Shown here: positions 1-64,000 of the stretch, in pieces | Position numbering within the stretch: position 1 is the stretch's first letter | Layout of the letters: the number at the start of each line of letters is the position of its first letter | IMG/VR virus record: IMGVR_UViG_2974644367_000001 | Span: 10,237-74,236 of that record | Strand: one strand, 5' to 3' | DNA: 64,000 bases | Origin: a virus | Taxonomy: Duplodnaviria; Heunggongvirae; Uroviricota; Caudoviricetes | Notes under the pieces: generated by a model | The model's input: the letters and a program-made list of their open reading frames with translations, nothing else | Told to the model about the DNA's origin: nothing | Database searches by the model: none | Made by a program: the position numbers and the translations under genes

Positions 1-953
1 TGAACCCCGAAAGAGACCACTTCGTATATGCTTGGGTAGAGCCATTCCTTGATGAAGAGGGTTATCCTAATAATGAACTTTGTGGTAAGACTCGCTGGTT
101 TGTTATTCAGGAAGGTGTCATGTATTCTGATTGGGACAGAGATGTTATTCTTCGCCAATTCCCATTAGAAATTCCACAGACATATACCTTTATTTCTGGT
201 ACAATTGATGATAATCCAATTCTGGACTTTATCGAACCGAAATATCGTGGTAGACTTGAAAACAATACACCTATCAACGTTGCAAGACTTCGTTATGGTA
301 ACTGGAAAGCAAGGGCTGAAGGTTCAAGCTATTTTGATAGAAGATGGTGTCAAATCGTAGATTCAGTTGACGAACCAGCCTCACGTGTGAGAGCATGGGA
401 CTTAGCTGCAACACTTCCATCAGAATTGAATCCAGACCCTGACTGGACAGCAGGTGTTAAAATGTCCAAAGGTCAGAAGACCGGAACATTCTACATCGAG
501 CATGTTAAGCGATTCAGAGACCGTCCCGCTGGTGTTGAAGAAGGTATTCAAGAGACTGCCAAGGCTGATACGTCTAAGGTAGAAATCTTTATTCCTCAAG
601 ACCCAGGCGCTGCTGGTAAATCCTACGCTTCAGGTTTAATCAGAAAACTGGCATTAGCCGGATTCCGTGCAAGAGCAAGAACAACAAATAAGGACAAGGT
701 TACACGCTTTGCCCCATTCTCTGCTGTTGCTGAATCAGGACATGTCAAAGTTGTGAGAGGCGATTGGAACGATGCCTATTTCACTGAACTAGAAGGTTTC
801 ACTGGTGACGGTAAACGTAAGGATGACCAAGTGGATGCCACAAGTGATGCTTTCCAGAGTCTGAACAGTCGTGGTGTATTAAAAGTCCCATCAATGGATA
901 ACTCTCTTGATATGCTGAGAGATAATCCGTTCGCAGGTATCAAAACCATTTAG
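1..953 (+). CDS. terL: Terminase large subunit, C-terminal nuclease part. The 5' end lies upstream of the window; the frame is open from nt 3.
   Basis: The frame has no stop back to the window edge. It sits directly upstream of the portal gene. The length and position are typical of a terminase C-terminal nuclease domain. Confidence 0.75.
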   Translation, partial: NPERDHFVYAWVEPFLDEEGYPNNELCGKTRWFVIQEGVMYSDWDRDVILRQFPLEIPQTYTFISGTIDDNPILDFIEPKYRGRLENNTPINVARLRYGNWKARAEGSSYFDRRWCQIVDSVDEPASRVRAWDLAATLPSELNPDPDWTAGVKMSKGQKTGTFYIEHVKRFRDRPAGVEEGIQETAKADTSKVEIFIPQDPGAAGKSYASGLIRKLALAGFRARARTTNKDKVTRFAPFSAVAESGHVKVVRGDWNDAYFTELEGFTGDGKRKDDQVDATSDAFQSLNSRGVLKVPSMDNSLDMLRDNPFAGIKTI

Positions 954-958
954 GAAAT

Positions 959-2407
959 ATGACAATGGCTCAGAACGAAATTAACCCTGAACTGCCAGCT
1001 TTTCAGAAGGACGAGATGGGTTCTCTTGGTCTCAAAGTCATCAGCGGGAGACTCTTTGAAGAGCCTCGTAGAAACTTGAGATTCCCTGAGAGCATCAAGA
1101 CCTTTCAGATTATGATGCGTGACCCTGCTATTGCAGCGTCTATCAATATCCTGAAGACTTTGGTCAGAAGAGTCAACTGGAGATTTGATGCTCCAGACGG
1201 ATTCGATGCAAAAGATTATGAAGAGCGTATCAAGTTCTTCGAAACACTGAAAGGTGATATGGATGTTGAATGGGGAGATTTTATCAACTCAATCATGTCT
1301 ATGTGCGTTTACGGATTCAGTCTTCATGAGAAGGTCTACAAAGTCCGTAAAGGTAAGAAAGGGAAATACCCTTCACGTTACAATGATAAACTCATTGGGT
1401 GGGCTAAACTCCCTGTAAGAAGCCAAACCACGATTGACAAGTGGTACTTCGATGAGAATAATCGTGAGTTGACAGGTGCGCGTCAGAACTTGGGTCTTAT
1501 CCCTCATCTGGCAGGTTCAACTGTTAAGAACTTTATCGAACTCCCACGTTCAAAGTTCATGCTCTTCCGTTATGATGATGAGGTTGGCAACCCTGAAGGT
1601 CGCTCACCACTTCTGAATGCTTACGTTCCTTGGAAGTACAAGGTTCAGATTGAAGAGTTTGAAGCAATGGGCGTGAGTCGAGATTTGGTTGGTATGCCTA
1701 TGATTGGTCTCCCACCAGAATATCTTGACCGTGACGCAGACCCTGAAAAGAAAGCCTTTGCCGCTTACTGTCAGAACATCATCAATGACATCAACGCAAA
1801 CAACCGTGCTGGACTTCTGTTCCCACGTATGATTGACCCTGAGTCAAAGATGGACATGTTCGAGTTCAAGCTGGTGAGCAAGCAGGGTGCGAAGTCTTAC
1901 AATACCGATGAAATCATTGACAGATATTCTAAACAGATTATGATGTCATTCATGTCAGACGTATTGGCAATGGGTCAGAGCAAGTATGGCTCTTACAGTC
2001 TCGCAGACTCTAAGACAAGTCTTCTTGCAATGTCCGTTGAAACCATTCTTCGTCAGATTCAAAACGTCATCAACAAAGACCTGATTCCTCAGACTTACTC
2101 ACTGAACCAGTGGGATGATGAAGAGCATGTCAGAATCGTGTTTGAAGACATTGAGAAGCCTGACCTTGAAAACATCGCAGCATTCATCCAACGTTGTATT
2201 TCTGTTGGTGCAATGGAAGTTGACAAGAACATGTCTAACTATCTGCGTAGTCTGCTTGGTCTTCCTGAAGCCGATGAGACTGCACCAGTATCTGAAAAGC
2301 TGTCACCGAATAGCCAATCAAAAGCTGGTGAAGGGTACAAAACATCAGGTGAAGGGACTGCTAAGTCTCCATCAGGACGTGACGAAAACGTTCAGCGAAA
2401 AGGGTAA
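959..2407 (+). CDS. Portal protein
   Basis: A 482 aa ORF immediately after the terminase, preceded by an AGGA ribosome-binding site. The size and the acidic C-terminus fit a portal protein. Confidence 0.75.
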   Translation: MTMAQNEINPELPAFQKDEMGSLGLKVISGRLFEEPRRNLRFPESIKTFQIMMRDPAIAASINILKTLVRRVNWRFDAPDGFDAKDYEERIKFFETLKGDMDVEWGDFINSIMSMCVYGFSLHEKVYKVRKGKKGKYPSRYNDKLIGWAKLPVRSQTTIDKWYFDENNRELTGARQNLGLIPHLAGSTVKNFIELPRSKFMLFRYDDEVGNPEGRSPLLNAYVPWKYKVQIEEFEAMGVSRDLVGMPMIGLPPEYLDRDADPEKKAFAAYCQNIINDINANNRAGLLFPRMIDPESKMDMFEFKLVSKQGAKSYNTDEIIDRYSKQIMMSFMSDVLAMGQSKYGSYSLADSKTSLLAMSVETILRQIQNVINKDLIPQTYSLNQWDDEEHVRIVFEDIEKPDLENIAAFIQRCISVGAMEVDKNMSNYLRSLLGLPEADETAPVSEKLSPNSQSKAGEGYKTSGEGTAKSPSGRDENVQRKG

Positions 2408-2410
2408 GTA

Positions 2411-2905
2411 ATGGCAGAAGATACCTTGACACTCAGCTACAAAGTTCGTGTGTCAGATTATCGCCAAGACCAATCATCCGAATCCGGTACGTTGACTGTG
2501 AGTCAGGGAGTTAAAATCTCTGGCTCCGGTCAGACTGATGGTAAGAGTGGACAGATTACTTTATGCAGACATACTGATGTTTCACTGGCTGGAGAGGACT
2601 TTATCAGAGGTTCTTATCAGCCAGTTATCAGTTTCCCTTTTGGGAGTGCTATGAAGCTGTCTTACCAACTCTATGATTGTCAAGGCAAAAAGTTGGATGC
2701 AACAGAGCTATCCGCTGCATACATCGCAATTGGTGAGTTATCACACCCCGCATCTATTAACTCAGATGGAACAGTATCTTACTTATTTTTGAAAAGTGAC
2801 TATAAAGTGCTTGTCAAAGGTCAGATTTATGATACAGTGTTATCTGTAGTGGATAGCCAAGGGAACAACTCAATCGTTTCCAAGCAACTTTTAAGGTTGG
2901 ATTAA
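2411..2905 (+). CDS. Hypothetical beta-rich head-module protein
   Basis: ORF with a ribosome-binding site. It is translationally coupled between the portal and protease genes. Confidence 0.4.
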   Translation: MAEDTLTLSYKVRVSDYRQDQSSESGTLTVSQGVKISGSGQTDGKSGQITLCRHTDVSLAGEDFIRGSYQPVISFPFGSAMKLSYQLYDCQGKKLDATELSAAYIAIGELSHPASINSDGTVSYLFLKSDYKVLVKGQIYDTVLSVVDSQGNNSIVSKQLLRLD

Positions 2906-3237
2906 TGGCATTAACCACTTTCACGAAAAATCTCATGTTGAGCGCACTACCATCTCAGATGAAAGTTGCTCTTCATTCCTCAGACCCTTCGCCTGACCCT
3001 ACAGCAAATATGGTCACTTCGAAAATGGCAATCGTCTTTGGAACTCCACAAAACGGTCTGGTTGCATCACAGGATTCAGTTATTTTTCAAATTCCTGCAA
3101 ATTCTACGATTTCCCACTTTACAATCTGGGATTCAAGTGATAGACTTGTTTTAAATGGTGAGTTAAACACTCCTGAGTTCTACGTTCAGGCTGGTGTGTA
3201 CACTCTTAACGCTATCTCAATTGATTTGAACACATGA
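2905..3237 (+). CDS. Hypothetical head-module protein
   Basis: ORF whose ATGA start overlaps the preceding stop. Confidence 0.4.
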   Translation: MALTTFTKNLMLSALPSQMKVALHSSDPSPDPTANMVTSKMAIVFGTPQNGLVASQDSVIFQIPANSTISHFTIWDSSDRLVLNGELNTPEFYVQAGVYTLNAISIDLNT

Positions 3238-3244
3238 GGTCTGA

Positions 3245-4615
3245 ATGTCACATCAACTATTCAGACTAGCGGCTCAAATTCAAAATAAACCCCTGTTAGC
3301 CACTGAGGATTTGGCTGCATCTGTTATGCTGTATATTAATCAGCGTATGGCAGGTGCAATTGACCCTATGGCTGCTGTCAATATCAAACCTGTTACAGGT
3401 CAAGCAGAAAACTATGTATCAACTGTCCAAGACGGTGTAGCATTCCTGAATGTATTCGGGGCGCTCTCTCATCGTATGTCTGGCATTGATGCAATGTGTA
3501 CTGGTGGTCTGTCATCTTATCAGGGATTGACCAGAGCATTTGATGAAGCTGTTGCTGACGCATCAGTTGAAAAGATTGTTCTGATGATTGATTCAGGTGG
3601 TGGTGAAGCTGCTGGTTGTTTCGAACTTGCAAGACACATGAAAGAACACTCTAACGGTAAACCCGTTATCGCTTATGTCGATGAAAGAGCCTGTTCAGCC
3701 GCTTATGCGCTGGCTTGTGCTGCAAGTGAAATCTATGCCTCTCCAAATGCTGATGTAGGCTCAATTGGTGTGATTGTTATCCATCAAGAGTTCTCTAAAG
3801 CAATGGAGAAAGCGGGAATCCAAACCAACATCATCAAAGCTGGTGAAGTTAAAGGTATGGGAAACCCGTATGAACCACTTTCTGACCAAGCTAAAGACTT
3901 GATTCAGAAGTCGGTCGATAATTCTTACACATCTTTTGTCAACCTTGTATCAAGTTCTCGCGGTATCTCTGCGGAAGCTGTTAAAGATACTGGTGCAAGA
4001 GTTTATGGGGCTGACGAGGCTCTTTCACTCAAGCTGATTGACGGCATTAAAAGCACTGACGAATTCAAAGATTTCATCTTTGGTGGAGCCAATGCAAATG
4101 TTAATGTTCCAAATCAACCAGCGATTCAACAGGCTAACTCCGAGGAACTTGAAATGGATGCCGAAAAAGAAAAGGCTTATCAGGAACAGATTGCGCTGCT
4201 TCAGGCTCAGATTAATCAGGGCGCAGATGCAAAACTGCTTGACACCATGAAGCCTCATGCTGAAGCAATCGGTATTGATGCTCAGATGGCTGTAGACACT
4301 ATTAAGGCTCTTGGGTCTGAAAGTGATGCTGCTAAATTCATGACTTCTGTTATCCACACAGCGTCTGCCAAGATTGAAAGCGTTCAGGCTGAAGCCTCAG
4401 AGCGTATTGCAACTCTTGAAGCGGAAGTTGAACAGACCCACGCTAAAGCACTGGAAGCACTGGAAACAAGCGCATCTATGCAGGAAGCTGGTCAGGGTGG
4501 TGAAGCTCCCGTTCAGGAACCTGAACAGAACGCTGAAGAAGCTGAAGCTCAGTCAAAGGCTGAACTCCGCTCAAAGGCTCTCGCAGATGCGATTGCTCAA
4601 CTTAACAAAAACTGA
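3245..4615 (+). CDS. Prohead protease (S49/SppA-ClpP-like) fused to a C-terminal Ala/Glu-rich coiled-coil scaffold domain
   Basis: S49-like motifs are present: IVLMIDSGGGEAAG and ACSAAYALACAASEIYASPNADVGSIGV. The C-terminal 150 aa are EAxAK-rich and helical, as in the lambda C/Nu3 arrangement. Confidence 0.8.
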   Translation: MSHQLFRLAAQIQNKPLLATEDLAASVMLYINQRMAGAIDPMAAVNIKPVTGQAENYVSTVQDGVAFLNVFGALSHRMSGIDAMCTGGLSSYQGLTRAFDEAVADASVEKIVLMIDSGGGEAAGCFELARHMKEHSNGKPVIAYVDERACSAAYALACAASEIYASPNADVGSIGVIVIHQEFSKAMEKAGIQTNIIKAGEVKGMGNPYEPLSDQAKDLIQKSVDNSYTSFVNLVSSSRGISAEAVKDTGARVYGADEALSLKLIDGIKSTDEFKDFIFGGANANVNVPNQPAIQQANSEELEMDAEKEKAYQEQIALLQAQINQGADAKLLDTMKPHAEAIGIDAQMAVDTIKALGSESDAAKFMTSVIHTASAKIESVQAEASERIATLEAEVEQTHAKALEALETSASMQEAGQGGEAPVQEPEQNAEEAEAQSKAELRSKALADAIAQLNKN

Positions 4616-4626
4616 GGAATACAATA

Positions 4627-4998
4627 ATGGCTTACGCTGGCTACATTAAAACAGGTACACGTGAAAAGCTGATGGACATCGTACTGTGGGAACAGATTTC
4701 TTCAAACGGTTTTAGCCGTGAATCTGTAGCCCCTGCTGCTGGTCTTGATTACGAAATTGGCGACCTGTTAAAGGCTGATGGTACTAAAGCTACCGCTGCC
4801 GCTGACATCTACGGTGTCTGCCTGAACAACTTCAAAGCTGCTGTTGGTCTGACTACTTCAGGTCAGGTGAACATCACCATGATTGTTCGTGAAGCAGAAC
4901 TGAAAGCAGGTGGAATCAATCTGGCTGGTATGACCGAAGCTGCTGTGGCAACTGCCCTGAAAGCTAAAGGTATCATCCTTGTTCCAACTGGTAAATAA
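4627..4998 (+). CDS. Putative head decoration protein (gpD-like)
   Basis: A 123 aa Ala/Gly-rich protein located between the protease-scaffold and the major capsid gene, the same position as lambda D. Confidence 0.45.
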   Translation: MAYAGYIKTGTREKLMDIVLWEQISSNGFSRESVAPAAGLDYEIGDLLKADGTKATAAADIYGVCLNNFKAAVGLTTSGQVNITMIVREAELKAGGINLAGMTEAAVATALKAKGIILVPTGK

Positions 4999-5020
4999 TT
5001 CTTTTTAGAAGGAAATCTAA

Positions 5021-6127
5021 ATGTCTTTAACTCTTGCAAATGGCTCACGTTTCCTGTTGGCTGACCTGACAGGCGATATTGCTAACATCCCTAACACTTA
5101 CGGTTATGTCAACCAGCTTGACCTGTTCCGTTCAGTCCCAACTTCACAGACCTCTGTACTGTTGGACATCACTGATTACGGTATCAGCTTGCTTGACCCT
5201 GTTGACCGCGATACTCGTAACGCTGAGTCAAGTGCTCCTGAATCTCTTCGTCAGGTTGCGTTCCCACTGATTTACTTCAAGCACATTGAGTCAATCACAC
5301 CTGAACAGGTGCAGGGTATTCGTCAGGCTGGTACTGCTGCTGAACTGACTACTGAAGCTATGGTTCGTGCTCGTAAGCTCCAGAAGATTCGTATGACTCA
5401 CGACATTACTAAAGAGTTCCTGCTTATGCAAGCTCTGAAAGGTAAAGTTGTCGATTCTAAAGGTTTCCTTTGGGCTGACATGTACCAGACCTTCGGCGTT
5501 GAGAAGAAGACTGTGTACTTCGACCTTGACAATCCTGATGCAGACATCGACGGTGCTGTTGACGAACTGGTTGAGCACATGGAAGACACCGCGAACACTG
5601 GTGGTCTGACTAACGGCGAACAGATTATCGTACTGGTTGACCGTGCGTTCTTCCGTAAGCTGACTGGTCATGCTAAAGTACGTGAAGCGTACATGGCTCA
5701 ACAGGCAGTAACCTCTTACGGTCTGATTACTGGTTCTCTGAAGACTGGTCGTTCAGATGGTGTTGCTACAGCGACTAACGAGTTCCCTTATCGTGGTCTG
5801 GTGTTCCGTCAGTACAACGGTAAGTTCACTGACAAGCGTAACACTGTTCACAAGCTGGTTGGTATCAACGGCGTTGAGGACTCTGTAGGTGTTGGTCATG
5901 CGTTCCCTAACACTGCGATGTTGGGTGAAGCGAACGACCTGTACCAGATTTCTTATGGCCCTGCTAACAAGATGGGTTATGTGAATACTCTTGGTCAGGA
6001 CTTGTACGTGTTTGAATACGCGAAAGACCGTGACGAAGGTACTGACTTCGAGGCTCATTCTTACATGATGCCAATCTGTACTCGTCCTCAGTTGCTGGTT
6101 GACGTTCGCGCTGACAAGGCTTCATAA
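5021..6127 (+). CDS. Major capsid protein (lambda gpE-like)
   Basis: A 368 aa ORF with a strong ribosome-binding site. Its position after the protease and decoration genes and its length match the phage capsid E family. Confidence 0.75.
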   Translation: MSLTLANGSRFLLADLTGDIANIPNTYGYVNQLDLFRSVPTSQTSVLLDITDYGISLLDPVDRDTRNAESSAPESLRQVAFPLIYFKHIESITPEQVQGIRQAGTAAELTTEAMVRARKLQKIRMTHDITKEFLLMQALKGKVVDSKGFLWADMYQTFGVEKKTVYFDLDNPDADIDGAVDELVEHMEDTANTGGLTNGEQIIVLVDRAFFRKLTGHAKVREAYMAQQAVTSYGLITGSLKTGRSDGVATATNEFPYRGLVFRQYNGKFTDKRNTVHKLVGINGVEDSVGVGHAFPNTAMLGEANDLYQISYGPANKMGYVNTLGQDLYVFEYAKDRDEGTDFEAHSYMMPICTRPQLLVDVRADKAS

Positions 6128-6146
6128 GACTCTTCAGGAGGGTTAA

Positions 6147-6611
6147 ATGTATACGGGAAACCCAAGCACTAACCCTCTTGACAGAATCAGAATTCTTTGC
6201 ACAGACACCGATAATGATGACCTCATGATTGATGATTCTGTGCTTGAATTCTTCTATGTTTCGAACGATAAGAACGAACGTAGAGCGGCTATTCAGGCAC
6301 TTCGCTACATCTTAATGCAGTTTGCTAAGATGGCTGATGAGAAGGTTGGTGGGGTCTATGAGCGCAACTCAGACCGCTTCGCCAACTTCAAATCTGCCCT
6401 TGACGACTTGATTAAGAATGGTATTGTTGGAACACCTTATGCGGGTGGTATCAGCAAATGTGACATTGAATTGAGAAAATGTAATCCCGATTCTGTGAAC
6501 AAGAGTGTTGAGTACGGTGATGCTTTCAGCTATCATGACAACCGTTGCCAAGGTGATTTTAACGGGAGTCCTAACCGTATGGTTATTGCTTTCGTAGATA
6601 AGGAATCATAA
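6147..6611 (+). CDS. Head-tail connector or head completion protein (putative)
   Basis: Position after the capsid gene and a GGAGG ribosome-binding site. Confidence 0.35.
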   Translation: MYTGNPSTNPLDRIRILCTDTDNDDLMIDDSVLEFFYVSNDKNERRAAIQALRYILMQFAKMADEKVGGVYERNSDRFANFKSALDDLIKNGIVGTPYAGGISKCDIELRKCNPDSVNKSVEYGDAFSYHDNRCQGDFNGSPNRMVIAFVDKES

Positions 6612-7096
6612 TGGTAAAACGTGTTATCGGTGAGGGGCGAAACGTCCTAATGAAAGCCGTCAAAAACATTGCAAAGTCAACTGTAAAGGTTGGCTTTTTT
6701 GCTGAACAAGGTAAGCACTACTCAGGTTTCTCTTATCCTGCGTTAATGTATCTTCATGAAGTAAACGGTATTCCAGCAGCCAACGGTAAAGTCTACCGCA
6801 GGGCGTTTGAAACCGCTATGCAGATTGACAGAAAACTTTTGATAGCGCAAGCTCAGAAGAATCTAAAACGTATGCTCTCAACAGGGCAGACAAACCCCGA
6901 CCTCGTACTTTCCCAATTCGGACAAGGCACTATCAAGTCCCTTAAAAAGGTCTTTGGTAATCCAAGCCTGTTACCACCGAACACACCTTCAACTATTAAA
7001 TCGAAGGGTGGAAGAAATACGCCTCTGGTTGATACATCTGACCTCGTTGATAAACTGGCGTACAAGACTTCTAATCGTGGAGGATTGAGGAAATGA
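6611..7096 (+). CDS. Head-tail joining protein (putative)
   Basis: Overlapping TAATG start in the structural operon. Confidence 0.35.
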   Translation: MVKRVIGEGRNVLMKAVKNIAKSTVKVGFFAEQGKHYSGFSYPALMYLHEVNGIPAANGKVYRRAFETAMQIDRKLLIAQAQKNLKRMLSTGQTNPDLVLSQFGQGTIKSLKKVFGNPSLLPPNTPSTIKSKGGRNTPLVDTSDLVDKLAYKTSNRGGLRK

Positions 7097-7479
7097 GGCT
7101 ATTAAGAAGACACACTCTTCAGATTGTGAGAAAAACCTCTGAAGGGTACTACAACGAGAGCGGTCGTTGGGTATCTGGAGAGAATTCAGTAACTGTCCCT
7201 ATTCGTGGTAATTTACAGCCATACAATAACAGTCTGACTCAAAAGGTTCTTCCAAAAGGTGTTGTAGCAACTGATGTGAGAATCCTCTACACTGTTGCCA
7301 AGCTGAGAACTTCTGATGAAGTCTCTTGGACTGAATCTGACATCCTCTTACTGGACAACGTTGAATACGAATGTTTCAGTGTGATGGATTGGTCGATGCA
7401 GTTAGCCAGAACATCCCATTACGAATACCTTTTCATCCGAAGAGATAAGATTAACACAGTCCGTAATGCGAGTGAATAA
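7093..7479 (+). CDS. Head-tail joining or tail completion protein (putative)
   Basis: Position in the operon; its start overlaps the preceding stop. Confidence 0.35.
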   Translation: MRLLRRHTLQIVRKTSEGYYNESGRWVSGENSVTVPIRGNLQPYNNSLTQKVLPKGVVATDVRILYTVAKLRTSDEVSWTESDILLLDNVEYECFSVMDWSMQLARTSHYEYLFIRRDKINTVRNASE

Positions 7480-8087
7480 TGTCTCTATTAAATCTTGAAA
7501 GTATTGAAGATGGTGTTGTGAAATACACTTTAGAGTCTGTTGGTCAACTCCTTGCTAAAGACAAGAACAAGAGACCTTTCGTCATTATTGAGAATCCATC
7601 GGATAACTCAAATGACAAGGGTTTGAAACCTGATATGCCGTTCATTTCCATTCGTTCAGTTGGGGTAACGACACCTTATGGATTCTTACTCGATGTTTTT
7701 GTTGACGATGAGGGAAGAACGTGCTATCGTATTCCTTTCAAAGTGCAAATAAGAGTTACAGCAACTGGAAAGAACTCTTTTGGCATCATTTCAGAATTCA
7801 AGCAACGCCTTGAAATCTCTTCACTTCGCGCACGTCTTACAGATTATACTGGTGGAGCAATCCTCGTAGACTCTGGACAGATGCCGCAAAACTTTGACAT
7901 GCTTCAAACAGACTATGAGCCGTCTACTCCGCTGATTCTTGAATTAGCTGTGGATTCGATTCTGGTTGACTATGATTCCAGTGTCATTGAAAGAGTTATT
8001 GCAGACGGTATTCTTCATTATGGTGAAGGTGATACCCAAGCTGTAGCTATCCATTTAGACGAACATACCCAAGATTATCGGGAGTAA
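7479..8087 (+). CDS. Tail completion or neck protein (putative)
   Basis: Position immediately upstream of the sheath gene. Confidence 0.35.
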   Translation: MSLLNLESIEDGVVKYTLESVGQLLAKDKNKRPFVIIENPSDNSNDKGLKPDMPFISIRSVGVTTPYGFLLDVFVDDEGRTCYRIPFKVQIRVTATGKNSFGIISEFKQRLEISSLRARLTDYTGGAILVDSGQMPQNFDMLQTDYEPSTPLILELAVDSILVDYDSSVIERVIADGILHYGEGDTQAVAIHLDEHTQDYRE

Positions 8088-8091
8088 CAAA

Positions 8092-9450
8092 ATGGCTTAC
8101 ACTCCAATTGTAAACGTGGATATTACACTGAACACAACTGGCTCTACACGTGAAGGTTTCGGTCTTCCATTGTTCCTTGCGGGACATGATGCGTTTGAAG
8201 AGCGTGTTCGTGGCTATACCTCTCTGAGTGAACTCTCTGAAGACTTCACAACAGACTCAGCAGTATACGGTGCTGCACAGGCTCTTTGGGCGCAAACTCC
8301 AAAGGTAACTCAACTGTACATTGGTCGTCGTAACTTGCAGTATTCTCTTGCAATCCCTACTATTGGGTCTGCTGGTGATAACTACCTGTTAACTGTGACC
8401 ACAAACAACGGTGTGGTTGGTTCATACTCTGCTACTGGTGCTTCTAACAGTACCGCTCAGACGATTCTACAGTCTCTGAAGACAAGCATTGATACGGACA
8501 CAACTGTTTCACCAACTGTGACTACAACTCTGTCAGGTACTGGTGCTAACGCCACGTTGCTGATTACTGCAAAAGATGCTGATGTAGACTTTGCACGTGT
8601 CACAAGTTCTGGAACCAACATTGTTATCTCTTCTACAGCTTCTGACTCTGCTGAACAGGCAGTGAAGCGTATTGAAGATTATACAAACGATTGGTACTTC
8701 ATTGCAACAGATGAACGTAACGAAACCTTTGTACAGGCAATGGCAGCGGCTATTCAGTCTCGTACTAAGATTTTCTTCACAGCTACTGACTCTGCGGCGT
8801 CATTATCTGGAACGAACATCAGTGCAGCAACTGATATTGGTGCTTATCTTGCTACTAACAAAATGACTCGTACAGTCGTTGTGTGGCATGATGATGCAGA
8901 AAGCCAGTACCCTGAAATGGCCTATATCGCTTACGGTGCTCCGTATGATGCAGGTTCTATCGCATGGGGTAACGCAGTCTTGACAGGTATTGACTATTCA
9001 CGTCAGCCTACCAACAATCGCCCTCTGAACTCAACTCAGAAAGCGGCTCTGGAAGCACGTAACATGAACTATGTTGACTACGAAGGTGGTAACAGTGTGA
9101 TGCGTAGCGGTAAGACAGTTGGTGGTGAGTGGATTGACATCATCCGTGGTACAGACTGGCTTGAATCTGACTTGAAATCTTCTCTGAGAGACTTGCTTAT
9201 CAATCAGAAGGGTGGTAAGATTACTTATGATGACCGTGGTATCACACGTGTTCGTCAGGTTATTGAATCATCACTTCAGAGAGCAGTTAACCGTGAGTTC
9301 TTGTCTAGCTTCACAGTTACTATGCCAAAAGCTGCTGACGTTTCTGTTGGCGACAAACGTGCTCGTCTGCTTCAGGGTGTTAAGTTCACTGGTATCATCG
9401 CTGGTGCAATCCTGACTGTAAACTTGCAGGGTACTCTCTCTTATGAATAA
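8092..9450 (+). CDS. Tail sheath protein
   Basis: A 452 aa protein followed by a 151 aa tube, a frameshifted chaperone and the tape measure. This is the canonical contractile-tail gene order of P2 and Mu. Confidence 0.6.
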   Translation: MAYTPIVNVDITLNTTGSTREGFGLPLFLAGHDAFEERVRGYTSLSELSEDFTTDSAVYGAAQALWAQTPKVTQLYIGRRNLQYSLAIPTIGSAGDNYLLTVTTNNGVVGSYSATGASNSTAQTILQSLKTSIDTDTTVSPTVTTTLSGTGANATLLITAKDADVDFARVTSSGTNIVISSTASDSAEQAVKRIEDYTNDWYFIATDERNETFVQAMAAAIQSRTKIFFTATDSAASLSGTNISAATDIGAYLATNKMTRTVVVWHDDAESQYPEMAYIAYGAPYDAGSIAWGNAVLTGIDYSRQPTNNRPLNSTQKAALEARNMNYVDYEGGNSVMRSGKTVGGEWIDIIRGTDWLESDLKSSLRDLLINQKGGKITYDDRGITRVRQVIESSLQRAVNREFLSSFTVTMPKAADVSVGDKRARLLQGVKFTGIIAGAILTVNLQGTLSYE

Positions 9451-9465
9451 TGGTGGTAATATATA

Positions 9466-9921
9466 ATGTCTCTTTTCCAACAGTATTCACCGAAGGATGT
9501 TATTTGTAGCTGGAATGGTATTGCAATCACGGGGTTCGCCCCTGATTCTTTCCTTCGACTGCAAAGAACATCTGCACTGGTTACTCCAGTTGTAGGTGCA
9601 GGTGGTGACGTAGCCCTGACACGAAACGCTGATAAAACAGGTACAATTGAAATTGAACTGATGCAGACAGCGACTTCGAATTTACGTCTTGCAGCAATCT
9701 ATGCAGAACAGCAGTTGATGGAACTTGAAGAAAACATTTCTTCTAACTTCGTCATCTATGACCCATCAGGTTCTGTTCTTGCAACTGGTCGTAACGCATG
9801 GCTTCAGGAACTTCCACAGGTTGAACTTGGTGCTGACCAGAACAGTAAAACTTGGACGTTCGGTTGTGAGAATCTTGATTACACCGTAGCGATTCCAGCT
9901 TCAGGCTTAACGTCTGTATAA
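9466..9921 (+). CDS. Tail tube protein
   Basis: A 151 aa protein between the sheath and chaperone genes. Confidence 0.55.
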   Translation: MSLFQQYSPKDVICSWNGIAITGFAPDSFLRLQRTSALVTPVVGAGGDVALTRNADKTGTIEIELMQTATSNLRLAAIYAEQQLMELEENISSNFVIYDPSGSVLATGRNAWLQELPQVELGADQNSKTWTFGCENLDYTVAIPASGLTSV

Positions 9922-9979
9922 CCTTCAAGGGGTCTCTATGGAGGCTCCTTTTTTATTTCTGTATAAGGAAACTTTCACA

Positions 9980-10390
9980 ATGAAAACCGTTAAAAAGTCT
10001 ATCGCTGACCGCGAAGTCAGTATTACCTTACTTGGCCTGAAAGATGGTGTCAACATCTCTCTGAAGATTGCGCGTGTTGCTGCACCTGCTTATGGTCAGC
10101 TTATTGAAGCGTTCAGTAAGATTAAAGAAGGTAATAAAGACATCCCGATTAAAGATATTGTCTTGAACTGTCTGGACGCTATGGACGAGATGGATGTTAA
10201 CTCCGTTCTGGAAAAACTGTTCGATGGTATGCTGGTTGATGACCGACCAATGACCCTTGACCAAGCGTTTGCTGGTAACTATGGATTCATGATGGATTGC
10301 GTAATCTTCGCTATTGAAAAGAACTTCTCAAGTTTTTTCGAAGCAAGCATTTTCAAAAACCTGTTTTCAGAGTCGGAGACGGAGCAGTAA
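9980..10390 (+). CDS. Tail assembly chaperone (G-like), short product. An alternative start at 9938 is possible.
   Basis: An acidic protein of about 136 aa directly upstream of the tape measure. The ATG at 9980 has an AAGGAAA ribosome-binding site. Confidence 0.55.
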   Translation: MKTVKKSIADREVSITLLGLKDGVNISLKIARVAAPAYGQLIEAFSKIKEGNKDIPIKDIVLNCLDAMDEMDVNSVLEKLFDGMLVDDRPMTLDQAFAGNYGFMMDCVIFAIEKNFSSFFEASIFKNLFSESETEQ

Positions 10391-10620
10391 AATGCCCTCA
10401 GACTGAAGCCGCTGTAGATGAAGGGTACAAACCTGATGAGGCGACTAAGTTCGCCTTATATCTTTATGGTAATGACGACTGTAAAGAGACCTACAGCGAA
10501 CTCTTGGAAATGGCGTTCGTTGATGCGTGTGACCTGAGAGAATTCCTCGAAGTGAAATCTTCTTACAAAGAAGAACAAGCCTATTATGAATACGTCAGAA
10601 GTAAAAACAAATCTCCGAGG
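9980..10620 (+). CDS. Tail assembly chaperone, -1 frameshift extended product (GT-like). The shift is at 10333..10339.
   Basis: The -1 frame is open from 10318 to the TAG at 10621, with no ATG until 10510. It ends 6 nt before the tape measure ATG. A canonical X XXY YYZ heptamer, T TTT TTC, lies in the overlap. Confidence 0.55.
10333..10339 (+). promoter_or_regulatory. Slippery heptanucleotide TTTTTTC for a programmed -1 ribosomal frameshift
   Basis: In the zero frame this reads agT TTT TTC. It lies inside the overlap of the two chaperone reading frames. Confidence 0.55.
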
Positions 10621-10626
10621 TAGTGA

Positions 10627-12846
10627 ATGGCTAAATACACAGTTGATGAATTCGTAATTGAGCTAGGTTTCAATGAGAAGGTCATCAAAGGTTTACAAAG
10701 GGTTGAAAAGACTGCTATGGCAGCAGCAACCCGAATTGAAAACCGCCTCAACAAAGCCGTATCAATCGACGGGAACAAGTCTAAAGCTGGTTTCGATAAG
10801 ATTGTACGAAACGCTCAAACCGCTGCTAACAGTGTTAACAGGGCTTTCTCCAAGAGTATGGATTTTGGGAATGCTGGTAAGGCTTCCGTGAAGGGCGTAG
10901 AAACGGCTGCAAGAGCCTCTGCAAAGCGTATTAAGAAAGAGATGCAGGATGCCTTTAACGTTCGTGGTAATGGGCGTGGAGGCGGTTCTGGAGGCTCTGG
11001 AGGGGGTAGACCTCCGAGAGGTGGTAGCGGTAGTGGTGGAGGTTCTTCTAACTCTGCTGCACGTTCAATTGAAAGAACCTACTCAAACAACTACTATTCT
11101 GGTCTGACACGTAAACTGGAAAGTATGGGTGTTCGTGGTCAGGGTCTTGCTGGTAAGTTCCGTTCAGATATTACAGGTCTTCGTGATGAAGCACTGAAAA
11201 ACCCTGCAACGAACTTAGCAAACTATAACATGCAAGTCAAGGCATCTATCGACGCTATGAAGCGTTGGATTTCTGCTGAGAATGCTGAGGCTAAGGCTCG
11301 TCGTGAACAGACATGGCTTCTGGACAGAGCTAACTCATCACTGACACAATGGATTGGTGGATTCGCTTCACTGTACACGGTGATTGAGGGTATCAAGAAA
11401 GTTGTAGATGCTGGTGTGGCTCGTCAGGGTCAGATGCTTTCTGCACAGGCTGTCTTCAAGGGTCAAGCTGGTGATGCTAAAACGTTCGCTGCTGGTTTCT
11501 CACAGCAGATTGGACAGGGCTTCACAGAGACTATGAAACAGTATACAGGGTTCGCTGCGGGTGCTCAAAACGCACTTGGTTATCAGGGTACACAGGACTT
11601 CTATAAGAACGCTGCAACGTTTGGTCGTATTCGTGGTCTGGATGCTGAACAGTTGAAAGGTATCATGGTTGCGTTCACTCAGATGGCTTCTAAGGGTCGT
11701 GTACAGGCTGAAGAACTTCGTGGACAGTTGGGCGACCGTTTGCCCGGTGCTGAACAGATGTTCGCTGATGCTTTAGGTGTTAACACTCAGCAGCTTGACG
11801 CATTGATGAAAAATGGTAAACTGCTTGCTAAAGATGTCCTTCCACGTGTCTCATTGCAGATGAAGAAGATGTCTGATGAGGTTGGTGGTCTTGACCGTGT
11901 TTCTGAAATGGCGGTTACTGGTATCGGTCGTGTTAACGCTGCTATCGAGAACAACCTTGTAAAAGCCTTTGACGGTGCTGAAGGTGGTCTTGGAAGATTC
12001 ACAAGTTCCCTTGCAAACATGCTTTCAGACTCATCAGCAATCAGTGAAGCGATGGGTGGTATCTTCGGTGAAGTCCTGACAGTCGCTGCTAAGGGTATTG
12101 ACTATGCAGATGAGTGGGTTCGTCATATCTCTGCGGCTCTTCTGAGAGTGTCAGCTTGGTACGATGAATTGGACGATGGACAGAAGAAGCTGATTAAGTC
12201 AGCAGCCGACTTTGCAATTGCTGTTGGTGAAGTTCTTGTGGTTGTCAAGGCTCTTCGCGGTGTAACTGGAATCATCTCAGCAGTTCTTGGTCTCAAGCAA
12301 CTTGCTACAGGTGGAGCAGCAGCCGGAGCGGGTGCAGGAGCGGCAGGGGCTGGCGCAGCAGGTGGTGGCATCATGGCAAGAATCTTAGGATTCGCTAAAG
12401 GTGCTCCAAAGGCAGCAGGGCCGATTGGTTGGGCGCTTATGGCTAAAGCTGGTGTAGATGCTTCTGGCGTTGAACAGTCTTATCCAAACGCTTTAGGTAC
12501 TGGAAATCCAATTGCTCAGGCTCTTAACTGGCTGACAAACCCCTCTAAGGTTCTCGGAACATCTGACCAAGATTCAATCACGAACAGCCCGTTCACTCGT
12601 ATGATGGGTTCACTTGGTGATTGGCTTCAGGGTAACAATGCACTGAGTCCTCAGAATGGTTACAACCCACAGAACATGTTCGCTGTACCAAGTATGTTCA
12701 ACCCTGCACAGCAGACGGTTCAGAACAATCAGCGTATGACGTTCAATATCAACCTTGACAGTCGTAAGATTGGTGAATACCAAACAGATGTTGTTACACA
12801 CAACAACGAAGATGTCAACATTAACACTGAGCACATGGGGGATTAA
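10627..12846 (+). CDS. Tail tape measure protein
   Basis: A 739 aa helical protein with Gly-rich (GGGSGGSGGG) and Ala-Gly-rich tracts. It follows the frameshifted chaperone. Confidence 0.8.
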   Translation: MAKYTVDEFVIELGFNEKVIKGLQRVEKTAMAAATRIENRLNKAVSIDGNKSKAGFDKIVRNAQTAANSVNRAFSKSMDFGNAGKASVKGVETAARASAKRIKKEMQDAFNVRGNGRGGGSGGSGGGRPPRGGSGSGGGSSNSAARSIERTYSNNYYSGLTRKLESMGVRGQGLAGKFRSDITGLRDEALKNPATNLANYNMQVKASIDAMKRWISAENAEAKARREQTWLLDRANSSLTQWIGGFASLYTVIEGIKKVVDAGVARQGQMLSAQAVFKGQAGDAKTFAAGFSQQIGQGFTETMKQYTGFAAGAQNALGYQGTQDFYKNAATFGRIRGLDAEQLKGIMVAFTQMASKGRVQAEELRGQLGDRLPGAEQMFADALGVNTQQLDALMKNGKLLAKDVLPRVSLQMKKMSDEVGGLDRVSEMAVTGIGRVNAAIENNLVKAFDGAEGGLGRFTSSLANMLSDSSAISEAMGGIFGEVLTVAAKGIDYADEWVRHISAALLRVSAWYDELDDGQKKLIKSAADFAIAVGEVLVVVKALRGVTGIISAVLGLKQLATGGAAAGAGAGAAGAGAAGGGIMARILGFAKGAPKAAGPIGWALMAKAGVDASGVEQSYPNALGTGNPIAQALNWLTNPSKVLGTSDQDSITNSPFTRMMGSLGDWLQGNNALSPQNGYNPQNMFAVPSMFNPAQQTVQNNQRMTFNINLDSRKIGEYQTDVVTHNNEDVNINTEHMGD

Positions 12847-12848
12847 CA

Positions 12849-13676
12849 ATGGCTGGTGCTATCACTACAGATAATTCGGCAACGTCTTATAAGTCAGATG
12901 GCACACCTATCTATGATAACGCTACAGGTAAATCGGCTCGTTATGCGAAGAAGGATGGGGTCTATTTTCATATTAAAGATGACCTCAGACTTCTCCTTTA
13001 CCTTACAGCTAACACAGATATTGATATTGACAGTTCGATGAGCGTTACAGTTCAGCCTATGCAGTCAGGTGAGACAATCACAGATAACTATCTGAGAAGT
13101 CCTCGAATTGCCACTATCACAGGTGTTGTCGTTTCAACGGTTGAAGGTACAATTCTGACTCAGACCTACAACAAAAATGCTGAAGCCTTTACAGCGATTG
13201 CTGAACGCTGGAGAGACCAGAAAAGAATCTTAACACTGGTTTGTCCTCATAAGCAAAGACTCCAAAACTGTGTAATCACCAAACTCAGCATGAAGAAGGA
13301 CTCTTCTATTGCCAACGGTTTGAAGATTGTTGCAACTTTCCAAGAAGTCATCTTGAAGACCAACATTGGCAAGACATCAATCAGTGCTTCTGGTAAGAGG
13401 GCTTCCAAGGCTGGTACAGCAGCTAAGAAACAGGTTGGTAACACAGCAACCACAACGGGTTCAAGCCCAAGTGCTTGTCAGGGTCTGAAGACTGCGTATG
13501 ACAATGGACTTGAAAAACTCAATTCAACTCAGAAGAGATTACTGGCAAACTGTATCGACAACAAGTCATTCGGTGTGAAAGGGACTTACTCGAAGACTGA
13601 TGATACGGCTGTATCTGACTATTACAAACGTCATGCTGGAAATCCAAACTCTGAAAAAGGTGTTGGAACAAGATAA
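12849..13676 (+). CDS. Tail protein (Mu gpN/DNA-circulation-like position)
   Basis: Position after the tape measure, as in Mu-like tails. Confidence 0.35.
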   Translation: MAGAITTDNSATSYKSDGTPIYDNATGKSARYAKKDGVYFHIKDDLRLLLYLTANTDIDIDSSMSVTVQPMQSGETITDNYLRSPRIATITGVVVSTVEGTILTQTYNKNAEAFTAIAERWRDQKRILTLVCPHKQRLQNCVITKLSMKKDSSIANGLKIVATFQEVILKTNIGKTSISASGKRASKAGTAAKKQVGNTATTTGSSPSACQGLKTAYDNGLEKLNSTQKRLLANCIDNKSFGVKGTYSKTDDTAVSDYYKRHAGNPNSEKGVGTR

Positions 13677-13999
13677 TGTCAAATTATATTCCCGTACCCG
13701 ATAACGAATGGTCAACACAAACTGTGACCCTTGATAAAATCCCGTTCCTGCTTGAACTCAGATTTAAGAGCCGTCAGGAACGTTGGTATTTGACAATCAA
13801 GGATACTGATGGTAACATTTTAATCAGTGAAGTTAAGTGTGTACCAAATACCACCTTAACAGGCCGTTACGGACTTCCTGAAATCTATGGAGACATCTTC
13901 GTAGAACGTTTTTACGGAAGTTCGGAGTACCCTACCAGAAACAACTTTGGTATTGGTAAAGAGTTCGGTCTCGTCTATCAACCTCTTGATGAACAATAA
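13676..13999 (+). CDS. Small tail or baseplate protein
   Basis: A 107 aa ORF with an overlapping ATGA start in the tail operon. Confidence 0.3.
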   Translation: MSNYIPVPDNEWSTQTVTLDKIPFLLELRFKSRQERWYLTIKDTDGNILISEVKCVPNTTLTGRYGLPEIYGDIFVERFYGSSEYPTRNNFGIGKEFGLVYQPLDEQ

Positions 14000-14008
14000 G
14001 GCTCTGAA

Positions 14009-15091
14009 ATGGCTGAGAAAAATACTTCAGCCTTTCGTGTCTACCAGTTAGCTGTTGGTGCTGAATCAGTTGGATTCAACAATCAACCTACTGGTCATGC
14101 GAAAGACACAGAAAACCTTGTATTCTTTACAGAGTTGCAATTCACAGCCAATATCTCGTATACTGACCAGAAGTCAAAAACTGGTACAGATGACACTACG
14201 ATTGAAATGTACAACCTTGCTCCAGAAATGAGGGCGAGGTTTAAAGCTGTTGGTGCTACTGTAATGATTCGTGCAGGGTACGATGACATTTTCCCACGAA
14301 ATGAAGACACAGGTTTTGTTGAAGTCGATTACGACTCTCTACCTATTGTTTATCTTGGGACAGTGTTGTACAGTTACACTTACAAGAAGGGTGCAGATTT
14401 AATCACAAAATTAATCTGTTCCAATGACAAACTCGAAAGAGCAACCACAAAGACCAGTATTGCGTTCCCTGCTGGAGTTGCTAAAAAGACTGTCATCTCT
14501 AACCTGATGAAGACTCTTGACCTCGCGGTTATTGAATCTGATTTGGCAAACGTGACAGGAATCTACCACAATGGATTTACCGTTTACGGTTCTGTGTCGG
14601 ATGCACTGACAAGAGTTTGTGAAGAGAATGGTTTGAAGTGGTTTGCTTTCAATAAACAGATTCGTGTTATCCCTGCTGAACCTACCGGAAGCGGTGAGGG
14701 TTGGGCTATTGGGGCAAGTAACATCATCGGTTCTGTTGAGGGTTACTACAGAAGAACTAAAAAGGCTCTTAAAACGACTACAACGCCAACAAGCATCGGT
14801 GCAGCATCTGATACTCAGGTTACTGAGTCTTCTGGTTCCGTAGACTTTGCAGCAATGGCATCGGCATCTTCTTCCGGTGGTTCAGGTGGTAAAAGACCTA
14901 AAGTTATCGTGGTGAAGACAGGTGTTCGAATCACTGTGCATCTTGACGGAAGAATCCGTTTGGGTGACACTGTTCAACTTTCTGACTCAATTGACTTTGA
15001 CGGTACTTACCGTGTTAAAGGGATTGCTCACAATCTTGATTACACTGGCGACCGCTGGACAACAGAGTTGGACTTAGAGAAGGTTACTTAA
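14009..15091 (+). CDS. Baseplate hub or tail protein (Mu gpP-like)
   Basis: A 360 aa protein lying before the spike, W and J homologues. Confidence 0.45.
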   Translation: MAEKNTSAFRVYQLAVGAESVGFNNQPTGHAKDTENLVFFTELQFTANISYTDQKSKTGTDDTTIEMYNLAPEMRARFKAVGATVMIRAGYDDIFPRNEDTGFVEVDYDSLPIVYLGTVLYSYTYKKGADLITKLICSNDKLERATTKTSIAFPAGVAKKTVISNLMKTLDLAVIESDLANVTGIYHNGFTVYGSVSDALTRVCEENGLKWFAFNKQIRVIPAEPTGSGEGWAIGASNIIGSVEGYYRRTKKALKTTTTPTSIGAASDTQVTESSGSVDFAAMASASSSGGSGGKRPKVIVVKTGVRITVHLDGRIRLGDTVQLSDSIDFDGTYRVKGIAHNLDYTGDRWTTELDLEKVT

Positions 15092-15735
15092 TGGCTTATG
15101 CAAGTCCTACTTCAAGGCTTGCGAACGTTATTTCCGGCTATCTGGACGAGTTTAAAAAGGAGATGTACACAGCCTTACCCGCTGTCATCGAATTCTATGA
15201 CTCAAAGACTCAAGCCGCTTCTGTAAGACCTCTCATCCAAGTTGATGAGCTTCCTAACCCGCTTATTCATGGTGTGCCTATCCAGTTTCCCTCTGGTGGT
15301 GGTGCATCACTGACTTTCCCTGTTAAAGCTGGCGACCAATGCTTGCTAATCTTTTCAATGCTCCCAATGGATGCTTGGATGGCAGGTGACGGCTCTATGA
15401 AGAAGGTCAATAACAGACGTTCGCACGACATCACAGATGCCTTCGCTATTGTCGGTATCGGTACAAACTCTAAAAACTTCAACCCCGACCCTGACAAAGT
15501 ACGCCTCCAGTATGGTGAATTAGTTTTCACTTTTGCAGAGGACGGTACAGCCAGATTAGAAGGTAGTCTGCATGTTACCAAAGACATCACCTCTGATGCA
15601 AACATTAGAGCAGAAAAAGAGATGTTCGCAAGTAACATTACAATGCACGACTCAGGTGTAGACTTCAACAGTCACGTTCACCACTATTACTGGACAGATG
15701 GTTCAGGTGAAGCTAACTCTCAAAAGGCACAGTAA
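15091..15735 (+). CDS. Baseplate spike (gpV/Mu gp45-like)
   Basis: A 214 aa protein. The C-terminal SHVHHYYW HxH motif is typical of the iron-binding spike apex. Confidence 0.55.
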   Translation: MAYASPTSRLANVISGYLDEFKKEMYTALPAVIEFYDSKTQAASVRPLIQVDELPNPLIHGVPIQFPSGGGASLTFPVKAGDQCLLIFSMLPMDAWMAGDGSMKKVNNRRSHDITDAFAIVGIGTNSKNFNPDPDKVRLQYGELVFTFAEDGTARLEGSLHVTKDITSDANIRAEKEMFASNITMHDSGVDFNSHVHHYYWTDGSGEANSQKAQ

Positions 15736-16151
15736 TGTCAACAGATTTCAAATTAAATCTCGGTGCTGGTTATATGAGAAAACTTGGTAACGATGTCATC
15801 TATATTGCTCATGGAGACCTTGACATTGACGCTTCAGGGAATATCAAAATTATTCCAGAGGACGATAACGTTACTCAGGTTGCTCAAAAGATTCACATCA
15901 GATGTTACCTTAAACGTGGGGAACTTTTCTTCAACCTTGATGCAGGTTTCCCGTACATTCAAATTTCCAAGTATAAGAACGCAAAGTCAATCTTTGATAA
16001 TTACATGGAAGAATACTTATTAGAAACTGAAGGTGTCGCAAGTCTGACATCTTACAATTCTACACTTGATAACTTTACCAGACAGATTTCTGTACAGTTC
16101 GCTGCTACAACATTGTCTGGTGAAACAGCAGAGGGCGAGGTTAACATTTAA
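15735..16151 (+). CDS. Baseplate wedge protein (gpW/gp25-like)
   Basis: A 138 aa protein lying between the spike and J homologues. Confidence 0.5.
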   Translation: MSTDFKLNLGAGYMRKLGNDVIYIAHGDLDIDASGNIKIIPEDDNVTQVAQKIHIRCYLKRGELFFNLDAGFPYIQISKYKNAKSIFDNYMEEYLLETEGVASLTSYNSTLDNFTRQISVQFAATTLSGETAEGEVNI

Positions 16152-17635
16152 TGGCTGGATTAACAAGTAGAGGTTTGGTATCTTTGAGATACAGTGAGGT
16201 GGTTGACAACATCAGTCAATACCTGTTTCAGAACCTTTCACAGAAACTCAACATTTCTGAAGATAGTGACTTGGGTATTTTACTTGCTGCAATCTGTACA
16301 GAAATTGCCGACCTGTGGGAAGCAACCAGTGCTGTTAACGACTCTACACGAATTGACAAAGCTGAAGGGTTCAGTCTTGATGATTTGGTTGGCCTGAACG
16401 GTATCTATCGTTACATCGCTATGCCAACTTCAGGTGTTGCAGAGTTCACTGGTGATGTGGGTACTGAAGTGCCATCAACAACAACTTTGAGAACCACAAC
16501 AGGTGCTATCTATTATCCGAAAGCAACCTTTACAATTTCTACAACGTCTTGTGTAGAAACCAATGTATCAATCAACAACCTGAGAGCTGGTGAATCTTAT
16601 ATTATCATCATTGATAACGTCGAGTACAGCTACACTGCATTGGCAGGTGACACCAAATTAGTTGTCCTTCAGAAGTTGACAAATCTGATTAATAGTGGTC
16701 TAATTGCTGTTGCTACATTGGATTCGGCTAACCTCAGTATGAATATCGCTAAAGATAAAGGCGACATCAACAAACGTACTCAGTCAATGGTCGTTACTAC
16801 AACAACCTACATGTCATTTGGCAAGACGACTGTGTTGCAATCTGTGGAGTCTGAAGATAATGGTTCTATTGCTGGATTCGCTGAAACTCTTCTTTATATT
16901 GACTCTCCTGTATCGGGTCTGGACTCTGTTTACAACAGATATGACTTTACATTGGGGCGTGGTCGTGAAACAGATGAAGAGCTTCGTGAGAGATACTACG
17001 GGTCACTGACTGTAACGGGTATCGGTACACTTGACGCTATCGTTGCTTCTGTCAAGAAGTTGAGCGGTGTTTCTGCATGTCAAGGTGTCGAGAACGATAC
17101 AGAAGTCATGGACAACGTTACAGGTCTTCCGGCTAAATCTTTCCAAATCGTCGTAGTTGGTGGTAACAACAATGAAGTGGCTCAAGCTATTTGGGACACA
17201 AAACCTGCTGGTATTCGTGCTTTCGGGACAGTTGTTGGTACAGCATACGATGACAATGGTTACGACCACAAAGTGTACTTCTCAAGACCTGACCCACGTT
17301 ACGTGTTCGTTAAAGTCTCTTACTACATCGACTCTGAGGAAACTCTTTCTGTTCAGGAAACAGCCCTTCCAGATGCGATTAAGAGTGCTATCCTGAAATA
17401 TGGTGCTACTCTGTCAGTAGGTGGTGACGTTGTTCCTAACCGTATCTTGCGTTACATCTATGAGAACGTTACAGGTATTGTTGTCGAGTCTATCACGGTA
17501 GCTCTTGCTGTAAACCAGCAGACACCTCCAGCAGCAGGTTCTTACACCTCTGAAAGATTGAAGATTAGCTCAACACAGTACACTGTTTGGGAAACTAACC
17601 AGTTCACTACAACTGCGATGGACGAACCTGATTAA
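16151..17635 (+). CDS. Baseplate J-like protein
   Basis: A 494 aa protein in the canonical position and of the canonical size for gpJ/Mu gp47. Confidence 0.6.
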   Translation: MAGLTSRGLVSLRYSEVVDNISQYLFQNLSQKLNISEDSDLGILLAAICTEIADLWEATSAVNDSTRIDKAEGFSLDDLVGLNGIYRYIAMPTSGVAEFTGDVGTEVPSTTTLRTTTGAIYYPKATFTISTTSCVETNVSINNLRAGESYIIIIDNVEYSYTALAGDTKLVVLQKLTNLINSGLIAVATLDSANLSMNIAKDKGDINKRTQSMVVTTTTYMSFGKTTVLQSVESEDNGSIAGFAETLLYIDSPVSGLDSVYNRYDFTLGRGRETDEELRERYYGSLTVTGIGTLDAIVASVKKLSGVSACQGVENDTEVMDNVTGLPAKSFQIVVVGGNNNEVAQAIWDTKPAGIRAFGTVVGTAYDDNGYDHKVYFSRPDPRYVFVKVSYYIDSEETLSVQETALPDAIKSAILKYGATLSVGGDVVPNRILRYIYENVTGIVVESITVALAVNQQTPPAAGSYTSERLKISSTQYTVWETNQFTTTAMDEPD

Positions 17636-17644
17636 GGTATATAA

Positions 17645-18493
17645 ATGGCTTACGAGAAAATTGAAAGCCTGACGACCAAAGCCCTTGACGACTATACACC
17701 CTCTCAATTTAAAGAGAAGAACGTGTATAGTCAAGTCCTTTCAGCAGTCACCACAGAGCTTCAGAAGGTTGAAGATACTCTGTGGGATATGTATAAAAAG
17801 AAGGGGCTTGATACAGCCGAGGGTATTCAGCTTGACTATATCGGGGCGTTACTAAATGTCCCTCGTCAGGTTGGTTTGTCAGATGCAGCATACCGCTTAG
17901 TAATCTACTCTCAGATTCTTATTCGTCGTGCTGATACAACAGCCGATAGCATCATGAAAGCTATGCAAGCCGTACACTCAGTTGATACTTCCCAATTATG
18001 GGAGCATTACTCTGGAGTGATGACAGGTGGAATCGTGGTTAAAGTTGTAACCAATGACCCTGTTGATGACGCTGCAAGAATTCTGAATAACATTTCAGCG
18101 GCTACAATCGGTTCAGCGGTGATTCTTCGTGATGAGAACAACGGCCTTGCTTGGACTCCTGTTGAGATTCAGTCAGATGAACTTTTCCTGACCGATGAAG
18201 ACGAAAACCGATTCATCACTAACGGTGCTCAAAACATCACTGTAACAACTAAATCTGGCTCAACTGAAGAGAACCTTATCGGGTCTCTGGCTGACGAAGG
18301 TATGAAGCAATACAACCTTGCAGTCGAAGTTGAGAATGATTCGAAGATTGTAACAGGTGATTTTATTGTTCGCAAGAACACTACAGACGGAACCCTGAAG
18401 ATTGAACAACCAGCCGCTTTAGGTGGTATTTACGGTTACTTCGCAGAGGTCAGTCAACTCCGTAGTGGTCAATCAAAAATTGAAGGAACTTAA
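17645..18493 (+). CDS. Baseplate or tail protein I-like (Mu gp48-like)
   Basis: A 282 aa protein after the J-like gene. Confidence 0.45.
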
Positions 18494-18495
18494 TA

Positions 18496-18849
18496 ATGGC
18501 AAGACCTAATGATGCAGTGGTCTCATGGGCTACAGCAGACGTTGATAATGAAGGTTCACAGCTTAAAGTTGCACCACCATCTGAGATTCAGGCAAGTGGT
18601 CTTTTAAGAGGTGAGCCGATGGGTAGACAGTGGTTTAACTACGTGTTGAACAACCTGTCACAGTATGTCAAGTATCTTGATGAGTCTGTAAACCCTGCAA
18701 AAGGTGCTTCTACCGCAACACACGAAATCCGTATGAGCGCAGTGCAGCGTACTGATTGGGTTGCAAGAGGTTGGAATTTGATTAAAACAGTAACTGATTC
18801 AACAACCTCAACAGGTTCTATCTATTACTATGAACATACTGGAGCGTAA
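18496..18849 (+). CDS. Small tail fibre-associated protein
   Basis: A 117 aa ORF in the fibre cluster. Confidence 0.3.
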
Positions 18850-18852
18850 TGA

Positions 18853-19926
18853 ATGGCTGAAAGTAACATTCAGATTAACGCCTTGCCACAAGCAACGACA
18901 CCATTATCTGATGCTGACATTTTCCACTGTAAGCAAGGTATCGTTGATAAGCGTGTCTCATTAGCTGACTTACTGTTCCCTCACACAAGCCTGACCAATA
19001 ACCCACACAATGTGACAAAGGCTCAGGTTGGTTTGGGCAATGTAACGAATGATGAACAGCTTGTCAAGGCTCAGAACTTGGGTGATATTCCTAACGTGGA
19101 GATTGCTCAGAGTAACCTTAACGTTTATTCTAAAGAGGCTGTAGATGCTGTTGTCCAGACCCACATCAATAACAAGAACAACCCGCACAACACAACCAAA
19201 GCCCAAGTCGGTTTGGGAAACGTTGAGAACTACACGGTTGCCCTTTCGTACACTGATGCGTCAGCCAACAAGTATGTTACAGCGAAAGTTGTAAACGACC
19301 TGTACAAAATGATTCAGGGTATGTACCCGATTGGTCACAGAATCTATACTGATAACGCTACCAACCCATCTAACTACATCCCTGTTGGTACTTGGGCTTT
19401 AGCTGGGCAGGGGCGTGTGTCAGTTGGTTATGACCCTGCCGTGTCTTCTCGTCCTGCGGGAACGAAGTATGGTTCATCATCTGTGACAATTGATGTAGCT
19501 AACTTGCCAGCACACAGCCACGCAGTTACTGTATCAGGTGCTAACCACAGTCACGGTGCGTCTGGTTCAACAACTGGTGCGGGTGCTCACAACCACGTTG
19601 CTTCTGGTAACACTGGTTACGCCGGAGACCACAACCACACCTACACGACAACTCGTCAGGGTGGGGGGAGTCCCGGAAACCACGTTGGACATGGTTCTAA
19701 TGAAATCCACTACACCAACGAGGCTACAGGTGTCGCGGGTGGACACACCCACTATGTCTCATTGGCAACTAACACTGTTGGCGACCATGCTCACGGATTG
19801 AACATCAACATCAACGCATCAGGCAACCTGTCAATGTCTGGTACAACAAACCCTACAGGTTCTGGTCAGGCTCTGACTATCGAACAGCCCTCAGAAGTTG
19901 TTTACATCTGGAAAAGGGTTTCTTAA
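18853..19926 (+). CDS. Tail fibre protein with a tandem NNPHNxTKAQVGLGNV repeat and a C-terminal HxH-rich tip
   Basis: The motif NNPHNVTKAQVGLGNVTN is followed by a second copy, NNPHNTTKAQVGLGNVEN, as in the phage tail-fibre repeat. The C-terminal third carries at least six H-x-H triplets, HSH, HNH, HNH, HTH, HAH and others, as at the gp37 and gp12 tips. Confidence 0.65.
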   Translation: MAESNIQINALPQATTPLSDADIFHCKQGIVDKRVSLADLLFPHTSLTNNPHNVTKAQVGLGNVTNDEQLVKAQNLGDIPNVEIAQSNLNVYSKEAVDAVVQTHINNKNNPHNTTKAQVGLGNVENYTVALSYTDASANKYVTAKVVNDLYKMIQGMYPIGHRIYTDNATNPSNYIPVGTWALAGQGRVSVGYDPAVSSRPAGTKYGSSSVTIDVANLPAHSHAVTVSGANHSHGASGSTTGAGAHNHVASGNTGYAGDHNHTYTTTRQGGGSPGNHVGHGSNEIHYTNEATGVAGGHTHYVSLATNTVGDHAHGLNININASGNLSMSGTTNPTGSGQALTIEQPSEVVYIWKRVS

Positions 19927-19930
19927 CATA

Positions 19931-19955
19931 GGGACTCTTCGGAGTCCTTTTTATT
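19931..19955 (+). terminator. Intrinsic terminator (GGACTC-UUCG-GAGTCC followed by T5)
   Basis: A perfect 6 bp stem, a UUCG tetraloop and a T-tract. Confidence 0.7.
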
Positions 19956-20012
19956 TGCATTTTTAAGATTGCGTGAGATAATTATTTATTGACCATGCAA
20001 GAGGATTATAAA

Positions 20013-21521
20013 ATGGCAACTTATAGACTTCAAGACTTGCCGGAATTCACAGGAACTATTTTAGGTACTGACCTTGTTCTTGTTAAGATTCTGGCGAGAG
20101 ATAGCACAGGCACTGATACTGATGCTAAAATGACAGTCACCAATTTCTTGAAAGGTGTCAGCTTCGATACGTCCAAGTTCCTGTTGAAAGGTGGAGACAT
20201 CTTCGCTGGTGATATGACGATGAACAACACCGTATCACTCAAAGGTCTGATGACAGGCTCTAAAGGGGCTGTAGGAATCGCTGTAGTCAATTCTAACGAC
20301 CAGTTGGTTGTAGGTGATGATAAGCTGCCACTTATTCTGAAGTCCCTTGAGAACCCCGCATATTTGCGTACAGACGGTACTCAGTTTTACCTGTACCATA
20401 CAGGGAATAAACCTTCTGCAACAGATATTGGTGCTGTCCCTACAACAAGAACTGTAAACGGTCATGCACTGAATACTAACGTGACTCTGGCAGCTTCTGA
20501 ACTTTCTGGTATTGACCTGTACATGCTCAAAGCAGACGGCTATACAAAAGTTTCTGGAGTTATGCAGGAACCATTGACTGTTAAGAACAACTCTTACTTG
20601 TCTGCACAGAAAGCTGATGGCTCTGCAAACGTTGGACTGATTAAGCTGAATGGTAGTAATAACCTTGAGATTGGTCAGACAGATACTTTCATGATTCTGT
20701 ACAGTAACAGTGACATTCAGGCTCAAATCAAAGGCTACAATCAGACCCTTCTCCACGATGGTAACTTCAGAACTTACATTAACCCTAATGAAAAGCTGAA
20801 AGCCTATGTGACCATGCAGGTGTTTGACACTGCGGGAACTTATACCATCACACCAGATGATTTATCAACAATGTTGAAATTCCGTGTGGAAGGTGAGAAT
20901 AAGTATGACTTCGAGGTTTCACTGTCAGCAATTACTGGTCACTACCAGACTGCGGCTGTTGCAAACACTTCAAGCTACGGTAATATCGTCGTTAGTGAAG
21001 CGCAAGAGTCAAATATTCTGGATGACAGGACAGGTAACGTTGTTAAGGCTGTTATTGCAGATGACGATGCAGGGTTCATTATTGGTTTCTGGAATGAGAC
21101 ATCTAAGAAGTCAGCGTTCAATTCAATTGCTTACCGTGCAGATGGTGACTTTAACGCAAGGATTGAAGATGCTGATGGTTGGTTGTGGTGGTGGATGCTG
21201 GACAACACGAACGGTACATGGGTGAACAAAACTATCACGCCAAGTGAAGGTACTTTGTCAGGCTACCAGCCAAACCATGAGAGTTCTGAAACCAGACCAA
21301 CTGCACCGAACTTAACAGGTGGTGTCTCTCAGGTCAACATCCTGTTTGACAGCAGTTCATCAACCAACTTGACATTCTCTTATTACTGTGTAAACACCCT
21401 TCCACCGAAGGATGCTACAAAGATTGAAGTCGTTGTTGGTGCATCTGGTTCAGTGTCTGCAAACAGTAATGTTACCGGACGTGTTGACCGTATCGTTGTA
21501 GAAGAGTTCGCAAGAATCTAA
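20013..21521 (+). CDS. Tail fibre protein (N-terminal anchor shared with the 21533 gene; C-terminal domain shared with the 22267 gene)
   Basis: It starts at MATYRLQDLPEFTG with a GAGGA ribosome-binding site. See the findings for the shared domains. Confidence 0.6.
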   Translation: MATYRLQDLPEFTGTILGTDLVLVKILARDSTGTDTDAKMTVTNFLKGVSFDTSKFLLKGGDIFAGDMTMNNTVSLKGLMTGSKGAVGIAVVNSNDQLVVGDDKLPLILKSLENPAYLRTDGTQFYLYHTGNKPSATDIGAVPTTRTVNGHALNTNVTLAASELSGIDLYMLKADGYTKVSGVMQEPLTVKNNSYLSAQKADGSANVGLIKLNGSNNLEIGQTDTFMILYSNSDIQAQIKGYNQTLLHDGNFRTYINPNEKLKAYVTMQVFDTAGTYTITPDDLSTMLKFRVEGENKYDFEVSLSAITGHYQTAAVANTSSYGNIVVSEAQESNILDDRTGNVVKAVIADDDAGFIIGFWNETSKKSAFNSIAYRADGDFNARIEDADGWLWWWMLDNTNGTWVNKTITPSEGTLSGYQPNHESSETRPTAPNLTGGVSQVNILFDSSSSTNLTFSYYCVNTLPPKDATKIEVVVGASGSVSANSNVTGRVDRIVVEEFARI

Positions 21522-21532
21522 GGAAAACTAAA

Positions 21533-22267
21533 ATGGCTACTACAAGTTACAGAATTCAAGACTTGAAGCAGTATACTGGCTCATTGTCAACTTCTGATTT
21601 CTTGTTAGTCAAGATTAAGAAGCGTACAGGTATGATTGGGGATGAGGATATGAAAATCTCCATGAACCTGTTCCTTGACCAACTGGCACAAGGGTTCTTC
21701 CCGATTACTGGTGGGGTTCTTAAAGGGAACCTCACTATTGCAAATGGTTATCTTCTTTCTCTTGCTGATAAGAATGATGTTGCAGTTTCTGTTGGTGGCT
21801 TCACCGCTGATAACAGACTTCAACTCGGTAACATCAACCGTGGATTGACTCTGGTGACAATCTCTGATGTCCAGATTAAACGTGGTGCTAACAGCTATGA
21901 AGTTTATCATGCTGGCAACCTCCCAAATGTTACCAAGATTGACAGTTATTACAATGCTGGATTTGTTGGGACAAGCCACTCAATCAACATGGGTCAGTAC
22001 ACTGATTACCAGATGACTTTACAGAATCCTACAACTGCGTTAGACTTCTCTTCAGGCTTTGTTAAAAGGGCTGTTGAGACAATCACAATGTTGATTACTC
22101 AGGGTTCTGGTTCAAACAAGGTCACTTGGCCTAGTAACATCAAATGGGCTAACGGATATGCACCCACCCTTTCATATAAGGCTGGTAAGACCGACATTAT
22201 CACATTCATCTCTTACGATTTGGGTGAGTCATGGTTAGGTCTGATGACAGCCGCTGGAGTAAGTTAA
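21533..22267 (+). CDS. Short tail fibre paralogue
   Basis: The N-terminus MATTSYRIQDLKQYTGSLSTSDFLLVKIKK is paralogous to the 20013 gene. Confidence 0.55.
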   Translation: MATTSYRIQDLKQYTGSLSTSDFLLVKIKKRTGMIGDEDMKISMNLFLDQLAQGFFPITGGVLKGNLTIANGYLLSLADKNDVAVSVGGFTADNRLQLGNINRGLTLVTISDVQIKRGANSYEVYHAGNLPNVTKIDSYYNAGFVGTSHSINMGQYTDYQMTLQNPTTALDFSSGFVKRAVETITMLITQGSGSNKVTWPSNIKWANGYAPTLSYKAGKTDIITFISYDLGESWLGLMTAAGVS

Positions 22268-25200
22268 TGACGCAAGTTAAACAGACGGCAGCACAGAGTG
22301 CTGTCAATCAAGCTGTGAATTTGCTGAACGGTCATGAAGATTTTGTAGAGCGTAGTACGGGTCTCACTGTAGACCCACATACTGACCACTACCTGCAAAA
22401 CCCTGATTTCGTTCTGTCAAACAACAGACATTTCATTGCAGACACTATGGCAGAATATCAGCCCAATGGTGACGCAACCACTGAGGGTCAGGCATTACAT
22501 GTCCTCGGTTACTGCCACGCATATATCGCAACAAAGAATCCTGTATTCCTTGACAAAGCGAAAAAGGCTTGGGATGCCTATATCAATTATTTCTACAAGG
22601 GTCAACCTGTACCAGATTTTCCATCTCGTTACATTTGTAACTGGATTATTAACGGTAAAGAGCCTGTCCTTGCGGATTATCCAGTAAACCCCGAAGAACC
22701 TACTCAGGGTGGCTATAAGTGTGTCCCTATCCAGTTCACTAACGGTGTTGGTCAGATTCCTCATGGTGCTCCTTTTTGGGGTGAATATCTCGACTCTTGT
22801 ACATTTGCTCACCGTGGTCACATGACATGGGATGCGATTAACGGCTCTGTTCAGGAGATTCAAGAGAACCTTGACGGGAAGATTGATTGGCAAACTGTTT
22901 TCGACCAGTACAGAATCCTTGGGACTCCAACCTATTCAGATTTGTTCTTAGACAACTTCACAGATGGACGTAATACTTGGACAGGCTTTACAAGCACGTC
23001 AGTTATCCCGACCGTTACAGGTGGTTGGATTAAACCTCCACGTGTTGATGACACAAACCCTGTTGGTATTCGTAAAGACGGTCTCTCTTTTGCAGGTGGA
23101 GATTATGAAACAGTTCGTCTGAGAGTTAAGAAGACGGGTTCTCCTGTTTGGGCTGGTGCTGTATGGTGGGTTCCTACTGATGGCAGAGGTTGGGATGTAA
23201 CCCGCAAGTTCTCTATCCCTGAGCCTAAGTTTGACTCATCCGGTGTTGCTGAGATTGCTGTGACTACTGGTTGGAACGTCAACATCCGTACAATGCGTAT
23301 TGACACTGGCGCACCATTGACTGCTGAAGAGTATGAGAAGAACTTCTTCGAGATTGACTACATCGGTGTAAGTCACAAAACTGGTGAAGGTATCGCAGAA
23401 CCTTGGTCATCTCTTGCGTGGATTGATTGGAAAGCGTATCTTGGTGACACTTACACTGTTAAATGGGGTGAGTCAAATCGAGCAAAAACCCTTCCAGTTC
23501 AATGGCTTGTCGTATGGACAAACAATAAAATTGGTATGGGGAAAGGCCCGAATGACCAGTTATGGGATGGTGACATTATCGAAGAAAATCTTCCAGACTC
23601 TGATAAAGGGATGATTAAACTCGAAGATGAGACTATCAACGGTGTATACTTAGTGAATTATGCTTCTAAAGTTCCTGTTGATTTTGGTGGGTATGAGTTC
23701 AAGAGAAATGAACCGTGGCATAACCGACCTGTACATACACCGTTCTTGGGTGGTATCAACCAGTTAGGTAACGCTGCTGATGCTGAAGTCTGGTTTGTAG
23801 ATGCTTGTTATCTTCTGTACAGAATTACTGGTGATGAGAAGTACAAGACTGCTTTAGAGAGTGTATTCTTCACTGCGAACGAATATACTGAGATTGACTC
23901 AACGGATAAATTCTTCCGTCAAAGTATGTCTGCTGAAACTCCATTTACGGATGCAATCAGCTACGGGTTCTCTTACCCTGCAAGTACGACTATCAACTAC
24001 AGTCGTGACTCTGAAGGTTACATTGTAATCAACACTGACCAAGCCTGTCAGACCTTCTTAGAGCAGCAAGCGGTTATCTTCCGTGTTACTGACAAGTCTA
24101 AGTTGAGATTGACTTATGGTGGTCAGACAGAAACTGGAAAGACTGTTGGCATGTCTGGAATCCTGACAATCGGCTCAACGAAAGGTGACACAGACTCTGA
24201 AAACAGGTACAAGGTAACTCTTCCAAAGACGAGTGATTCTACTCCAAAAGTCTATGACATTCCTCTTAGTCAGCTTGCGAAAGAGACTAATGATGAAACT
24301 GGTGAAGATTATCTGGTAGCCGACTCAAGAGCAGCAACCGACTATGGAAACTGTACTTGGGAAGAAGTCTACGAAGAAAATGTTTTCGATGGCCGTTCAG
24401 CAAACATCATCAAGGCAAAACTCCCAACATCTGATGACGGTTTCATTATCGGATTCTGGTTGACAGAAGAAGGTAAAGCTGACACAAAGTCTATCGTCTA
24501 CCGTGCTGATTCACCAATCACTGTACGCATGACTGATGACAATGAGTGGAACTGGAACTGGATTCTTGGCGAGACTTATGGTAAGTGGGTGAAGAGAACC
24601 CTTGACCCGAAAAACCTTACACTTGCTGAGAGACAGCCTAACCACACAGCAGAAGAGCCTTTACCAACTGAGGTTAAATATACCAAAGTTGAACAGTTGA
24701 ACTTCTCTCTGGAGGATGATACAGCAACTGACAAGGAATTCTCTTACTACTGCATCAACGATGTTCCACCACTGTTTGAAGGTGATGACGGTTGGACAGT
24801 TCTGTTCCGTGCGGCATTGAATGGTAGTGAAGCGTTTACGGCTGTTGTTGGTGATTGTACAATCATTGACTATCGTCACGACTCACTGGCGTACAGTCCC
24901 GGCGTTATTCCGTTCTCTAACATTTATGGTGAAGGTACGAACCAGATTGGTGCTTGGCACGGTATGCCATACCCAGGCTATCAATACCCGTTCATCTACA
25001 CAATTCATGTTTCAGAAAAATATGCAAATGAGCTTTCAAATCAGATTCAGTTCCTGTATGATAGCCAAGAAGCATATTACAATCAGGTCGGAATTTTGGG
25101 GCCAGGCTGTGCTGCATATATCTGGAACCGTTGGGATAACTACAAATATGGTAAGCCTGACACTTGGACAACGTATCATTGGGGTGACGGCAAGCCTTGG

Positions 25201-25740
25201 TCTGGTTATCAGCCAAGAGCCTATAACGCTGCTGCAAGGGCTTGGTATGAGCTTTCTGTAAGAGGGAAGACTGTTCCGAGAATCCTGAAAGAATACGTTG
25301 AACGTTGGTCAACATGGCTTGTATCATTTGCAGAAAGGTTTGATGGTCATTCACCAAATGACTTCCCAATTGCACCAGACCAACCAGTTTGGATTGAGAA
25401 CGACTTCACAGGTCACATGTGCGGCCTTTGGTTAGCAGGTGCTTGTTACTCTAAACTTGCAGGTTCAAAAGTGGAAGGTCTCGACTACTTCATTGATTCC
25501 TGTGCAGGTGAGTTGGCAGAGAACTTTACAATCGTTGATGACCCTACAAAGGCTATTAACGGTGCATGGTCTCCAGACCCAAGAGTATCAGGTGATAATG
25601 GCATGTCTTTTGGATTTTATACTGGTGAAATTTTCCGTGGATTATCACTGTACATTATCTATAAGAATCATGGTGTTGGTTACAACTTCTACCAAGATTG
25701 TGCCATTACAGACCACTACAAAGCGTCTATTGACGTTTAG
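22267..25740 (+). CDS. Large tail-associated protein, a putative tailspike with an enzymatic domain (start at MTQVKQ, 1157 aa)
   Basis: The ATG at 22267 overlaps the preceding stop, and GGAG lies upstream. A central domain is shared with the tail fibre at 20013. The termini are rich in Trp and Tyr. Confidence 0.5.
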   Translation: MTQVKQTAAQSAVNQAVNLLNGHEDFVERSTGLTVDPHTDHYLQNPDFVLSNNRHFIADTMAEYQPNGDATTEGQALHVLGYCHAYIATKNPVFLDKAKKAWDAYINYFYKGQPVPDFPSRYICNWIINGKEPVLADYPVNPEEPTQGGYKCVPIQFTNGVGQIPHGAPFWGEYLDSCTFAHRGHMTWDAINGSVQEIQENLDGKIDWQTVFDQYRILGTPTYSDLFLDNFTDGRNTWTGFTSTSVIPTVTGGWIKPPRVDDTNPVGIRKDGLSFAGGDYETVRLRVKKTGSPVWAGAVWWVPTDGRGWDVTRKFSIPEPKFDSSGVAEIAVTTGWNVNIRTMRIDTGAPLTAEEYEKNFFEIDYIGVSHKTGEGIAEPWSSLAWIDWKAYLGDTYTVKWGESNRAKTLPVQWLVVWTNNKIGMGKGPNDQLWDGDIIEENLPDSDKGMIKLEDETINGVYLVNYASKVPVDFGGYEFKRNEPWHNRPVHTPFLGGINQLGNAADAEVWFVDACYLLYRITGDEKYKTALESVFFTANEYTEIDSTDKFFRQSMSAETPFTDAISYGFSYPASTTINYSRDSEGYIVINTDQACQTFLEQQAVIFRVTDKSKLRLTYGGQTETGKTVGMSGILTIGSTKGDTDSENRYKVTLPKTSDSTPKVYDIPLSQLAKETNDETGEDYLVADSRAATDYGNCTWEEVYEENVFDGRSANIIKAKLPTSDDGFIIGFWLTEEGKADTKSIVYRADSPITVRMTDDNEWNWNWILGETYGKWVKRTLDPKNLTLAERQPNHTAEEPLPTEVKYTKVEQLNFSLEDDTATDKEFSYYCINDVPPLFEGDDGWTVLFRAALNGSEAFTAVVGDCTIIDYRHDSLAYSPGVIPFSNIYGEGTNQIGAWHGMPYPGYQYPFIYTIHVSEKYANELSNQIQFLYDSQEAYYNQVGILGPGCAAYIWNRWDNYKYGKPDTWTTYHWGDGKPWSGYQPRAYNAAARAWYELSVRGKTVPRILKEYVERWSTWLVSFAERFDGHSPNDFPIAPDQPVWIENDFTGHMCGLWLAGACYSKLAGSKVEGLDYFIDSCAGELAENFTIVDDPTKAINGAWSPDPRVSGDNGMSFGFYTGEIFRGLSLYIIYKNHGVGYNFYQDCAITDHYKASIDV

Positions 25741-25788
25741 TGAGGTTGACAGAATAGACCTTCAATGTTAGTTTATTAAATGATGGAT

Positions 25789-25826
25789 AGCCCACTGAGA
25801 GTTTTCTTAGTGGGTTTTTTGTTATA
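25789..25826 (+). terminator. Intrinsic terminator after the tail fibre operon
   Basis: CCCACT..AGTGGG stem followed by TTTTTTG. Confidence 0.5.
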
Positions 25827-25851
25827 TCTAACCAACAACGAGGTAACGGTA

Positions 25852-26061
25852 ATGCCCTTCATCTTCGCGTTGCTTGGTAAAGGACTCGCCAGTTTCGGGG
25901 CAAAGCTACTTATCGCACTCTTCACAGAGCGTATGATTAAGCACGTTTTCTTCACACTGGCTAAGTATATTGCCAAGCGCACACAAACAACTAAGGATGA
26001 TGAGTTCTTGGATAAACTTGAAGATACTTATGATAACCCTGATAGCGGAGGGAATCCATAA
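25852..26061 (+). CDS. Small membrane protein (holin-like topology; alternative start at 25780)
   Basis: A hydrophobic N-terminal helix and a charged C-terminus. It lies downstream of the terminator. Confidence 0.35.
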   Translation: MPFIFALLGKGLASFGAKLLIALFTERMIKHVFFTLAKYIAKRTQTTKDDEFLDKLEDTYDNPDSGGNP

Positions 26062-26396
26062 TGGAAATCAAGAGACTCATTGAGAACAACATTGCTGCAA
26101 TCATTGTAGGGTGTTCGTCAGTGTTTGCTTCTTATCTGGCTGTTAATGTCAGACTCACTCAGATTGAAACGGTACAGGTTGCTGACCATCAGAGAGTAAG
26201 TCAACTGGAGACTAAGGTTAACCAGTTAGAGATTAATCAGGAGAGTATGAAGGCTTATGCAGACGCTTCTCAGAAGAACATTGACAAGATGGCTAATTCA
26301 GTTGACAAACTCACAGAGTCTGTTAATAACCTGTTCGGTATCGTTTCGAGATGGCAGGGGAAATTTGAAGACGGCAATCATGCCAATGGTAGGTAA
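26061..26396 (+). CDS. Signal-anchor plus coiled-coil protein (spanin or lysis-regulator-like topology)
   Basis: An N-terminal TM segment, then a long coiled coil. Confidence 0.35.
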   Translation: MEIKRLIENNIAAIIVGCSSVFASYLAVNVRLTQIETVQVADHQRVSQLETKVNQLEINQESMKAYADASQKNIDKMANSVDKLTESVNNLFGIVSRWQGKFEDGNHANGR

Positions 26397-26401
26397 TTAA
26401 T

Positions 26402-26430
26402 AGGCTCCTTTTTACGGGAGCCTTTTTTGT
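26402..26430. terminator. Bidirectional intrinsic terminator between convergent operons
   Basis: AGGCTCC..GGAGCCT stem flanked by A- and T-tracts. Confidence 0.55.
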
Positions 26431-26435
26431 ATCTG

Positions 26436-27371
26436 TTAACCAACAGAAAGAGGGGCTTTCACTACTCCAGCGTTTTGATAACCCTGAAGAGCATTTTTAA
26501 AGGTATTACCATTCAAGGCTAACACCTTATCCAGAGAACTCAAATCCAAGTTATTCAGATTCAAGGTAGGGGCTTCAAACTCTGGATTATCCAGAACCTG
26601 CATAACAGCCGGAACATGGTTCTCATAAATATGAGCGTCACCGAAAGTTCCAATCACATAACGAGGTGTGTAGCCTGTCATTTGTGCCAGAATACGAAGC
26701 AGGAGCGCGTATGAGGCGATATTGAACGGCAACCCTAAGAATGTATCAACAGAACGCTGATACCAGCGTAAGTCCATATAGCCACCCTCAGAGGCATACA
26801 CTTGGAAGAACATATGGCAAGGTGGTAATGCCCCAAGGTTATTCGCAACAGCTACAGGGTTCCATGCTGATACAATGTGATAACGACTCGCAGGATTCTC
26901 ACGAATACCAGTGATTAAACGTTCAATCTGGTCACAGGTCATCTCACAAGATTCAAACTCACGCCACTGACTACCATAAATCATACCCAAATCTTCTTGA
27001 GCTTTGATTTTGGCAACAGTCTTATCCAGCAAATCACCAGTCTGAACTTTACGAACCATCTTCAGGACTGACTCAAGATAACGTTCATAGTCAGCAGTCC
27101 AGATTGTGTTCTGACCTTCATCAGAACCGAACTGATACATTCTCAGAGAGTGTAAGTCAGTCTTACCAGCCAAGAACCAAAGTAACTCACCTGCAACCAG
27201 TGACATAGGGACGGACTTACAGGTCAGTAATGGGAACTCTTTGCGAATGTCGATACGCAGGTCTTCTGGAAAAGGAACACTGATAGTGTTACCTGAACGA
27301 GATTTTCTCAGTTCGCCATTAGACAGAATGTTTGCCATGAAACCTTTATATTGTTGGTCGATAGTGCTCAT
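26436..27371 (-). CDS. thyA: Thymidylate synthase
   Basis: LPPCHMFFQVY active-site motif. The whole sequence aligns to ThyA. Confidence 0.9.
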   Translation of the reverse strand: MSTIDQQYKGFMANILSNGELRKSRSGNTISVPFPEDLRIDIRKEFPLLTCKSVPMSLVAGELLWFLAGKTDLHSLRMYQFGSDEGQNTIWTADYERYLESVLKMVRKVQTGDLLDKTVAKIKAQEDLGMIYGSQWREFESCEMTCDQIERLITGIRENPASRYHIVSAWNPVAVANNLGALPPCHMFFQVYASEGGYMDLRWYQRSVDTFLGLPFNIASYALLLRILAQMTGYTPRYVIGTFGDAHIYENHVPAVMQVLDNPEFEAPTLNLNNLDLSSLDKVLALNGNTFKNALQGYQNAGVVKAPLSVG

Positions 27372-27928
27372 AGTAATCCCTCAATGTAGTGGAAAGTTTT
27401 GCCAGTGCTATTTCTCAGCCTTTCAAAATACGCAAGCTGTAGATGGATAGGCACTTCGAAGTCCACCATTATATCAGCCTGTTCATTGCTGTCAAGGACA
27501 GTCAGGTAGAGTTGGTCAGTTAGTGGTAAAGCCTCTGCAATGATACTTGAGCCACCGATTACAGCTACGTTACCGAAGAACTTCTCTGCGAGTTTGATAG
27601 CTGTTGTGGTCTCATGGCAGATGAAATGAACCTCTTTACCATCAACCTTATAAGACACAACCTCACCGAATTCGAGTTTAGTACCACACGGTAACTCACT
27701 CGTCAGGATGATAGCGTTACGTTCTGGAAGTGGTAAATGGATGTCAAGCTGATTTTCTTTTCTTGCAACCAGAGACTTGTAAGTTGACTTACCCATCAGG
27801 ACGGAACCGATGTTCTTTGTAATCTCTGAGAAACGCATCAGGTCTTCAGAGTTCTTAGGCCACGGAAGGGAACCGTCATAGTTCCCAAACGCACCTACGC
27901 TGTTTATAGCATAGACTGTAGCAATCAT
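27368..27928 (-). CDS. frd: Dihydrofolate reductase
   Basis: The N-terminal IxAxxxNxxIG pattern, and the LPW and VLMGKSTYKSL motifs. Confidence 0.8.
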   Translation of the reverse strand: MIATVYAINSVGAFGNYDGSLPWPKNSEDLMRFSEITKNIGSVLMGKSTYKSLVARKENQLDIHLPLPERNAIILTSELPCGTKLEFGEVVSYKVDGKEVHFICHETTTAIKLAEKFFGNVAVIGGSSIIAEALPLTDQLYLTVLDSNEQADIMVDFEVPIHLQLAYFERLRNSTGKTFHYIEGLL

Positions 27929-28482
27929 TTAAATTCTAACCCCTTAACTTCAAGAATTTCAATAGACTTCAGCTTTTCCCACTTGTAAGCCTTTTTCGGA
28001 ATCGGTTGCACCTCAACCAACTCTTTGCAGACTTCTCGGAAAGCCACTAAATCCTTCAGCACATTGACGACAAGCTGACTGTCAGAGAGTTTATGATTCT
28101 CTCTAATCTCACGCTCAAATCGCTCAATAATCTGGAGAAGACCATATACCACACCAACATTCAAACGTTCACGGAGACCCTTTGACAGCTTCTGCCATTC
28201 GTGTTCATAACGCTGGTTGATAACATCAACAGCACGGTCATACCCGATACCAACAGCATCAAGTTTCACCATGAACATATCGAACTCTTTACGGTCTTCA
28301 AGGGTCTGGTAAAGGTTCTCATTAGACCACACCTCATTACGGTGATAGCTGGTGATATTCTTTTTAGTGGTTGTCAGGTCACTCGTCAGCGTACTGTGCT
28401 GGAAAGGCCGTCCAGAGAATTTGTCGATGATTAAATAGTGGGCGTAAACGCCCAACTCTTTCAGTGTTTTATTCATAGTCAC
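27925..28482 (-). CDS. Hypothetical protein (track start codon is GTG; ATG at 28476)
   Basis: ORF coupled to the frd and ligase genes. Confidence 0.45.
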   Translation of the reverse strand: MTMNKTLKELGVYAHYLIIDKFSGRPFQHSTLTSDLTTTKKNITSYHRNEVWSNENLYQTLEDRKEFDMFMVKLDAVGIGYDRAVDVINQRYEHEWQKLSKGLRERLNVGVVYGLLQIIERFEREIRENHKLSDSQLVVNVLKDLVAFREVCKELVEVQPIPKKAYKWEKLKSIEILEVKGLEFK

Positions 28483-29572
28483 GTACCGTTAATCCTACAG
28501 GGAATTGAACACGACCCTTGCGAGTCTCTTTTTGATACTGAACAGTCAGCGGCTTACCAATGAACTCTTCTGGATGGTCAGCAAGATACTGACGTTTCTC
28601 ATGAGTCGTCTTCCAAGCACAACTGAACTTCTTACCCTTCGATGATAAACAAACAAACTTACCATGTCCACGTTTATCTTTCTCAACACCAACAATCATG
28701 AATTCACTGGTCAGCATCTTTTTATGCTTAATCAGGAAGTATGAACGCTCATTACAGCCGTAGAAAGAATCAGCAGCAATTGAACGGTACATAGCACCTT
28801 CAAACTTCTCAACAACCCACTTGTCATGCAGCTTGTCAAACTCTTCAAAGCTGTTAACACGTGTGGACTCTACGACTACAATACGGAGATTGAAATCGGA
28901 TTCCAGCAGTGGGCTTGAGTTGATGATTGCACTACGCTCAGGCCAGTTCAGGGTTGTGTCAATGATGTCATACCAATAGAACATCAGAGTATCACGCTCA
29001 GGGTTCTCAGCGTCCTTAATCATGCTTACGATGTCTTCAAGGTCGTAGCCATGTGCATAGATTTCACCATCAAACTGTTGCACGTCAGGGTGTGACTTGA
29101 GCATGAACTGGATAGAAGGAATCAGAAGATTCGGCATCACATACTCGGTGTTCTCACGTGAATAGGCTGTGAAACCATTTTCAGCCAGAGTATCACGTTT
29201 GATTCGGCAGCGTACACCATCCAGCTTAGGTTGTGCATCAGCAGGGAAGATGAGGTATTTCTTATGAGAAATCTTGACAGCATCATGAGCCAACATAACA
29301 CCATCTTTAACGACTGTCTCAGCCGCATCAAGATTCTCAGCATAACCTTTACGGTCAATCTGGTGACGATACTTTGATTCGACTTCCAGAATAGCTTGTT
29401 GTTCAGGCGTGGTTTCGTTCTTCTTACCGATGTTTTTAGCTTCAGCCGTATAACGCTCGGTCATCATCTTACCATCAACCTTACCGTACACAGTGACCAC
29501 TTCAGCACCTTCAGCAAAGCATTGCCACTGGTTCACAGATTTGTTCTTGTTGCGTTTGAAGAGAGTTTTCAT
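28469..29572 (-). CDS. ATP-dependent DNA ligase
   Basis: The adenylation motif KLDGVR. Size is 367 aa, like T7-type ligases. Confidence 0.85.
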   Translation of the reverse strand: MKTLFKRNKNKSVNQWQCFAEGAEVVTVYGKVDGKMMTERYTAEAKNIGKKNETTPEQQAILEVESKYRHQIDRKGYAENLDAAETVVKDGVMLAHDAVKISHKKYLIFPADAQPKLDGVRCRIKRDTLAENGFTAYSRENTEYVMPNLLIPSIQFMLKSHPDVQQFDGEIYAHGYDLEDIVSMIKDAENPERDTLMFYWYDIIDTTLNWPERSAIINSSPLLESDFNLRIVVVESTRVNSFEEFDKLHDKWVVEKFEGAMYRSIAADSFYGCNERSYFLIKHKKMLTSEFMIVGVEKDKRGHGKFVCLSSKGKKFSCAWKTTHEKRQYLADHPEEFIGKPLTVQYQKETRKGRVQFPVGLTVRDYE

Positions 29573-29587
29573 CTTGTTTCCTTAGAG

Positions 29588-29612
29588 AAATAAAAGGACT
29601 CCGAAGAGTCCA
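29588..29612 (-). terminator. Intrinsic terminator (UUCG hairpin family), minus strand
   Basis: On the + strand this reads AAAAGGACTCCGAAGAGTCC, and on the minus strand it is GGACTC-TTCG-GAGTCC-TTTT. Confidence 0.65.
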
Positions 29613-29618
29613 GTAAGA

Positions 29619-29828
29619 TTAGAAGAAGAATGCTCGGAACAGCTTGTACAGGAATAGAACCATGTAACCTGCTGCGAGACCTTCAACGATACCGACAAGG
29701 ATAATAACCGTGTCTGATACGAAACGCAAGGGTCTTTCCGTTGCAAATTTCAGAATTTTAAAGCTATCGACAATGAGCCATAAAATACCGATAGCGATTG
29801 TTAGGCAAACCAGAATAGCACTAAGCAT
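29619..29828 (-). CDS. Small membrane protein (2 TM)
   Basis: A hydrophobic 69 aa ORF. Confidence 0.4.
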   Translation of the reverse strand: MLSAILVCLTIAIGILWLIVDSFKILKFATERPLRFVSDTVIILVGIVEGLAAGYMVLFLYKLFRAFFF

Positions 29829-31089
29829 TTGATTCCTTTAAAATATTCAAGTAGCGGTCAAGAATCTGACCAACTTTATAAGTGTTTGACTTGTGAATTA
29901 GCTGCTTTTTAGTCTGAATATTATCAGTCTCTTTGATAGCCTCAACAACCTCTGGAGAGAGCTTTCTTGTTTGACTTACAATTTCAGCAAGCATGTTCAT
30001 CTGAAGGTACAAGACTTTCTGTAGTCTGGCGTTGGCATCAGAAATACATGTCATACAAAGAGCATTCACGATAGTTGGGTTATTGAACTCTTTATGTTCT
30101 TCTAACCATACCGCAAGTCTATTAGCGCGACGTACAAACATACCATGAACACGATGATGTTGTTCCGCACAGAACTTAGCAGCACTTCTGACATTCTTTG
30201 GAGCACCAATTCTGTCCAAGAAAGACTCCAAGTCCCGAATGTCAGACTCATGTCCGTGAAGATTTCCACGCTCCTTGAGAGTAATCCTCTTACCCATGTC
30301 GTGACATAAGATACACAGGGACTGCATGACCCGATTACTATTATCCCATCCATATTTAGGTAGCTCCACTTCTTCATAATGTTGTAATGCAAGAACGGTA
30401 TGGTTCAGAACGTCACCTTCAGGGTGATACTTCTTAGGCTGTCTTACGCCACGCATACCGGAGATTTCAGCGAACAAGTTGAACTTACCACAAAGACTTA
30501 CAAACTTCCAGAAGTTATCAGAAGATGCAGCCTTTTCAATCTCTTTCCAGATACGCTCCTTCGGAAGATGAGCAAGACAACCAGCCTCAACCATCTCACG
30601 GAAAAGAGCCTTAGTCTCTGGCTCAATGAACAGATTGTGACGTGCTGCAAAGCGTAGCCCTCTAAGGATTCGCAAAGGGTCTTCTTTGAAACGCTCTGCA
30701 TCAACCACACGAAGGATTCTGTTTGCCAAGTCATAGCGACTCATCGGGTGAGCACAAATCAACTCATCAGTGTTTGCACCACCCGCTCTTACAGGAGAAG
30801 CACAGGCATTGATAGTGAAGTCACGGCGAAGCAAATCTTCATCCAGTGTGACACCATTTGTATCAACTTCGAAGTCATTGTAACCTTCACCTGTAGAGCT
30901 TTCACGACGAGCCATAGCAATCTCTGTACCGTCATCGGTGATGAATACAGGGAAAGACTTACCAACCTTTTTCAGACCCAATGCAAGAAGCTGTTCTTCA
31001 GTAGCGTTCACAACCACGAAGTCATGGTCTGATGATTGCTTACCGAAAGCTGCATCCCTGATTGAACCACCTACTAAAAAGAAATCCAT
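29821..31089 (-). CDS. CCA-adding tRNA nucleotidyltransferase / poly(A) polymerase family with a C-terminal HD domain (start at MDFFLVGG; track ORF extends to 31173)
   Basis: The GGSIRD and DHDF head motifs and the HD motif LCHDMGK. A GAGG ribosome-binding site lies 7 nt before the ATG at 31089. Confidence 0.7.
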   Translation of the reverse strand: MDFFLVGGSIRDAAFGKQSSDHDFVVVNATEEQLLALGLKKVGKSFPVFITDDGTEIAMARRESSTGEGYNDFEVDTNGVTLDEDLLRRDFTINACASPVRAGGANTDELICAHPMSRYDLANRILRVVDAERFKEDPLRILRGLRFAARHNLFIEPETKALFREMVEAGCLAHLPKERIWKEIEKAASSDNFWKFVSLCGKFNLFAEISGMRGVRQPKKYHPEGDVLNHTVLALQHYEEVELPKYGWDNSNRVMQSLCILCHDMGKRITLKERGNLHGHESDIRDLESFLDRIGAPKNVRSAAKFCAEQHHRVHGMFVRRANRLAVWLEEHKEFNNPTIVNALCMTCISDANARLQKVLYLQMNMLAEIVSQTRKLSPEVVEAIKETDNIQTKKQLIHKSNTYKVGQILDRYLNILKESNA

Positions 31090-31096
31090 ATCAACC

Positions 31097-31447
31097 TCAC
31101 TCAAAAAGGATGCGCATGTCGTCTTTAGAGATTGCGAAGGTCGGGTAGATAGTCCCGTCAACTTCAATCTCAATCTCGATGAAGGTCAGACCGTGACGCT
31201 CACGGAACAGTGTGTTAGCGATTTCATCACGGGCTTCTTGTGATTTCTTACCAGAGGCCAACTTGAAGTTGGAGTAAGCTGAACCAACCTGCATGTAGCC
31301 ATTTTTACGAGTTGCCTTGTAGACAGGATGACCCTTACCTTCAAAGAACTTCAATAGGTTCTCACCCATCTTCTTTTCATTTGCAGTAGGTTTCCCGTAG
31401 AAACACATCGCATAGTTGTTATGGAAAATCACGTTTTCTTTCTTCAT
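31097..31447 (-). CDS. Hypothetical protein
   Basis: A 116 aa protein and the first gene after the minus-strand promoter. Confidence 0.45.
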   Translation of the reverse strand: MKKENVIFHNNYAMCFYGKPTANEKKMGENLLKFFEGKGHPVYKATRKNGYMQVGSAYSNFKLASGKKSQEARDEIANTLFRERHGLTFIEIEIEVDGTIYPTFAISKDDMRILFE

Positions 31448-31479
31448 CTTAAAGCCCTCTGTGTTGTTAATGTGTGTGT

Positions 31480-31508
31480 AATTTAACAGTAATGGATTCT
31501 AAGGTCAA
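31480..31508 (-). promoter_or_regulatory. Sigma70-like promoter, minus strand (TTGACC-N17-TAAATT)
   Basis: Read on the reverse complement; it lies 25 nt upstream of the start at 31447. Confidence 0.4.
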
Positions 31509-31521
31509 GAAAAATATGCAA

Positions 31522-31546
31522 TAAAAAAGGACTCCGAAGAGTCCCT
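31522..31546 (-). terminator. Intrinsic terminator (UUCG hairpin family), minus strand
   Basis: AAAAAAGGACTCCGAAGAGTCCC on the + strand. Confidence 0.65.
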
Positions 31547-31553
31547 CTGTAAG

Positions 31554-32429
31554 TTACTGATTTTGTTGCTTAATCAGGGCTGACATGTCAATAATCTGAC
31601 CTTGAGATTGACCCTGTACCAGTGGCAGATTACCAGACCACTTCTCAACCAGACGAAGTTGAATAACTGTTGGGTTCTGACGGAGAGCTTCACCCTGAAT
31701 ACGGATGGCTTCTGCTTCACCTTGAGCTTTCAGGATTGCAGCGTCTTTCTCACCCTGAGCCGCATTCTTACGAGCATCAGCAGTTTGTACCGCTGTCAGT
31801 GCAGCCTGTTTCTGGCGCTCTGTATGTTGCTGTTCAGAAATCTTCTGGTTCATTGATTCAACAACCGCTTTAGGTGGCAGAGGGCTACTTGTAAAGTAGA
31901 TGTTCTCAATGATGATGCCGTAACCTGCAACCTGATTTGCAACATCGGCTTTGACATCAATCAGAAGCTGAGTCTTACCGGAGCCATACAGTTCTTCAAC
32001 ACTCAACTTAGAAGCATGACGGATAAATGCGTCACGAATCATGTTGTGCAGGTAGTTGTCTGTAATCTCATCAATACCCTGACGGTATTTCTGGAACAGG
32101 TCAACAGCCTTGTTAGGGTCTACATGGTAAGCCAGACCAACGTTAACTGTCCACTCATCACCACCCTCTGAAGGTTGGATTTTGAAAGCCTGAGAGCCAG
32201 ACCATTCTTTGTTCTGAGTAGTTGTTGGGAACAGATACAGGTCATGACCCCAAGCAGTGAATTTCCAGCCAAGACCGACACGCTGGATAGCGTCTTTATC
32301 GGTATCTGAACCAGTCGTCTTCACGTACACACCGACATTGCCGGGAGTGACCTTGTTACAAGCGGTTAGTGACGTTGCACCGATAACCATTGCAGCAGCG
32401 ATTACGATATTCTTGATTAGCTTCTTCAT
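31554..32429 (-). CDS. SPFH/band-7 (prohibitin/flotillin/HflKC-like) lipoprotein
   Basis: A signal peptide with the lipobox SLTAC. The C-terminus carries an Ala/Glu-rich AEAIRIQGEA band-7 coiled-coil signature. Confidence 0.65.
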   Translation of the reverse strand: MKKLIKNIVIAAAMVIGATSLTACNKVTPGNVGVYVKTTGSDTDKDAIQRVGLGWKFTAWGHDLYLFPTTTQNKEWSGSQAFKIQPSEGGDEWTVNVGLAYHVDPNKAVDLFQKYRQGIDEITDNYLHNMIRDAFIRHASKLSVEELYGSGKTQLLIDVKADVANQVAGYGIIIENIYFTSSPLPPKAVVESMNQKISEQQHTERQKQAALTAVQTADARKNAAQGEKDAAILKAQGEAEAIRIQGEALRQNPTVIQLRLVEKWSGNLPLVQGQSQGQIIDMSALIKQQNQ

Positions 32430-32431
32430 TT

Positions 32432-32674
32432 TTACAGTTTCCTTTTAGAGGCGATTTCGCCAAGTCGTACCATGTTCTCTTCCATCTTTTCAATGGCAGG
32501 TTCAATGGCAACCATTAAGTTATGCAACTCTACGAGAGTCTTCAAACCATCTGACACTTTACCAGTGTTGATGTCCTGTATCGCGTCGAGTAGGTGTATC
32601 TTAATGTTGCTGGTCAGGGATGTCAACGCTTTTTCTTTCATTTCTTGACTCATTTTTATAATACTCAATATCAA
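32432..32674 (-). CDS. Hypothetical small protein (start uncertain; overlaps the next ORF)
   Basis: ORF only. Confidence 0.3.
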   Translation of the reverse strand: MILSIIKMSQEMKEKALTSLTSNIKIHLLDAIQDINTGKVSDGLKTLVELHNLMVAIEPAIEKMEENMVRLGEIASKRKL

Positions 32675-32864
32675 TCAGTTCATGAATAACACCTTTGATG
32701 GTTCCCTTCAAGAAAACCTTCTCAGATGCTGGCAAAGTTGCGTTATCAATCAACGAGTTAAGACGTGCATAGAGTTTCTTTCTACGATTCTTAATCGTTG
32801 ATTCACTCGCATTCCTTTGTGTTGCTGCATGGTTTCTTCCACGATGAGTCATGACTTTTTCCAC
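32601..32864 (-). CDS. Hypothetical small basic protein
   Basis: ORF only. It overlaps the 32432 ORF out of frame. Confidence 0.3.
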   Translation of the reverse strand: MEKVMTHRGRNHAATQRNASESTIKNRRKKLYARLNSLIDNATLPASEKVFLKGTIKGVIHELIDIEYYKNESRNERKSVDIPDQQH

Positions 32865-33055
32865 ACGTCTTTTGTGACTTTGTACATGTTATAAGAAAAC
32901 AGCCCTAGTAAGGCAATCAGGAAAAGCCCAACAAAGAACTCTGCTGTATAAACACGTGACATGAAGTCTGGTAAGTCAGTCACAACCAGAGTCCACAGCC
33001 AAAGGATAAAGAGCCAGATAGCCCCGATAATAAACTTAAAGATAGTCTTCATCAT
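32849..33055 (-). CDS. Small membrane protein (2 TM)
   Basis: Hydrophobic profile. Confidence 0.4.
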   Translation of the reverse strand: MMKTIFKFIIGAIWLFILWLWTLVVTDLPDFMSRVYTAEFFVGLFLIALLGLFSYNMYKVTKDVWKKS

Positions 33056-33380
33056 TGTCAGATTCCTCTAAAAGGTGTAGTGGGTGATAACCTCGAATAT
33101 CATCACCAATGTTGTGATTCATCTCTGCGATACTTTTCTCAGAGAATCCATCAAGAATATTGAAGTCCTGACGACGAAGCACTTTGGATTTACCTGCCTC
33201 AAAATAGACACGTTTACCCATCATACGACGAAACAGTTCTTCATTGATTATAAAGATTGAGTCATGACCGAAGCAGTCCCATGAAACGACAATATCACGT
33301 GCCATTTCAACGTCACTCGGTACATCATCAGGGTCAATCACACTGTTCATCATTTTGCCATTAGTTGTGCTCTGAAACAA
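33036..33380 (-). CDS. Hypothetical acidic protein
   Basis: ORF in the operon. Confidence 0.4.
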   Translation of the reverse strand: MFQSTTNGKMMNSVIDPDDVPSDVEMARDIVVSWDCFGHDSIFIINEELFRRMMGKRVYFEAGKSKVLRRQDFNILDGFSEKSIAEMNHNIGDDIRGYHPLHLLEESDNDEDYL

Positions 33381-33658
33381 CGGTTCTCATCAGCGAAGTT
33401 CCAGAATCGGTCTTTACAGTTAACCTTACCATGAGTCTTAGCATTTGAGCAAAAGATTTTATGGTAAGTCCTTTTCACAATGAGTTTACCACAGAAAGGG
33501 CAAGAGATGGTAGCGCCAGTTTCAGCCGTCTTAGCACGGTTATAGCGCACCTTCATCTTGTTTCTGGTTCGTTCGGTATCTTCCCAACGTTCTTGCCTTT
33601 CTTCCTCAGCAATCTCATCAGCATAATCCCAAACTTCATCATCCATCCCGTAACCCAT
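33350..33658 (-). CDS. Zinc-ribbon protein
   Basis: CPFCG ... CSNAKTHGKVNC cysteine pairs. Confidence 0.45.
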   Translation of the reverse strand: MGYGMDDEVWDYADEIAEEERQERWEDTERTRNKMKVRYNRAKTAETGATISCPFCGKLIVKRTYHKIFCSNAKTHGKVNCKDRFWNFADENRCFRAQLMAK

Positions 33659-33659
33659 A

Positions 33660-33914
33660 TCACAGACCCCTTTTCATCTCAGCTAAAGCCATTCGACCCT
33701 GTGGAGTCTTTAATAGTTCGGCTTCATCTGTTTCATCAAACTCTTGGGATTTCATGAAGGAATCATACTCAGAATCAGAGATTAGAATCCAGCGATAATC
33801 ATCACTCTTCCAAGTGTATTCTTCCAGTTCTGACCGGAAGCACCATGAGTCATCAGGCCAGACCACAATATCATCTGGACTCAAGGGTTGAAACATAGCA
33901 TTTTTCCGTTCCAT
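33660..33914 (-). CDS. Hypothetical protein
   Basis: ORF in the operon. Confidence 0.4.
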   Translation of the reverse strand: MERKNAMFQPLSPDDIVVWPDDSWCFRSELEEYTWKSDDYRWILISDSEYDSFMKSQEFDETDEAELLKTPQGRMALAEMKRGL

Positions 33915-34147
33915 TGAACGACCTCCATAAATTGCATTTCATCCATAGCCAGAGCGATAGTACCCTCAAGAGTCTCAACACTCGTTCTGACCATATCTAC
34001 ACCACCATGCTTCTCAAGACAAATCAACTTGAAAGATGGTTTTGCACAGAGAATTGCTGCCATACGGATTGCCATACGACCAGCATTTTTATTGTGACGG
34101 ATAAAACCTTCACGGTCTTTTACCCTAACTTCAAAAATCTTTTCCAT
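33881..34147 (-). CDS. Hypothetical protein (first gene of the leftward small-gene operon)
   Basis: GAGG ribosome-binding site. A promoter lies just upstream. Confidence 0.4.
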   Translation of the reverse strand: MEKIFEVRVKDREGFIRHNKNAGRMAIRMAAILCAKPSFKLICLEKHGGVDMVRTSVETLEGTIALAMDEMQFMEVVQWNGKMLCFNP

Positions 34148-34167
34148 CGGCTACCTCTTTGTGTGTG

Positions 34168-34196
34168 AAGATACACATCCTTGTGCATCATGTCAA
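34168..34196 (-). promoter_or_regulatory. Sigma70-like promoter, minus strand (TTGACA-N17-TATCTT)
   Basis: Read on the reverse complement; it lies 13 nt upstream of the start at 34147. Confidence 0.45.
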
Positions 34197-34199
34197 CTG

Positions 34200-36890
34200 T
34201 TAGTGAACATCCAACCAGTTTTTACCAACTTTACCAGTACCTGTTACCAGTGTGTCCGGTAAGAGTTTCAGAGCTTTAGATGCTGTACCGTACATTGCAT
34301 CAATAACCTCTTTAGCCTCATGAATCATCTCGTTAGGAACTTCCCAAGAGTTTTCATCGTGGTATGCGCAAAGCAGTCTTGCACCGATAGCTGGCTTACG
34401 ACCATTCAGTTTCATCAAGCCCTTGTCAAGCATCTGACGACAAGCCCAATTCACTGCCTCATTTTGAACCTGAGCTTCGGAACCCATCAAAAGATAGTTC
34501 AGAATCTTATGAGGGCTGTTACACCACAGATAAGCACCTGCAACACTGATAAAGCCACCTTTACAGATTGGGTGAGTTTTACCAAACACCTGACCAAGAG
34601 CTTTCTTAGTAGCCTTGAACTCATCTTCAAGACGGTCAAGCAGAGCCTTAATCTTAGGGAGGCGTGTGAAGTATGTCTGTTTGATTCGAGCACCTTCATC
34701 TGTAGTCTTCACTTTGATGGTCTTAGCAAACTTCTCATCACCACCACCGAACAGCAGACAGTAGATACCGTTCTTCGCTTTCTTACGACCGTTGCTAATC
34801 TTATGAATCAGGTCTTCATCCTGCGTTGCACGTGCAGTGATAATATCTGACTCTTCATTCAGGGTAAACTGAATTGAGTTAAACGAGTGAGCATCAGTAC
34901 CAGTGTAGACAACGTACAAGTCGTTCTCTTCATCATAGTTCAGGTATTTGTCAATCGTCGGGTCAAGGTACTTGTCCAGTTTAGAACAGTAGTAACGACC
35001 ATCTTCTGTACGCTTGAACTCCACATCCTCTTTACCTTTCGTTACAGCGTAGGTGAAGTCAGGGTCTCCCATGAAGTTACAAAGCAGCACAAGCTGTGCA
35101 GAGTTCATATCTACAGAGATAACGCTTGTACCCTCTTCACAGCCCCACACTTCACGCATCTGAGCGCCATACACCGCAGCAGATGAAGGTGTGTTTACGA
35201 TGCCCCACTGAGTCATACGACCAGTAGATGTCCCGAAGACTGTAGCACCTGCACTCATACGCCCATCAGCACGAACCATGTTCAGCCAACCCTTCTCATC
35301 ATGTTTAGGGTTTTCGAGTGTACGGCGACGATGCTGTAACGTGTTGTACTTCGCAATGCTCTGTCCAAGTGAACCGTTGATGGTGTCGTATGAACTTTCA
35401 GTCAGCTTAGGAGAAGTGCGTAAACGTGCATTATCCCATTCTGGCATAGAGCGGCGAAGTGTGTAAGTGTACATCAGATACTTGATACCGTCATGCTCAA
35501 TCACATCAAGACCAAATTCATCTTTCCACTTACGGGTGAACTTGTTCAGTCGGATAAGACGACCAGATTGTTTATCACGACAAATCTTAGCATCTTTACC
35601 GTCCTTATCTTTCTTGTAGTTGTAGTCATCAGGAACCCAACCACACTTGTTCAGAAGATAACCCTTCACTACGTCATGTTGTGACATGGTTGACTTCTCA
35701 AAGCTGATTCGTGTATGAGGTGCAGCAATCACACCATCGTAACGGTTAGACTCAAGCCCGAAGTGGTTCACAGTATGCGTGTCATACTCAAGACCTTCTG
35801 ACTCACGCTTCAGAGCTTTCCACTGACAATCTTTTGGTTTAGCTGTGCCGTTCAACTCTTTACAAGCATCACGTGCTTCTTTCAGACTGCCAAAGATGGT
35901 CTTCACAACTTCACCTGTTACAACGTTCTCAACAGAGTAAGTCTTGATAACCTTCTTATTGGTTGAACTGAAGGTAGGTTTAGCCAACGGTTTAATCTCA
36001 ACACGTTTAGTCTCACCCTTACGCTTCATCATCCGATACTTCGTTGGCGGGTACTGTGTAATCTTACGAACAGATTCATCACCTAACTCATCGGCATACG
36101 CTGACCAACCTTTAGCAAAGTCCTCATAAGTGACTTTACCTTTGTTCTTGATAGTTGGTGGTAGGTTTGGCTCGATGGTTTCAGCCAACTCTGTAATAGT
36201 TACATCAAGTTCATCAGCATACTTTCGCATCAGTTCAACATTTGCTTTCCAGCCGTTGATACCCTGTTGACCCATCCAGAAAGATGTTTGTTTGGCACGT
36301 TCATAGGTTTCTGTAGTGTCTACACCACACTCCTTGAGCATACGCTTTTCTTTATCAAGCATACGTTTGGTACGGGCGTTGATTCGAATATCTTCAACGA
36401 CACGTGTAAGCATCCGTCCATCCCAAGTTGTCCAATCCTCAATCTCAGGTTTATGAACACCACAACGAGCACCCCATGCAGCCAGACCATGAGCACCCTT
36501 ATAACCACGTGGAGTCGGACGGTCATGCCACTGAACACGCGACTGTACAAGGGAGTCTTGCCATTTGGCATCCCAAGGTTTTGCAGTGTTAATGTTGAAC
36601 AGGTCAGGTGCAATATGGTTGAACACCCACCAGTCATATTGACAGAGGTTATGAATAACAACTTCTGCACAACGGTTCATCATGAACTCAATACCCTCAC
36701 GAAGACCACCTTTGATGTACTTAGTGTACGGGTGTCCAATCGGTACAGGTTTATCAGTGAATACAAAGATTTGGTCATCAGTCTTAGACTTGTACTCACA
36801 GAACGCCATAACGTGAACGTCATCAAACTCCATTAACAGGCCGTTTGTTTCCGAGTCACCCACAACGTGTAACAATTCTTGCTCAGGCAT
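34200..36890 (-). CDS. DNA polymerase, family A (T7 gp5-like, with 3'-5' exonuclease; start at MPEQELL; track ORF extends to 36941)
   Basis: Exo motif DSETNGL, motif B RKKAKNGIYCLLFGG and motif C YHDE. AGGAG ribosome-binding site. Confidence 0.9.
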   Translation of the reverse strand: MPEQELLHVVGDSETNGLLMEFDDVHVMAFCEYKSKTDDQIFVFTDKPVPIGHPYTKYIKGGLREGIEFMMNRCAEVVIHNLCQYDWWVFNHIAPDLFNINTAKPWDAKWQDSLVQSRVQWHDRPTPRGYKGAHGLAAWGARCGVHKPEIEDWTTWDGRMLTRVVEDIRINARTKRMLDKEKRMLKECGVDTTETYERAKQTSFWMGQQGINGWKANVELMRKYADELDVTITELAETIEPNLPPTIKNKGKVTYEDFAKGWSAYADELGDESVRKITQYPPTKYRMMKRKGETKRVEIKPLAKPTFSSTNKKVIKTYSVENVVTGEVVKTIFGSLKEARDACKELNGTAKPKDCQWKALKRESEGLEYDTHTVNHFGLESNRYDGVIAAPHTRISFEKSTMSQHDVVKGYLLNKCGWVPDDYNYKKDKDGKDAKICRDKQSGRLIRLNKFTRKWKDEFGLDVIEHDGIKYLMYTYTLRRSMPEWDNARLRTSPKLTESSYDTINGSLGQSIAKYNTLQHRRRTLENPKHDEKGWLNMVRADGRMSAGATVFGTSTGRMTQWGIVNTPSSAAVYGAQMREVWGCEEGTSVISVDMNSAQLVLLCNFMGDPDFTYAVTKGKEDVEFKRTEDGRYYCSKLDKYLDPTIDKYLNYDEENDLYVVYTGTDAHSFNSIQFTLNEESDIITARATQDEDLIHKISNGRKKAKNGIYCLLFGGGDEKFAKTIKVKTTDEGARIKQTYFTRLPKIKALLDRLEDEFKATKKALGQVFGKTHPICKGGFISVAGAYLWCNSPHKILNYLLMGSEAQVQNEAVNWACRQMLDKGLMKLNGRKPAIGARLLCAYHDENSWEVPNEMIHEAKEVIDAMYGTASKALKLLPDTLVTGTGKVGKNWLDVH

Positions 36891-36928
36891 TTTCAACTCC
36901 TTATTTAGATACGAGCATGATACATGGT

Positions 36929-37405
36929 TTACCCATGACAAGCAAACTCACCGTGCAACTCTTCACGACGAGTTCTTACAGCCGCCTCAGCAGCCCTCTT
37001 AGACGCATGGTAGCCACAGCCATAGGTTTTCCCGAAGACACACACTCTGGCTCTCCAGCGGCCTGTACGTTCATCGTAACAGACACCCTTCACACCAGAC
37101 TTGCTATCCGACCGCAGAGAAGTGTTCCAGCTATTCATAGCGTGTGTAGCCTCTCTAAGATTCTTCCAGCGGTTGTCATACCTCTTGTGGTTCTTATGGT
37201 CAATTATCTTAATCGGGTATTCACCAGTGACATAGTACCAAGCCAGTAAGTGTGCGCGGTAAGTTTTACTGTTCACCTTAATCTGGATGTAACCCGACTT
37301 AGATAAATGTCCAGCAACCTCACCGGAATCTTTCCAAATGAATTCACCAGTTGTCTTTCGGTATTTCAATAAACTTCTTAATTCTGAATGAGTTAATTCA
37401 CACAT
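36929..37405 (-). CDS. HNH homing endonuclease with an AP2 DNA-binding domain
   Basis: HNH core IDHKNHKRYDNRWKNL and AP2-like SGVKGVCYDERTGRWRARV. It is free-standing between the promoter and the polymerase gene. Confidence 0.7.
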   Translation of the reverse strand: MCELTHSELRSLLKYRKTTGEFIWKDSGEVAGHLSKSGYIQIKVNSKTYRAHLLAWYYVTGEYPIKIIDHKNHKRYDNRWKNLREATHAMNSWNTSLRSDSKSGVKGVCYDERTGRWRARVCVFGKTYGCGYHASKRAAEAAVRTRREELHGEFACHG

Positions 37406-37644
37406 GCCCCTATCCTCTGATTAATAACACACCCATCATATCACAAGTGTATGGTGAAATACAACTTGACATGGCTAAAAATTAGCTGTACATTCTTTTT
37501 GCCGTTCCTCTTAACAGATTCTTTAAAGTAAACTTCTTTAGAAAACAATAAGTAACAATTAGATATAATAAGAGTCTTTATAGATTGACTTTAAAGATGC
37601 CGATATGGTAAGATTAGCTATTGGTTAATTTACGGTGTAAGGCT
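37406..37644. promoter_or_regulatory. AT-rich divergent promoter region and candidate replication origin
   Basis: Leftward extended -10 promoter (TGaTATGAT on the reverse complement, -10 at 37435..37440). Rightward promoters are TTGACA 37467 and TTGACT 37585 with TGGTAAGAT. There are four CTTTA[AT]AG-like repeats. Confidence 0.45.
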
Positions 37645-38052
37645 ATGAACAAATTAAATATTCATCCAGTCTTCCAAAACTTTATCGAAAGTCTGGAAGC
37701 TGTTTTAGCTCTGGAAAAAGAATCTCAAAAGGCTTATTCACATAGCCATGCTCGTATGGTCGATGTCCAGCATGAGATTGAATTGTCAGAGGACTATGAA
37801 GATGTCTTGAAAGTTTTGGTCTTCGACCAGATGAAAGAAATCTCTAAAGAGCGTAGACGCCACAAAGATACCTTGCTCATCATGGATATGTTGCGTAAGA
37901 TGCTTCGTACAGGTATCGAGGTAGAAGACCTTTCCAGATTCTTAGAAGAATCCGGTAAAGAGTGGAGTCGCCACTATACCCCACGTGCTGAGAAGTCTTT
38001 GAACTTTCAGTCTCCTGAAAAATTAAGAGAGAGTCGTATCAACCATGACTAA
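37645..38052 (+). CDS. Early hypothetical protein (track start is TTG at 37621)
   Basis: First ORF after the early promoter. Confidence 0.5.
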   Translation: MNKLNIHPVFQNFIESLEAVLALEKESQKAYSHSHARMVDVQHEIELSEDYEDVLKVLVFDQMKEISKERRRHKDTLLIMDMLRKMLRTGIEVEDLSRFLEESGKEWSRHYTPRAEKSLNFQSPEKLRESRINHD

Positions 38053-38659
38053 ATTGAGAAACCCTTTACTGATTCCCTGTCTGATATTGAGTCAGATGGA
38101 TGTCTTGCAAGAAGCTAATGAAATGTTGGAGTTACCGCCACTGTCTAAGCCGAACAGATACTTAGATTACTTCATAGACCCCTCGAAAGGGTTGCGCTAT
38201 TTCATGGCCTGTATGTATGGGATGACTGAATCAATCCGTACAGATGATAAGGAACAGTTCTGGAAAGAGTTTGCAAAGGTGATGAAGTCGCCAGCCTCTT
38301 ATGATGTTCCTGATGTCAAAACTCTTAATGGTCTGATTGAAGAGTCCATGAAAGATTTCTTTGACATTGCACCTAAAATTATTGGTGATTCCCCTGCAAA
38401 GGCTTTCACTGAAACGTGGTTCGATTCAGAGTCTGCCCCTGATTCTTACGTGACTAAAGCGTATACTATTGAGAGGATTACACCTTTCTTATTCACTGCG
38501 ATTTATTGGTTGACAGACACTTCAGAGTCGCGTAGTCTTAGTGACTATCAAGAGGCAGTCGGAAAATCTGACTTACTCGATAAGATTTACACCAATATGG
38601 AAAACTCAAAAGGGTTCTCCTTAAAATACATCCAGAAAAAGGAAAAGTCTCATGACTAA
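38045..38659 (+). CDS. Early hypothetical protein
   Basis: ORF coupled by an overlapping start. Confidence 0.5.
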   Translation: MTKLRNPLLIPCLILSQMDVLQEANEMLELPPLSKPNRYLDYFIDPSKGLRYFMACMYGMTESIRTDDKEQFWKEFAKVMKSPASYDVPDVKTLNGLIEESMKDFFDIAPKIIGDSPAKAFTETWFDSESAPDSYVTKAYTIERITPFLFTAIYWLTDTSESRSLSDYQEAVGKSDLLDKIYTNMENSKGFSLKYIQKKEKSHD

Positions 38660-39506
38660 AGAACAACAGCTTGACCAGACCATGAACCAACTTCAGGTAG
38701 AGTTCAAACAAGAACTTAAAACTCTGACTGATAAGTTTGGTATCAAGCCAACTGGCAACCCTGAAGTTCCGTTTATGGTTGCGCTGTCTGCATCAGGTCT
38801 TCTGGAGATTATCTCAAAAGGTACAACTGAGAAGATTCAGAACACCGACACCGATACAGCCGCTGATTTGGAAAACGCTTACGGTGAGGTTGAGGTTGCT
38901 GGTGCTCGTAAACTGATGATTGCAACCTGTCAAACGCTGATGGCTGCATGGGGTCTGTGGGTTGCTGGTCAGCCTTACAACTACCCTGAACTGTTCGCCA
39001 AATACTCTGAAGCCCTGAAAGGTCTGGATGAGTCTGACGATGCACAGTATCAGACGCTGGTACGCGAGACCTTAGCGAAAGCCAATGAGTCCACTGCTGC
39101 GTTTGTTGAAAAGACAGGTGCAGGTGACTATGACAAGACCTTGCAGGAACTGAATGAATCTATGCAGGTGTTCTTTGCTCAGACTCAAGGTACTGAAGTC
39201 TACACAGTCAGCCTCTCTGCTGCACTGGTTCAGGTTTCTACCGAAGTTCTGGTTCACAGTCACTATCTGATGAAAGAAGGTATTGCACCGGACTTTGACA
39301 CCTTCTGTCAGCAGGTCGCTCCAATGACTGCATTCCTGTTCAGTCAGCTTCTGGAGCAAGTTATGGATTTCTGCATCAAGAAAGATATGGTGCAAAAACT
39401 TGGTCAGGCTGGTGCTGATGAGTTCGAAGCAGAGTTGGCTACTCTCTCGAAGCGTTATAGCGAGAAAGCCCGATTCGAAGTTCAAAATGCTGGACTTGAC
39501 CAGTAA
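38652..39506 (+). CDS. Early hypothetical acidic protein
   Basis: ORF coupled by an overlapping start. Net acidic. Confidence 0.5.
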   Translation: MTKEQQLDQTMNQLQVEFKQELKTLTDKFGIKPTGNPEVPFMVALSASGLLEIISKGTTEKIQNTDTDTAADLENAYGEVEVAGARKLMIATCQTLMAAWGLWVAGQPYNYPELFAKYSEALKGLDESDDAQYQTLVRETLAKANESTAAFVEKTGAGDYDKTLQELNESMQVFFAQTQGTEVYTVSLSAALVQVSTEVLVHSHYLMKEGIAPDFDTFCQQVAPMTAFLFSQLLEQVMDFCIKKDMVQKLGQAGADEFEAELATLSKRYSEKARFEVQNAGLDQ

Positions 39507-39526
39507 CTGATGTTATCTTACTAGCC

Positions 39527-39552
39527 CCTTAATTGGGGCTTTTTAGCCTATA
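39527..39552 (+). terminator. Intrinsic terminator
   Basis: AGCCCC-TTAATT-GGGGCT followed by TTTTT. Confidence 0.5.
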
Positions 39553-39565
39553 AGGAAAACTATAA

Positions 39566-40552
39566 ATGGTTGATTTAATTCTGTTAAATGGCGCTGCACG
39601 TTCCGGTAAAGATACGTGTGCATCCCTCATGCAAAAGATTCTCAAAGCCAACGGTCGTGACTCCCATATCATCCACTTCTATGACCCACTCAAAGGTGCT
39701 GTTGATGGTATGTTTGGTTTTGACCAGCGTCACCGTGACGGGTCTTTGAAAGAAACTCCTGTTATGATTCGTATGAATCCTGACCTGATGGCATCTGCTA
39801 TCCTGAAAACTCTCGAACATCCTGATTCACCCTACAAAGAGTTTGAAGACCTGAGCTTCACAAGTCACACACTTGCATGTGATTTCATTGACCTGATTCA
39901 GGAAGATGAGTTCTCAAGCGAGGTTGAAGGTTCTTCAGCATTAATCTCTCCACGCAGACTGTATCAGCTTTACGGCACTGAACTGATGCGCCAGAGCTTT
40001 GATAATGACATCTGGATTAACTTTGCTAAGAAAGCGTATGAGAACGCTGCTAAACTGAACAAAGTCACCATTATCAGTGATTTGCGCTTTGACAATGAAG
40101 CGGAGTTTGGTAAGATGCACAGCGGCTTAATTCTCAAGGTAATCAATCCAGAGGTGACTGCATCTCAAGTGTCTGCTCATGTTTCAGAAGCTGGCATTAG
40201 TAAAGAACATCTGTCAGGGACTATCATCAACAGCCATAGCCGTGGGCTTGATGAACTTGAGAAACTTCTTGTTGAAGTCCTTGATATGTACGGTGTAGTA
40301 TCACACTTCACACGTGTTGTTGACTTCCGTAAAGCAGAGATTGGCTTATTACCAATTTCAGTTATTTGTGGACGGCTCAACATCGCTCGTCAGTGTCGTG
40401 CTGCGATTGAAGATGAGATGGAGAAGTCCATCCGTGAAGGTTGCCACCGTGCTTACTACAATCAACTCCATGAGGATTGGGTTGAGGCTGATAAGATTGT
40501 AAAAGGTCTTCGTGAAGAATACCTGAAGAGAACGAAGAGGATTAATGACTAA
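39566..40552 (+). CDS. Deoxynucleoside monophosphate kinase (T4 gp1-like) with a C-terminal extension
   Basis: The N-terminal P-loop LILLNGAARSGKDT closely matches the T4 dNMP kinase N-terminus. Confidence 0.65.
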   Translation: MVDLILLNGAARSGKDTCASLMQKILKANGRDSHIIHFYDPLKGAVDGMFGFDQRHRDGSLKETPVMIRMNPDLMASAILKTLEHPDSPYKEFEDLSFTSHTLACDFIDLIQEDEFSSEVEGSSALISPRRLYQLYGTELMRQSFDNDIWINFAKKAYENAAKLNKVTIISDLRFDNEAEFGKMHSGLILKVINPEVTASQVSAHVSEAGISKEHLSGTIINSHSRGLDELEKLLVEVLDMYGVVSHFTRVVDFRKAEIGLLPISVICGRLNIARQCRAAIEDEMEKSIREGCHRAYYNQLHEDWVEADKIVKGLREEYLKRTKRIND

Positions 40553-42458
40553 TAAACGCTTCAAAGAGAAAGAGAAGGGTACATTCATCGGGCATACTGC
40601 TTGCCCGAAGTGTGGCTCATCTGATGCAGGTTCGGTTTATCGTCACGATGATGGTAGCCATTCAATGACTTGTTTTGCTTGTGAAAAAGGTTTTCCCGAA
40701 TGGGATGTGGAGAAGAATCAGATGTCAGAAAGAACTTATGAAAAGACTGAAAACACTAAACGTACCTTCGAAGGGTATGATATGGCTGCTGTCAAGGAAG
40801 ACTTGGTTGCTATGGATTTACCAGACCGTGTTCTTCCAGAAGCCCTGTTAGAGTCTTTTGGTGTGAAGGTTGACACTGACGGTAACGGTGATATTTGCGC
40901 TCACTTCTACCCAACGTATAAACTTGATAACGCTGGAGTTCCTTATCATGCTGGTTATCGTGTACGTCACCGATTCCCTGATGACTACAAGAAACCTGAA
41001 CTGCGTGGCAAGCTGAAAGACTTCTCCGGTGGTGTTGGTGATATTTCTGGAGAGTTACAACTCTTCGGTTCACAACGTCATGCCAAAGGTGGTAAGCGTC
41101 TATTCATTTGGGAAGGTGAGATTGAGTCTATGACGGCTGACCTCCTGACCAGTATGATTGTAGAGAAGAATCGCCGTAAGCACTATGCACACACCTCATT
41201 ACCTTCTGGTGCAAACATCAAGGGTATTAAGGATAACTATCAGTACATCACATCGTTTGAAGAGATTTATATCTGTGCAGACAATGATGAAGCTGGTGCT
41301 AAGTTTATGCGTGAGGCTGCTCGTATTCTCCCGATTGAGAAGGTTCGTATCTTCCAATATCCAGAGAATATCAAAGACCTGTCTGATTGGTGGAAAGGTA
41401 GCCAGAAGAAGCGTAAAGTGATGCTGGACGAATTCAAACATCGTCTGTATAACGCTGAACGTTACTGTCCTGCTGGTATCAAGAACTTCGCAGATGGTTA
41501 TGACGCAATGAAGAATCGTGGTAAGGTTCCACTGATTCCATTCCCTGAATCATTCGGTGACTTGAACGCACTGACTTTCGGTGGTTATGGTAAAGGTGAG
41601 ATTACGACGATTGCTGCACCGTCTTCTGTTGGTAAGTCTGCGTTTACACGTGAAATGATTTACACGGCATTCACACAAACTGATGAGAAGATTGGTGTTA
41701 TCCCTTGTGAAGACACCTATGAAGAACTCATGGAAATGCTTTGCTCTGTTCACCTTAGCAAGCAGATTTCTGAGATTCCATACGATGAACGTAATTGGGA
41801 TGAAATCAAGGAAGCACACAAACAGCTTTCTGAAGGTCGTCGTATCAACATCGTTGACCATCAGGGTGCAATTGACCAAGATAACCTTCTTGAGTTTATT
41901 GACTATCTGGTTGGTGCAATGGGCTGTGGAGTTATCATCCTTGACCCTGTAACATTGGCACTGTCCAAAGCTGAGACAGATGAAGAAGAAGTTTTGTCAG
42001 AGATTCTTCGTCGTTGTAAGCGTCTTGGGTATGCTCATGTAAACGTCTGTCACGTTCGTAAGAACAGTGGTGGTCAAAAGGCTAACTCAGAAGGTGGTGA
42101 CGTTGCAGAAGAGGATATTAAGGGTTCTGGTGCATACTTCCAGATTTCTATGAATAACCTCATCCTGACCCGTAACAAGGTTGACTCTGACCGTGTTCGT
42201 AAGAACATCACTAAGATTAAGTTGACCAAATGTCGTCGTCATGGTAAAAGTACAGGCATTGCAGGTTACGCCTATTACGATGGTGAAACAGGTCGTCTTG
42301 TCCGTGCTGCTGGTGCTGGAGAAGAGCTTGACACTGCGATGGAAAACATTAAAATGCAATACGGTATCGAGGATGAAGAGGACGTTTCAAGTTCTGACGC
42401 ATCACAGTTAGGTTTCGATGCACCTGATGATGATGACATTCCATTCCGTACTGAGTAA
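40545..42458 (+). CDS. DNA primase-helicase (T7 gp4-like)
   Basis: Zinc finger CPKCGSSD..CFAC, TOPRIM motifs (EGE, CADNDEAG) and a DnaB-like Walker A GKGEITTIAAPSSVGKS. The C-terminus is acidic. Confidence 0.9.
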   Translation: MTNKRFKEKEKGTFIGHTACPKCGSSDAGSVYRHDDGSHSMTCFACEKGFPEWDVEKNQMSERTYEKTENTKRTFEGYDMAAVKEDLVAMDLPDRVLPEALLESFGVKVDTDGNGDICAHFYPTYKLDNAGVPYHAGYRVRHRFPDDYKKPELRGKLKDFSGGVGDISGELQLFGSQRHAKGGKRLFIWEGEIESMTADLLTSMIVEKNRRKHYAHTSLPSGANIKGIKDNYQYITSFEEIYICADNDEAGAKFMREAARILPIEKVRIFQYPENIKDLSDWWKGSQKKRKVMLDEFKHRLYNAERYCPAGIKNFADGYDAMKNRGKVPLIPFPESFGDLNALTFGGYGKGEITTIAAPSSVGKSAFTREMIYTAFTQTDEKIGVIPCEDTYEELMEMLCSVHLSKQISEIPYDERNWDEIKEAHKQLSEGRRINIVDHQGAIDQDNLLEFIDYLVGAMGCGVIILDPVTLALSKAETDEEEVLSEILRRCKRLGYAHVNVCHVRKNSGGQKANSEGGDVAEEDIKGSGAYFQISMNNLILTRNKVDSDRVRKNITKIKLTKCRRHGKSTGIAGYAYYDGETGRLVRAAGAGEELDTAMENIKMQYGIEDEEDVSSSDASQLGFDAPDDDDIPFRTE

Positions 42459-42476
42459 AATGTTTTAAAATAAGTA

Positions 42477-42505
42477 TTGCAATAGGTGGGTAGGCTTGGT
42501 AAGAT
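42477..42505 (+). promoter_or_regulatory. Sigma70-like promoter with an extended -10 (TTGCAA-N17-TGGTAAGAT)
   Basis: Same TGGTAAGAT element as the promoter at 37585. Confidence 0.5.
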
Positions 42506-42557
42506 ACTCACCTCGTTTGAGAAGACAAACTAATAACCCATAGAAGGAAACTGACTA

Positions 42558-43418
42558 ATGTCTAAAGCTGAATCTAAACTTGTTGTTCTGAAGCCTCTGT
42601 CTGTAAAAGGCAAAGAAGTTCCACGTTATGCTCTGAAAGATGTGTGGTTCTACTTCCTGAACACCATGCCTCAACTGAACAAGGGTAAACGCGAAGACGC
42701 AAGTTTCCCGATGAAGAACCGCACCTTCAGTGTTTCTGTTCTGGCTGACCGTAAGACTGCGGTTGCGTTCAAGAAGAAGTTCTCTGATTGTAAAATCGAG
42801 ACCGTTGACGCTGAAGAGTTTGAAGAGAAGTTCAAGTGTGAGCCACCTTTTGAAGCTGAAACTTACAGCATTATCAAACTGGCTCGTCACGCATCTTACC
42901 CTGACGGCTCGTTCTTCCTCGGTGCTCATGGTCTGGACGTGTTCGTACTGGAAGGTCGTAAACCAGTTGGCGTTCCGATGAAGAAAATCAAAGCCAAGGC
43001 TCACGCTGACCACGAAGAGCGCAAGGATTATGACGGTATCGTTCCTAATCTGGCTATCGGTAACGGTTCATTTGGTACTATCATCTGTGAAGAGTATACT
43101 TATACCTTCGAAGGTGCTCAGAAAACCAAACCGATTCACCAGCAGGTTTACATCTCTGACTTGGTAGCTTACGAAGGTGGTTCTTCTGTTGACCGTAACC
43201 TTGAAGCTGATGAACTGTCAGAACTTGGTTTCGATGAACCTGTACAGAGTGGTGAAATCATCGAAGAAGAAGCGAAAGGTGCATCTTCTGAGAAGTCTTC
43301 AAGCAAACCTTCTAACGATGGTGACGACGATTCTGATGACGGTGACAACGACATCCCTCAGTATGGTGATGACGATGATTCCGACGACGATGATGATGTT
43401 CCGTTCAAAACCGAATAA
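42558..43418 (+). CDS. Putative ssDNA-binding protein (T7 gp2.5-like) with an acidic C-terminal tail
   Basis: Position after the primase-helicase under a strong promoter. The acidic tail ends in DDDDDVPFKTE. Confidence 0.5.
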   Translation: MSKAESKLVVLKPLSVKGKEVPRYALKDVWFYFLNTMPQLNKGKREDASFPMKNRTFSVSVLADRKTAVAFKKKFSDCKIETVDAEEFEEKFKCEPPFEAETYSIIKLARHASYPDGSFFLGAHGLDVFVLEGRKPVGVPMKKIKAKAHADHEERKDYDGIVPNLAIGNGSFGTIICEEYTYTFEGAQKTKPIHQQVYISDLVAYEGGSSVDRNLEADELSELGFDEPVQSGEIIEEEAKGASSEKSSSKPSNDGDDDSDDGDNDIPQYGDDDDSDDDDDVPFKTE

Positions 43419-43436
43419 GACATCTAAGTAATCAAT

Positions 43437-43465
43437 GGGTATGGGGGTTTCCCTGTACCCTTTTT
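43437..43465 (+). terminator. Intrinsic terminator
   Basis: GGGTA..TACCC stem followed by TTTTT. Confidence 0.5.
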
Positions 43466-43484
43466 CGTTTAAGAGGAAATCAAA

Positions 43485-44558
43485 ATGGCTTTAACCGATG
43501 CTGAGAAGCATAGTAAATTCACCCTTTCAAAAATACCTGCCACAGTTAAGCTGGCATACTTTGACTCAGACCCTATCGCTTATCGTGGGGCATTTGCTGT
43601 TGAGAAGACTAAGTATCGCTTCACAAACTCTGAGACGTTTGAAGAGTCTCCACCATTCTTGAGTGCAAAAGATGCTAAGTCTTGGTTGGATGGTCAACAA
43701 GATATTGCAGAGTCAATTGGTATCGAGTTCCGTAAACAAGATTGGGTTCGTTATGATTGGAAAGAACCTTTGTCTGTTGAGGAAGCTATTAAGGCCACTC
43801 AGGATGTTCTACAGGCTTATATCAAGGCTTCTGGTGTCCATGAAGATGACTGGATGGGCTTCTTGACACAACGTGGTGTAGAGAAGACTAAAGACTTGAA
43901 AGGTCTTGAACACCAGTATCAGGGCAACCGTTCAGGCTTCACACCAACTCACCTTGACGCAACCAGACAACATCTGATTGACAAGTCACAGATGCACTTA
44001 CTGTCTGATGGATTTGAGGCTGATGCCGCTGTAATCGCAATGGGTGAACGTAAAGGTAAACGTGCTGTCATCTTATCACTTGACAAAGACCTTCGTCAGT
44101 TGATGGGTGGTTACATGCTTGACATGTCCTATGACAAGGCTCCGCTCATCTTCAATACCGTTGATAACCCACTTGGTGACGTTTGGCGATGCCCTATCAA
44201 GTCAAAACCTAAACAACCTCCGAAGTATGTTGGTTGTGGTTTTAAATGGCTCTGTTATCAGGCTCTGGCTGGAGACCCTTCAGACGGCTACTATGGTATC
44301 TCTGGAGTTGGTGGTGCTGCGATTATCAAACTCCTTGATGAATGTGAGACTATTCACCAGTGCTTAGACGCAATCTATGCCCTCTACAAGAAGAAGTTCC
44401 CTGAAGGGTACACATATACCTCATGGGACGGTGTAGAGACTCACAGGACGCCTGAAGAGCTTATGACACAGCATTTCATGTTGCCTTATCAGGAGCGTAG
44501 CATGGACGATGTATTTACCTTTGAAAAATATGATTGGAGTTTTAACATGAATGGATAA
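43485..44558 (+). CDS. 5'-3' exonuclease / flap endonuclease (FEN, T7 gp6/T5 D15-like)
   Basis: The PIN-like LSLDKDLRQL motif and the H3TH GISGVGGAAIIK motif. Confidence 0.75.
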   Translation: MALTDAEKHSKFTLSKIPATVKLAYFDSDPIAYRGAFAVEKTKYRFTNSETFEESPPFLSAKDAKSWLDGQQDIAESIGIEFRKQDWVRYDWKEPLSVEEAIKATQDVLQAYIKASGVHEDDWMGFLTQRGVEKTKDLKGLEHQYQGNRSGFTPTHLDATRQHLIDKSQMHLLSDGFEADAAVIAMGERKGKRAVILSLDKDLRQLMGGYMLDMSYDKAPLIFNTVDNPLGDVWRCPIKSKPKQPPKYVGCGFKWLCYQALAGDPSDGYYGISGVGGAAIIKLLDECETIHQCLDAIYALYKKKFPEGYTYTSWDGVETHRTPEELMTQHFMLPYQERSMDDVFTFEKYDWSFNMNG

Positions 44559-45066
44559 GCTGCCACGTTACGCACATTGGGTGTCTCTCTGCGGAGAGAT
44601 TAACCCTGAAAAACTTTTCGGTTTTGTCTATGTGGTCTACAATAAAGCCCATAACAGATTTTACATCGGAAAGAAACAATTCTTTTCAGTTACTAAGAAA
44701 AAGATTGTTGGAAAAGTTCGAAGAAAGACTTGCATCAAGGATTCAGATTGGTTAAGATACTTCACATCTTCTGAGTACGTTAAGAAAGATATTGAAGAGC
44801 TTGGGTTAGACAACTTTGAGTTCTATATCATCGAAACGTATGAGACTAAATCGGGTCTGGTCTACGCTGAAGCTAACCTTCAACATAAGTTTGATGTGAT
44901 GCAAAAAAGTGTTGACTCTGATACTCGCAAGTTTTACAATGCAAATGTCGCTGCTATCAAGTTCCTCGTAAAAGAGATTAAGCCTGTAGCAGCAAAACGA
45001 ATTAAACAACTAATTGAATATAAAGAGGCTCACCATGTTCGCAATTCTGAAAAAACTGTTCTCTGA
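44551..45066 (+). CDS. GIY-YIG nuclease
   Basis: GFVYVVYN...RFYIGK GIY-YIG motif. Confidence 0.6.
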   Translation: MDKLPRYAHWVSLCGEINPEKLFGFVYVVYNKAHNRFYIGKKQFFSVTKKKIVGKVRRKTCIKDSDWLRYFTSSEYVKKDIEELGLDNFEFYIIETYETKSGLVYAEANLQHKFDVMQKSVDSDTRKFYNANVAAIKFLVKEIKPVAAKRIKQLIEYKEAHHVRNSEKTVL

Positions 45067-45301
45067 CGCTAAGAAAGTGGAACAACCAATCCATACCCGT
45101 ATCGACAACGCTGTAACCAAGCTGATTGACTCTGTAGGTGAGGAACTGTCCCACGCCAAGCAGGAACTGTCTCAGGTTGACGATGCGATTGCCGCTCTTA
45201 TGTCCCGCCGTGCGAATCTGGCATTCAACCTTGAAGCCGCTAAAGAGAAACACGCAGCCCTGCATCTGGTTACTGGCAAACAGTACGAAGATGTAGAATA
45301 A
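45035..45301 (+). CDS. Small coiled-coil protein
   Basis: ORF with an AGAGG ribosome-binding site. Confidence 0.4.
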   Translation: MFAILKKLFSDAKKVEQPIHTRIDNAVTKLIDSVGEELSHAKQELSQVDDAIAALMSRRANLAFNLEAAKEKHAALHLVTGKQYEDVE

Positions 45302-45310
45302 TAATAAAAT

Positions 45311-45340
45311 GTCGGGGGGTTAACTCCCCCGCTTTCTTTG
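45311..45340 (+). terminator. Intrinsic terminator (weak)
   Basis: CGGGGG..CCCCCG stem followed by a T-rich tail. Confidence 0.4.
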
Positions 45341-45358
45341 AAGAATGTTGAGGTGTGA

Positions 45359-46105
45359 ATGTATGTAACTACTAATAATCCCGTCCATCTTTGGAACATC
45401 CGTGCTGGTCTGAATGCTGCAAAACGCTACTCACCAGAATACTGGAAAGCATTAGAGAACCAAGCTGAACGAATGATGGAAGAGTTGAAAGAAACTATCC
45501 AAGCTATTCGTGAGCGTGATGCGTTAGGTCTGATTGACGGTCAGGTTGACATGGACTTCGTGCTGCAAGGTTTCACCTACCTTTCACAGCTTGACCATGA
45601 AACAGGTCTGAAACGTGTTTGTGACAACAACGATTTGAAAATCACTGAAGATGCTGGTACAGCACTTCGCTGGTTGGATGAGCACAATGAGAAAGACCCT
45701 CAGACTGCTTGTGAAGTTGTTGGTACTGAGGTCAATGGGAAGGTTTACTACACCGTCCATCGTCTGAGCGATAACAAGATTATGAAACCAGTTAACCATC
45801 CAACAGTGACCCTGTATGATTTGGTTGCAGGTAATACAGAAATCTTTGTGCCATCAAAAGAGTCTTGCACACTGTGTAAATCACTGGCAAAAACTCTTGA
45901 GAGCCTTGGCTATTCGTTCACCGTACTTGACCTTGATAACTCTGAAGCTGATATTGAGTTCGCTGAAGAGGTTGGTCTTGATATTGGTTGTGTGGCTTTC
46001 TTTGACGGTGAATCCGTGGTAAGATTGTCAGTCGGTGCAGGTCACGATAAAGAGTTCGTGAGCAATTGGTTGAAAGGAGTAGGTGCTAATGGAAAAGCTG
46101 ATTGA
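45359..46105 (+). CDS. MazG-like NTP pyrophosphohydrolase fused to a glutaredoxin/NrdH-like thioredoxin-fold domain
   Basis: MazG EExxE..D helical motif at the N-terminus. The C-terminal half has a CTLC redox motif in an NrdH-like context. Confidence 0.45.
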   Translation: MYVTTNNPVHLWNIRAGLNAAKRYSPEYWKALENQAERMMEELKETIQAIRERDALGLIDGQVDMDFVLQGFTYLSQLDHETGLKRVCDNNDLKITEDAGTALRWLDEHNEKDPQTACEVVGTEVNGKVYYTVHRLSDNKIMKPVNHPTVTLYDLVAGNTEIFVPSKESCTLCKSLAKTLESLGYSFTVLDLDNSEADIEFAEEVGLDIGCVAFFDGESVVRLSVGAGHDKEFVSNWLKGVGANGKAD

Positions 46106-46424
46106 GGGATTGAAAAACCCTAACCACTGCACTTACAGCGTTTCAATCACTGTACTGATGCGTGACCCTCTGGTCAAAGATGTACCAGACCTGCTTGCAA
46201 GTTATCAGACTGATTTGCTGAAAGCGGTTCTGTTCAAATACGGTTTCGACCTCGACAAAGGCATTGTCTATGAAGAGTGTGAACATCGAAACTGTTATGG
46301 TGAGCGCGTAAATGGTGCTCTTTTCAAAGGTAAAGAAAGGGTTGATGAAAGATGGAAAAGTCTCAAACGTCATCGTCTGACGAAGAAAGCATCCTTGGCA
46401 CTGATAAATTCGGTAACGAACTGA
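46083..46424 (+). CDS. Hypothetical protein
   Basis: ORF. Confidence 0.4.
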   Translation: MLMEKLIEGLKNPNHCTYSVSITVLMRDPLVKDVPDLLASYQTDLLKAVLFKYGFDLDKGIVYEECEHRNCYGERVNGALFKGKERVDERWKSLKRHRLTKKASLALINSVTN

Positions 46425-46627
46425 GAGAGGGTGATTTAGTCTTCTATCCTCTGGTTGTTCACTCGAAAGGTGCTCGTTCAGAAATGGGCTTCAGCACTAT
46501 AAAGGGTAAGAGTCGTGGTTATATCCAACTGACTTCATCTTACCGTGGAATCAGCCCTTCTTCGCTGGTTAAGGTCACAGAGACCTTCCGTCGAGCCTAC
46601 GAAGATGGTACAATCTTCAAATATTAA
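46352..46627 (+). CDS. Hypothetical protein
   Basis: ORF that overlaps the previous one by 73 nt. Confidence 0.3.
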   Translation: MEKSQTSSSDEESILGTDKFGNELREGDLVFYPLVVHSKGARSEMGFSTIKGKSRGYIQLTSSYRGISPSSLVKVTETFRRAYEDGTIFKY

Positions 46628-46633
46628 TCACAA

Positions 46634-46655
46634 GGGACTCTTCGGAGTCCTTTTT
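46634..46655 (+). terminator. Intrinsic terminator (UUCG hairpin family)
   Basis: GGGACTCTTCGGAGTCCTTTTT. Confidence 0.7.
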
Positions 46656-46671
46656 AATCTGGAATGAAATA

Positions 46672-46764
46672 ATGAATAAGACAATCCTCGCTGTAATGGT
46701 TCCCCTCCTGATTCAATATCAGATTCTGAGCAACAAATTCAAAGCACAACTTGAGGCTAAATAA
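46672..46764 (+). CDS. Possible 30 aa hydrophobic leader peptide whose stop overlaps the nrdA start (TAATG)
   Basis: MNKTILAVMVPLLIQYQILSNKFKAQLEAK. The ribosome-binding site is weak. Confidence 0.2.
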   Translation: MNKTILAVMVPLLIQYQILSNKFKAQLEAK

Positions 46765-48998
46765 TGATTCGCAACGTAAAGAAATTTGATGGTACTGTAC
46801 AACCTTTTGACCCGTCACGTCTTAACCGTTGGGCTGAGTGGGCTGCAAACTATGGTGTTGACTGGACTGAGATTGCTGTTGATGCGGTTAAGCGTTGTCA
46901 CGATGGTTGTTCAACTTCTGACCTTCAGTGGGCTATGATTGAAGCCTGTATCGACCGTCAGACTCAGGCACACGCAAACATGGCTGGTCGTCTGCTGATT
47001 GGTAATGTCTACAAAGAAGCCTTTGGTGGGTTCCGTAAAATCCCAACCCTGACAGACTTCTATGACAAAATGCGTACACTGAATCTGTGGGAAGACATGG
47101 GCTACTCTGATTCTGAGCTTGACTATCTCGGTATGCAAATCAACCACTACAAAGACCTGAACTATGGTTATGCGGTTGTCAAACAGTTCCGTGACAAGTA
47201 CGCTATCAAGGATGCCTTGACAAAGCGTGTTTATGAATCACCACAGTTTATGTTCATGGGTATGGCCTTGGCAGTCATGCAGCATCAGCCAACTGAACGC
47301 CGTATTCAGGACGTTATCAAACTCTATGAATACCTGTCAGACCTGAAGATTAACGCACCGACTCCTTACCTGAACGGCCTCCGTTCTAAGAAGAGTGGCT
47401 ATGCCTCATGCTGTGTAATCAAAGGTGACGACACCGCAGAGTCTATCGGTATTGCTGAACATATTGCTTATACGATGACTTGTAAGCAAGCTGGTATCGG
47501 TATTCTTTTACAGACCCGCTCTAAAGGTGATGGTGTCCGTAACAAGACCATTGTCCATCAGGGTAAGACACCTTACTTTGCTTGCATCAACACGGCTGTA
47601 AAGGCTAATAAGCAACAGACACGTGGTGGCTCTGCAACAGTTGGTTTCACCATCCTTGACCCTGAGATTGATGACCTGCTCCGACTGAATAACCCTGTGA
47701 CACCTCCACAGAAACAGTTGAAATTCATGGATTATCAAGTTGGTATCAATGAGTCATTCCTTCGCCGTGTTGATAAGGATGATGAATGGATGCTGGTCTC
47801 TTTCAAAGATGCTCCAGAATTGCACAAACGCATGTACGGCTCTTATGAGTTGTTCGAGGTTGAGTATGACCGTGTGATGCGCAATCCAGACATCAAGAAG
47901 AAGATTGTGAGTGCTCGTAAACTGAGTAAGGTCTTTATCAAGAACCGTTATGAAACTGGACGTGTTTACCCGTTCTTCCCTGATAACATGAACACTCATA
48001 CACCGTTCGAAGACACTATCTGGAACTCCAATCTGTGTATGGAAATCTGCCTACCTACAAAGGGTTTTGAGAGCATGGCAGAACTTTATAACCCGATGGT
48101 CAAGGCTAAGGGAGAAATCGCTCTGTGCTTCCTCTCAAGCATCGTAGCGGGACGTGTCAAACCAGAAGAGTATGAGGAAGTCGCTTACTACACCCTTCTG
48201 ATGATTGATAACGTCATGGACATTATGGACTATCCATACGAAGCCCTGAAAAAGTCTGCACAGTACCGTCGTTCAGTTGGTGTTGGTATCACTAATCTTG
48301 CTCACTATCTGGCAAGCAATTTCACCAACTACTCTTCTAAGAAGGGTAAGAAGTTGATGCACAACTTAGCAGAGCTTCACAGCTATTCTCTACACCGTGC
48401 GAGTCTCCGTCTTGCTAAAGAGCGTGGCGTGTGTGAAGGTATGGAAGTGTCAAAATACCGTAACGGTTGGACACCTCTTGAAGACTATTCACAAGATGTG
48501 GATAATGTTGTAGACTCAACCTTACAGTTTGATTGGGTTCAGCTTCACAAGGACATTAAAGCCAACGGTGGCATCCGTCACAGTGTACTGGAAGCGTTCA
48601 TGCCAAACGAGAGTTCATCTCTGGCAACGAATACAACCAACGGACTTTACCCTGTTCGTGAACTGAAGATGTTCAAGAAGTCACCACAAGGTTCAGTGTT
48701 CTTCCTTGCACCTGATGCTGAAGTGATTGGTGATGTCTACCAGTTTGCTTGGGATGTTCCTGAAAAGGATATGATTGAGTGTTACGCAATCTTCCAGAAG
48801 TTTACTGGTCAGGCCATCTCTGCTGACTTCTACATGGATTATCACAAGACAGGTAATAAGGTGTCTGCTAAGACTGCTCTTCAGAGTTTGATTTATGCTC
48901 ACAGGCTTGGTATGAAGACACAGTATTACATGAACAGTCGTGTTGGTGTCGGTGAGTCTTCATTGAAAGAAATGGCTTGCGAAGGCTGCTCACTTTAA
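46764..48998 (+). CDS. nrdA: Ribonucleotide reductase class Ia alpha subunit
   Basis: ATP-cone N-terminus, the NLCMEI motif and C-terminal CEGC. Confidence 0.9.
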   Translation: MIRNVKKFDGTVQPFDPSRLNRWAEWAANYGVDWTEIAVDAVKRCHDGCSTSDLQWAMIEACIDRQTQAHANMAGRLLIGNVYKEAFGGFRKIPTLTDFYDKMRTLNLWEDMGYSDSELDYLGMQINHYKDLNYGYAVVKQFRDKYAIKDALTKRVYESPQFMFMGMALAVMQHQPTERRIQDVIKLYEYLSDLKINAPTPYLNGLRSKKSGYASCCVIKGDDTAESIGIAEHIAYTMTCKQAGIGILLQTRSKGDGVRNKTIVHQGKTPYFACINTAVKANKQQTRGGSATVGFTILDPEIDDLLRLNNPVTPPQKQLKFMDYQVGINESFLRRVDKDDEWMLVSFKDAPELHKRMYGSYELFEVEYDRVMRNPDIKKKIVSARKLSKVFIKNRYETGRVYPFFPDNMNTHTPFEDTIWNSNLCMEICLPTKGFESMAELYNPMVKAKGEIALCFLSSIVAGRVKPEEYEEVAYYTLLMIDNVMDIMDYPYEALKKSAQYRRSVGVGITNLAHYLASNFTNYSSKKGKKLMHNLAELHSYSLHRASLRLAKERGVCEGMEVSKYRNGWTPLEDYSQDVDNVVDSTLQFDWVQLHKDIKANGGIRHSVLEAFMPNESSSLATNTTNGLYPVRELKMFKKSPQGSVFFLAPDAEVIGDVYQFAWDVPEKDMIECYAIFQKFTGQAISADFYMDYHKTGNKVSAKTALQSLIYAHRLGMKTQYYMNSRVGVGESSLKEMACEGCSL

Positions 48999-49053
48999 TA
49001 TATACTTCAAGGGTCGGTTAAGTCCGACCCAAACTTTTTAAGAGGAAATCAAG

Positions 49054-50151
49054 ATGTCTTCAACTGTATTCAACCACAAGAATGACGCATACCTTACTGC
49101 TGAATACCCGTTGTTTATGGGTCAGCCTCTGGCTATGTATGACTCAATGAACAAGATTTACCCACAACTCTTTGACCTGTATAAGCAGCAGAAAGCACAG
49201 GACTGGTCAGAGGATGAAGTGAACCTTGAGAACTCACGTATTGACTTCCAGACTGCTGCTAAGTCTGAGATTGAGGTCTGTATTGAGAACCTTCTGTGGC
49301 AGTGGGAAGCCGATTCACGTGTATCACGTAACATCATCACTCTGCTTGCTCCATTCATCAGTAACAACGAGTTTGCTGCTATGGTGACTAAGCAGACAGA
49401 GATTGAGAACCTTCACGCTCTGACCTACTCAGAAATTGTTCGTCAGTGTATCAGTGACCCAACTGAGATGATTAAGCGTGTGATGGATAATCAGGCTGTT
49501 CTTGACCGCTCATCCACAATTGATGAAGTCATGGCAGAACTTGAAATCCTCGGTGCTAAAAAGCGTCTTGGTTATGAACTGGACGATGAGCATATTCGCC
49601 AGACACTGATTAAGTTCATGGTCAGCATTCTTGCTCTGGAAGGTCTGGAGTTTATTGCCAGCTTTGCATGTACCTTTGCTCTGGCTCAACGTGGCCTGTT
49701 CATGGGTGTTGCACAGCTTGTTCAGAAAATCATGCTTGATGAAATCCTTCACTCCAAGATGGACTTCGCAGCACTGGACATTCTTCTGAAAGACCCTGTT
49801 TGGTTCCAATCTTACCAGAACTGTAAGGGTGAGGTTCAGCGCATCCTTGATGAAGTGATGGAGAATGAATCCAATTGGGCTGATTACATTTTCAGCGATG
49901 GTCGCTCAGTTGTTGGTCTGAACCCAACTCTGTTGAAAGAATGGGTTTACTATTCAGCTAAACCATTGTATGATTTCTTAAAACTGGATTACAACTATCC
50001 AGTTGTTGTGAAGAACCCACTTCCGTTCATGGATAAGTGGATGAACATTGATTCACAGCAGAATGCAAACCAAGAGCAAGACAACAGTCAGTACCTGTTG
50101 AACACTCTGGTTAACGATGACGAAGACGGAAAAGGCTTAGGGGCTTACTAA
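49054..50151 (+). CDS. nrdB: Ribonucleotide reductase beta subunit
   Basis: Ferritin-like di-iron motifs (EGLEFIASFA). Downstream partner of nrdA. Confidence 0.9.
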   Translation: MSSTVFNHKNDAYLTAEYPLFMGQPLAMYDSMNKIYPQLFDLYKQQKAQDWSEDEVNLENSRIDFQTAAKSEIEVCIENLLWQWEADSRVSRNIITLLAPFISNNEFAAMVTKQTEIENLHALTYSEIVRQCISDPTEMIKRVMDNQAVLDRSSTIDEVMAELEILGAKKRLGYELDDEHIRQTLIKFMVSILALEGLEFIASFACTFALAQRGLFMGVAQLVQKIMLDEILHSKMDFAALDILLKDPVWFQSYQNCKGEVQRILDEVMENESNWADYIFSDGRSVVGLNPTLLKEWVYYSAKPLYDFLKLDYNYPVVVKNPLPFMDKWMNIDSQQNANQEQDNSQYLLNTLVNDDEDGKGLGAY

Positions 50152-50399
50152 TGAGTTTTATTGTATACGGTAAAGATTTGTGTCCGAATTGTGACAAGGC
50201 TGTTGCGATGCTGAATATGCGTGGTCAGCAGTTTGTAATGAAGAAACTTGATAAGGACTATCAGGTGCAGGAACTGTGGGACGTAGCGGGTGAGCCTGTT
50301 CGTATGCTTCCTTATATCGTGGAAGTTGATGAAGGTTCTGGTAATGTAATCAACAAGATTGGCTCTGTGGACAACCTGACCAAACGTCTGATGGAGTAG
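50151..50399 (+). CDS. Glutaredoxin/NrdH-like redoxin
   Basis: CPNC active site. 82 aa, coupled to nrdB. Confidence 0.75.
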   Translation: MSFIVYGKDLCPNCDKAVAMLNMRGQQFVMKKLDKDYQVQELWDVAGEPVRMLPYIVEVDEGSGNVINKIGSVDNLTKRLME

Positions 50400-50417
50400 T
50401 CTTTCTCAGAGGTGTGA

Positions 50418-50636
50418 ATGGAAATTGCTTTCTTTCTGTGGATTGTAGGGGTTGTTGTCCTGTCAGTTGTGGCAGGTATTTCAACCTTTTACGGGAATGT
50501 CAAGTATGGGTTGAAGAAGACCCATGTTGATTCTTCAGATGTAGTTTGCATTGCATTCTGGTACATTGTAGTTGTCATCTATGTAGTGAAGCTGGTCGCA
50601 AGCTGGCTTTACTTATTAAGACGAAAAGGAAATTGA
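50418..50636 (+). CDS. Small membrane protein
   Basis: Two hydrophobic helices. Confidence 0.4.
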   Translation: MEIAFFLWIVGVVVLSVVAGISTFYGNVKYGLKKTHVDSSDVVCIAFWYIVVVIYVVKLVASWLYLLRRKGN

Positions 50637-50638
50637 TA

Positions 50639-50914
50639 ATGGGTAAGACGATTCGCCGTAAGAACTTGAAAGGTAAGGAAGACTGGTTCCAGAATCCAGA
50701 CCGTAAAGAAGGTCATGGTCACGCTGTGTATCATGGTGATAAATTGAAACGCATGAGTGGCATCTCTTCAGGTGTCAAAGACCGTCAGCATGAGATTCAA
50801 CGCCAGACGAATCGTCAACTCTCTGCCAAAGCTATGACAGGTGAAGATGTCGTTCCAGACAACACTGACCGTCACAGCAAACGCTTATCAAACCAGTGCT
50901 ACACGTACTCGTAA
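50639..50914 (+). CDS. Small basic protein
   Basis: ATG with an AAGGA ribosome-binding site. 91 aa, rich in Lys and Arg. Confidence 0.4.
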   Translation: MGKTIRRKNLKGKEDWFQNPDRKEGHGHAVYHGDKLKRMSGISSGVKDRQHEIQRQTNRQLSAKAMTGEDVVPDNTDRHSKRLSNQCYTYS

Positions 50915-50921
50915 TAATCAA

Positions 50922-50944
50922 GGGACTCTTCGGAGTCCTTTTTC
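50922..50944 (+). terminator. Intrinsic terminator (UUCG hairpin family)
   Basis: GGGACTCTTCGGAGTCCTTTTT. Confidence 0.7.
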
Positions 50945-50955
50945 TTTATATAAAA

Positions 50956-51025
50956 CAACAACTTATAAATAAATGAAAAATTATTGAAAATAGTTGTTGA
51001 CCCGAATAACCGATTTCTATACTAT
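50956..51025 (+). promoter_or_regulatory. Sigma70-like promoter (TTGACC 50997 - TATACT) flanked by an 8 bp inverted repeat CAACAACT / AGTTGTTG
   Basis: The right arm of the palindrome overlaps the -35. Confidence 0.5.
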
Positions 51026-51075
51026 TACTCACGTCAACAAGACATACGAAAACAATATATTAAGGAAACCGAGAA

Positions 51076-52185
51076 ATGACTACTGAAAACACTAACGTCG
51101 AAACTGAAGTTAAAGATGCAGCTAACACTCAGACTGATGCAAAAGCCGAAGCACTGCTGAAAGCCGAAGCCCTGAAATCTGCAATCACCGATGCTGTAAC
51201 CGCTCCTAACGGTGCGACTCTTGATGAAATCGTTGTGTCTGCACAGGCGACTCAGAAAGCTATCAAGCCTGTTCTGGCTGGTCTGGTTGAAGATGGCATT
51301 ATCGGTTTTGCAAAGGGTGTTACCCGCGCTACTGATAAGGGTGACGGTAAAGTTGGTAAAGCACAGCCTGTCTACATCGACATCGCACGTGTTAACACCT
51401 TCCTGACGTTCCCTGAACTGCCACAGGTTGTTACTCAGAAACTTGGTAGCATTCTGAAAGTTCGTCCAGCGATTAACCAGCGTGAGACTGAATCACGTCT
51501 GAAGAAAGAGCACTTGAACGGTGTTGCATCTGCTACTCAGCACGTCTTCCGTATCGGTGTATACGATGATAAGACCGCTGTCATTCTGGATGGTAACAGC
51601 CGTATCGCAGCTTACAAAGCTGGCAACCTGTTCTTCGAGAACGATGATGAGACTCCAGTAATTCTGGAAATCTACAAACTTCGTGACGTTGAACACGAAA
51701 AAGAACTGTACCATGAGTTTGACTCCACTTTCTCTGTGATGTCTTCTCGTGACTTGGACTTCCAAGCGAAAGCCGAACTCAATACGTCTGCTGCTCCAAC
51801 CAGCAAGACCATGAACAAATCTATCAAGTCTGCGGTATCATACGCAACTGGTAAAGCTGTGAAGGTCGGTGTAGGTATCTACGATGATGTCAAAGATGAG
51901 ATTTTCTTCCTTGACGGAATCCTGAAAAACTACGAACCAGAGAAAGCAATCGACGGTGCAATCCTGAGTGCGATGCTGAAGCTGACCAAAGAGAAGGGTA
52001 TTGAAGACCCAATGGAAGACTTCATCGGTGATGTTCTGCTGTCACTGACCGAAGGGCAGGGTGTTCTGGTTAAACCTGAAGCGACTCTGGCTGCTGTACT
52101 GCGTGTTAACACTAACCGCACTTACGGTTCAGCACGTGCAACGACCATCTTTGATGCAATGGTTGAAGACTTCGAAGCACGTTAA
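51076..52185 (+). CDS. ParB/Srx-fold (DUF262/DGQHR-like) protein (putative)
   Basis: The VILDGNSRIAAY motif resembles the DGQQR/DGQHR motif. It is a single-gene unit between a strong promoter and a terminator. Confidence 0.35.
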   Translation: MTTENTNVETEVKDAANTQTDAKAEALLKAEALKSAITDAVTAPNGATLDEIVVSAQATQKAIKPVLAGLVEDGIIGFAKGVTRATDKGDGKVGKAQPVYIDIARVNTFLTFPELPQVVTQKLGSILKVRPAINQRETESRLKKEHLNGVASATQHVFRIGVYDDKTAVILDGNSRIAAYKAGNLFFENDDETPVILEIYKLRDVEHEKELYHEFDSTFSVMSSRDLDFQAKAELNTSAAPTSKTMNKSIKSAVSYATGKAVKVGVGIYDDVKDEIFFLDGILKNYEPEKAIDGAILSAMLKLTKEKGIEDPMEDFIGDVLLSLTEGQGVLVKPEATLAAVLRVNTNRTYGSARATTIFDAMVEDFEAR

Positions 52186-52203
52186 TCTGTAGCTATCCTA
52201 ATC

Positions 52204-52227
52204 GGGACTCTTCGGAGTCCCTTTTTA
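52204..52227 (+). terminator. Intrinsic terminator (UUCG hairpin family)
   Basis: GGGACTCTTCGGAGTCCCTTTTT. Confidence 0.7.
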
Positions 52228-52239
52228 TTTGAGGTGAAT

Positions 52240-52500
52240 ATGTCTCGTCAATATCTGTTTTACAAACCACGTGAAAGTCTGTACTATGTCATGTCAGGTG
52301 ATGCCAAGATTAAAGGTGATGATGGTGAATGGTATAACGGTAAAGTCTACGTTGCCATTGACGGTTGCCAGTGCTATTGCCGACCTGACCACATGTTTGA
52401 AAAAGATAAATGGGAGTCACTAACACATGAACAAGCCAGAGAATACTACCGAAAATATTACGGAGACCTCAACACCCCACGTGGTTCAAATATCATCTAA
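52240..52500 (+). CDS. Hypothetical protein (track start is GTG at 52234)
   Basis: ATG with a GAGG ribosome-binding site. It has a CQCYC cysteine cluster. Confidence 0.45.
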   Translation: MSRQYLFYKPRESLYYVMSGDAKIKGDDGEWYNGKVYVAIDGCQCYCRPDHMFEKDKWESLTHEQAREYYRKYYGDLNTPRGSNII

Positions 52501-52618
52501 TGGGCGTGTATGGTTCGAGTACCTTGATGAGATGCGTGAACGGACATACCTTGAATTTGAAAGTGAAAGTTCAGCACGAAGAGGTTTAAGAATCTATTGC
52601 AATTCTCTTGCTGGTTAG
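52427..52618 (+). CDS. Hypothetical small protein overlapping the previous gene out of frame
   Basis: ORF with GGAG upstream. The 74 nt overlap makes it uncertain. Confidence 0.25.
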   Translation: MNKPENTTENITETSTPHVVQISSNGRVWFEYLDEMRERTYLEFESESSARRGLRIYCNSLAG

Positions 52619-52627
52619 TTACTATGA

Positions 52628-52650
52628 GGACTCTTAATTGAGTCCTTTTT
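52628..52650 (+). terminator. Intrinsic terminator (variant of the family: GGACTC-TTAATT-GAGTCC followed by T5)
   Basis: Same stem with a different loop. Confidence 0.65.
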
Positions 52651-52666
52651 AGTTTCTGGAGAATGT

Positions 52667-53179
52667 ATGTACTCAGAGTTCGTTGCAGTAGTGATGTCAG
52701 TTGTCAATCTTGACTTTCAAGACCGTGAGGACTTTCTGTTCAGTCACCAGTATGACCGTGAGAATTCAAACTGGATGAAACTGAACCATGAAGGGTTGAC
52801 CCGTAAAAAGATTATCGCTCGTTATTTTCCTTATTACACAGTTGATAATCTGTATGAACATTGCTTTTTCAAGAACTTTATCACGGTGCTGAATGAAGAG
52901 TTTGGTTTGACCAAGAATCACCAATTCACTTTAGGTCATCATATACCACTTAATAAAGGTGGTGTACATCATGTAAGTAACTGGTTCATCCAGACGAAGA
53001 GTGACAACCAACGTCAAGGAGATAACCTTCCAGACTCTGAACTGATGAGTTATGACGAACAGGTTGATTACCTCTTTGAACACCTTGTGAAGCACTCTAC
53101 AATCAATGGTATGCAGAGTAAACGATTCTGCCAATACGCTTTACGATTCTCAGGAGTGTACAATGAAAGCAGTCTATAA
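52667..53179 (+). CDS. HNH nuclease
   Basis: LGHHIPLNKGGVHHVSNW...N motif. Confidence 0.55.
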   Translation: MYSEFVAVVMSVVNLDFQDREDFLFSHQYDRENSNWMKLNHEGLTRKKIIARYFPYYTVDNLYEHCFFKNFITVLNEEFGLTKNHQFTLGHHIPLNKGGVHHVSNWFIQTKSDNQRQGDNLPDSELMSYDEQVDYLFEHLVKHSTINGMQSKRFCQYALRFSGVYNESSL

Positions 53180-53447
53180 CTTCGTTTGTAAGATTAAGCC
53201 TTGGTGGTTCTTCAACAAAGATGATTTATCACCTAAGCGTTGCCCTGACTGTCTGTCCAAAAGTTTTTACAGTGTTCCAAAGGACGTGTCAGATTATTTA
53301 TTGTTGGAAGAAGAATATCGTTGCAACTGCTGTGATAGTGTCGTACAGTATTGGTCATACGGGAACTTTGACCCCGCTTACCTTCCTCCGAAAGGACGTG
53401 AAGAACACCGTCAAAGACAAGATGAAATGATAACATTTGGAGAGTAA
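53163..53447 (+). CDS. Zinc-ribbon protein
   Basis: CPDC and CNCC pairs. AGGAG ribosome-binding site. Confidence 0.4.
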   Translation: MKAVYNFVCKIKPWWFFNKDDLSPKRCPDCLSKSFYSVPKDVSDYLLLEEEYRCNCCDSVVQYWSYGNFDPAYLPPKGREEHRQRQDEMITFGE

Positions 53448-53448
53448 C

Positions 53449-54294
53449 ATGATTAGTTTAACAGTCAATCATCAGAATGTAGCAATCAGTCGAACTACCT
53501 TCCCTGCTGGAGAGGTTGGTGTGAGTCTGGATGTTATGGGTCTGAAAAAGGCAATCAGCGGTTCAAACACTGTTGAAGTCGCTATTCACACTCAGGGCTA
53601 TGAGCCTAATATGCTGATTACCATCATGCAGTTGAAAGAGGCAATCAACCAGTTCTTCTTGCCATACATGGTCAAGCCTCGTTATATTCTGATGCTGTCA
53701 TACATGCCATTCTCACGCTATGACCGTCACATGTATCATGGTGATGCCTTTGGCCTGAAGGTGTTTGGTCAGGTAATCAACAGCATGAACTTTGACATGG
53801 TTGTGACTATTGATGCTCACAGTGATGTTACTGGTGGTGTTATCAATAACCTGTACAATATTCCTCAAGTTGAGGCTTTGATGACTCACAGATTCTTGCG
53901 TGATTATGATGTCGTCGTCGCTCCAGATGCAGGTGCAGAGAAGAAAGCTACCGCTGCTGCAAAAGCTATGCAGTGTGAACTTGCAACCCTTGTAAAACAC
54001 CGGAACGTCATGACTGGTGAGATTACTGGTATGGGACTGTCAACAGGTATTGTTAAAGACAAGAACTGCTTGATTGTTGATGACCTGTGTGATGGTGGTG
54101 CAACGTTTGTACACGCTGCTGCAAAACTTTTCACTCTCGGTGCAAAATCTGTTGACTTGTACGTTACTCACGGAGTATTCTCTAAGGGTACTGAAGTTCT
54201 GCGAAATGCAGGGATTGAGAACATTTACACCACGAACTCCTTCGAACAGGAAGGTAACGGTGTTAACTTTGTCGGCTACGGCTCATTAATTTAA
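53449..54294 (+). CDS. prs: Ribose-phosphate pyrophosphokinase (PRPP synthetase)-like
   Basis: PRPP-binding motif LIVDDLCDGGATF. Confidence 0.7.
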   Translation: MISLTVNHQNVAISRTTFPAGEVGVSLDVMGLKKAISGSNTVEVAIHTQGYEPNMLITIMQLKEAINQFFLPYMVKPRYILMLSYMPFSRYDRHMYHGDAFGLKVFGQVINSMNFDMVVTIDAHSDVTGGVINNLYNIPQVEALMTHRFLRDYDVVVAPDAGAEKKATAAAKAMQCELATLVKHRNVMTGEITGMGLSTGIVKDKNCLIVDDLCDGGATFVHAAAKLFTLGAKSVDLYVTHGVFSKGTEVLRNAGIENIYTTNSFEQEGNGVNFVGYGSLI

Positions 54295-54307
54295 TAGGGA
54301 ACTGAAC

Positions 54308-56140
54308 ATGAACAATACACTGATTGCTACTCTGGTATGTGACGCTTACAAATCCGGTCATAAATTCCAATACCCTGCGGGTCTGGATTCACTGTTTCTT
54401 AACATTACTCCACGTAATGCGAAGTATTTTCCCGGTGGCACAGAGGTAGTTGCAAACTTCGGTTCAACCTCTTTCCGTGATACTTGGCTTGTCAAGTTCT
54501 GGAATGAAAACTTCTTCAACGTTCCAAAAGATGTTGTCATGGAAATTCATGCAGCTTATATGGATGGTGTACTTGGGAAAGGCACACTGACTCATGACCA
54601 CATTGCAGCACTGCACGACTTAGGTTATCTGCCTATCATTGTTCGTGCTCTGCCAGAGGGTTCTGTGTCACCTGTCAAGGTTCCTGTGATGACTATCGAA
54701 ACTACGCACAAAGACTTTGCATGGGTCGGTGGCTATCTGGAAGACCTGTTCAGTTCTAACCTGTGGAAGGTTATGACCATTGCAACTATCGCAATGAAGT
54801 ATCGTGTTCTTCTGGAGCGTTTCGCTGAAGAAACTGGTGTTGACAAAGGCTTCGTTGACTATCAGGCTCACGACTTTGCATTACGTGGTATGTCTGGTGT
54901 TCACGATGATATTCAGAATAACATTGGTCATCTGGCATTCTTCAAAGGGACTGACTCATTCCCTGCAACGTGGTCTGTGAAACAGTTTTACGGTAACGGT
55001 GTTCAGATTAGTGACATCGCAGGTTCTGTACCAGCAACCGAACACAGTGTTACCTGTGCAAACATCGCAGTAGAAGCAAGTCAGATGGTGTTATCTTCCG
55101 GTGCGTTCGGTGATGGTAATCCTCAGACACAGGCAGCACTGCTTGCAAAAGCTGAACAGAAGTTCTTTGAGCGTCTTCTGACAGAGGTTTACCCAACTGG
55201 CATTCTCTCTATGGTTGGTGACACAAACAACTGGTATGATACCGTCACAACCAAAGTGCGTGAACTGAAAGATGTCATCATGAAACGTGATGGTAAACTG
55301 GTTCTTCGTCCAGATTCCGGTATTCCAGAGCACATCGTTGCTGGCTATCGTTGTATTGAGATTGAGAGTGCAAAAGCAGTCATTGCTGAAGAGTACAAAT
55401 CAGGTCGCCTTGGTTGGGCTTCGGTTCTGGAAAGCAATCTTGCTGACATTAAAGAACTGACCATTGACAAGCTGACTGCAAATGATTGCCAGATTATCAA
55501 GAACGCTGGCTATGAAGTTGTAGTTGATGCTGAAGATTTTGATGGTGCATACTGCGTCTTCCTTGACGAGAAGATTAAAAGCCCATCTGTCAAAGTTGGT
55601 CGCTATGTACAGATTGAAATTCTGGAAGGTGCTATCGAATCACTGTGGAAAATCTTTGGTGGTGATGTAACAACTAAAGGTTACAAGGTTCTGGACGAAC
55701 ACATTGGCCTGATTTACGGTGACTCTATCACACTGGAACGTGCTGAAAATATTCTTCAGCGTCTGAAAGAGCGTGGATTCGCAAGCTGCAACGTGGTGTT
55801 TGGTGTGGGTTCATTCACTTACCAAATGCTGACACGTGATTCACTCAGCTTTGCTATCAAGGCGACTGTGGCAACTGTTGACGGGATTAACTATCCACTG
55901 TCAAAAGACCCAATCACTGATGATGGTACGAAGAAATCAGCTACAGGTTACATCATCGTTCGTGACACTGGAACAGGTGAACCGTTGCACATGATTGATG
56001 GTCTGAGTCGTCAAGCATACGACAACCTGAACCAGCAGGGATTGAATGAACTCCGTGTGATTTTTGCAGACGGCGAGTCAATCAACTATGAAGAGAACAT
56101 TCTCACAATCCGTGACAAGTTCTTGAAAAACATGAAGTAA
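54308..56140 (+). CDS. nadV: Nicotinamide phosphoribosyltransferase
   Basis: Whole-length resemblance to the NAMPT family. Its pairing with prs is typical of phage NAD+ salvage. Confidence 0.8.
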   Translation: MNNTLIATLVCDAYKSGHKFQYPAGLDSLFLNITPRNAKYFPGGTEVVANFGSTSFRDTWLVKFWNENFFNVPKDVVMEIHAAYMDGVLGKGTLTHDHIAALHDLGYLPIIVRALPEGSVSPVKVPVMTIETTHKDFAWVGGYLEDLFSSNLWKVMTIATIAMKYRVLLERFAEETGVDKGFVDYQAHDFALRGMSGVHDDIQNNIGHLAFFKGTDSFPATWSVKQFYGNGVQISDIAGSVPATEHSVTCANIAVEASQMVLSSGAFGDGNPQTQAALLAKAEQKFFERLLTEVYPTGILSMVGDTNNWYDTVTTKVRELKDVIMKRDGKLVLRPDSGIPEHIVAGYRCIEIESAKAVIAEEYKSGRLGWASVLESNLADIKELTIDKLTANDCQIIKNAGYEVVVDAEDFDGAYCVFLDEKIKSPSVKVGRYVQIEILEGAIESLWKIFGGDVTTKGYKVLDEHIGLIYGDSITLERAENILQRLKERGFASCNVVFGVGSFTYQMLTRDSLSFAIKATVATVDGINYPLSKDPITDDGTKKSATGYIIVRDTGTGEPLHMIDGLSRQAYDNLNQQGLNELRVIFADGESINYEENILTIRDKFLKNMK

Positions 56141-56148
56141 TTTATAAA

Positions 56149-56171
56149 GGGACTCTTCGGAGTCCTTTTTT
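56149..56171 (+). terminator. Intrinsic terminator (UUCG hairpin family)
   Basis: GGGACTCTTCGGAGTCCTTTTTT. Confidence 0.7.
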
Positions 56172-56181
56172 ATTTTATCTG

Positions 56182-56210
56182 TTGACATCACCACACCAAA
56201 TGAATTAAAG
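56182..56210 (+). promoter_or_regulatory. Sigma70-like promoter (TTGACA-N17/18-TAAAGT)
   Basis: Strong -35 element. It is followed by the shared leader motif at 56226..56242. Confidence 0.45.
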
Positions 56211-56249
56211 TAATCACATCGAAAGCAAACAACTAACTGAGGAAATATC

Positions 56250-56711
56250 ATGAATCGTCGCATCACTGCCGTATCAAAAGACTTCTACAATCGTCGCATG
56301 GGTGAACTGGTAAAGCAATTCCCTAACGTGTTTAACAAGTCTCTTCCTATGCCGCTGGCGATTGGTGTTCACAAGACTCTGGCAGAGCAGACTGAGTTTT
56401 CTCGCAAAGAAATCAATGCGATGTTATCAGTGTGGACTCGTCGCCATGAGTATGTTTGTGCAGCCGTTACTCACGGTTTCCGTGTAGACCTGAACGGCGA
56501 GTTCGTTGAAGAAATCTCAGAAGAACATCTGTATGGGTTTAGCCGTGCATTTGATAATCTGACCAAGAAGCAAAAGGCTGGCTTTACTCGCCGCTGGAAC
56601 CGTGCTGATACCACTGACCAGTTCGTATGTGAACCATTCGAGTGCTACGTTGAAGCGAAGGTTGAAGAGCCTGTGGAAACCGAAGAGGTATGTCAAGAAT
56701 GCCTGATTTAA
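56250..56711 (+). CDS. FinO/ProQ-domain RNA-binding protein with a C-terminal Cys4 cluster
   Basis: It aligns to the E. coli ProQ N-terminal domain. Shared features are FPxxF, PLAIGV, the SxxEIxxxLxxWT pattern, RVDLNGE and EEHLYG. Confidence 0.7.
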   Translation: MNRRITAVSKDFYNRRMGELVKQFPNVFNKSLPMPLAIGVHKTLAEQTEFSRKEINAMLSVWTRRHEYVCAAVTHGFRVDLNGEFVEEISEEHLYGFSRAFDNLTKKQKAGFTRRWNRADTTDQFVCEPFECYVEAKVEEPVETEEVCQECLI

Positions 56712-57040
56712 AGATGCAGTCGTTCAATATCAATGCTCACTTTGTACTTGAAGAAGCAGAGATTGATAAGGCTATTGAAGCACTGGAGTTACTTGCAGAG
56801 CATCATAGCAACCGTTCAAGTTGGGAGCCTTTATCTGAAGAGTCAACGGTGACAATTGTCATCACAGTTAAGGGTTGTGAAGATACGTTGGGTTGGACTC
56901 AAAAGCTGCAAAAGCAGTCAAGAGGTGCTTTAAAAGCGTATCTGAAAGATGCCCGACAAAAAGACGGTATCAAGTTCGCAAGCACTTCACGAATCCGTGG
57001 GGCGGTTGTATTTGAACCATCAGTAATTTTCTACTCATAA
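56690..57040 (+). CDS. Hypothetical protein
   Basis: ORF coupled to the upstream gene. Confidence 0.4.
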   Translation: MSRMPDLKMQSFNINAHFVLEEAEIDKAIEALELLAEHHSNRSSWEPLSEESTVTIVITVKGCEDTLGWTQKLQKQSRGALKAYLKDARQKDGIKFASTSRIRGAVVFEPSVIFYS

Positions 57041-57050
57041 GGTAAGAAGA

Positions 57051-57215
57051 ATGGACGTTCACACTGGTCTTAACATCTTACTGGTTCTGGTTATTGTGGG
57101 CGGTCTATTAGCTGCCAAGTACCGTGTAGACTCATGCTGCAAGCATTGTGATGGTACAGGCGTTAAAGATGGTTGTGTATGTCCATTCTGTCACGGAACC
57201 GGAGAAGATGATTGA
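57051..57215 (+). CDS. 54 aa membrane-anchored peptide with two DnaJ-type CxxCxGxG zinc-finger motifs
   Basis: The translated ORF (not in the supplied track) is MDVHTGLNILLVLVIVGGLLAAKYRVDSCCKHCDGTGVKDGCVCPFCHGTGEDD. Confidence 0.45.
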   Translation: MDVHTGLNILLVLVIVGGLLAAKYRVDSCCKHCDGTGVKDGCVCPFCHGTGEDD

Positions 57216-57289
57216 CAGTCACCTGTCAACTGTTTTAGAATCTGTTTTGGGGTGAACAACACCCCTTAACTCAAAAGGATAATCCCGAC

Positions 57290-59740
57290 ATGAAAATGAA
57301 TTACGAACATCAAGCAGTCCAGAAAAGTTCTAATACTCTGGAGACTACTCAGGCACAGATTATGATGACACCTGAGATGCTTGACCTGCTTTCTTCTGGT
57401 GTTTATGAGTATAAGGCACGTGCAGTTATCCGTGAATTATCTTGTAATGCACTTGATGGTCACATGGTAAAAGGCAATGTCGATGAACCATTTGACATTC
57501 ACTTACCAACCACCTTCGAACCTTACTTTGAGATTCGTGATAAAGGTGTCGGTCTGTCCCATGAAGCAATCATGAACATGTACCTGAACTATGGTGCTTC
57601 GACGAAGAACAATTCGAATGACTTCATCGGTGCTATGGGTATCGGTTCAAAGTCTCCGTTTGCTATCTCTGATTCGTTCACTGTCCGTTCATACTTTGAG
57701 GGTAAGGTAACGACTTATCAGGCATACAAAGAGAACGGTATCCCTAACCTAACTAAGCTGATGGAAAAGCCAATGGCAGAGGGTGAGGAAACTGGTCTGG
57801 CTGTTCGTGTAGCTGTTCGTCAGGAGTTGACTGATGAGTTTCGTCGTGAAGCTGCTTACGTCTTTGAAACGTTTGCTGTGCGACCTAACATCAACATTGA
57901 CATAAACTATATTGACCGTAACTCTATGGTTATGTCTGAGAAAGCTGGCGTCTACACAGCATTTCACGGCACAGGGAACTCTTACAGTCGTCGTGGTGAC
58001 AACTTCCTATATGTGGTGATGGGGTCTATCCGTTATCCTGTCAAGCTGGAAGCGGTGATGTCTGATGATGAGATGTCAGCTATCAACAACAGTCCTATGA
58101 TTGATTCTATCGGCTGTCTGTGGGTCTACGTCCCAATTGGTTCAGTGTCCATCTCTGCGAGTCGTGAATCACTCCAGATGAATGAGTCAACCAAGAAGTT
58201 TATTCTGGATGCCTTTAAAGACATCTCGTCTGACTTCATGGCAGACCTTCAGAAAGGTTTTGATGACATTGACGACTACTGGAAAGCTGGTCATCATTGG
58301 GTTAACCTGAAAAGCAAGCTGCGTAGTCACAGCCAGATTGCATACTTTGCCAAGAACTTGACTTGGAAAGGTAAGCAGATTTCTCGTCTGGTTGAAGAGG
58401 CTGATGCAGCCCGTCTGGTTCCTCGCCTTGATGAGTTTGGCAATCAGATGTACAAAAAGGATTCTTCCGGTCAGCCTCTGGAACTGAACGGTCAGAAAGT
58501 GCCTTTGATGATGAACTACGAAGCATATTGCTATCGCTGGAACAACCTTACTTCAACATCGTCTTGGGCGAAACGTGAGCGTTGGACTAAGAACAACCTT
58601 GAAACAGACATGGCTAAGGTCTCTCCTTGGAAGACTACCAATGACTTCTTCAATGGTGTATTGTTCTTTGTCTATGACCGTATCACCCGTTCAGGTACTG
58701 AGAAGACAACTGGTAAAGAGCAAGTGTTGCGTGGTATGGGCTTTGCTTTCCAAGAGTCCACTAAAAACAACTTGAACTACCTGTGCATGGTTGACTCTCG
58801 CGCTGAGGCAGAGATTATCTGGAACCGTCACAAAGTACCAGAAGACCAACGTCACTTCGACATGGCTTCTAAGTATGAAGACTGCTACACCCCTGCAAAG
58901 CGTCAGAAAGGTGTGGTGAAGTTATGGGTTCACAGTTATGCAGAGTATCACAAGAAACAAAATATTGGTGATTACCGTAACGGGTTTATCAATACTGGTT
59001 ACGTGAACTCTGAAGAGTTTAAGGTTGACTTGTCTGTTCTTCAGGACGATGAGAATGAACACCTGTACCTTCAGTCAAACAACAACGTAATCACTAACGG
59101 TGTGTTTAACGGTAAAGGTGCAACTGATGTTGCCAAACTGATTGCACCGTTAATCACTGGTAAGATTGTGGTGTTTAACAAGGCCAACTGGAAAAAGATT
59201 CCCGAAGATTGGGAGAATGCCAGTGATGAAAACGTTCTGCGTAAACTGATTGACAAACATCCTCGACTCTGGAAAGCTATGAACCAGTCGATGATTGAGT
59301 CTGCTATGCCAGACCGCTTTAAGCGTCTTGCAGCGATGGGTGTTGCTCTGCCAAACAGTAATGATTACTTTGGTCAGTCTATGCGTGGTCGTGTTCTGAA
59401 GTGGGAAGGTGCAAGACAGGTTCTTGAACAAATCTTGAATAAGCCTTGCTATTCGATTCCACAGATGGTACAGTCTTGCTCAGTCAGTCACAGCAACATC
59501 CTTGGTTCCATTTACAAGATGCTGCCACACTGTAAGCTGCATACTTCCATCAAGAAAGCGCGTCAGCGTATGGAAGCAGATATTGAGAAGAACAAAAACA
59601 ACCTGTTCAACTCTAAATATAAAGTGCTGAAGTTTATTGACTTCAACCGTGTGCAACTGTTAGAATTAGCCGAAGCACTTGACATCAACTTTGACAGAAC
59701 GTATGTTAACGATGATGGTGTAAGATTCTACAACCATTAA
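57290..59740 (+). CDS. rIIA: rIIA-like protein (N-terminal GHKL/Bergerat ATPase domain)
   Basis: GHKL motifs ELSCNALDGH, IRDKGVGL and GAMGIGSKS. 816 aa. It lies immediately upstream of rIIB. Confidence 0.65.
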   Translation: MKMNYEHQAVQKSSNTLETTQAQIMMTPEMLDLLSSGVYEYKARAVIRELSCNALDGHMVKGNVDEPFDIHLPTTFEPYFEIRDKGVGLSHEAIMNMYLNYGASTKNNSNDFIGAMGIGSKSPFAISDSFTVRSYFEGKVTTYQAYKENGIPNLTKLMEKPMAEGEETGLAVRVAVRQELTDEFRREAAYVFETFAVRPNINIDINYIDRNSMVMSEKAGVYTAFHGTGNSYSRRGDNFLYVVMGSIRYPVKLEAVMSDDEMSAINNSPMIDSIGCLWVYVPIGSVSISASRESLQMNESTKKFILDAFKDISSDFMADLQKGFDDIDDYWKAGHHWVNLKSKLRSHSQIAYFAKNLTWKGKQISRLVEEADAARLVPRLDEFGNQMYKKDSSGQPLELNGQKVPLMMNYEAYCYRWNNLTSTSSWAKRERWTKNNLETDMAKVSPWKTTNDFFNGVLFFVYDRITRSGTEKTTGKEQVLRGMGFAFQESTKNNLNYLCMVDSRAEAEIIWNRHKVPEDQRHFDMASKYEDCYTPAKRQKGVVKLWVHSYAEYHKKQNIGDYRNGFINTGYVNSEEFKVDLSVLQDDENEHLYLQSNNNVITNGVFNGKGATDVAKLIAPLITGKIVVFNKANWKKIPEDWENASDENVLRKLIDKHPRLWKAMNQSMIESAMPDRFKRLAAMGVALPNSNDYFGQSMRGRVLKWEGARQVLEQILNKPCYSIPQMVQSCSVSHSNILGSIYKMLPHCKLHTSIKKARQRMEADIEKNKNNLFNSKYKVLKFIDFNRVQLLELAEALDINFDRTYVNDDGVRFYNH

Positions 59741-59748
59741 TACAAACG

Positions 59749-59770
59749 GGGCTGGAAACAGCCCTTCTTA
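59749..59770 (+). terminator. GAAA-tetraloop hairpin (attenuator or weak terminator) between rIIA and rIIB
   Basis: GGGCTG-GAAA-CAGCCC followed by TTCTT. Confidence 0.35.
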
Positions 59771-59792
59771 AACGAAGTGAAGGAAACCTAAA

Positions 59793-60920
59793 ATGACTAT
59801 GACTAAAGCTCAGATTGATGCTCAGATTTTCGCAGATGTTTCTAACGGTATGACCAAAGCAGCAGCCGCTGAAAAATATGGTACGTCTGCCCGTTCCATC
59901 GGTCGTGCGATTGAGCGTCATGAGAAGTCTGGCGGTAAAGCCCCTGCCAAAGCCGCTGTAAAGCCCGCTAAGGCGACTTCTAAGAAGTCTGGTAAGAAGG
60001 CTAAGTCAACTGCCAAAGCCGCTCCTAAGCGTTCTGACGTGGCTAAAGCTGCACCTTACAAGCCAGAAGAAAAGACTCAGGTAGCCAGTACCGTGCTGGA
60101 AGCACTGGAGAAAGGTGATAAAGTTGAGTACATCAACACGTCATCATCTGTTGTTCTGACTCTGAACGGTGAATCAGAGATTGTTGAAGAAACTCATCCG
60201 AACTTCAAAGCAATTCAGATTGCTATTGTTTCAGGCGACTTCAAACAAGCGTTTGCTCTGATGAACATTCGTAAGTCCATTGAGAACTTCACTCAGGGGG
60301 CAATCACCATCAAAGGTGACAAACTGTTCTACGGTACTATTGAAATCCGTTCAACGATTGCACAGCGTATTCTGGAACTGATGCGTCAGGGTGATGATGG
60401 CTTTAAAACTCTGGTCAGCTTCTTCGAAAAACTGATGGAGAACCCATCACGCAACTCTGTTGAACAGCTTTGGGGCTTCATCTCTCACAACGACATTGAG
60501 ATTGACTCTGAAGGTTATATCATCGGTTGGAAGCGTGTTCGTAACAACGGTAACGGTCTGGTTGATAGCCGCACCAGCAAAGTTCCTAACAACATTGGTA
60601 ACATCGTGTCAATGCCTCGCTGGATGGTTGACGCAGACAAAAACGTTACCTGTTCACAGGGTCTGCATGTTGGCGCTTGGGATTACGTCCGTTCATTCTC
60701 TGGCGATACCACTATCAAGGTTCGTGTCCATCCACGTGACGTTGTATCTGTACCAACAGACTACAATGACCAGAAGATGCGTTCTTGCCAGTATGAAGTT
60801 GTCGGTGTGGTTGACAGCAACCGTAAAATCATCGACGTGACCAACCTGAAAGGTCTGGCTACAGAAGTGGTTGTTGTCGGCTCTGCTGGTGAACTGATTT
60901 CCCGTAAACCACGTGTCTAA
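59793..60920 (+). CDS. rIIB: rIIB protein
   Basis: The C-terminal block RVHPRDVVSVPTDYNDQKMRSCQYEVV matches T4 rIIB KVHPRDVVSIPIDYNDAKMRTCQYEVV. The N-terminal HTH and a Lys/Ala-rich linker are also present. Confidence 0.85.
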   Translation: MTMTKAQIDAQIFADVSNGMTKAAAAEKYGTSARSIGRAIERHEKSGGKAPAKAAVKPAKATSKKSGKKAKSTAKAAPKRSDVAKAAPYKPEEKTQVASTVLEALEKGDKVEYINTSSSVVLTLNGESEIVEETHPNFKAIQIAIVSGDFKQAFALMNIRKSIENFTQGAITIKGDKLFYGTIEIRSTIAQRILELMRQGDDGFKTLVSFFEKLMENPSRNSVEQLWGFISHNDIEIDSEGYIIGWKRVRNNGNGLVDSRTSKVPNNIGNIVSMPRWMVDADKNVTCSQGLHVGAWDYVRSFSGDTTIKVRVHPRDVVSVPTDYNDQKMRSCQYEVVGVVDSNRKIIDVTNLKGLATEVVVVGSAGELISRKPRV

Positions 60921-60927
60921 ATGAATT

Positions 60928-60946
60928 GGGGCGAAAGCCCCTCTTC
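60928..60946 (+). terminator. Intrinsic terminator (GGGGC-GAAA-GCCCC followed by TCTTCT)
   Basis: Hairpin right after the rIIB stop codon. Confidence 0.45.
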
Positions 60947-60960
60947 TAAGAGGAATTGAA

Positions 60961-61203
60961 ATGTACTATCTGATTGTTGTGCTGTCCTATCTCGTTGCGA
61001 TACTGACTTGGCCTGTTGCGATTGTCAAGTTCCTGTATGAAATCTTCAAACTCGATGTACCGTTCTGGTCATCACTGATTTCGAATGGCCTTGGTGGTGT
61101 GGTAATCTTCATCATTGCAGTTGTGTTCATCATCCTCTTCGGACGATTGCAATTTGAGAAATCATCAAAGAAACTCTTGTCACGCACTAACCGTTGGCAT
61201 TAA
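60961..61203 (+). CDS. Small membrane protein (2 TM)
   Basis: Hydrophobic 80 aa. Confidence 0.45.
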   Translation: MYYLIVVLSYLVAILTWPVAIVKFLYEIFKLDVPFWSSLISNGLGGVVIFIIAVVFIILFGRLQFEKSSKKLLSRTNRWH

Positions 61204-61208
61204 ACTAT

Positions 61209-61232
61209 AGGGACTCTTCGGAGTCCTTTTTT
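61209..61232 (+). terminator. Intrinsic terminator (UUCG hairpin family)
   Basis: GGGACTCTTCGGAGTCCTTTTTT. Confidence 0.7.
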
Positions 61233-61246
61233 ATTTGGAGGAAAGT

Positions 61247-61816
61247 ATGATTGAGTTTAGAGAGGGTAAGCCAAAAGCGATGGGGCTTTACCTTTGCAAA
61301 GTTAACCCTGAACCTATAACGCTTCCGGTTGCTGATAACCAGATTCTGTTCTTTCAGGAAGGTGATTGGTGGTGGCCTCGTTCAGATGCACGTTACCGTG
61401 ACCATGTTTATCTTTGGGCTGGCCCGATTCAGGTTTTGAAACTGGAAGAAACCATTCAGGAAACAACTGTGCATAACTTCTACCACATTGGCAAGAAGAT
61501 TCCAGATGGTTACGTGTACATTGGAAGGGCTGGACAGGGCTTGAAAGAACACCCGCTACATAACCCTTTCAAGATAACAGATAAGTGTGACCGTGATACT
61601 GTGATACGGAAGTATGAAAGTTATCTCTGGCGTGGTATGAACAATGGGACTATTGACCCTGCACTAATTCTTTCTCTTGACGGAAAGAAACTGGTCTGTT
61701 ACTGTTCACCTCACAAATGCCACGGTGATGTTATCGTTAAAGCTATCGAGTGGCTTAAAACAGACGACAACTACCAAAAGATGAAGGAGAAGTACGATGC
61801 GAATAGACAAAGATAA
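61247..61816 (+). CDS. DUF4326-like protein (HNP motif and CYCxPxxCHGD cluster); track start is TTG at 61235
   Basis: EHPLHNPF and LVCYCSPHKCHGD in the C-terminal half. GGAGGAAAG ribosome-binding site. Confidence 0.5.
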   Translation: MIEFREGKPKAMGLYLCKVNPEPITLPVADNQILFFQEGDWWWPRSDARYRDHVYLWAGPIQVLKLEETIQETTVHNFYHIGKKIPDGYVYIGRAGQGLKEHPLHNPFKITDKCDRDTVIRKYESYLWRGMNNGTIDPALILSLDGKKLVCYCSPHKCHGDVIVKAIEWLKTDDNYQKMKEKYDANRQR

Positions 61817-62000
61817 AGCAGTCCTTGATGACGAAGGTTGTGTGAAATCATTCACCCTCTTAGTCGGTGGTAAAGACTTCTTCTGTAACTGTGGCTGCAA
61901 CTGTTTCCACAAACCTGACAGGAATGACTTGTCTGTTTACTCATGCAATGGTTGCCACAAAACGTACAAGAGGGTAGACCAACCACGAAAAGTGTGTTAG
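61797..62000 (+). CDS. Cys-rich zinc-binding small protein
   Basis: CNCGCNC ... CNGCH. Confidence 0.4.
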   Translation: MRIDKDKAVLDDEGCVKSFTLLVGGKDFFCNCGCNCFHKPDRNDLSVYSCNGCHKTYKRVDQPRKVC

Positions 62001-62039
62001 CATGTGTCTTCGTTTAACTATAAACAGGCAAGAAAGAGA

Positions 62040-62552
62040 ATGCTGAAACAACTTATCCTTGTTGGGGCGCTCTGTATTACACCGTTTGGAGTTAAAGCAG
62101 TAGACTGTCCAGAGTTCTCTCAGGGTCAGGTTGCAGTTTTAAAAAAGGCTCACGCCTATGGTTCACATAACATGGGTGGTAATTGGGGAGTGGTCTTAGC
62201 GGCCATTTCCTATCAAGAATCCAGTGCTGGCGATAAGGTTGTCAATCACAAAGGTTCTTATGGTGTTTTCCAGAATAAGCTCACAACGGTAACTAACAGG
62301 ACTGGTGAAAAACCAGCAGTTGCCAAAAAGAAACTTATTCATAGTTTCGATTATTCCGCTGAACAAGCCAAGAATGAACTTGACTATTGGAACGGCAGAT
62401 ATTACCTTAAAACAGGACAATCAAACAACCTAACACGTGTTCTGGCTTCGTACAATGCAGGTTACAATGTATCGGCTGGCAAAGGCTATGCCAAACAGGT
62501 AAAGCAAAAGATGAAGATTGTAGAGCACTGTATCATTAACAAAGAGGATTAA
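62040..62552 (+). CDS. Lytic transglycosylase (SLT-domain) lysin with an N-terminal signal/SAR sequence (track start is GTG at 62004)
   Basis: A signal peptide MLKQLILVGALCITPFGVKA, then SYQESSAG...GSYGVFQ in an SLT catalytic-Glu context. Confidence 0.6.
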   Translation: MLKQLILVGALCITPFGVKAVDCPEFSQGQVAVLKKAHAYGSHNMGGNWGVVLAAISYQESSAGDKVVNHKGSYGVFQNKLTTVTNRTGEKPAVAKKKLIHSFDYSAEQAKNELDYWNGRYYLKTGQSNNLTRVLASYNAGYNVSAGKGYAKQVKQKMKIVEHCIINKED

Positions 62553-62554
62553 TC

Positions 62555-63208
62555 ATGATTCAGCAGACTTGTAAAGTCGCAGTACGTTCACGTCTTGATT
62601 CAGTATATCAAGCGGCAATCTGTGATATTCACCACAGCAACTTATCTGGAAAGGTTCGTATCTGGAAAGAGGGTGAAGCTCCAGAGTTGTCAGAGGAAGA
62701 GGTGTTCATGAACCAGTTGGCTATCCTTCCTGAAAAGATGCCAGAAGGTTATGACAAGAAGCCTAAAGCAATCGTTGTTGATATTGATGGTGTTGTCACC
62801 CATTTTGACGATGAAGGCACTCTGCTTATTACTGGTGAACGGGAACCATATTGGCAGAATCACATGACCATTGCAGAGATGGCTCATGAGCAAGGTATTA
62901 TTGTAGACCTCGTTAAGGGTCGTGTTGAGAAAGGTGATACCTTAATCTTCCTGACTGCACGTGGAGAGTCACAACGTATCTCAACAACGATGACACTGAA
63001 CAATGTGTTCAATCCATACAAGTATCACCTGTTCATGCGTGGCTTGTTTGATAACCTGACACCTGCACACATTCTGAAGCGTGACATCTTGCACACCTGC
63101 ATTATGCCATACTATGATGTGGAATTGTTTATTGATGATACTGCCTTGAATATCCAGCAGATTAATCAGGATTTTCCTGAAATCAAAACAATGCTGTATC
63201 ATTCGTAA
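62555..63208 (+). CDS. HAD-superfamily phosphatase (nucleotidase-like)
   Basis: HAD motif I VVDIDGVVT, motif II LTARGE and motif IV FIDDT. Confidence 0.5.
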   Translation: MIQQTCKVAVRSRLDSVYQAAICDIHHSNLSGKVRIWKEGEAPELSEEEVFMNQLAILPEKMPEGYDKKPKAIVVDIDGVVTHFDDEGTLLITGEREPYWQNHMTIAEMAHEQGIIVDLVKGRVEKGDTLIFLTARGESQRISTTMTLNNVFNPYKYHLFMRGLFDNLTPAHILKRDILHTCIMPYYDVELFIDDTALNIQQINQDFPEIKTMLYHS

Positions 63209-63215
63209 AAAGTAG

Positions 63216-63245
63216 TTGACGCCACTCTGAGAAGGGTGGCATAAT
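63216..63245 (+). promoter_or_regulatory. Sigma70-like promoter (TTGACG-N17/18-TGgCATAAT) with an internal GCCAC..GTGGC dyad
   Basis: It is followed by the shared leader motif at 63264..63282. Confidence 0.5.
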
Positions 63246-63288
63246 CTCTCCTGTCAAGACGACAAACAACTAACTAAGAGGCTTTATC

Positions 63289-63756
63289 ATGATTCAGGAA
63301 ACTATCGTAGTAAACATCAATGACCTGTCAAGCAAAGTGGCATACGTTGCTGATGTTGTAAAAGCTCAGTTCTCAGGCCGTATTTTCCGTGCTGTCAACG
63401 TAAAGAAAGATGGTGCGCTCCGTGAATACCGTGCTCTGACTGGTGTTTCCAAGCATGTAAAAGGTGCTGGTTCAACAACCGCACACAAACCTGAACTGCT
63501 GACCATCTATGACATGGGTCTGGCTTCAACTCTCGGTGCAGAGGGTATTCAGGCCGCTGGCGCTCCTTACCGTTCATTCAACATGGAAACAACTCTGATG
63601 CTGGAGTTTGTAAAGGGCGACAAGAAAACTACTTACGTCTTCATCGACGAAGCAACTAAATCTGAAATTGCTGATGCGAAAATCAAAGCTGCTGTTGACG
63701 CAAGCTCAAGCATTACCAATCAGTCTGTTGCAATCCTGCTTGGTGCTCTGAAATGA
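63289..63756 (+). CDS. Hypothetical protein
   Basis: First ORF after the promoter. Confidence 0.45.
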   Translation: MIQETIVVNINDLSSKVAYVADVVKAQFSGRIFRAVNVKKDGALREYRALTGVSKHVKGAGSTTAHKPELLTIYDMGLASTLGAEGIQAAGAPYRSFNMETTLMLEFVKGDKKTTYVFIDEATKSEIADAKIKAAVDASSSITNQSVAILLGALK

Positions 63757-63947
63757 GTAGCCTGATTCAGGACTTTGACGACCTTCTGTCTCATCTCAAC
63801 TCTGAAGAGAATGACATGGCCTTGGCATTACGCCAAAAGTTGTGTGACCATCTTGAAGAGCAGGATGAAAGACTTGAAAAGTTGGATGCACTGGAAGCAC
63901 ACGGTGTTGACAATTGGGAAGGTTACGATTTGGCGATGAGCAGCTAA
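63753..63947 (+). CDS. Small acidic protein
   Basis: ORF coupled to the previous gene. Confidence 0.4.
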   Translation: MSSLIQDFDDLLSHLNSEENDMALALRQKLCDHLEEQDERLEKLDALEAHGVDNWEGYDLAMSS

Positions 63948-63955
63948 TCAATCAA

Positions 63956-63978
63956 GGGACTCTTCGGAGTCCTTTTTA
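63956..63978 (+). terminator. Intrinsic terminator (UUCG hairpin family)
   Basis: GGGACTCTTCGGAGTCCTTTTT. Confidence 0.7.
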
Positions 63979-64000
63979 GTAAGGAATAAATATGAAGTGT

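Follow-up and report, generated by a model that had tools for sequence, protein, structure and literature searches.

Matching acidic C-terminal tips on the primase-helicase and a predicted gp2.5-type single-stranded-DNA-binding protein of Erwinia phage vB_EamM-M7

Replication genes at the locus

The window, which is the whole stretch of DNA analyzed here (64,000 nucleotides), comes from Erwinia phage vB_EamM-M7, a Felix O1-like phage (Ounavirinae, Kolesnikvirus) with a complete genome of 84,694 bp. The neighborhood of the genes for the helicase and for the protein that binds single-stranded DNA (SSB) constitutes a replication module of the T7 type, carried by a Felix O1-like myovirus; it encodes a primase-helicase like gp4, an SSB like gp2.5, a family A polymerase like gp5 and a 5'-3' exonuclease (Table 1). 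The helicase and SSB genes are neighbors on one strand, and the exonuclease gene is the next module gene after that of the SSB. The gap between the polymerase and helicase genes holds gp061-gp063 (37621-39506; PHROGs 4039, 25891 and 23329), and two to three genes of unknown function separate polymerase and helicase in the related loci examined.

Table 1. Features of the replication module of vB_EamM-M7 (positions counted from the first letter of the window)
Feature	Position	Strand	Basis
T7 gp5-like family A DNA polymerase, gp059; presumed receptor for both tails	34200..36890	-	Pfam DNA_pol_A; BLASTP to T7 gp5; PHROG 17
Lys-rich polymerase loop, residues 755-779, EDEFKATKKALGQVFGKTHPICKGG; candidate docking site	34554..34628	-	MAFFT alignment; charge scan
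Bifunctional primase-helicase gp065, T7 gp4-like	40545..42458	+	Pfam Toprim_2 + DnaB_C; PHROG 239; BLASTP to T7 gp4A
Acidic C-terminal tail of primase-helicase, GIEDEEDVSSSDASQLGFDAPDDDDIPFRTE	42363..42455	+	Sequence and charge
SQLGFDAP, second short motif common to helicase tail and SSB linker (ELGFDEP)	42402..42425	+	Sequence comparison
Primase-helicase tail tip DDDDIPFRTE: acidic run, Phe at -4, R-T-E	42426..42455	+	Sequence; F-x-T-x tips in primase-helicases of related phages
gp066, predicted T7 gp2.5-type single-stranded-DNA-binding protein	42558..43418	+	Predicted fold; family profile
OB-fold core of SSB, residues 1-205, net charge +4	42558..43172	+	Structure model; charge
SSB linker and tail, acidic and disordered: residues 206-286, net charge -26	43173..43415	+	pLDDT <50 for residues 208-286; charge
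ELSELGFDEP, SSB linker element [D/E][D/E]L..LG[F/L/Y], predicted short helix	43212..43241	+	Alignment; model
SSB tail tip DDDDSDDDDDVPFKTE: acidic run, Phe at -4, K-T-E	43368..43415	+	Sequence; 15-homologue alignment; charge
5'-3' exonuclease, FEN/T7 gp6-like role	43485..44558	+	Weak Pfam 5_3_exonuc matches; PHROG 107 'exonuclease', E 1.1e-52

A sequence-only reading of this DNA had held that the primase-helicase and the product of the next gene both end in an acidic tail like that of E. coli SSB, with a DDD[IV]PF core, and we confirmed both open reading frames and both ends. The first, gp065, has 637 residues and terminates in ...SQLGFDAPDDDDIPFRTE before a TAA codon; an N-terminal Cys4 zinc ribbon, a TOPRIM domain and a DnaB/RecA-type helicase domain all lie in one chain. 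It matches PHROG 239 ('DNA primase/helicase') with an E value of 1.8e-165 and T7 gp4A with 29% identity over residues 13-585 (BLASTP, E 2e-45), the Cys4 ribbon being part of the alignment. These matches identify gp065 as a T7 gp4-type primase-helicase. The acidic tail lies past the ...TGRL... stretch that closes the helicase domain and is conserved, and the last 37 residues carry a net charge of -10. An [LM]G[FYL] element, as in the second short motif of this tail, was found again in some related helicase tails (P0016, P0021, P0023 and P0027-29).

The second protein, gp066, has 286 residues and ends in ...YGDDDDSDDDDDVPFKTE, followed by TAA. The 286-residue protein had no match as a single sequence in a direct Pfam scan, and hhalign of a 15-sequence gp066 alignment against T7 gp2.5 gave a weak result, with a probability of only 11.5%. 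A profile of the 88-member family matched only gp2.5 (1je5, E 1.3e-6) and DUF2815 (4klk, E 0.0049) among PDB sequences, and seven family members matched Pfam SBB_T7 (PF21265) and six matched Enc34_ssDNA-bd (PF10991). Hence, the homology of gp066 and gp2.5 is established via intermediates. The predicted structure is an OB fold with gp2.5 topology, in keeping with the earlier description of the product as SSB-like. The profile and the model make gp066 an SSB with an OB fold, of the same type as T7 gp2.5, with ssDNA binding predicted. This assignment gives a predicted function to a protein that is labelled 'hypothetical' in nearly all Ounavirinae records and belongs to PHROG 3877, annotated as 'unknown function'.

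The anatomy of gp066 is also that of gp2.5, with a basic OB core and then 81 disordered acidic residues. The linker element is kept in all clade members; L220, L223 and G224 are invariant or nearly so in the 15-homologue alignment, and the structure model has a helix at residues 217-222. Across the same 15 homologues, F283 and T285 are near-invariant. The protein has no terminal aromatic residue (F232 is last in T7), its Phe being at -4 (...VPFKTE). A terminal aromatic marks the T7 mechanism, not the gp2.5 fold family.

The matched tips and their conservation

The primase-helicase ends in ...DDDDIPFRTE and the SSB in ...DDDDDVPFKTE, so that eight of the last ten residues are shared. Among 19,701 pairs of open reading frames of at least 60 residues in the genome, the next best pair shares four of ten. 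The match between the two tips is far beyond chance. The helicase tail contains DDDIPF to the letter and the SSB tail DDDVPF, and the Phe of both is non-terminal, with three residues ([R/K]-T-E) after it. A six-frame scan of the window found the acidic run plus [IV]PF at the end of these two open reading frames only, and in the complete 84,694-bp genome they alone end in an acidic run plus aromatic-x-T-x. No third protein with the same tip is present in the whole genome; the acidic end of gp055 (...EESDNDEDYL) was rejected as a third tip, since its format differs.

Two nearly identical tips on adjacent genes of the same strand might be a recent copy, made by gene conversion or duplication between the neighbors or by horizontal capture of the 3' end of a host ssb. 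However, only 24 of the 33 nucleotides in the last 11 codons are identical, the synonymous codons for P, T and E differ between the tails (CCA/CCG, ACT/ACC and GAG/GAA), and those for R/K and I/V differ as well. Hence, the likeness is kept at the protein level and is no fresh DNA copy, and a recent copy between the two tails was rejected on these codon differences. The tip format is moreover kept in both genes across divergent genera (cross-genus identity of 37-47% for the SSB and about 65-70% for the helicase). Recent copying is hardly probable at all, although the shared stretch of about 15 nucleotides is too short to inform on descent from host ssb.

In related phages, the conserved tip consists of an acidic run, F or W, and then x-T-[E/D], and DDDIPF itself is not conserved. 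F-x-T-x tips are found on the primase-helicases of most related genera. The helicase and SSB tips read PF-R-TE and PF-K-TE in vB_EamM-M7, PF-E-T[E/D] and DF-[D/E]-T[E/D] in the Felix O1, Moogle and SUSP types (CPFETE and EDFDTED in Felix O1-type tails), and GFQTE on both proteins of Pectobacterium phage Wc4-1. The [I/V]P preceding the SSB Phe is found in Kolesnikvirus-type proteins; one other relative has APF.

We found that the tip aromatic of 38 non-redundant helicase/SSB pairs, a set that takes in T7 and W-tipped phages from environmental metagenomes, is F on both proteins in 25 pairs and W on both in seven, with F never paired with W, a co-variation resting on few deep clades and so on few independent events. 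Since the tip aromatic co-varies within pairs, these sequences argue for one receptor shared by both tips. In some lineages, a helicase tail that ends in Y or has another build stands beside a W-x-T-E tail on the SSB. In lineage L024/L081, the primase-helicase (P0021) has no F-x-T tip and the SSB still ends in ...DEWETN; we looked for a hidden frameshift or extension that would restore the L024 helicase tip and found none. Hence, the pairing of tips is common, not obligatory.

The tails could also act without a specific partner, as intramolecular DNA mimics or electrostatic shields that are alike through composition and shared history. Both are D- and E-rich sequences of low complexity, and in T7 the tail of gp2.5 is a competitor of ssDNA for the protein's own OB groove, modulating on- and off-rates. 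However, charge alone would not keep two unrelated folds ending in a fixed aromatic-x-Thr-acid tip from genus to genus, and neither the strict F/F and W/W concordance nor an identity of 8/10 against a background maximum of 4/10 would be expected; the helicase, in addition, has no OB groove to shield. We consider the probability of such partnerless tails to be rather small.

Candidate receptors for the tips

In T7, the tails of gp4 and gp2.5 bind the front basic patch of gp5 (K587, K589, R590 and R591) and another patch, within the domain that binds thioredoxin, competing for both, and deletion of F232 in gp2.5 abolishes the interaction with the polymerase. The polymerase of vB_EamM-M7, gp059, matches T7 gp5 (BLASTP, E 3e-11), including a common C-terminal ...NW..H end. 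A MAFFT alignment of 19 polymerases (vB_EamM-M7, T7 gp5 and 17 from related loci) shows a loop of variable length where T7 has its front basic patch; it is basic in most of the 19 and Lys-rich in gp059. Further Lys-rich segments of gp059 lie in its enlarged thumb region. In the pairwise BLAST alignment, K587, K589, R590 and R591 of T7 are not conserved in gp059. Hence, the loop remains only a candidate docking site. Tail binding itself is carried over from T7, as is the receptor of both tails, most likely the phage polymerase; to these our analysis adds protein identities, fold, tail anatomy, conservation and co-variation.

We hold with moderate confidence that the tips are an inherited, T7-like replisome-docking feature of the phage, co-evolving as alternative ligands of one site that is most likely on the polymerase. 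The helicase and SSB tips would compete for one site on a replisome component, most probably a basic patch of the polymerase. The tails of the hexameric helicase would recruit and retain polymerases at the fork, and SSB on the lagging-strand template would pass ssDNA to the polymerase via the same tip; in free SSB, the tail probably folds back onto its own basic OB groove. Because both proteins would have to fit the same site, the tips would be held alike and change together in evolution.

Another phage protein may instead read the tip, such as a conserved product of gp061-gp063, or the helicase reading the SSB tail; this reader would serve as a hub or processivity factor, replacing the thioredoxin arrangement of T7. 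Co-variation indicates that a shared reader exists and not its identity, the T7 front-patch residues are not conserved, and the examined related loci have genes of unknown function between polymerase and helicase. However, nothing ties gp061-gp063 to replication, the homologous T7 tails bind polymerase, and gp059 has Lys-rich stretches in its enlarged thumb region as well as at the place of the front patch. Hence, we leave a different phage reader a small but real probability, and keep the polymerase as the preferred receptor.

Comparison with bacterial SSB, the gp2.5 family and T7

The C-terminal tip of E. coli SSB, DDDIPF, is highly conserved (PMC5872125), and the bacterial SSB C-terminus is a hub for chi, PriA, RecQ, ExoI, DnaG and others. 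The phage tails resemble it in having an acidic run and then [I/V]-P-F, with DDDIPF exact in the helicase and DDDVPF on a disordered tail after an OB-fold SSB. The sequence-only reading took the two tails to have converged on, or captured, this host motif, and perhaps to dock to host SSB-interacting proteins, in which case both phage proteins would recruit or titrate chi, PriA, RecQ, ExoI, DnaG and the like. Bacterial-type tips do occur on phage SSBs, since 10 of 76 distant gp2.5-like proteins end in D[D/E][I/L/V]PF-COOH.

Unlike in the host tip, the phage Phe is internal and followed by [R/K]-T-E, so the alpha-carboxylate contact is absent. The alpha-carboxylate of E. coli SSB F177 contacts chi through a salt bridge to K124, extension of SSB by one Gly leaves no detectable binding to chi and impairs the protein in vivo, and in ExoI and RecQ a similar pocket takes the ultimate Phe of SSB (PMC3045619). 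The motif is also not conserved in sister phages: the relatives of Felix O1, Moogle and SUSP type, whose recorded hosts are Salmonella, Citrobacter and E. coli, read CPFETE/D and [E/D]DF[D/E]T[E/D], even though the E. coli tip is DDDIPF. An acidic run ending in PF is found in 34 of 76 distant gp2.5-like relatives and is the commonest ending in the whole family, which suggests a recurrent phage solution that need not come from the host. With codons that bear no sign of recent transfer, neither convergence on nor capture of the host motif is supported, and docking to host SSB partners has only a slim chance. We regard the likeness to the E. coli tip as a lineage-specific variation on a phage theme, with host mimicry unlikely, and an internal DDDIPF should not be taken for mimicry of host SSB.

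The x-T-[E/D] could conceivably be a removable cap, with a host or phage carboxypeptidase or other protease trimming [R/K]-T-E during infection to leave the helicase with a ...DDDIPF-COOH end and the SSB with ...DDDVPF-COOH, although we give this a very low probability. If it were true, trimming would turn both proteins from ligands of the phage replisome into true mimics of host SSB, or act in the opposite direction, and the shortened tips of relatives (...CPF and ...EDF) would fit the PF-COOH and DF-COOH endings that prevail elsewhere in the gp2.5 family.

The T7 rule of look-alike acidic tails on helicase and SSB extends to large myoviruses and uncultured phages from environmental metagenomes. 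Members of the Ounavirinae include Felix O1-type phages of Salmonella and E. coli, as well as Erwinia phages like those investigated for the biocontrol of fire blight. In the literature searched on this topic, Ounavirinae appeared in no title, abstract or text, and the main text of Lopes et al. 2010 has no mention of Felix O1. The paired variants (F/F, W/W, and aromatic-x-T-E on both proteins) are a natural experiment that could map the receptor pocket and its specificity.

Within the wider gp2.5-like family, which takes in the SSB of Enterobacter phage Enc34 and DUF2815 (PF10991), the majority of distant members end exactly in PF-COOH or W-COOH; unlike these, the Ounavirinae-type clade ends in aromatic-x-T-[E/D].

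The analogy with T7 that had been drawn from the sequence holds, both in its gp4-type helicase and gp2.5-type SSB and in the competition for polymerase reported in the literature. Both phages have homologous primase-helicases, a T7-type family A polymerase and, on helicase and SSB alike, a disordered acidic tail in which one aromatic residue is key, and the T7 tips also resemble each other (...SNDTDF on gp4 and ...DEDGDF on gp2.5). T7 is a 40-kb podovirus and vB_EamM-M7 an 85-kb myovirus. Unlike in T7, where the aromatic is the last residue, vB_EamM-M7 has it at -4, followed by x-T-[E/D]; hence, the pocket must differ. The vB_EamM-M7 SSB is longer (286 versus 232 residues), with an 81-residue tail in which LG[F/L] and D[I/L/M]P are additional conserved elements, and the polymerase of this phage is about 190 residues longer and does not conserve the front-basic-patch residues of gp5. 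The pairing of acidic tails on helicase and SSB is already known from T7, and the vB_EamM-M7 proteins carry it in a variant tip format.

Paired acidic tips of gp065 and gp066

The two open reading frames singled out by the sequence-only reading are real and end as it had stated: the primase-helicase gp065 terminates in ...SQLGFDAPDDDDIPFRTE and the SSB encoded by the next gene, gp066, in ...YGDDDDSDDDDDVPFKTE. DDDIPF is found literally within the first end and DDDVPF within the second, and in both proteins the tip Phe is followed by three more residues, [R/K]-T-E. We found that 8 of the last 10 residues are identical between the two proteins, with 4/10 for the runner-up among the 19,701 pairs formed by ORFs of 60 aa or more, and a search of the other ORFs of the window and the whole genome found no ending of the same type. 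The match of the two tips is well beyond chance.

In the tail-coding DNA, the last 11 codons of the two genes agree at only 24/33 nt and differ in their choice of synonymous codons. Hence, the likeness of the tips is maintained at the protein level. A fresh DNA copy between the two tails is ruled out by the same comparison.

Both tails hold further elements. The gp066 linker has the SSB element [D/E][D/E]L..LG[F/L/Y] as ELSELGFDEP, which is predicted by the model to form a short helix, and every clade member has such an element. The gp065 tail has SQLGFDAP just ahead of its acidic run, LGFD.P being common to both proteins, and an [LM]G[FYL] element is present in the helicase tails of some related lineages, not all. 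About 15 residues ahead of the SSB tip lies an upstream module, D-[I/L/M]-P-x-[Y/P] (DNDIPQY in gp066, within ...DGDNDIPQYGDD), which is kept across SSB homologues as DEDLPDP, DDDLPNP, DDDMPDP and DDDAPLD. The SSB tail may therefore be bipartite, and the LG[F/L/Y]-type and D-[I/L/M]-P elements may act as secondary contacts.

The sole further acid-rich aromatic C-terminus among the replication-region genes of the genome is that of gp055 (...LLEESDNDEDYL), in the minus-strand block downstream of the polymerase; its format is unlike that of the gp065 and gp066 tips.

Assignment of gp066 and its replication module

The sequence matches Erwinia phage vB_EamM-M7 (HQ728263 / NC_041978) at 100% identity, the window spanning record positions 10,237-74,236. 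This phage (Ounavirinae, Kolesnikvirus) is a myovirus of the Felix O1-like kind with a genome of 84,694 bp. The gp065 protein has Toprim and DnaB_C domains (Pfam) and is 29% identical to T7 gp4A over its whole length (E 2e-45), zinc ribbon included. The polymerase near the pair, gp059, belongs to family A, is kin to T7 gp5 (E 3e-11) and has the same ...NW..H end; other neighbours are a dNMP kinase and a 5'-3' exonuclease. Overall, the neighbourhood is a T7-type replication module, broken up by two homing-type endonucleases.

Features of the replication region (window coordinates unless a locus is named)
Feature	Position	Strand	Description
gp055	33036-33305	-	annotated length 89 aa; PHROG 5848, no known function
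gp059	34200-36890	-	family A DNA polymerase
HNH endonuclease	36929-37405	-	adjoins polymerase
gp061-gp063	37621-39506	+	three successive genes of unknown function; PHROGs 4039, 25891, 23329
gp065	40545-42458	+	637 aa; 'DNA primase/helicase' in record annotation
SQLGFDAP	42402-42425	+	gp065 tail
gp066	42558-43418	+	286 aa; hypothetical in record annotation; 'putative SSDNA-binding protein' in one related record
ELSELGFDEP	43212-43241	+	gp066 linker
Upstream-module stretch	43323-43367	+	SSB tail
gp068	44551-45066	+	RefSeq name 'NAD synthetase'
PIF1-family helicase gene	6950-8320 of locus L037		between primase-helicase and SSB genes

The OB fold on which the sequence-only reading had made its proposal depend is present in gp066, as judged by model and profile matches. 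A Pfam scan of the gp066 sequence gave no match, and PHROG 3877, to which it belongs, has no assigned function. In an AlphaFold2 model (15 homologues), residues 1-205 are confident (pLDDT about 85) and beta-rich, and residues 208-286 are disordered. An exhaustive profile search gave 89 relatives, mostly of 200-245 aa; when all PDB sequences were searched with a profile of 88 of them, the only matches were 1je5 (E 1.3e-6) and 4klk (E 0.0049). Seven relatives match Pfam SBB_T7 and six match Enc34_ssDNA-bd, and some of the fold matches in BFVD carry the names helix-destabilizing, ssDNA-binding and DUF2815. Because of the model and these profile, Pfam and BFVD matches, gp066 is predicted to be a gp2.5-type OB-fold SSB. 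The core carries a net charge of +4 and the 81-residue tail one of -26. This SSB is without functional annotation in almost all records, and the assignment is new for the subfamily Ounavirinae.

Several other features of the region were seen alongside. GC skew is negative (-0.08 to -0.13) over roughly 28-38 kb of the window (noted for 26000-38000); this region contains the minus-strand gene block, which runs from thymidylate synthase to the polymerase and HNH genes, with plus-strand blocks on either side. The match of gp068 to Pfam SegE_GIY-YIG (E 2.5e-28) makes it a homing-type GIY-YIG endonuclease within the module, its RefSeq name notwithstanding. The genes gp061-gp063 have the polymerase on one side and the dNMP kinase and helicase on the other; the two that were scanned have no Pfam match, and the related loci L033-L037 have two or three genes without a Pfam match in the same position. 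These proteins are possible unrecognised replisome accessory proteins.

Related loci vary in other ways. The PIF1-family helicase gene is an insertion in a sister lineage (primase-helicase P0027) with the SSB tip ...DDWETE. The primase-helicase homologues P0031, P0037, P0066, P0090 and P0091 have 890-956 aa, ~300 aa above the rest, and since P0090 has the homing-endonuclease (intein-type) Pfam domains PF05204 and PF05203, this suggests inteins in the helicase domain. In a Felix O1-type contig (IMGVR_UViG_3300045988_003503, locus L059), the polymerase ORF has a divergent end and stops after 727 aa, compared to ~899 aa in sister loci. The gene may be broken here, whether by an intron, by a mobile element or through a sequencing error.

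Tip conservation, co-variation and likeness to E. coli SSB

Among 15 SSB homologues, we found the tip to be invariant not in DDDIPF but in aromatic-x-Thr-[Glu/Asp/Asn]; F283 and T285 of gp066 are nearly invariant. Examples are ...EDEDFDTED (Felix O1-type), ...DDFETDDE (Moogle-type), ...DEWETN and ...APFETE, with [I/V]-P ahead of the Phe in Kolesnikvirus-type proteins and APF in one other relative. On the primase-helicase side, these phages have the endings ...DDCPFETE or ...DDCPFETD, ...GFQTE, ...QFSTT, ...DDFVTA and ...GNFVTV, and in the Ounavirinae-type clade both proteins share one tip format, aromatic plus three. The helicase tip PF-R-TE is paired with the SSB tip PF-K-TE in vB_EamM-M7, PF-E-T[E/D] with DF-[D/E]-T[E/D] in the Felix O1, SUSP and Moogle types, and GFQTE with GFQTE in Pectobacterium phage Wc4-1.

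A wider sample comprised 80 loci around more distant primase-helicases, with the gp2.5-like gene located in each, and gave 38 non-redundant helicase/SSB pairs, T7 among them. The last aromatic is Phe in both proteins in 25/38 pairs and Trp in both in 7/38, and no pair (0/38) combines Phe in one protein with Trp in its partner; the clades are deep, so independent F/W switches are few. Still, the trend is clear: helicase and SSB tips change in step, which is what a single site reading both would lead one to expect. As exceptions, the helicase tip is lost in one lineage (loci L024/L081; a search for a hidden extension restoring it found none) and the SSB keeps ...DEWETN, and in one clade a ...EDFVIDRGKDY helicase is paired with a ...DDWETE SSB.

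The sequence-only reading had proposed that the host SSB-tail motif was captured or converged on; this is not supported, given the conserved aromatic-x-T-[E/D/N] tip and the prevalence of PF endings in the phage family. Among 76 distant gp2.5-like proteins, 34 end in PF-COOH (10 of these in D[D/E][I/L/V]PF-COOH), 13 in W-COOH and 14 in Trp plus 1-3 residues. Hence, the commonest tip in the gp2.5-like phage family is an acidic run ending in P-F. In many distant relatives, the helicase tail already has Phe three residues from the end (...EDFVSL, ...EDFVSI, ...DDFLKI), and DDD[I/V]PF of vB_EamM-M7 is a small step from the DDCPF (helicase) and DDF (SSB) of its relatives.

For all the literal DDDIPF in gp065, mimicry of host SSB by the two tips is unlikely. 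Partners of E. coli SSB bind its last two residues, Pro-Phe, in a hydrophobic pocket whose rim is basic (PMC3045619; PMC5872125). In chi, K124 is salt-bridged to the carboxylate of F177, one Gly added after F177 leaves SSB with no detectable chi affinity and impaired in vivo, and the ExoI and RecQ pockets are similar to that of chi (PMC3045619). Therefore, the [R/K]-T-E extension should block canonical binding to SSB partners. Also against mimicry, DDDIPF is missing from sister phages whose recorded hosts are E. coli and Salmonella.

Proposed receptor and comparison with T7

In T7, gp4 and gp2.5 use their acidic tails to bind two sites on gp5, its front basic patch (K587, K589, R590, R591) and a patch of its thioredoxin-binding domain. 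The two proteins compete for the polymerase, loss of F232 from gp2.5 prevents the polymerase interaction, and the gp2.5 tail also sits in the DNA groove of gp2.5 itself. For T7 gp2.5 without F232, suppressor selection has served to map the receptor. The T7 tips resemble each other (...DTDF in gp4, ...DGDF in gp2.5). Because all three partners are homologous to those of T7 and the tips co-vary, we propose that the gp065 and gp066 tips are alternative ligands of one site, by analogy most likely a site of the phage polymerase. In this model, the helicase ring would use its six tails to recruit and hold polymerases, the lagging-strand SSB would, via the same tip, be displaced by and stimulate the polymerase, and the free SSB tail would shield the OB groove.

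In a pairwise alignment with T7 gp5, the T7 front-patch residues are not conserved in the polymerase here. In a multiple alignment of 19 polymerases (vB_EamM-M7, T7 gp5 and 17 from related loci), the loop at that position varies in length, is basic in most sequences and is Lys-rich here (residues 755-779), making it a candidate tail-docking site. The most basic segments, residues 273-320 and 437-456, lie within an enlarged exonuclease-palm interval, where T7 has its thioredoxin-binding insert. Possibly the tips are read instead by another phage protein, such as the conserved gp061-gp063; the co-variation of tip type across the family is a useful handle for mapping the receptor, which we consider most likely to be the polymerase.

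Acidic tails on these proteins are what a replication specialist would expect, and we found no description of a T7-like paired-tail arrangement in Felix O1-like phages in the literature searched. The arrangement is like that of T7, here in a different phage family. Unlike T7, vB_EamM-M7 has a non-terminal tip aromatic with an x-T-[E/D] extension, a longer, multi-element SSB tail, and a polymerase without the patch residues of gp5.

Follow-up and report, generated by a model that had tools for sequence, protein, structure and literature searches.

The window analysed here, that is, the whole stretch of 64,000 nucleotides, comes from Erwinia phage vB_EamM-M7 (Kolesnikvirus, Felix O1-like), a lytic myovirus, and carries gp078 within a nucleotide-metabolism cluster with nrdAB, grx, prs, and nadV. 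The open reading frame proposed in the earlier note was checked on the sequence and encodes, as claimed, a protein of 369 amino acids. It is a real gene, found in all 36 matching Kolesnikvirus-type records and kept under strong purifying selection (dN/dS of 0.076 against phiEa21-4; 0.14 for residues 1–116). The pI of the product is 5.0 overall and 4.3 for residues 1–45. The protein is labeled in databases as "hypothetical" or "putative helicase", the latter being the GenBank label carried by phages SE5, SB18, SPARTY, and PMBT37. Comparison with phage protein families revealed that gp078 spans the full-length model of phrog_25847 (E 1e-254) and that its Felixounavirus homologue P0007 belongs to phrog_2615; the two families match each other weakly, are without annotation, and have neither their mutual link nor their fold or methyltransferase neighbourhood recorded in PHROG. 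For the gene at 52667..53179 (gp081), previously taken for an HNH protein, neither Pfam nor the PDB sequences gave a match, and the PHROG family to which it belongs has no assigned function.

Table 1. Features of the gp078 locus, in window coordinates.
Feature	Position	Strand	Remarks
Upstream intrinsic terminator	50920..50949	+	stem AAGGGACTC, loop TTCG, stem GAGTCCTTT, T-run; -12.4 kcal/mol, z -3.6
First inverted repeat	50956..50999	.	CAACAACT (50956-50963) and AGTTGTTG (50992-50999), loop 28; looks like chance
Extended -35/proximal UP-like motif	50986..51001	+	GAAAATAGTTGTTGAC; holds right arm of first repeat
Second inverted repeat	50994..51040	.	TTGTTGAC (50994-51001) and GTCAACAA (51033-51040), loop 31; brackets core promoter
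Sigma-70-type promoter	50997..51025	+	TTGACC-N17-TACTAT; hexamers 9/12; position conserved
Conserved block	51033..51047	+	GTCAACAAGACATAC; around predicted transcription start
Shine-Dalgarno sequence	51062..51066	+	AAGGA, 9 nt before ATG; read from sequence; conserved in sister phages
gp078 CDS	51076..52185	+	369 aa, AEJ81337.1; open reading frame
N-terminal extension, aa 1-116	51076..51423	+	Kolesnikvirus-specific; absent from homologues
ParB/Srx-fold domain, aa 117-220	51424..51735	+	structural matches, motifs
QR pair, Q135 and R136	51478-51483	+	in ParB/Srx domain
DGNSR, D172-R176	51589-51603	+	strand-to-helix junction
C-terminal all-helical domain, aa 224-369	51745..52182	+	seven helices; structure model
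Downstream intrinsic terminator	52204..52229	+	GGGACTC TTCG GAGTCCC, T-run; -13.4 kcal/mol, z -3.1

On either side of gp078, the coding strand carries a GC-rich hairpin with a U-run after it that is predicted to act as a rho-independent terminator, and the gene is indeed bracketed by two UUCG terminators as the earlier note had described. Their 16-nt core GGACTCTTCGGAGTCC, located at 50923 and 52205, has nine exact copies in the window compared to 0.03 expected, and one of these terminators is annotated as such in phiEa21-4. Judging from its sequence, the upstream copy would end the nrdAB-grx-gp076-gp077 transcript. The description of the gene as an insulated unit holds insofar as there is a terminator on each side, but immediately beyond the downstream one comes the gp079 ribosome-binding site, with no promoter in between. 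The -35 hexamer TTGACC (50997-51002) stands at a spacing from the -10 hexamer within the 16–18 nucleotides usual for sigma-70 promoters; the position of this promoter is kept in six Kolesnikvirus genomes, and a 73%-identical relative (L009) has TTGACC-N17-TAGTAT despite a diverged spacer. The gene has a predicted promoter of its own, although the strength attributed to it does not follow from hexamers matching at only 9 of 12 positions, and any such strength comes from the extended upstream motif GAAAATAGTTGTTGAC. This 16-mer was found in at least 120 IMG/VR stretches, and this promoter motif recurs in many phages, some of them contigs with no demonstrated gp078 homologue. Its 13-nt core AATAGTTGTTGAC is followed by TAnnnT at a spacing of 16–18 in 77 of 126 unique contexts, occurs also upstream of the 28%-identical homologue P0003 (L027), and has a second M7 copy upstream of a cluster of 27 tRNA genes. 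The uncultured contigs L027 and L035 matched no cultured phage in megablast. Taking the anatomy of the promoter as a guide to its activity, we infer that gp078 is transcribed alone by the host sigma-70-type machinery.

Further analyses of the leader showed that L009 (GTCAACTGGACATAC) shares 13 of the 15 bases of the conserved block at the predicted transcription start, although the flanks have diverged; as a candidate repeated site this block was rejected, being unique in the window. An RNA element was likewise rejected, the Rfam match being a sub-threshold snoRNA chance match and the 5' UTR being unstructured upon folding. The fraction of optimal codons in gp078 is 0.73, ranking second among 63 open reading frames and close to the bias of the capsid gene, which suggests that gp078 is highly expressed. 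Together with the flanking terminators, the unstructured leader, and the good ribosome-binding site, this codon bias indicates that the protein would be abundant.

The perfect 8-bp inverted repeat upstream of gp078 had been regarded as an operator centered on the -35 hexamer. The two arms are present where they had been placed, but the center of the palindrome lies about 20 bp upstream of the -35, and just three bases of the right arm overlap it. A perfect repeat of this size appeared in 13% of shuffles of the spacer (161 nt, 29% GC, loop 3–40). In five Ea21-4-type genomes the left arm reads CAGTAACT, with two of its eight bases changed and the right arm unchanged, and in L009 it is wholly absent, so that the half-sites are neither both conserved nor co-varying in relatives that keep the gene; the right arm is invariant because it is part of the widespread promoter motif. 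As an operator of gp078 the upstream palindrome finds no support, and it looks like a product of chance combined with a piece of a strong promoter motif that is common. The earlier note missed a second 8-bp inverted repeat, which uses the same central arm; it is invariant in six genomes, and L009 keeps just its 6-bp core GTTGAC/GTCAAC.

These repeats bear on the possibility that gp078 is a DndB-like autoregulator, which would bind CAACAA/TTGTTG repeats at its own promoter through a winged helix or the ParB domain and repress or tune its transcription in an NTP-dependent manner, a modified version of the operator idea of the earlier note. DndB itself has the ParB fold and represses its own operon in an ATP-dependent way (PMC12704722), and the gp078 promoter region holds three CAACAA-type elements, at 50956, 50992 (inverted), and 51033. 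In addition, at least two 8-bp inverted repeats were obtained in only 2.8% of shuffles, conservation of the second repeat and of the +1 block GTCAACNNGACATAC extends in part to L009, and in a group of uncultured phage contigs TGTTGC-N7-ACAACAG stands ahead of this promoter motif. Autoregulation is nevertheless considered unlikely: in sister phages the left arm has mutated with no compensating change, and in L009 it is absent; the central arm is part of a promoter motif that occurs in many phages and also before the M7 tRNA cluster; the half-sites, 28 and 31 bp apart, are not spaced as is typical of a dimeric operator; and the codon bias and insulated architecture point to high output rather than tight repression.

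Sequence-model searches gave no link between gp078 and the ParBc, DUF262, or DGQHR families to which it had been likened. No Pfam family was matched by gp078 at E ≤ 10, nor by six of its homologues at E ≤ 1; PF14072 and PF03235 gave no match in Pfam or PADLOC, for gp078 and the six homologues, no ParB family was matched in NCBIfam and no PADLOC model was matched at all. Searches of the PDB with phmmer and with two profiles returned chance matches only (T-cell receptor, PsbQ, S20). When hhalign compared the family with a verified alignment of the N-terminal (CTPase) domains of canonical ParB from B. subtilis, M. xanthus, and T. thermophilus, the probability was 0.1%; the helix-turn-helix region of ParB lies outside that alignment, and its absence from gp078 is deduced from the lack of a Pfam match. 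A cyanophage S-RIM2 protein encoded next to Dam showed a weak match to DUF6551, and hhalign of the gp078 family to this protein was not significant. A search of 1.84 billion proteins gave seven representatives of the family itself at E ≤ 1e-3, and hhalign to BIS47_111 reached a probability of 96%. The word-indexed homologue searches returned 2, 4, and 8 proteins only, and a search for loci related to that of P0003 found none.

Structure prediction, in turn, pointed to the ParB/sulfiredoxin (Srx) fold. Of the best eight PDB matches in Foldseek, two are Atu1540 chains and six bear the names ParB, Noc, sulfiredoxin, or ParB-like, the fold being common to the DUF262 domains of BrxU and DndI. The BFVD search gave 16 matches at E ≤ 1e-3, and its list down to E 0.03 holds DndB-like, GmrSD-N-terminal, ParB-like nuclease, and ParB/Sulfiredoxin entries; these matches span 250–330 columns and thus both domains, as in DndB-like proteins. 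In the model, residues 117–220 form an alpha/beta core with G-x-x-R, the nucleotide-binding motif of this fold, at a strand-helix junction, DG being placed at the strand end and xSR at the start of the helix. The motif VILDGNSRIAAY was confirmed at residues 169–180 and contains DGNSR. Within the family alignment, R136, D172, and R176 are invariant and G173, R141, and S217 nearly so; in the QR pair, which lies N-terminal to the pentapeptide, R is kept in 11 of 11 sequences and Q in 9 of 11. The pentapeptide is DG[NHY][ST]R, with D, G, and R kept and positions 3 and 4 variable, one member having DSHAR. The third motif is Y212-x-x-F/Y-D/N-S217, with no N four residues after F. The C-terminal helical domain aligns across the family, while the N-terminal extension (pI 4.8) is absent from all homologues, which have 243–341 amino acids. 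An acidic, Ala-rich helix is predicted for residues 7–42 of this extension, followed by a possible winged helix at about residues 44–105, but model confidence is low here, the full-length AF2 model being too poor for fold assignment, and the winged helix-turn-helix matches of residues 44–76 are sub-threshold (HTH_69, E 0.06; DUF3489, E 0.11; HTH_45, E 0.3).

What defines the DGQHR and GmrS families is a QR pair together with DGQ[HQ]R, the latter aligning to the GGCHR of Srx (PMC4619093), and ParB-fold proteins no longer bind NTP once the P-motif arginine is mutated (PMC12704722). Like DndB/DGQHR (PF14072, TIGR03187) and DUF262 proteins (GmrS, BrxU, SspE, DndI), gp078 has a ParB/Srx fold with a helical region after it, a QR pair that precedes hhDGxxR at the strand-helix junction, and relatives whose neighbours link them to DNA modification; like DndB, it has no fused nuclease. 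The earlier suggestion of such a likeness therefore stands at the level of fold and motif. The protein differs from these families in lacking any HMM match to them, in having DG[NHY][ST]R rather than DGQ[HQ]R (Q to N and H to S in gp078 itself) and YxxFDS rather than FxxxN, in being encoded by a lytic phage rather than in a defence island, and in that the partner of its relatives is a Dam-type methyltransferase instead of a dnd/ssp sulfur-modification operon. It also departs from GmrSD type IV restriction systems, as its C-terminus is all-helical without a nuclease family match and gp081 offers no candidate by Pfam or PDB match. On the strength of the model, we infer that gp078 adopts the nucleotide-binding ParB/sulfiredoxin fold in a highly diverged form that is new within this known fold; any function assigned to the protein is putative.

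A role in partition, also raised in the earlier note, or as the helicase named in GenBank would draw on the ParB-like fold and the database label "putative helicase". The locus encodes no ParA among its nucleotide-metabolism neighbours and belongs to a lytic myovirus, and gp078 differs from the canonical CTPase clamps (ParB, Spo0J, Noc, KorB) by having no ParB-type C-terminal dimerization domain, no evident parS-like repeated sites, no GERRxRA motif, no ParB helix-turn-helix, and no profile similarity to them. As for a helicase, a Walker A motif is missing, since GDGKVGKA lacks S/T and is not conserved in P0002, and no helicase family or fold was matched; the helicase was thus rejected and the label is wrong. 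Either function is extremely improbable.

Genomic context analyses revealed that an N6-adenine DNA methyltransferase gene is adjacent in 8 of the 12 lineages of the family (P0004, P0005, P0007/P0009, the IME338/EC106 paralogue, BIS47/P0010, P0012, P0013, and P0015). The proposed link to DNA modification gains support from these relatives but not from M7 itself, where gp078 has no such neighbour and tblastn with six methyltransferase queries found no homologue in the whole genome. The arrangement recalls other phage ParB-fold proteins, namely the ParB-methyltransferase fusions (PF02195+PF01555), the ParB-DUF6551 proteins, and the ParB activators of phage thymine dioxygenases (5mYOX), which share with the gp078 family an orphan ParB fold in phages, the absence of ParA, and the link to a modification enzyme. 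Phages show an enrichment of the methyltransferase fusions, and the DUF6551 fusions are able to bind CTP or ATP (PMC12704722); ParB176, a protein separate from its enzyme, activates that enzyme on double-stranded DNA (PMC13229309). In contrast to these proteins, the gp078 family is not detected by PF02195, the methyltransferase of its relatives is a separate adjacent gene of the D12 class or NPPF type, M7 has neither methyltransferase nor dioxygenase, and the N-terminal extension is found only in Kolesnikvirus.

The same fold and neighbourhood were weighed for a ParB/Srx-fold nuclease or NTPase-nuclease acting on host or replicating DNA, comparable to Osa, Arabidopsis sulfiredoxin, or the Pyrococcus ParB-like nuclease. 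Some ParB/Srx proteins use the same active site to act as a DNase (PMC4619093), a catalytic role is conceivable for the conserved D172 and R176, and breakdown of host DNA would feed the pools served by the nrdAB, grx, prs, and nadV cluster. This activity is, however, rare and debated within the ParB/Srx fold, no nuclease motif or domain was detected in gp078, and its family pairs with methyltransferases and not with nucleases, which makes a nuclease quite improbable.

An anti-defence function, in which gp078 would be an abundant, acidic early protein serving as a decoy, a dominant-negative subunit, or a shield of the phage DNA, would fit the fold shared with the sensing and NTPase domains of GmrSD, BrxU, SspE, and DndB-type systems, the low pI of the protein and of its first 45 residues, and the strong-expression architecture. 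The relatives, moreover, accompany methyltransferases, which are classic anti-restriction tools of phages, and anti-defence roles have been suggested for phage ParB-fold fusions (PMC12704722). Nevertheless, no PADLOC or anti-defence model was matched, DNA mimics differ widely in pI from the value of 5 seen here, and the presence of the gene throughout the genus under purifying selection indicates a core-like gene and not an arms-race accessory; we therefore hold this function to be improbable as well.

The reading that we favour, with a probability somewhat better than even and leaning on the structure model, is that gp078 is a diverged stand-alone ParB/Srx protein, abundant, NTP-gated, and uncoupled from a methyltransferase. 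The host sigma-70 promoter, boosted by the GAAAATAGTTGTTGAC motif, would drive gp078 alone, and the two-domain body of the product, a ParB/Srx domain followed by a helical domain, would resemble the "QR...DGxxR" proteins of the DndB/DUF262 type. A pocket formed by Q135/R136 and D172-G173-x-x-R176 would bind an NTP, in keeping with the role of the corresponding GxxR arginine in ParB, sulfiredoxin, DndB, and GmrS, and the nucleotide state may then gate the association of gp078 with DNA or with a partner. In most other lineages this partner would be the adjacent N6-adenine DNA methyltransferase, which Kolesnikvirus presumably lost or never had; the genus would instead have gained the N-terminal module of 116 residues, possibly a winged helix, which may supply DNA or partner binding. 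Against this reading stand the fact that no sequence model reaches the ParB-clan families and the departures from the DGQHR and FxxxN motifs. Mutations of NTP-binding residues in 5mYOX-associated phage ParBs had no effect on function (PMC13229309), and an NTP switch in gp078 is therefore not to be assumed. A pI of 5.0 is also not typical of a DNA binder. On the favoured reading, gp078 is neither a partition protein nor a helicase, and it has no nuclease fused to it.

A bolder proposal, made by analogy with ParB176 and regarded as rather doubtful, is that the family forms an unrecognized ParB/Srx branch, missed by every present HMM library, of nucleotide-gated loaders or activators that serve phage Dam-type methyltransferases as separate subunits, of which Kolesnikvirus gp078 would be a derived, methyltransferase-independent form and an abundant, DNA-bound switch. 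If so, gp078 may mark, protect, or organize replicating phage DNA via its N-terminal winged-helix-like module.

For the annotation of these phages, the analysis removes a "putative helicase" label that is spreading through GenBank and leaves an apparent operator that is best explained by a common strong-promoter motif. The protein is conserved across a genus used for the biocontrol of fire blight. ParB-fold proteins are emerging as general NTP switches well beyond chromosome segregation, and the large surveys of them start from the PF02195 HMM, which is blind to the gp078 family; this branch, seen only by structure prediction, would thus extend the range of the fold in lytic phages. The usual pairing with a separate Dam-type methyltransferase suggests a rule by which phage DNA-modifying enzymes may recruit ParB-fold partners, and M7 gp078, which has no methyltransferase and is probably abundant, would be a natural uncoupled case.

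The window matched Erwinia phage vB_EamM-M7 (HQ728263), a Felix O1-like Kolesnikvirus of the Ounavirinae, at 100% identity, the M7 record coordinate being the window coordinate plus 10236. The ORF at 51076..52185 is gp078 (AEJ81337.1), flanked by nrdA-nrdB-grx-gp076-gp077 on one side and gp079-gp082-prs-nadV on the other, and it was found in 36 of 36 matching Kolesnikvirus-type records, with 92.7-100% nucleotide identity. The records label it "hypothetical protein" or "putative helicase" (SE5, SB18, SPARTY, and PMBT37); the latter name, carried by the orthologues in MK770412, MK759884, OK483342, and PP810247, was copied from Salmonella phage ST-3 and looks like a propagated misannotation. As gp078 lacks a Walker A motif, "helicase" is unfounded, and searches at the family and fold levels likewise gave no helicase match. 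Among the neighbors, gp077 (50639-50914), the gene 5' of the upstream terminator, encodes a DUF5499 protein (T4 gp55.5-like; E 3.5e-11) and is missing from L009, a metagenomic locus encoding a gp078 relative, where gp076 directly precedes the terminator. For gp080 (52427-52618), a match to AcrF31, an anti-CRISPR family, scored 13 bits (E 0.11), below the cut-off of 27, and is probably noise. The product of gp081 (52667-53179), previously called an HNH protein, contains a stretch, HHIPLNKGG...N, that is HNH-like by eye only; Pfam and PDB sequence searches gave no match, and it belongs to PHROG 3500, of unknown function.

Sequence searches revealed that gp078 belongs to a small family. It matched no Pfam family at E ≤ 10 and nothing in NCBIfam, PADLOC, or the PDB sequences, and its PHROG (25847) has unknown function. 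An exhaustive HMMER search of 1.84 billion representatives returned seven proteins at E ≤ 1e-3: P0002, encoded by L009 (357 aa, 73% identical), and others of 243-280 aa that span residues 133-354 at most, some reaching only about residue 260. Searches with tblastn and hhalign added two Felixounavirus paralogues (SP116-type, 270 aa; IME338-type, 279 aa), Mydovirus BIS47_111 (hhalign probability 96%, E 2e-9), and gp121 of Rhizobium phage V1VFA-S. In 11 sequences, R136, D172, R176, Y212, and G351 were invariant and R141, L147, G173, G183, L185, S217, and D280 nearly so, giving the pattern QR...DG[NHY][ST]R...YxxFDS. Residues 1-116 of this acidic protein (pI 5.0) are Kolesnikvirus-specific and include an acidic, Ala-rich helix (7-42); at residues 44-76, three sub-threshold matches (HTH_69, E 0.06; DUF3489, E 0.11; HTH_45, E 0.3) hint at a possible winged helix.

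The earlier note had proposed a ParB/DUF262-like protein. HMM searches did not place gp078 in ParBc, DUF262, or DGQHR, and a comparison with verified canonical ParB-N sequences by hhalign was null; with this result and the absent Walker A motif, a partition protein or helicase is effectively excluded. The proposal was upheld by structure and motif. Modeled at full length, gp078 gave a poor structure (pLDDT 63) that is unreliable over residues 1-116; residues 114-369 were modeled with a pLDDT of 80.5. Foldseek gave no PDB match at E ≤ 1e-3; of the best eight matches, six carried the names ParB, Noc, sulfiredoxin, or ParB-like, while two were Atu1540 chains. Against BFVD there were 16 matches at E ≤ 1e-3, led by members of the family itself and by cyanophage proteins and followed by DndB-like, GmrSD N-terminal, ParB-like nuclease, ParB/Sulfiredoxin, and Noc-like proteins (some weaker, E up to 0.03), in alignments covering both gp078 domains. 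In the model, DG ends a strand and xSR starts the next helix; GERR in ParB, GGCHR in sulfiredoxin, and DGQQR in GmrS occupy the equivalent position (PMC4619093). The predicted model thus supports a ParB/Srx fold with a helical C-domain. That gp078 is a nuclease is a less likely reading. It is a new form of ParB/Srx (DndB/DUF262-like) protein, one that HMMs do not detect.

Genomic context analyses showed that a methyltransferase directly adjoins the gp078-family gene in eight lineages. The two-gene module comprises, in either order, an N6-adenine DNA methyltransferase (D12 class; NPPF-type once) and the ParB/Srx-fold protein, and is carried by Felixounavirus and Mydovirus as well as by metagenome contigs from gut or wastewater; some Felixounavirus genomes (EC106) have two such pairs. 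In cyanophage S-RIM2, a more distant DUF6551-like protein lies directly before Dam. No adjoining methyltransferase was found for gp078 itself, L009, P0003, P0008, or V1VFA-S, and six methyltransferase queries found no homologue in the complete M7 genome. Related precedents have been published: fusions of the ParB fold to a methyltransferase are enriched in phages, and binding of CTP, ATP, or GTP is documented for DUF6551 and DndB-like proteins (PMC12704722); on double-stranded DNA, a phage thymine dioxygenase is activated by a ParB that is a separate protein (PMC13229309). In the most likely mechanism, gp078 would bind an NTP through R176, D172, and Q135/R136, the nucleotide would gate its association with DNA or a partner, and its N-terminal module might stand in for the missing methyltransferase partner. 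That gp078 serves instead as an anti-defence decoy appears less likely.

Features of the gp078 unit and of the loci of its relatives
Feature	Location	Remarks
UUCG-tetraloop terminator core, 16 nt, GGACTCTTCGGAGTCC	19932, 29596(-), 31529(-), 46635, 50923, 52205, 56150, 61211, 63957	Coding strand of local genes
Extended -35/UP-type promoter motif, GAAAATAGTTGTTGAC	50986-51001	Upstream of gp078; includes invariant right arm of palindrome
Further occurrences of the motif (13-nt core)	L013:4713-4729; L027:1231-1246	L013: M7 record, outside window
Block GTCAACNNGACATAC at predicted transcription start	51033-51047; L009:2765-2779	Kept though promoter spacer and remaining leader diverged
Two-gene modules	L004:3994-5702, L017:2418-4220, L010:2414-4334, L019, L022, L025, L030, L152	
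D12 class methyltransferase, DPPY motif	Upstream	SP116-type Felixounavirus (P0007/P0009)
N6_Mtase-like methyltransferase, NPPF motif	Upstream	IME338/EC106 paralogue
D12 class methyltransferase	Downstream	BIS47/P0010
D12 class methyltransferase	Downstream	P0012, P0013, P0015
D12 class methyltransferase	Downstream	P0004
D12 class methyltransferase	Upstream	P0005

The coordinates first reported for the gp078 unit were all correct, and the gene is bracketed by UUCG terminators (cores at 50923 and 52205). The core occurs in nine exact copies in the window (0.03 expected), and the upstream and downstream hairpins (-12.4 and -13.4 kcal/mol; z -3.6 and -3.1) are both followed by a T-run; the upstream one is annotated as a terminator in phiEa21-4. 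A TTGAC promoter (TTGACC or TTGACA) lies 30-60 nt past four of the nine cores (19932, 31529, 50923, and 56150), and the recurrence at 19932, 31529 (minus strand), and 56150 indicates that this layout is a habit of the M7 genome. Host-type promoters and many rho-independent terminators are described for Felix O1 (PMC3185647). L009 shows the same terminator-promoter-gene-terminator order, its downstream terminator being a different one, and the P0003 gene (28% identical homologue, contig L027) has a terminator and promoter of the gp078 type upstream. In the interval 52204-52243, the downstream terminator is followed within about 10 nt by the gp079 ribosome-binding site and start, with no promoter-like site; judging from this arrangement, gp079-gp082, and possibly prs/nadV, would have to be expressed by terminator read-through or internal promoters.

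The promoter described as strong is present (TTGACC-17-TACTAT), at a conserved position and with a hexamer score of only 9/12. The 13-nt core AATAGTTGTTGAC of its extended motif also precedes the P0003 gene, on an unrelated uncultured phage contig, and M7 has a second copy, ~70 nt before the 27-tRNA cluster. At least 120 IMG/VR stretches contain the 16-mer, some of these being coding matches to WKIVVDHP, a conserved peptide; TAnnnT follows at a spacing of 16-18 in 77 of 126 unique contexts of the core, identifying those as promoters. CAACA was present no more than 52 nt upstream in 42% of the promoter-like contexts (background, 8%). Several motif copies each, every one with the inverted repeat TGTTGC-N7-ACAACAG upstream, were observed in uncultured phage contigs L035, L061, L064, L070, L075, L077, L098, L104, L122, L123, and L139, which are mutually related and match no cultured phage.

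The 8-bp palindrome (arms at 50956 and 50992), previously taken as an operator centered on the -35, exists and overlaps it by three bases, although its center lies ~20 bp upstream. Shuffling the spacer (161 nt, 29% GC) produced a perfect inverted repeat at least as good in 13% of cases. The left arm reads CAGTAACT (two changes) in five Ea21-4-type genomes, whose right arm is unchanged, and is absent from L009, where the promoter lies ~15 nt past the terminator. Conservation of the right arm is most simply explained by its role as an extended -35 together with a proximal UP-like promoter element. The palindrome interpretation should therefore be dropped. A second 8-bp inverted repeat (TTGTTGAC at 50994, GTCAACAA at 51033) encloses the core promoter, and two or more such repeats arose in only 2.8% of shuffles. 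The block at the predicted start, GTCAACAAGACATAC (15 nt), which occurs once in the window, is 13/15 identical in L009 between diverged flanks, and its first eight bases are the inverse complement of 50994-51001, in the -35 region. DndB-like autoregulation at the CAACAA repeats is considered less likely than the nucleotide-gated association.

The gp078 leader is unstructured, and the fraction of optimal codons (0.73; mean 0.55, standard deviation 0.076) ranks second of 63 ORFs, on par with the major head protein, from which we infer that gp078 is highly abundant. The top codon-bias group also holds a head-decoration-like ORF (4627-4998) and ORFs 63289-63756 and 42558-43418 (PHROG 2267 and PHROG 3877, unknown function), the latter two probably also highly expressed. 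Purifying selection was evident against phiEa21-4 (dN/dS 0.076 overall; N-terminus 0.14, ParB-like domain 0.06, C-terminal domain 0.035). The gp078 gene is real and modestly interesting, and the methyltransferase association of its relatives is informative.

Follow-up and report, generated by a model that had tools for sequence, protein, structure and literature searches.

The 153-residue product of gp085 (56250..56711, + strand, stop codon included) is confirmed as a genuine FinO/ProQ-domain protein, with a similarity to the family far beyond chance. It is encoded within a 64,000-nucleotide stretch of viral DNA, hereafter the window, whose source is Erwinia phage vB_Eam-MM7 (Erwinia phage M7), a virulent, Felix O1-like member of the genus Kolesnikvirus. 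FinO/ProQ proteins are counted as the third major class of RNA-binding protein that works with sRNAs in enteric bacteria, the first two being Hfq and the CsrA-type proteins, and to our knowledge all characterized members are chromosomal or plasmid-borne. The analysis demonstrates the domain identity of gp085, its fold, its conserved pocket, the purifying selection upon it, the footprint of its promoter and the architecture of the terminators. RNA binding by gp085 is predicted from its conserved residues and the RocC–RNA structure; its choice of ligand, a stabilizing effect and the role of its tail we infer. Taken as a whole, the best explanation is that gp085 was acquired singly and binds and protects the 3' ends left by terminators, probably those of phage mRNAs, a reading to which we give an even chance.

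How secure is the domain assignment? Pfam PF04352 matches gp085 at 68.1 bits, well over the cut-off of 27 (E = 7.7e-19), with residues 17–109 on positions 8–104 of the 109-position profile. A phmmer search against the PDB returned RocC (8.5e-6), FinO (1.6e-4), ProQ (2e-3) and NMB1681 (0.037). By BLASTP gp085 is 28% identical over 80 residues to the N-terminal domain of E. coli ProQ (pairwise E = 8e-9), in the same register as the alignment offered in an earlier note on this DNA. The FinO/ProQ domain which that note had claimed for 56250..56711 is borne out by sequence, profile and predicted fold alike.

Is gp085 then a ProQ, or a FinO? On its profile scores it is an orthologue of neither, because it falls far under both NCBIfam cut-offs: 25.4 bits against 127 for the ProQ equivalog (NF003434) and 33.8 bits against 136 for the plasmid FinO subfamily (NF010317). 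No second Pfam domain was detected in gp085 at E ≤ 1, and the linker and Tudor-like architecture of ProQ was not seen. gp085 is also the only FinO-like ORF of the window: when all ORFs of 50 residues or more, in six frames, were searched with an HMM made from 48 homologues, nothing else matched. The best explanation is that gp085 is a small stand-alone FinO-domain protein of the heterogeneous, mobile-element-borne branch of the FinO/ProQ family.

The novelty implied in the earlier note does not hold. Sister genomes already label the gene 'proQ: RNA chaperone', 'sRNA-binding protein' or 'ProQ/FINO family protein', UniProt calls the phage homologues 'ProQ/FinO domain-containing protein', and a 2023 review records family members on bacteriophages as well (PMC9977716). 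With the domain assignment public and the phage occurrence noted in reviews, the discovery is incremental. The gene name 'proQ' in some phage records is over-specific, because the score reaches 25 bits where the cut-off is 127, neither the basic linker nor a Tudor-like domain is present, and R58 and R62 of ProQ are replaced. Our literature search found no experimentally characterized phage FinO protein, nor RNA-binding data for one. The value of gp085 is as a practical way in to the question of why a virus would carry an RNA chaperone for 3' ends, be it for mRNA protection, interference with host sRNAs or counter-defence; the Kolesnikviruses are fire-blight biocontrol phages whose hosts are tractable.

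Does gp085 retain the surface with which its relatives hold RNA? The core of its AlphaFold (AF2) model, residues 7–124 (56268..56621, + strand), has a pLDDT of about 95 and is made up of helices 7–23, 40–47, 52–62, 66–75 and 91–102 and strands 77–79 and 85–88. The top 26 Foldseek matches in the PDB are all FinO-domain structures (RocC, Lpp1663, FinO, NMB1681) with E below about 1e-3, and the next match lies at E = 0.45. RocC is the best of them (E = 7e-6, target-normalized TM about 0.70, 27–29% identity), while NMB1681 is matched at E = 4e-4. RocC residues Gly52, Ser70, Lys71, Thr82, Arg83, Tyr87 and Arg97 correspond, without gaps, to G39, S51, R52, T63, R64, Y68 and R78 of gp085. The roles of the RocC contact residues, including the Y87/R97 pocket and the beta-turn G52, come from the RocC–RNA structure (PMC9674577). 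By alignment to RocC, the 3'-nucleotide pocket of gp085 (Y68, R78 and G39) is intact. Among the phage-clade homologues Y68 and R78 are invariant (48 of 48) and G39 is kept in 47 of 48. At the helix N-cap, S51 and R52 are present and the position of RocC Arg75 is taken by Asn56. The RocC mutant R75D loses more than 100-fold in binding and the N-cap arginine is about 80% conserved in the family; in the phage clade this column holds Arg or Lys in 25 of 48 members and a non-basic residue in 23. Since N56 replaces the N-cap arginine, the affinity or specificity of gp085 may differ from that of the model proteins.

The gene is under strong purifying selection, with a dN/dS between M7 and Tian of 0.048 over its whole length and 0.03 in the tail. 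Residues 1–119 form a basic core (net charge +7, pI 9.9), and the whole protein is acidic (pI 5.9). Might the domain no longer bind RNA at all, and serve instead in protein binding or as a remnant with some other function? The loss of the N-cap arginine (N56) speaks for this, and so does the tail, whose strong acidity might let it cover the basic face. On the other hand, dN/dS is near 0.05 and no positions in the whole phage clade are better conserved than the pocket residues Y68 and R78; both facts argue against it, as does the presence of the gene in all 36 records of the genus (in SeKF_13 it is split in two pieces). We regard such a loss as extremely unlikely.

What of the tail itself? Residues 120–153 (56607..56708, + strand) are 34 in number and carry a net charge of −10 (pI 4.05). 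The earlier note had seen here an extra Cys4 cluster. The four cysteines, spaced C127-x4-C132-x15-C148-x2-C151, are indeed present in M7 and kept in Tian, Rouille, phiEa21-4 and the P0001 cluster representative, in a genus whose proteins diverge by only 3–8%. A clear extra zinc module is another matter: the pLDDT of the tail is below 50 (AF2), and the last cysteine codon overlaps the start codon of gp086, whose ATG holds codon 151 at TGN. A Zn(Cys)4 site is possible. Between M7 and Tian the tail shows six synonymous differences and one nonsynonymous. Among the phage FinO-domain homologues compared, only the Kolesnikvirus proteins have an acidic Cys4 tail. It could hold gp085 inactive; in the mechanism that we favour it would probably modulate or gate RNA binding, possibly through a Zn(Cys)4 site.

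The overlap bears on the second gene too. The longest ORF there, 56690–57040, would give 116 residues, as previously reported, whereas the relatives annotate 113 residues from the ATG at 56699. We follow the latter for gp086 (56699..57040, + strand), as PHROG 27920 aligns from residue 4 of the long ORF and the annotated start in Tian is the same. Its first 13 nucleotides overlap the end of gp085, and translational coupling of the two genes appears likely from this arrangement. gp086 is restricted to the genus: homologue searches found none outside Kolesnikvirus, neither Pfam nor NCBIfam gave a match, and an AF2 model from a three-sequence alignment reached only pLDDT 49 and pTM 0.38.

The third gene, gp087 (57051..57215, + strand), encodes a 54-residue predicted membrane peptide homologous to Felix O1 ORF131 (PHROG 3931, E = 4e-18). 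It had been credited with two DnaJ-type zinc fingers. Two CxxCxGxG motifs, CKHCDGTG and CPFCHGTG, are there; they probably make one Zn site, since in DnaJ such motifs pair into one zinc centre. DnaJ models match the Cys-rich segment only (24 bits against an NCBIfam cut-off of 377) and Pfam DnaJ_CXXCXGXG gave no match in gp087 at E ≤ 1. By these comparisons the peptide is not a DnaJ, and the 'dnaJ' label in some records is wrong.

Do the three genes constitute a module? The positions of the ORFs are as the earlier note gave them (56250–56711, 56690–57040 and 57051–57215), and rIIA (57290..59740, + strand; PHROG 612, RIIA, E = 3e-160) and rIIB (59793..60920, + strand; PHROG 609, RIIB, E = 7e-91) follow, so that a FinO/ProQ-domain gene does stand in a virulent phage directly upstream of rIIA/rIIB. 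A three-gene module does not survive comparison with Felix O1. This phage has no FinO gene, yet in the same place, between NAMPT and rIIA, it has the gp087 homologue ORF131 (33% identity, E = 4e-6) and ORF130, of the size and in the position of gp086. We tried and rejected ORF130 as a homologue of gp086: 29% identity by MAFFT, two short shared motifs, a BLASTP E of 0.037 and an hhalign probability of 2.8% do not establish significant homology, and it is a positional counterpart only. In our searches gp086 and gp087 were confined to the 36 Kolesnikvirus records, and the FinO genes of other phages never had them as neighbours. Because Felix O1 has the pair's counterparts without a FinO gene, and because the pair never accompanies the FinO genes of other phages, the FinO gene looks like an insertion next to an already existing gene pair.

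gp085 appears to have a promoter of its own. A sigma-70-type sequence, TTGACA – 18 nt – TAAAGT (56182..56211, + strand), agrees with the consensus at 10 of 12 positions. Against phiEa21-4 it leaves a phylogenetic footprint, in that both hexamers are unchanged while 8 of the 18 spacer positions differ. The gene had been described as the first from a strong promoter; the promoter is borne out, though not the word 'strong'. The Shine–Dalgarno sequence GAGGA (56239..56243, + strand), read from the sequence, is kept in phiEa21-4. A second sigma-70-type promoter, TTGACA – 18 nt – TAGAAT (57212..57241, + strand; 11 of 12 consensus positions), precedes rIIA, where a hairpin scan found it to overlap the inverted repeat TTGACAG-TCAC-CTGTCAA. 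The 109 nt upstream of gp085 are 100% identical among M7, Tian and Rouille, against 86–92% in the flanking genes. We considered a special constraint on this region and rejected it. The genus carries two alleles, 16 records having the M7 type and 18 lying at about 86.5%, so the identity reflects a shared recombination tract.

What lies on the other side of gp085? Upstream are a Prs-like gene (53449..54294, + strand; NCBIfam ribose-phosphate diphosphokinase, 122 bits; 40.6% identity to Felix O1 ORF127) and, adjacent to it, a NAMPT-like gene (54308..56140, + strand; Pfam NAPRTase, E = 4e-27; PHROG 448, E = 3e-169; NCBIfam NF006629, 425 bits). Their adjacency and domain content fit the NAD+ reconstitution anti-defence operon NARP1, of which they would be the candidate Adps and Namat. 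In the Felix O1-like phage Bas63 the Prs+Nampt operon has been shown to be NARP1, 97% of the proteins in the Adps clade are encoded close beside a Namat homologue, and NARP1 occurs in only 4.3% of phages (bioRxiv 10.1101/2024.02.11.579819). On this likeness, the 'PRPP synthetase / NAMPT' pair beside gp085 is most likely a NARP1 anti-defence operon.

Phage FinO genes are recurrently linked with this operon. Of 12 distinct FinO loci that were sampled, 6 have Adps/Namat within about 2 kb of the FinO gene: those of Kolesnikvirus, of Salmonella phage 7-11 and of four metagenomic phage-like lineages. In Kolesnikvirus the FinO gene is downstream of Namat, and in the other linked lineages it is upstream of Adps; the Kolesnikvirus Namat is 46% identical to that of Felix O1 and 36–40% to those of the other linked lineages. 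Because the gene order differs and the Kolesnikvirus Namat is closer to that of Felix O1, the comparison suggests that FinO and NARP1 were juxtaposed independently. How many events does this represent? The metagenomic contigs have in common an AAA ATPase gene upstream and TerC/TerD genes, and the ATPase is found in 7-11 too. For this reason they may belong to a single lineage that inherited its gene order, in which case no more than about two events would be independent. No NARP1 was seen near the ECBP2-, KASIA- and LAh_8-type FinO loci.

These observations bear on whether gp085 is an accessory of counter-defence, working with or alongside NARP1 and rIIA/rIIB, either by securing expression of the NARP1 mRNA or by neutralizing a defence RNA. 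Six loci of 12 show the linkage, NARP1 itself is carried by few phages, the differing gene orders and Namat identities suggest independent juxtaposition, and T4 TifA, a phage RNA-binding anti-defence protein that binds ToxI RNA, provides a precedent (PMC10853763). Yet the events may number only about two, phage early regions cluster accessory genes anyway, the three FinO locus types just named manage without NARP1 nearby, and the NARP1 of Bas63 works without any FinO gene. We consider the proposal quite improbable. A bolder version, which we hold to be just as doubtful, is that FinO proteins are a recurrent accessory of the counter-defence and takeover regions of virulent phages, placed independently beside NARP1 in Kolesnikvirus and in 7-11-like phages. 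They would cap the 3' ends of NARP1 and rII mRNAs during host-induced RNA decay or neutralize an immunity RNA, and in Kolesnikvirus the acidic Cys4 tail, sensitive to zinc or redox state, would act as an autoinhibitory gate over the surface that binds RNA.

Which RNAs might gp085 bind? The NARP1 transcript would be closed by an intrinsic terminator (56146..56171, + strand; 10-bp stem, −13.2 kcal/mol, z = −4.0), identical in the divergent phiEa21-4 allele and one of nine identical GGACUC-UUCG-GAGUCC-U(n) cassettes in the window. The uniform UUCG hairpins pointed out earlier are thus real, with nine exact copies of GGACTC-TTCG-GAGTCC-T(4-6); a 33-nt terminator query matches about 12 places per genome. 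On the + strand the terminator scan found none between gp085 and the next at 61209..61228. The terminators fold as 6–10-bp stems with roughly 3–5 nt of free U-tail, and the published requirements of FinO domains are 5 bp or more of stem and some 4–5 nt of tail with a 3'-OH end. In seven of the nine, the first U residues are paired with a run of purines on the 5' side, which recalls the A-rich 5' motif described in ProQ ligands (PMC12001967). The match is generic, in that any intrinsic terminator fits and FinO domains read structure, not loop sequence. We rejected the UUCG terminators as a FinO-specific ligand signature. The hairpin is not diagnostic, because T4-like and other phages outside the FinO-gene matches carry near-identical single copies, and gp085 is not required for this type of terminator, because Felix O1 has similar ones and no FinO gene. 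The window contains no tRNA genes. We mention, as speculation, that the 3' ends of tRNAs, a helix with a 4-nt 3' tail, have a geometry that fits.

Alternatively, gp085 might pair one or two antisense or small RNAs of the phage with a phage mRNA so as to time its expression, in the manner of FinO–FinP, FopA–Inc and RocC–RocR. It belongs to the mobile-element branch (its best PDB matches are RocC and FinO), whose members are mostly proteins of narrow specificity with a cognate RNA (PMC9977716; PMC12001967). Against this, Rfam gave no family at E ≤ 1 in 55500–61600, all nine uniform terminators in the window stand directly 3' of an ORF stop codon, which marks them as mRNA ends and not sRNA genes, and consensus scans of this window found no convincing minus-strand promoter–terminator pair around the locus. 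With these scans and Rfam no candidate antisense RNA for gp085 was found. We think a dedicated pairing role very unlikely.

A third possibility is that gp085 acts on the sRNAs and mRNA 3' ends of the host, where it would compete with or replace ProQ and, indirectly, Hfq, so that host regulation is reprogrammed or host RNAs are freed for decay. Its 3'-end pocket is that of the global binders ProQ and NMB1681, and E. amylovora has a global ProQ (PMC9977716). ProQ and FinO discriminate among ligands by the sequence around terminators (PMC12001967), from which a divergent domain could pick a distinct host subset. But gp085 shares only 28% identity with the ProQ N-terminal domain and has neither basic linker nor Tudor-like domain, and close relatives such as Felix O1 infect enterobacteria without a FinO gene. 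Of the alternatives to protection of phage mRNAs we judge this one unlikely, though less so than the others.

How, then, would gp085 protect 3' ends? It would have entered the Kolesnikvirus lineage on its own, downstream of the NARP1 operon and ahead of the existing pair of small genes that precedes rIIA. Host RNA polymerase would transcribe it from its own conserved sigma-70 promoter. Felix O1 ORFs 127–130 and rIIA peak at 25 min (PMC3185647), and because of this timing of the flanking genes the expression of gp085 would probably be delayed-early or middle. The basic concave face of the protein would grip the phosphates at the base of a terminator hairpin via the S51/R52 helix N-cap, while the G39/Y68/R78 pocket would bury the 3'-OH terminal nucleotide of a short U-tail. 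Capping would shield such ends against polyadenylation and against 3'→5' exonucleases; protection of mRNA 3' ends has been described for ProQ (PMC12086684). The most obvious ligands would be the phage's own mRNAs, which end in some dozen of the identical terminators.

Where did gp085 come from, and what does it most resemble? We rejected a plasmid origin: the only plasmid matches are distant (30–35% identity) and the nearest proteins are phage and metagenomic (40–50% identity). Its true nearest relatives are phage FinO-domain proteins (PHROGs 18901, 35316, 21591 and 30855; 29–42% identical), including G0X555 of Salmonella phage 7-11 and those of Escherichia phages SU7 and ECBP2, Aeromonas phage LAh_8 and Shewanella phage KASIA. 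They belong to Moazamivirus, Gordonclarkvirinae, Lahexavirus and other groups, and the Y and R pocket residues are invariant among them. C-terminal extensions vary, from a domain of about 120 residues in 7-11 to none in LAh_8, with a 'GRPAF/L..P' motif in many metagenomic members. This shows a well-conserved FinO-domain subfamily, under purifying selection, in several unrelated groups of virulent phages.

Among the characterized systems, the closest in both sequence and fold is the FinO domain of RocC from Legionella pneumophila (PDB 7RGS/7RGT/7RGU). The two proteins share the beta-turn glycine, the N-cap serine with its lysine (R52 in gp085), the Thr-Arg pair and the Tyr/Arg 3'-nucleotide pocket. 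RocC is a chromosomal competence repressor that has Arg75, extends far beyond the domain at its C terminus and serves one sRNA, RocR, whereas gp085 has Asn56, is phage-encoded, and ends after 153 residues in an acidic Cys4 tail. To the same heterogeneous branch belong two other mobile-element proteins, FopA and the FinO of F-like plasmids (PDB 1DVO), the latter matched by gp085 in sequence and fold. FinO has FinP as its cognate antisense RNA and is extended at its N terminus by a basic segment; the domain of gp085 begins near residue 7. The minimal ProQ of Neisseria meningitidis, NMB1681 (PDB 3MW6), is likewise small and nearly domain-only, yet binds many RNAs; its sequence match is weak, its gene is chromosomal, and in place of the acidic tail of gp085 it bears short basic extensions. 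With ProQ of E. coli and Salmonella, finally, gp085 has the FinO domain in common, without the basic linker or the Tudor-like C-terminal domain and with N56 and S60 in place of R58 and R62. ProQ binds and stabilizes terminator hairpins at the 3' ends of mRNAs and sRNAs, and this is the mechanism that we propose for gp085.

The region 56100–57400 is identical (100%) to Erwinia phage vB_Eam-MM7 (M7; HQ728263 / NC_041978). This phage belongs to Kolesnikvirus, a genus in the Ounavirinae (Felix O1-like myoviruses), of which 36 records match the region at 91–100%. The M7 record names three ORFs here, gp085 (56250–56711, + strand), gp086 (56699–57040) and gp087 (57051–57215), and the positions in the earlier note agree with the ORF calls. 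Is gp085, as that note claimed, a FinO/ProQ-domain protein? The Pfam profile PF04352 (ProQ/FinO) matches it over profile positions 8–104 of 109 (E = 7.7e-19; 68.1 bits, the gathering score being 27). With phmmer, the PDB sequences matched are RocC (8.5e-6), FinO (1.6e-4), Lpp1663 and E. coli ProQ (2e-3), and NMB1681 (0.037). BLASTP against the N-terminal domain of E. coli ProQ gave 28% identity over 80 residues and reproduced the alignment register of the note. In an AlphaFold2 model built on an alignment of 48 homologues, residues 7–124 have a pLDDT of about 95; the 26 best PDB matches of the model are FinO-domain structures only, with nothing else below E 0.45, and RocC matches at a target-normalised TM of about 0.70. 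Lack of a profile match and a different fold had been named beforehand as evidence against the assignment; neither occurred, and the profile match together with the FinO fold of the predicted model bears it out. We conclude that gp085 belongs to the FinO/ProQ-domain proteins.

FinO-domain genes were detected by tblastn in 77 phage records, from Kolesnikvirus, Moazamivirus and other Grimontviridae, Gordonclarkvirinae, Lahexavirus and Shewanella phage KASIA. An exhaustive homologue search yielded 305 cluster representatives with E <= 1e-3, of which 27 reach E <= 1e-10. BFVD holds 11 viral FinO folds, several under the name ‘ProQ/FinO domain-containing protein’, while the four PHROGs containing phage FinO proteins are all labelled ‘unknown function’. 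Since sister Kolesnikvirus records are already annotated ‘proQ: RNA chaperone’, ‘sRNA-binding protein’ or ‘ProQ/FINO family protein’, and a 2023 family review places phage-encoded members in a heterogeneous branch (PMC9977716), the novelty implied earlier was overstated: gp085 adds a so far uncharacterised member to a known family and is no new kind. Our literature search found no study characterising a phage FinO-domain protein. To specialists gp085 will be no surprise; it is a clean, testable entry into the role of these proteins in virulent phages. Besides its 234-aa FinO-domain protein, Salmonella phage 7-11 appears, from a modelled structure (BFVD entry G0X575, 125 aa; 14% identity, Foldseek E 5e-6), to have a second, highly divergent protein of FinO fold.

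Does the domain retain the means to bind RNA? Residues were mapped from the RocC–RocR co-crystal paper (PMC9674577) through an HMM alignment that is gap-free from S51 to R78. In it G39, Y68 and R78 correspond to Gly52, Tyr87 and Arg97 of the RocC 3'-nucleotide pocket, T63 and R64 to Thr82 and Arg83 at the pocket rim, and S51 and R52 to Ser70 and Lys71 at the helix N-cap. Y68 and R78 are invariant among 48 phage-clade homologues and G39 is present in 47. RocC Arg75 is about 80% conserved across the family, and the R75D mutant binds >100-fold less well (PMC9674577). In gp085 this defining residue is missing, its column being occupied by N56; the column is non-basic in 23 of the 48 phage-clade members. 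Because the pocket residues are conserved while Arg75 is replaced by Asn56, the 3'-end-capping apparatus is kept and the helix grip may differ from that of RocC. With the arginine gone but the pocket intact, loss of RNA binding by the domain is highly unlikely, and gp085 is very probably a FinO protein that binds RNA 3' ends.

The basic core (aa 1–119; net +7, pI 9.9) runs directly into an acidic tail of 34 residues (net −10, pI 4.05) with the pattern C127-x4-C132-x15-C148-x2-C151. This Cys4 tail is kept in M7, in the Kolesnikvirus phages Tian, phiEa21-4 and Rouille (the last with a 3-residue deletion separating the two Cys pairs), and in the P0001 cluster representative. It is absent in all non-Kolesnikvirus phage FinO proteins examined, which have different extensions or a ‘GRPAF/L..P’ motif in place of CEPFEC; the metagenomic relative P0060 ends in a different cluster, CSGACTECENC. 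Between M7 and Tian the tail codons show six synonymous differences and one nonsynonymous, with an omega of about 0.03 (0.05 in the core), so that the tail is functional as peptide. However, the pLDDT of the tail is below 50, and conservation of the last Cys pair is confounded because the gp086 start codon (56699–56701) shares its T and G with the TGC codon of Cys151 and the gp086 Shine-Dalgarno, GAGG, lies within gp085 codons 146–147. The four cysteines proposed earlier as an extra cluster are present and kept in the Kolesnikvirus sequences examined, but a clear zinc module is not supported; zinc binding is plausible. At the position of ‘FVCEPFECYV’ in gp085, many phage-clade FinO proteins (P0021, P0025, P0032, P0037, P0057, P0059, P0060, P0063, P0066) have in common a conserved C-terminal motif, ‘F(G/K)RPA(F/L)..(V/I)P(I/V)..R’; as an extension belonging to the phage branch it is previously undescribed.

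Do gp085, gp086 and gp087 constitute a unit? A promoter lies ahead of gp085 (56182–56211), the end of gp085 overlaps the start of gp086 by 13 nt, and the first uniform terminator downstream is at 61209–61228; internal promoters precede rIIA (57212–57241) and rIIB. The gp085 promoter is supported by the phiEa21-4 allele, in which the terminator, TTGACA, TAAAGT and Shine-Dalgarno are all unchanged from M7 while 8 of the 18 spacer positions differ. On this layout the three genes do share one predicted transcription unit; that is no evidence for joint function. Felix O1 has no FinO homologue, and no Felixounavirus is among the 77 tblastn records. ORF130 (111 aa) and ORF131 (58 aa) lie in the interval bounded by its NAMPT gene and by the rIIA end of the genome. 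ORF131, with a TM helix and two CxxCxGxG motifs, is a homologue of gp087 (33% identity, E 4e-6); ORF130 agrees with gp086 in size and position, without significant homology. Both gp086 and gp087 are confined to the 36 Kolesnikvirus records, and neither was found beside FinO genes outside the genus. The simplest history is insertion of a single FinO gene upstream of a gene pair already present. The earlier interpretation is thus partly supported: its domain assignment stands, its functional module does not, and it claimed too much novelty.

Disrupted copies occur: gp085 is in two pieces in SeKF_13 (OR863359) and reduced to an 86-aa fragment in phiEa116 (P0002), and the gp087 alignment begins at residue 31 in vEam_PM_6 (PP079182). 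Either sequencing artefacts or true gene loss could account for them; in the second case neither gp085 nor gp087 would be needed under laboratory conditions. At 57212–57229, TTGACAG-TCAC-CTGTCAA is a perfect inverted repeat, overlapping the −35 hexamer in the promoter of rIIA (TTGACA-18-TAGAAT, 11/12 match); it may serve as an operator or else form a hairpin where gp087 ends. Three G+C-rich hairpins without a clean U-tract lie in the rIIA 5' UTR (57253–57269; GGGGTG-AAC-AACACCCC as read), directly after the rIIA stop codon (59749–59764; GGGCUG-GAAA-CAGCCC) and directly after that of rIIB (60928–60941; GGGGC-GAAA-GCCCC), the latter two with short pyrimidine-rich stretches on the 3' side; in the gp085-to-rIIB transcription unit they might act as attenuators or affect RNA stability. 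A small hydrophobic ORF (60961–61203; 80 aa) follows rIIB, ahead of the next uniform terminator. It matches no family and, with a DNA identity of only 81% between M7 and Tian, diverges more than any other coding sequence in the block.

What might the ligands be? The uniform UUCG hairpins of the earlier note are real: GGACTC-TTCG-GAGTCC-T(4-6) cassettes occur in nine exact copies in the window, on the + strand at 19932–19947, 46635–46650, 50923–50938, 52205–52220, 56150–56165, 61211–61226 and 63957–63972 and on the − strand at 31529–31544 and 29596–29611, each 5–15 nt past an ORF stop codon. Searching with a 33-nt terminator query gives about 12 matches per Kolesnikvirus genome. The cassettes fold into stems of 6–10 bp with a free tail of about 3–5 nt and fit the published rules for FinO-domain ligands, but any intrinsic terminator fits equally. 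T4-like phages, none of which is among the FinO-gene hits, have similar single UUCG terminators. Felix O1 has UUCG-loop terminators too, with varied stems, whereas those of Kolesnikvirus are homogenised. The Namat–gp085 intergenic region (56141–56249) is 100% identical in M7, Tian and Rouille; special constraint was rejected as the reason, this being a shared allele (16 records identical to M7, 18 at about 86.5%). Tian (species Ea214) carries it despite flanking genes 8–13% divergent, which, on sequence comparison, indicates a recombination tract.

As the best-supported reading we propose that gp085, made from its own sigma-70 promoter, would act as a 3'-end-capping RNA-binding protein on terminator hairpins with U-tails, its acidic tail modulating access. 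Since Felix O1 ORFs 127–130 and rIIA peak at 25 min (PMC3185647), expression is probably delayed-early or middle. The most plausible consequence would be protection of phage mRNA 3' ends, for which ProQ protection of cellular mRNAs (PMC12086684) is a precedent. Protection as the specific role is a tentative assignment, somewhat less likely than not; for 3'-end binding and protection stated together, we judge the case evenly balanced.

Might gp085 instead serve counter-defence? Upstream of it lie a Prs-like gene (53449–54294) and a NAMPT-like gene (54308–56140), and the annotations ‘PRPP synthetase / NAMPT’ probably hide a NARP1 anti-defence operon. The pair has the architecture that experiments in Bas63, a Felix O1-like phage, identified as NARP1 (Adps plus Namat), a pathway restoring NAD+ where host defences deplete it and found in 4.3% of phages (bioRxiv 10.1101/2024.02.11.579819). 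In 6 of 12 distinct FinO loci sampled (window 53449–56140; comparison loci L003 4684–6333, L010–L012 and L015–L017), from Kolesnikvirus, phage 7-11 and four metagenomic lineages, the FinO gene is no more than about 2 kb from such a pair; gene order in Kolesnikvirus is unlike that in the others. Because the metagenomic contigs have upstream AAA ATPase and TerC/TerD genes in common, they are probably one 7-11-like lineage, and therefore independent juxtapositions may number only two. The linkage is a lead, not a result, and a NARP1-linked role for gp085 is decidedly unlikely. In several phage-like contigs from metagenomes (L008 7563–7988; L010–L012 about 11170–14500; L016 12420–15235; L017 12711–13622), tellurite-resistance-type genes (TerB, TerC, TerD) adjoin the FinO/NARP1 block; in the P0032 contig TerB immediately precedes the FinO gene. 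In Tian (L001 1704–2201) and Felix O1 (L019 4215–4706), an HNH endonuclease gene separates the Prs-like gene from the NAMPT-like gene; M7 lacks it, the two genes being 13 nt apart (54295–54307). The pattern suggests a polymorphic insertion of a mobile homing-endonuclease gene within the putative operon.

How does gp085 stand to ProQ and FinO themselves? It scores 25 bits with the NCBIfam ProQ equivalog (cut-off 127) and 34 bits with NCBIfam FinO (cut-off 136), and by these profiles is an orthologue of neither. Interference with the host ProQ/Hfq network is unlikely, and a role as a dedicated antisense-RNA matchmaker very unlikely. In structure gp085 differs from ProQ in having neither basic linker nor Tudor-like domain, and from FinO in having no basic N-terminal extension.
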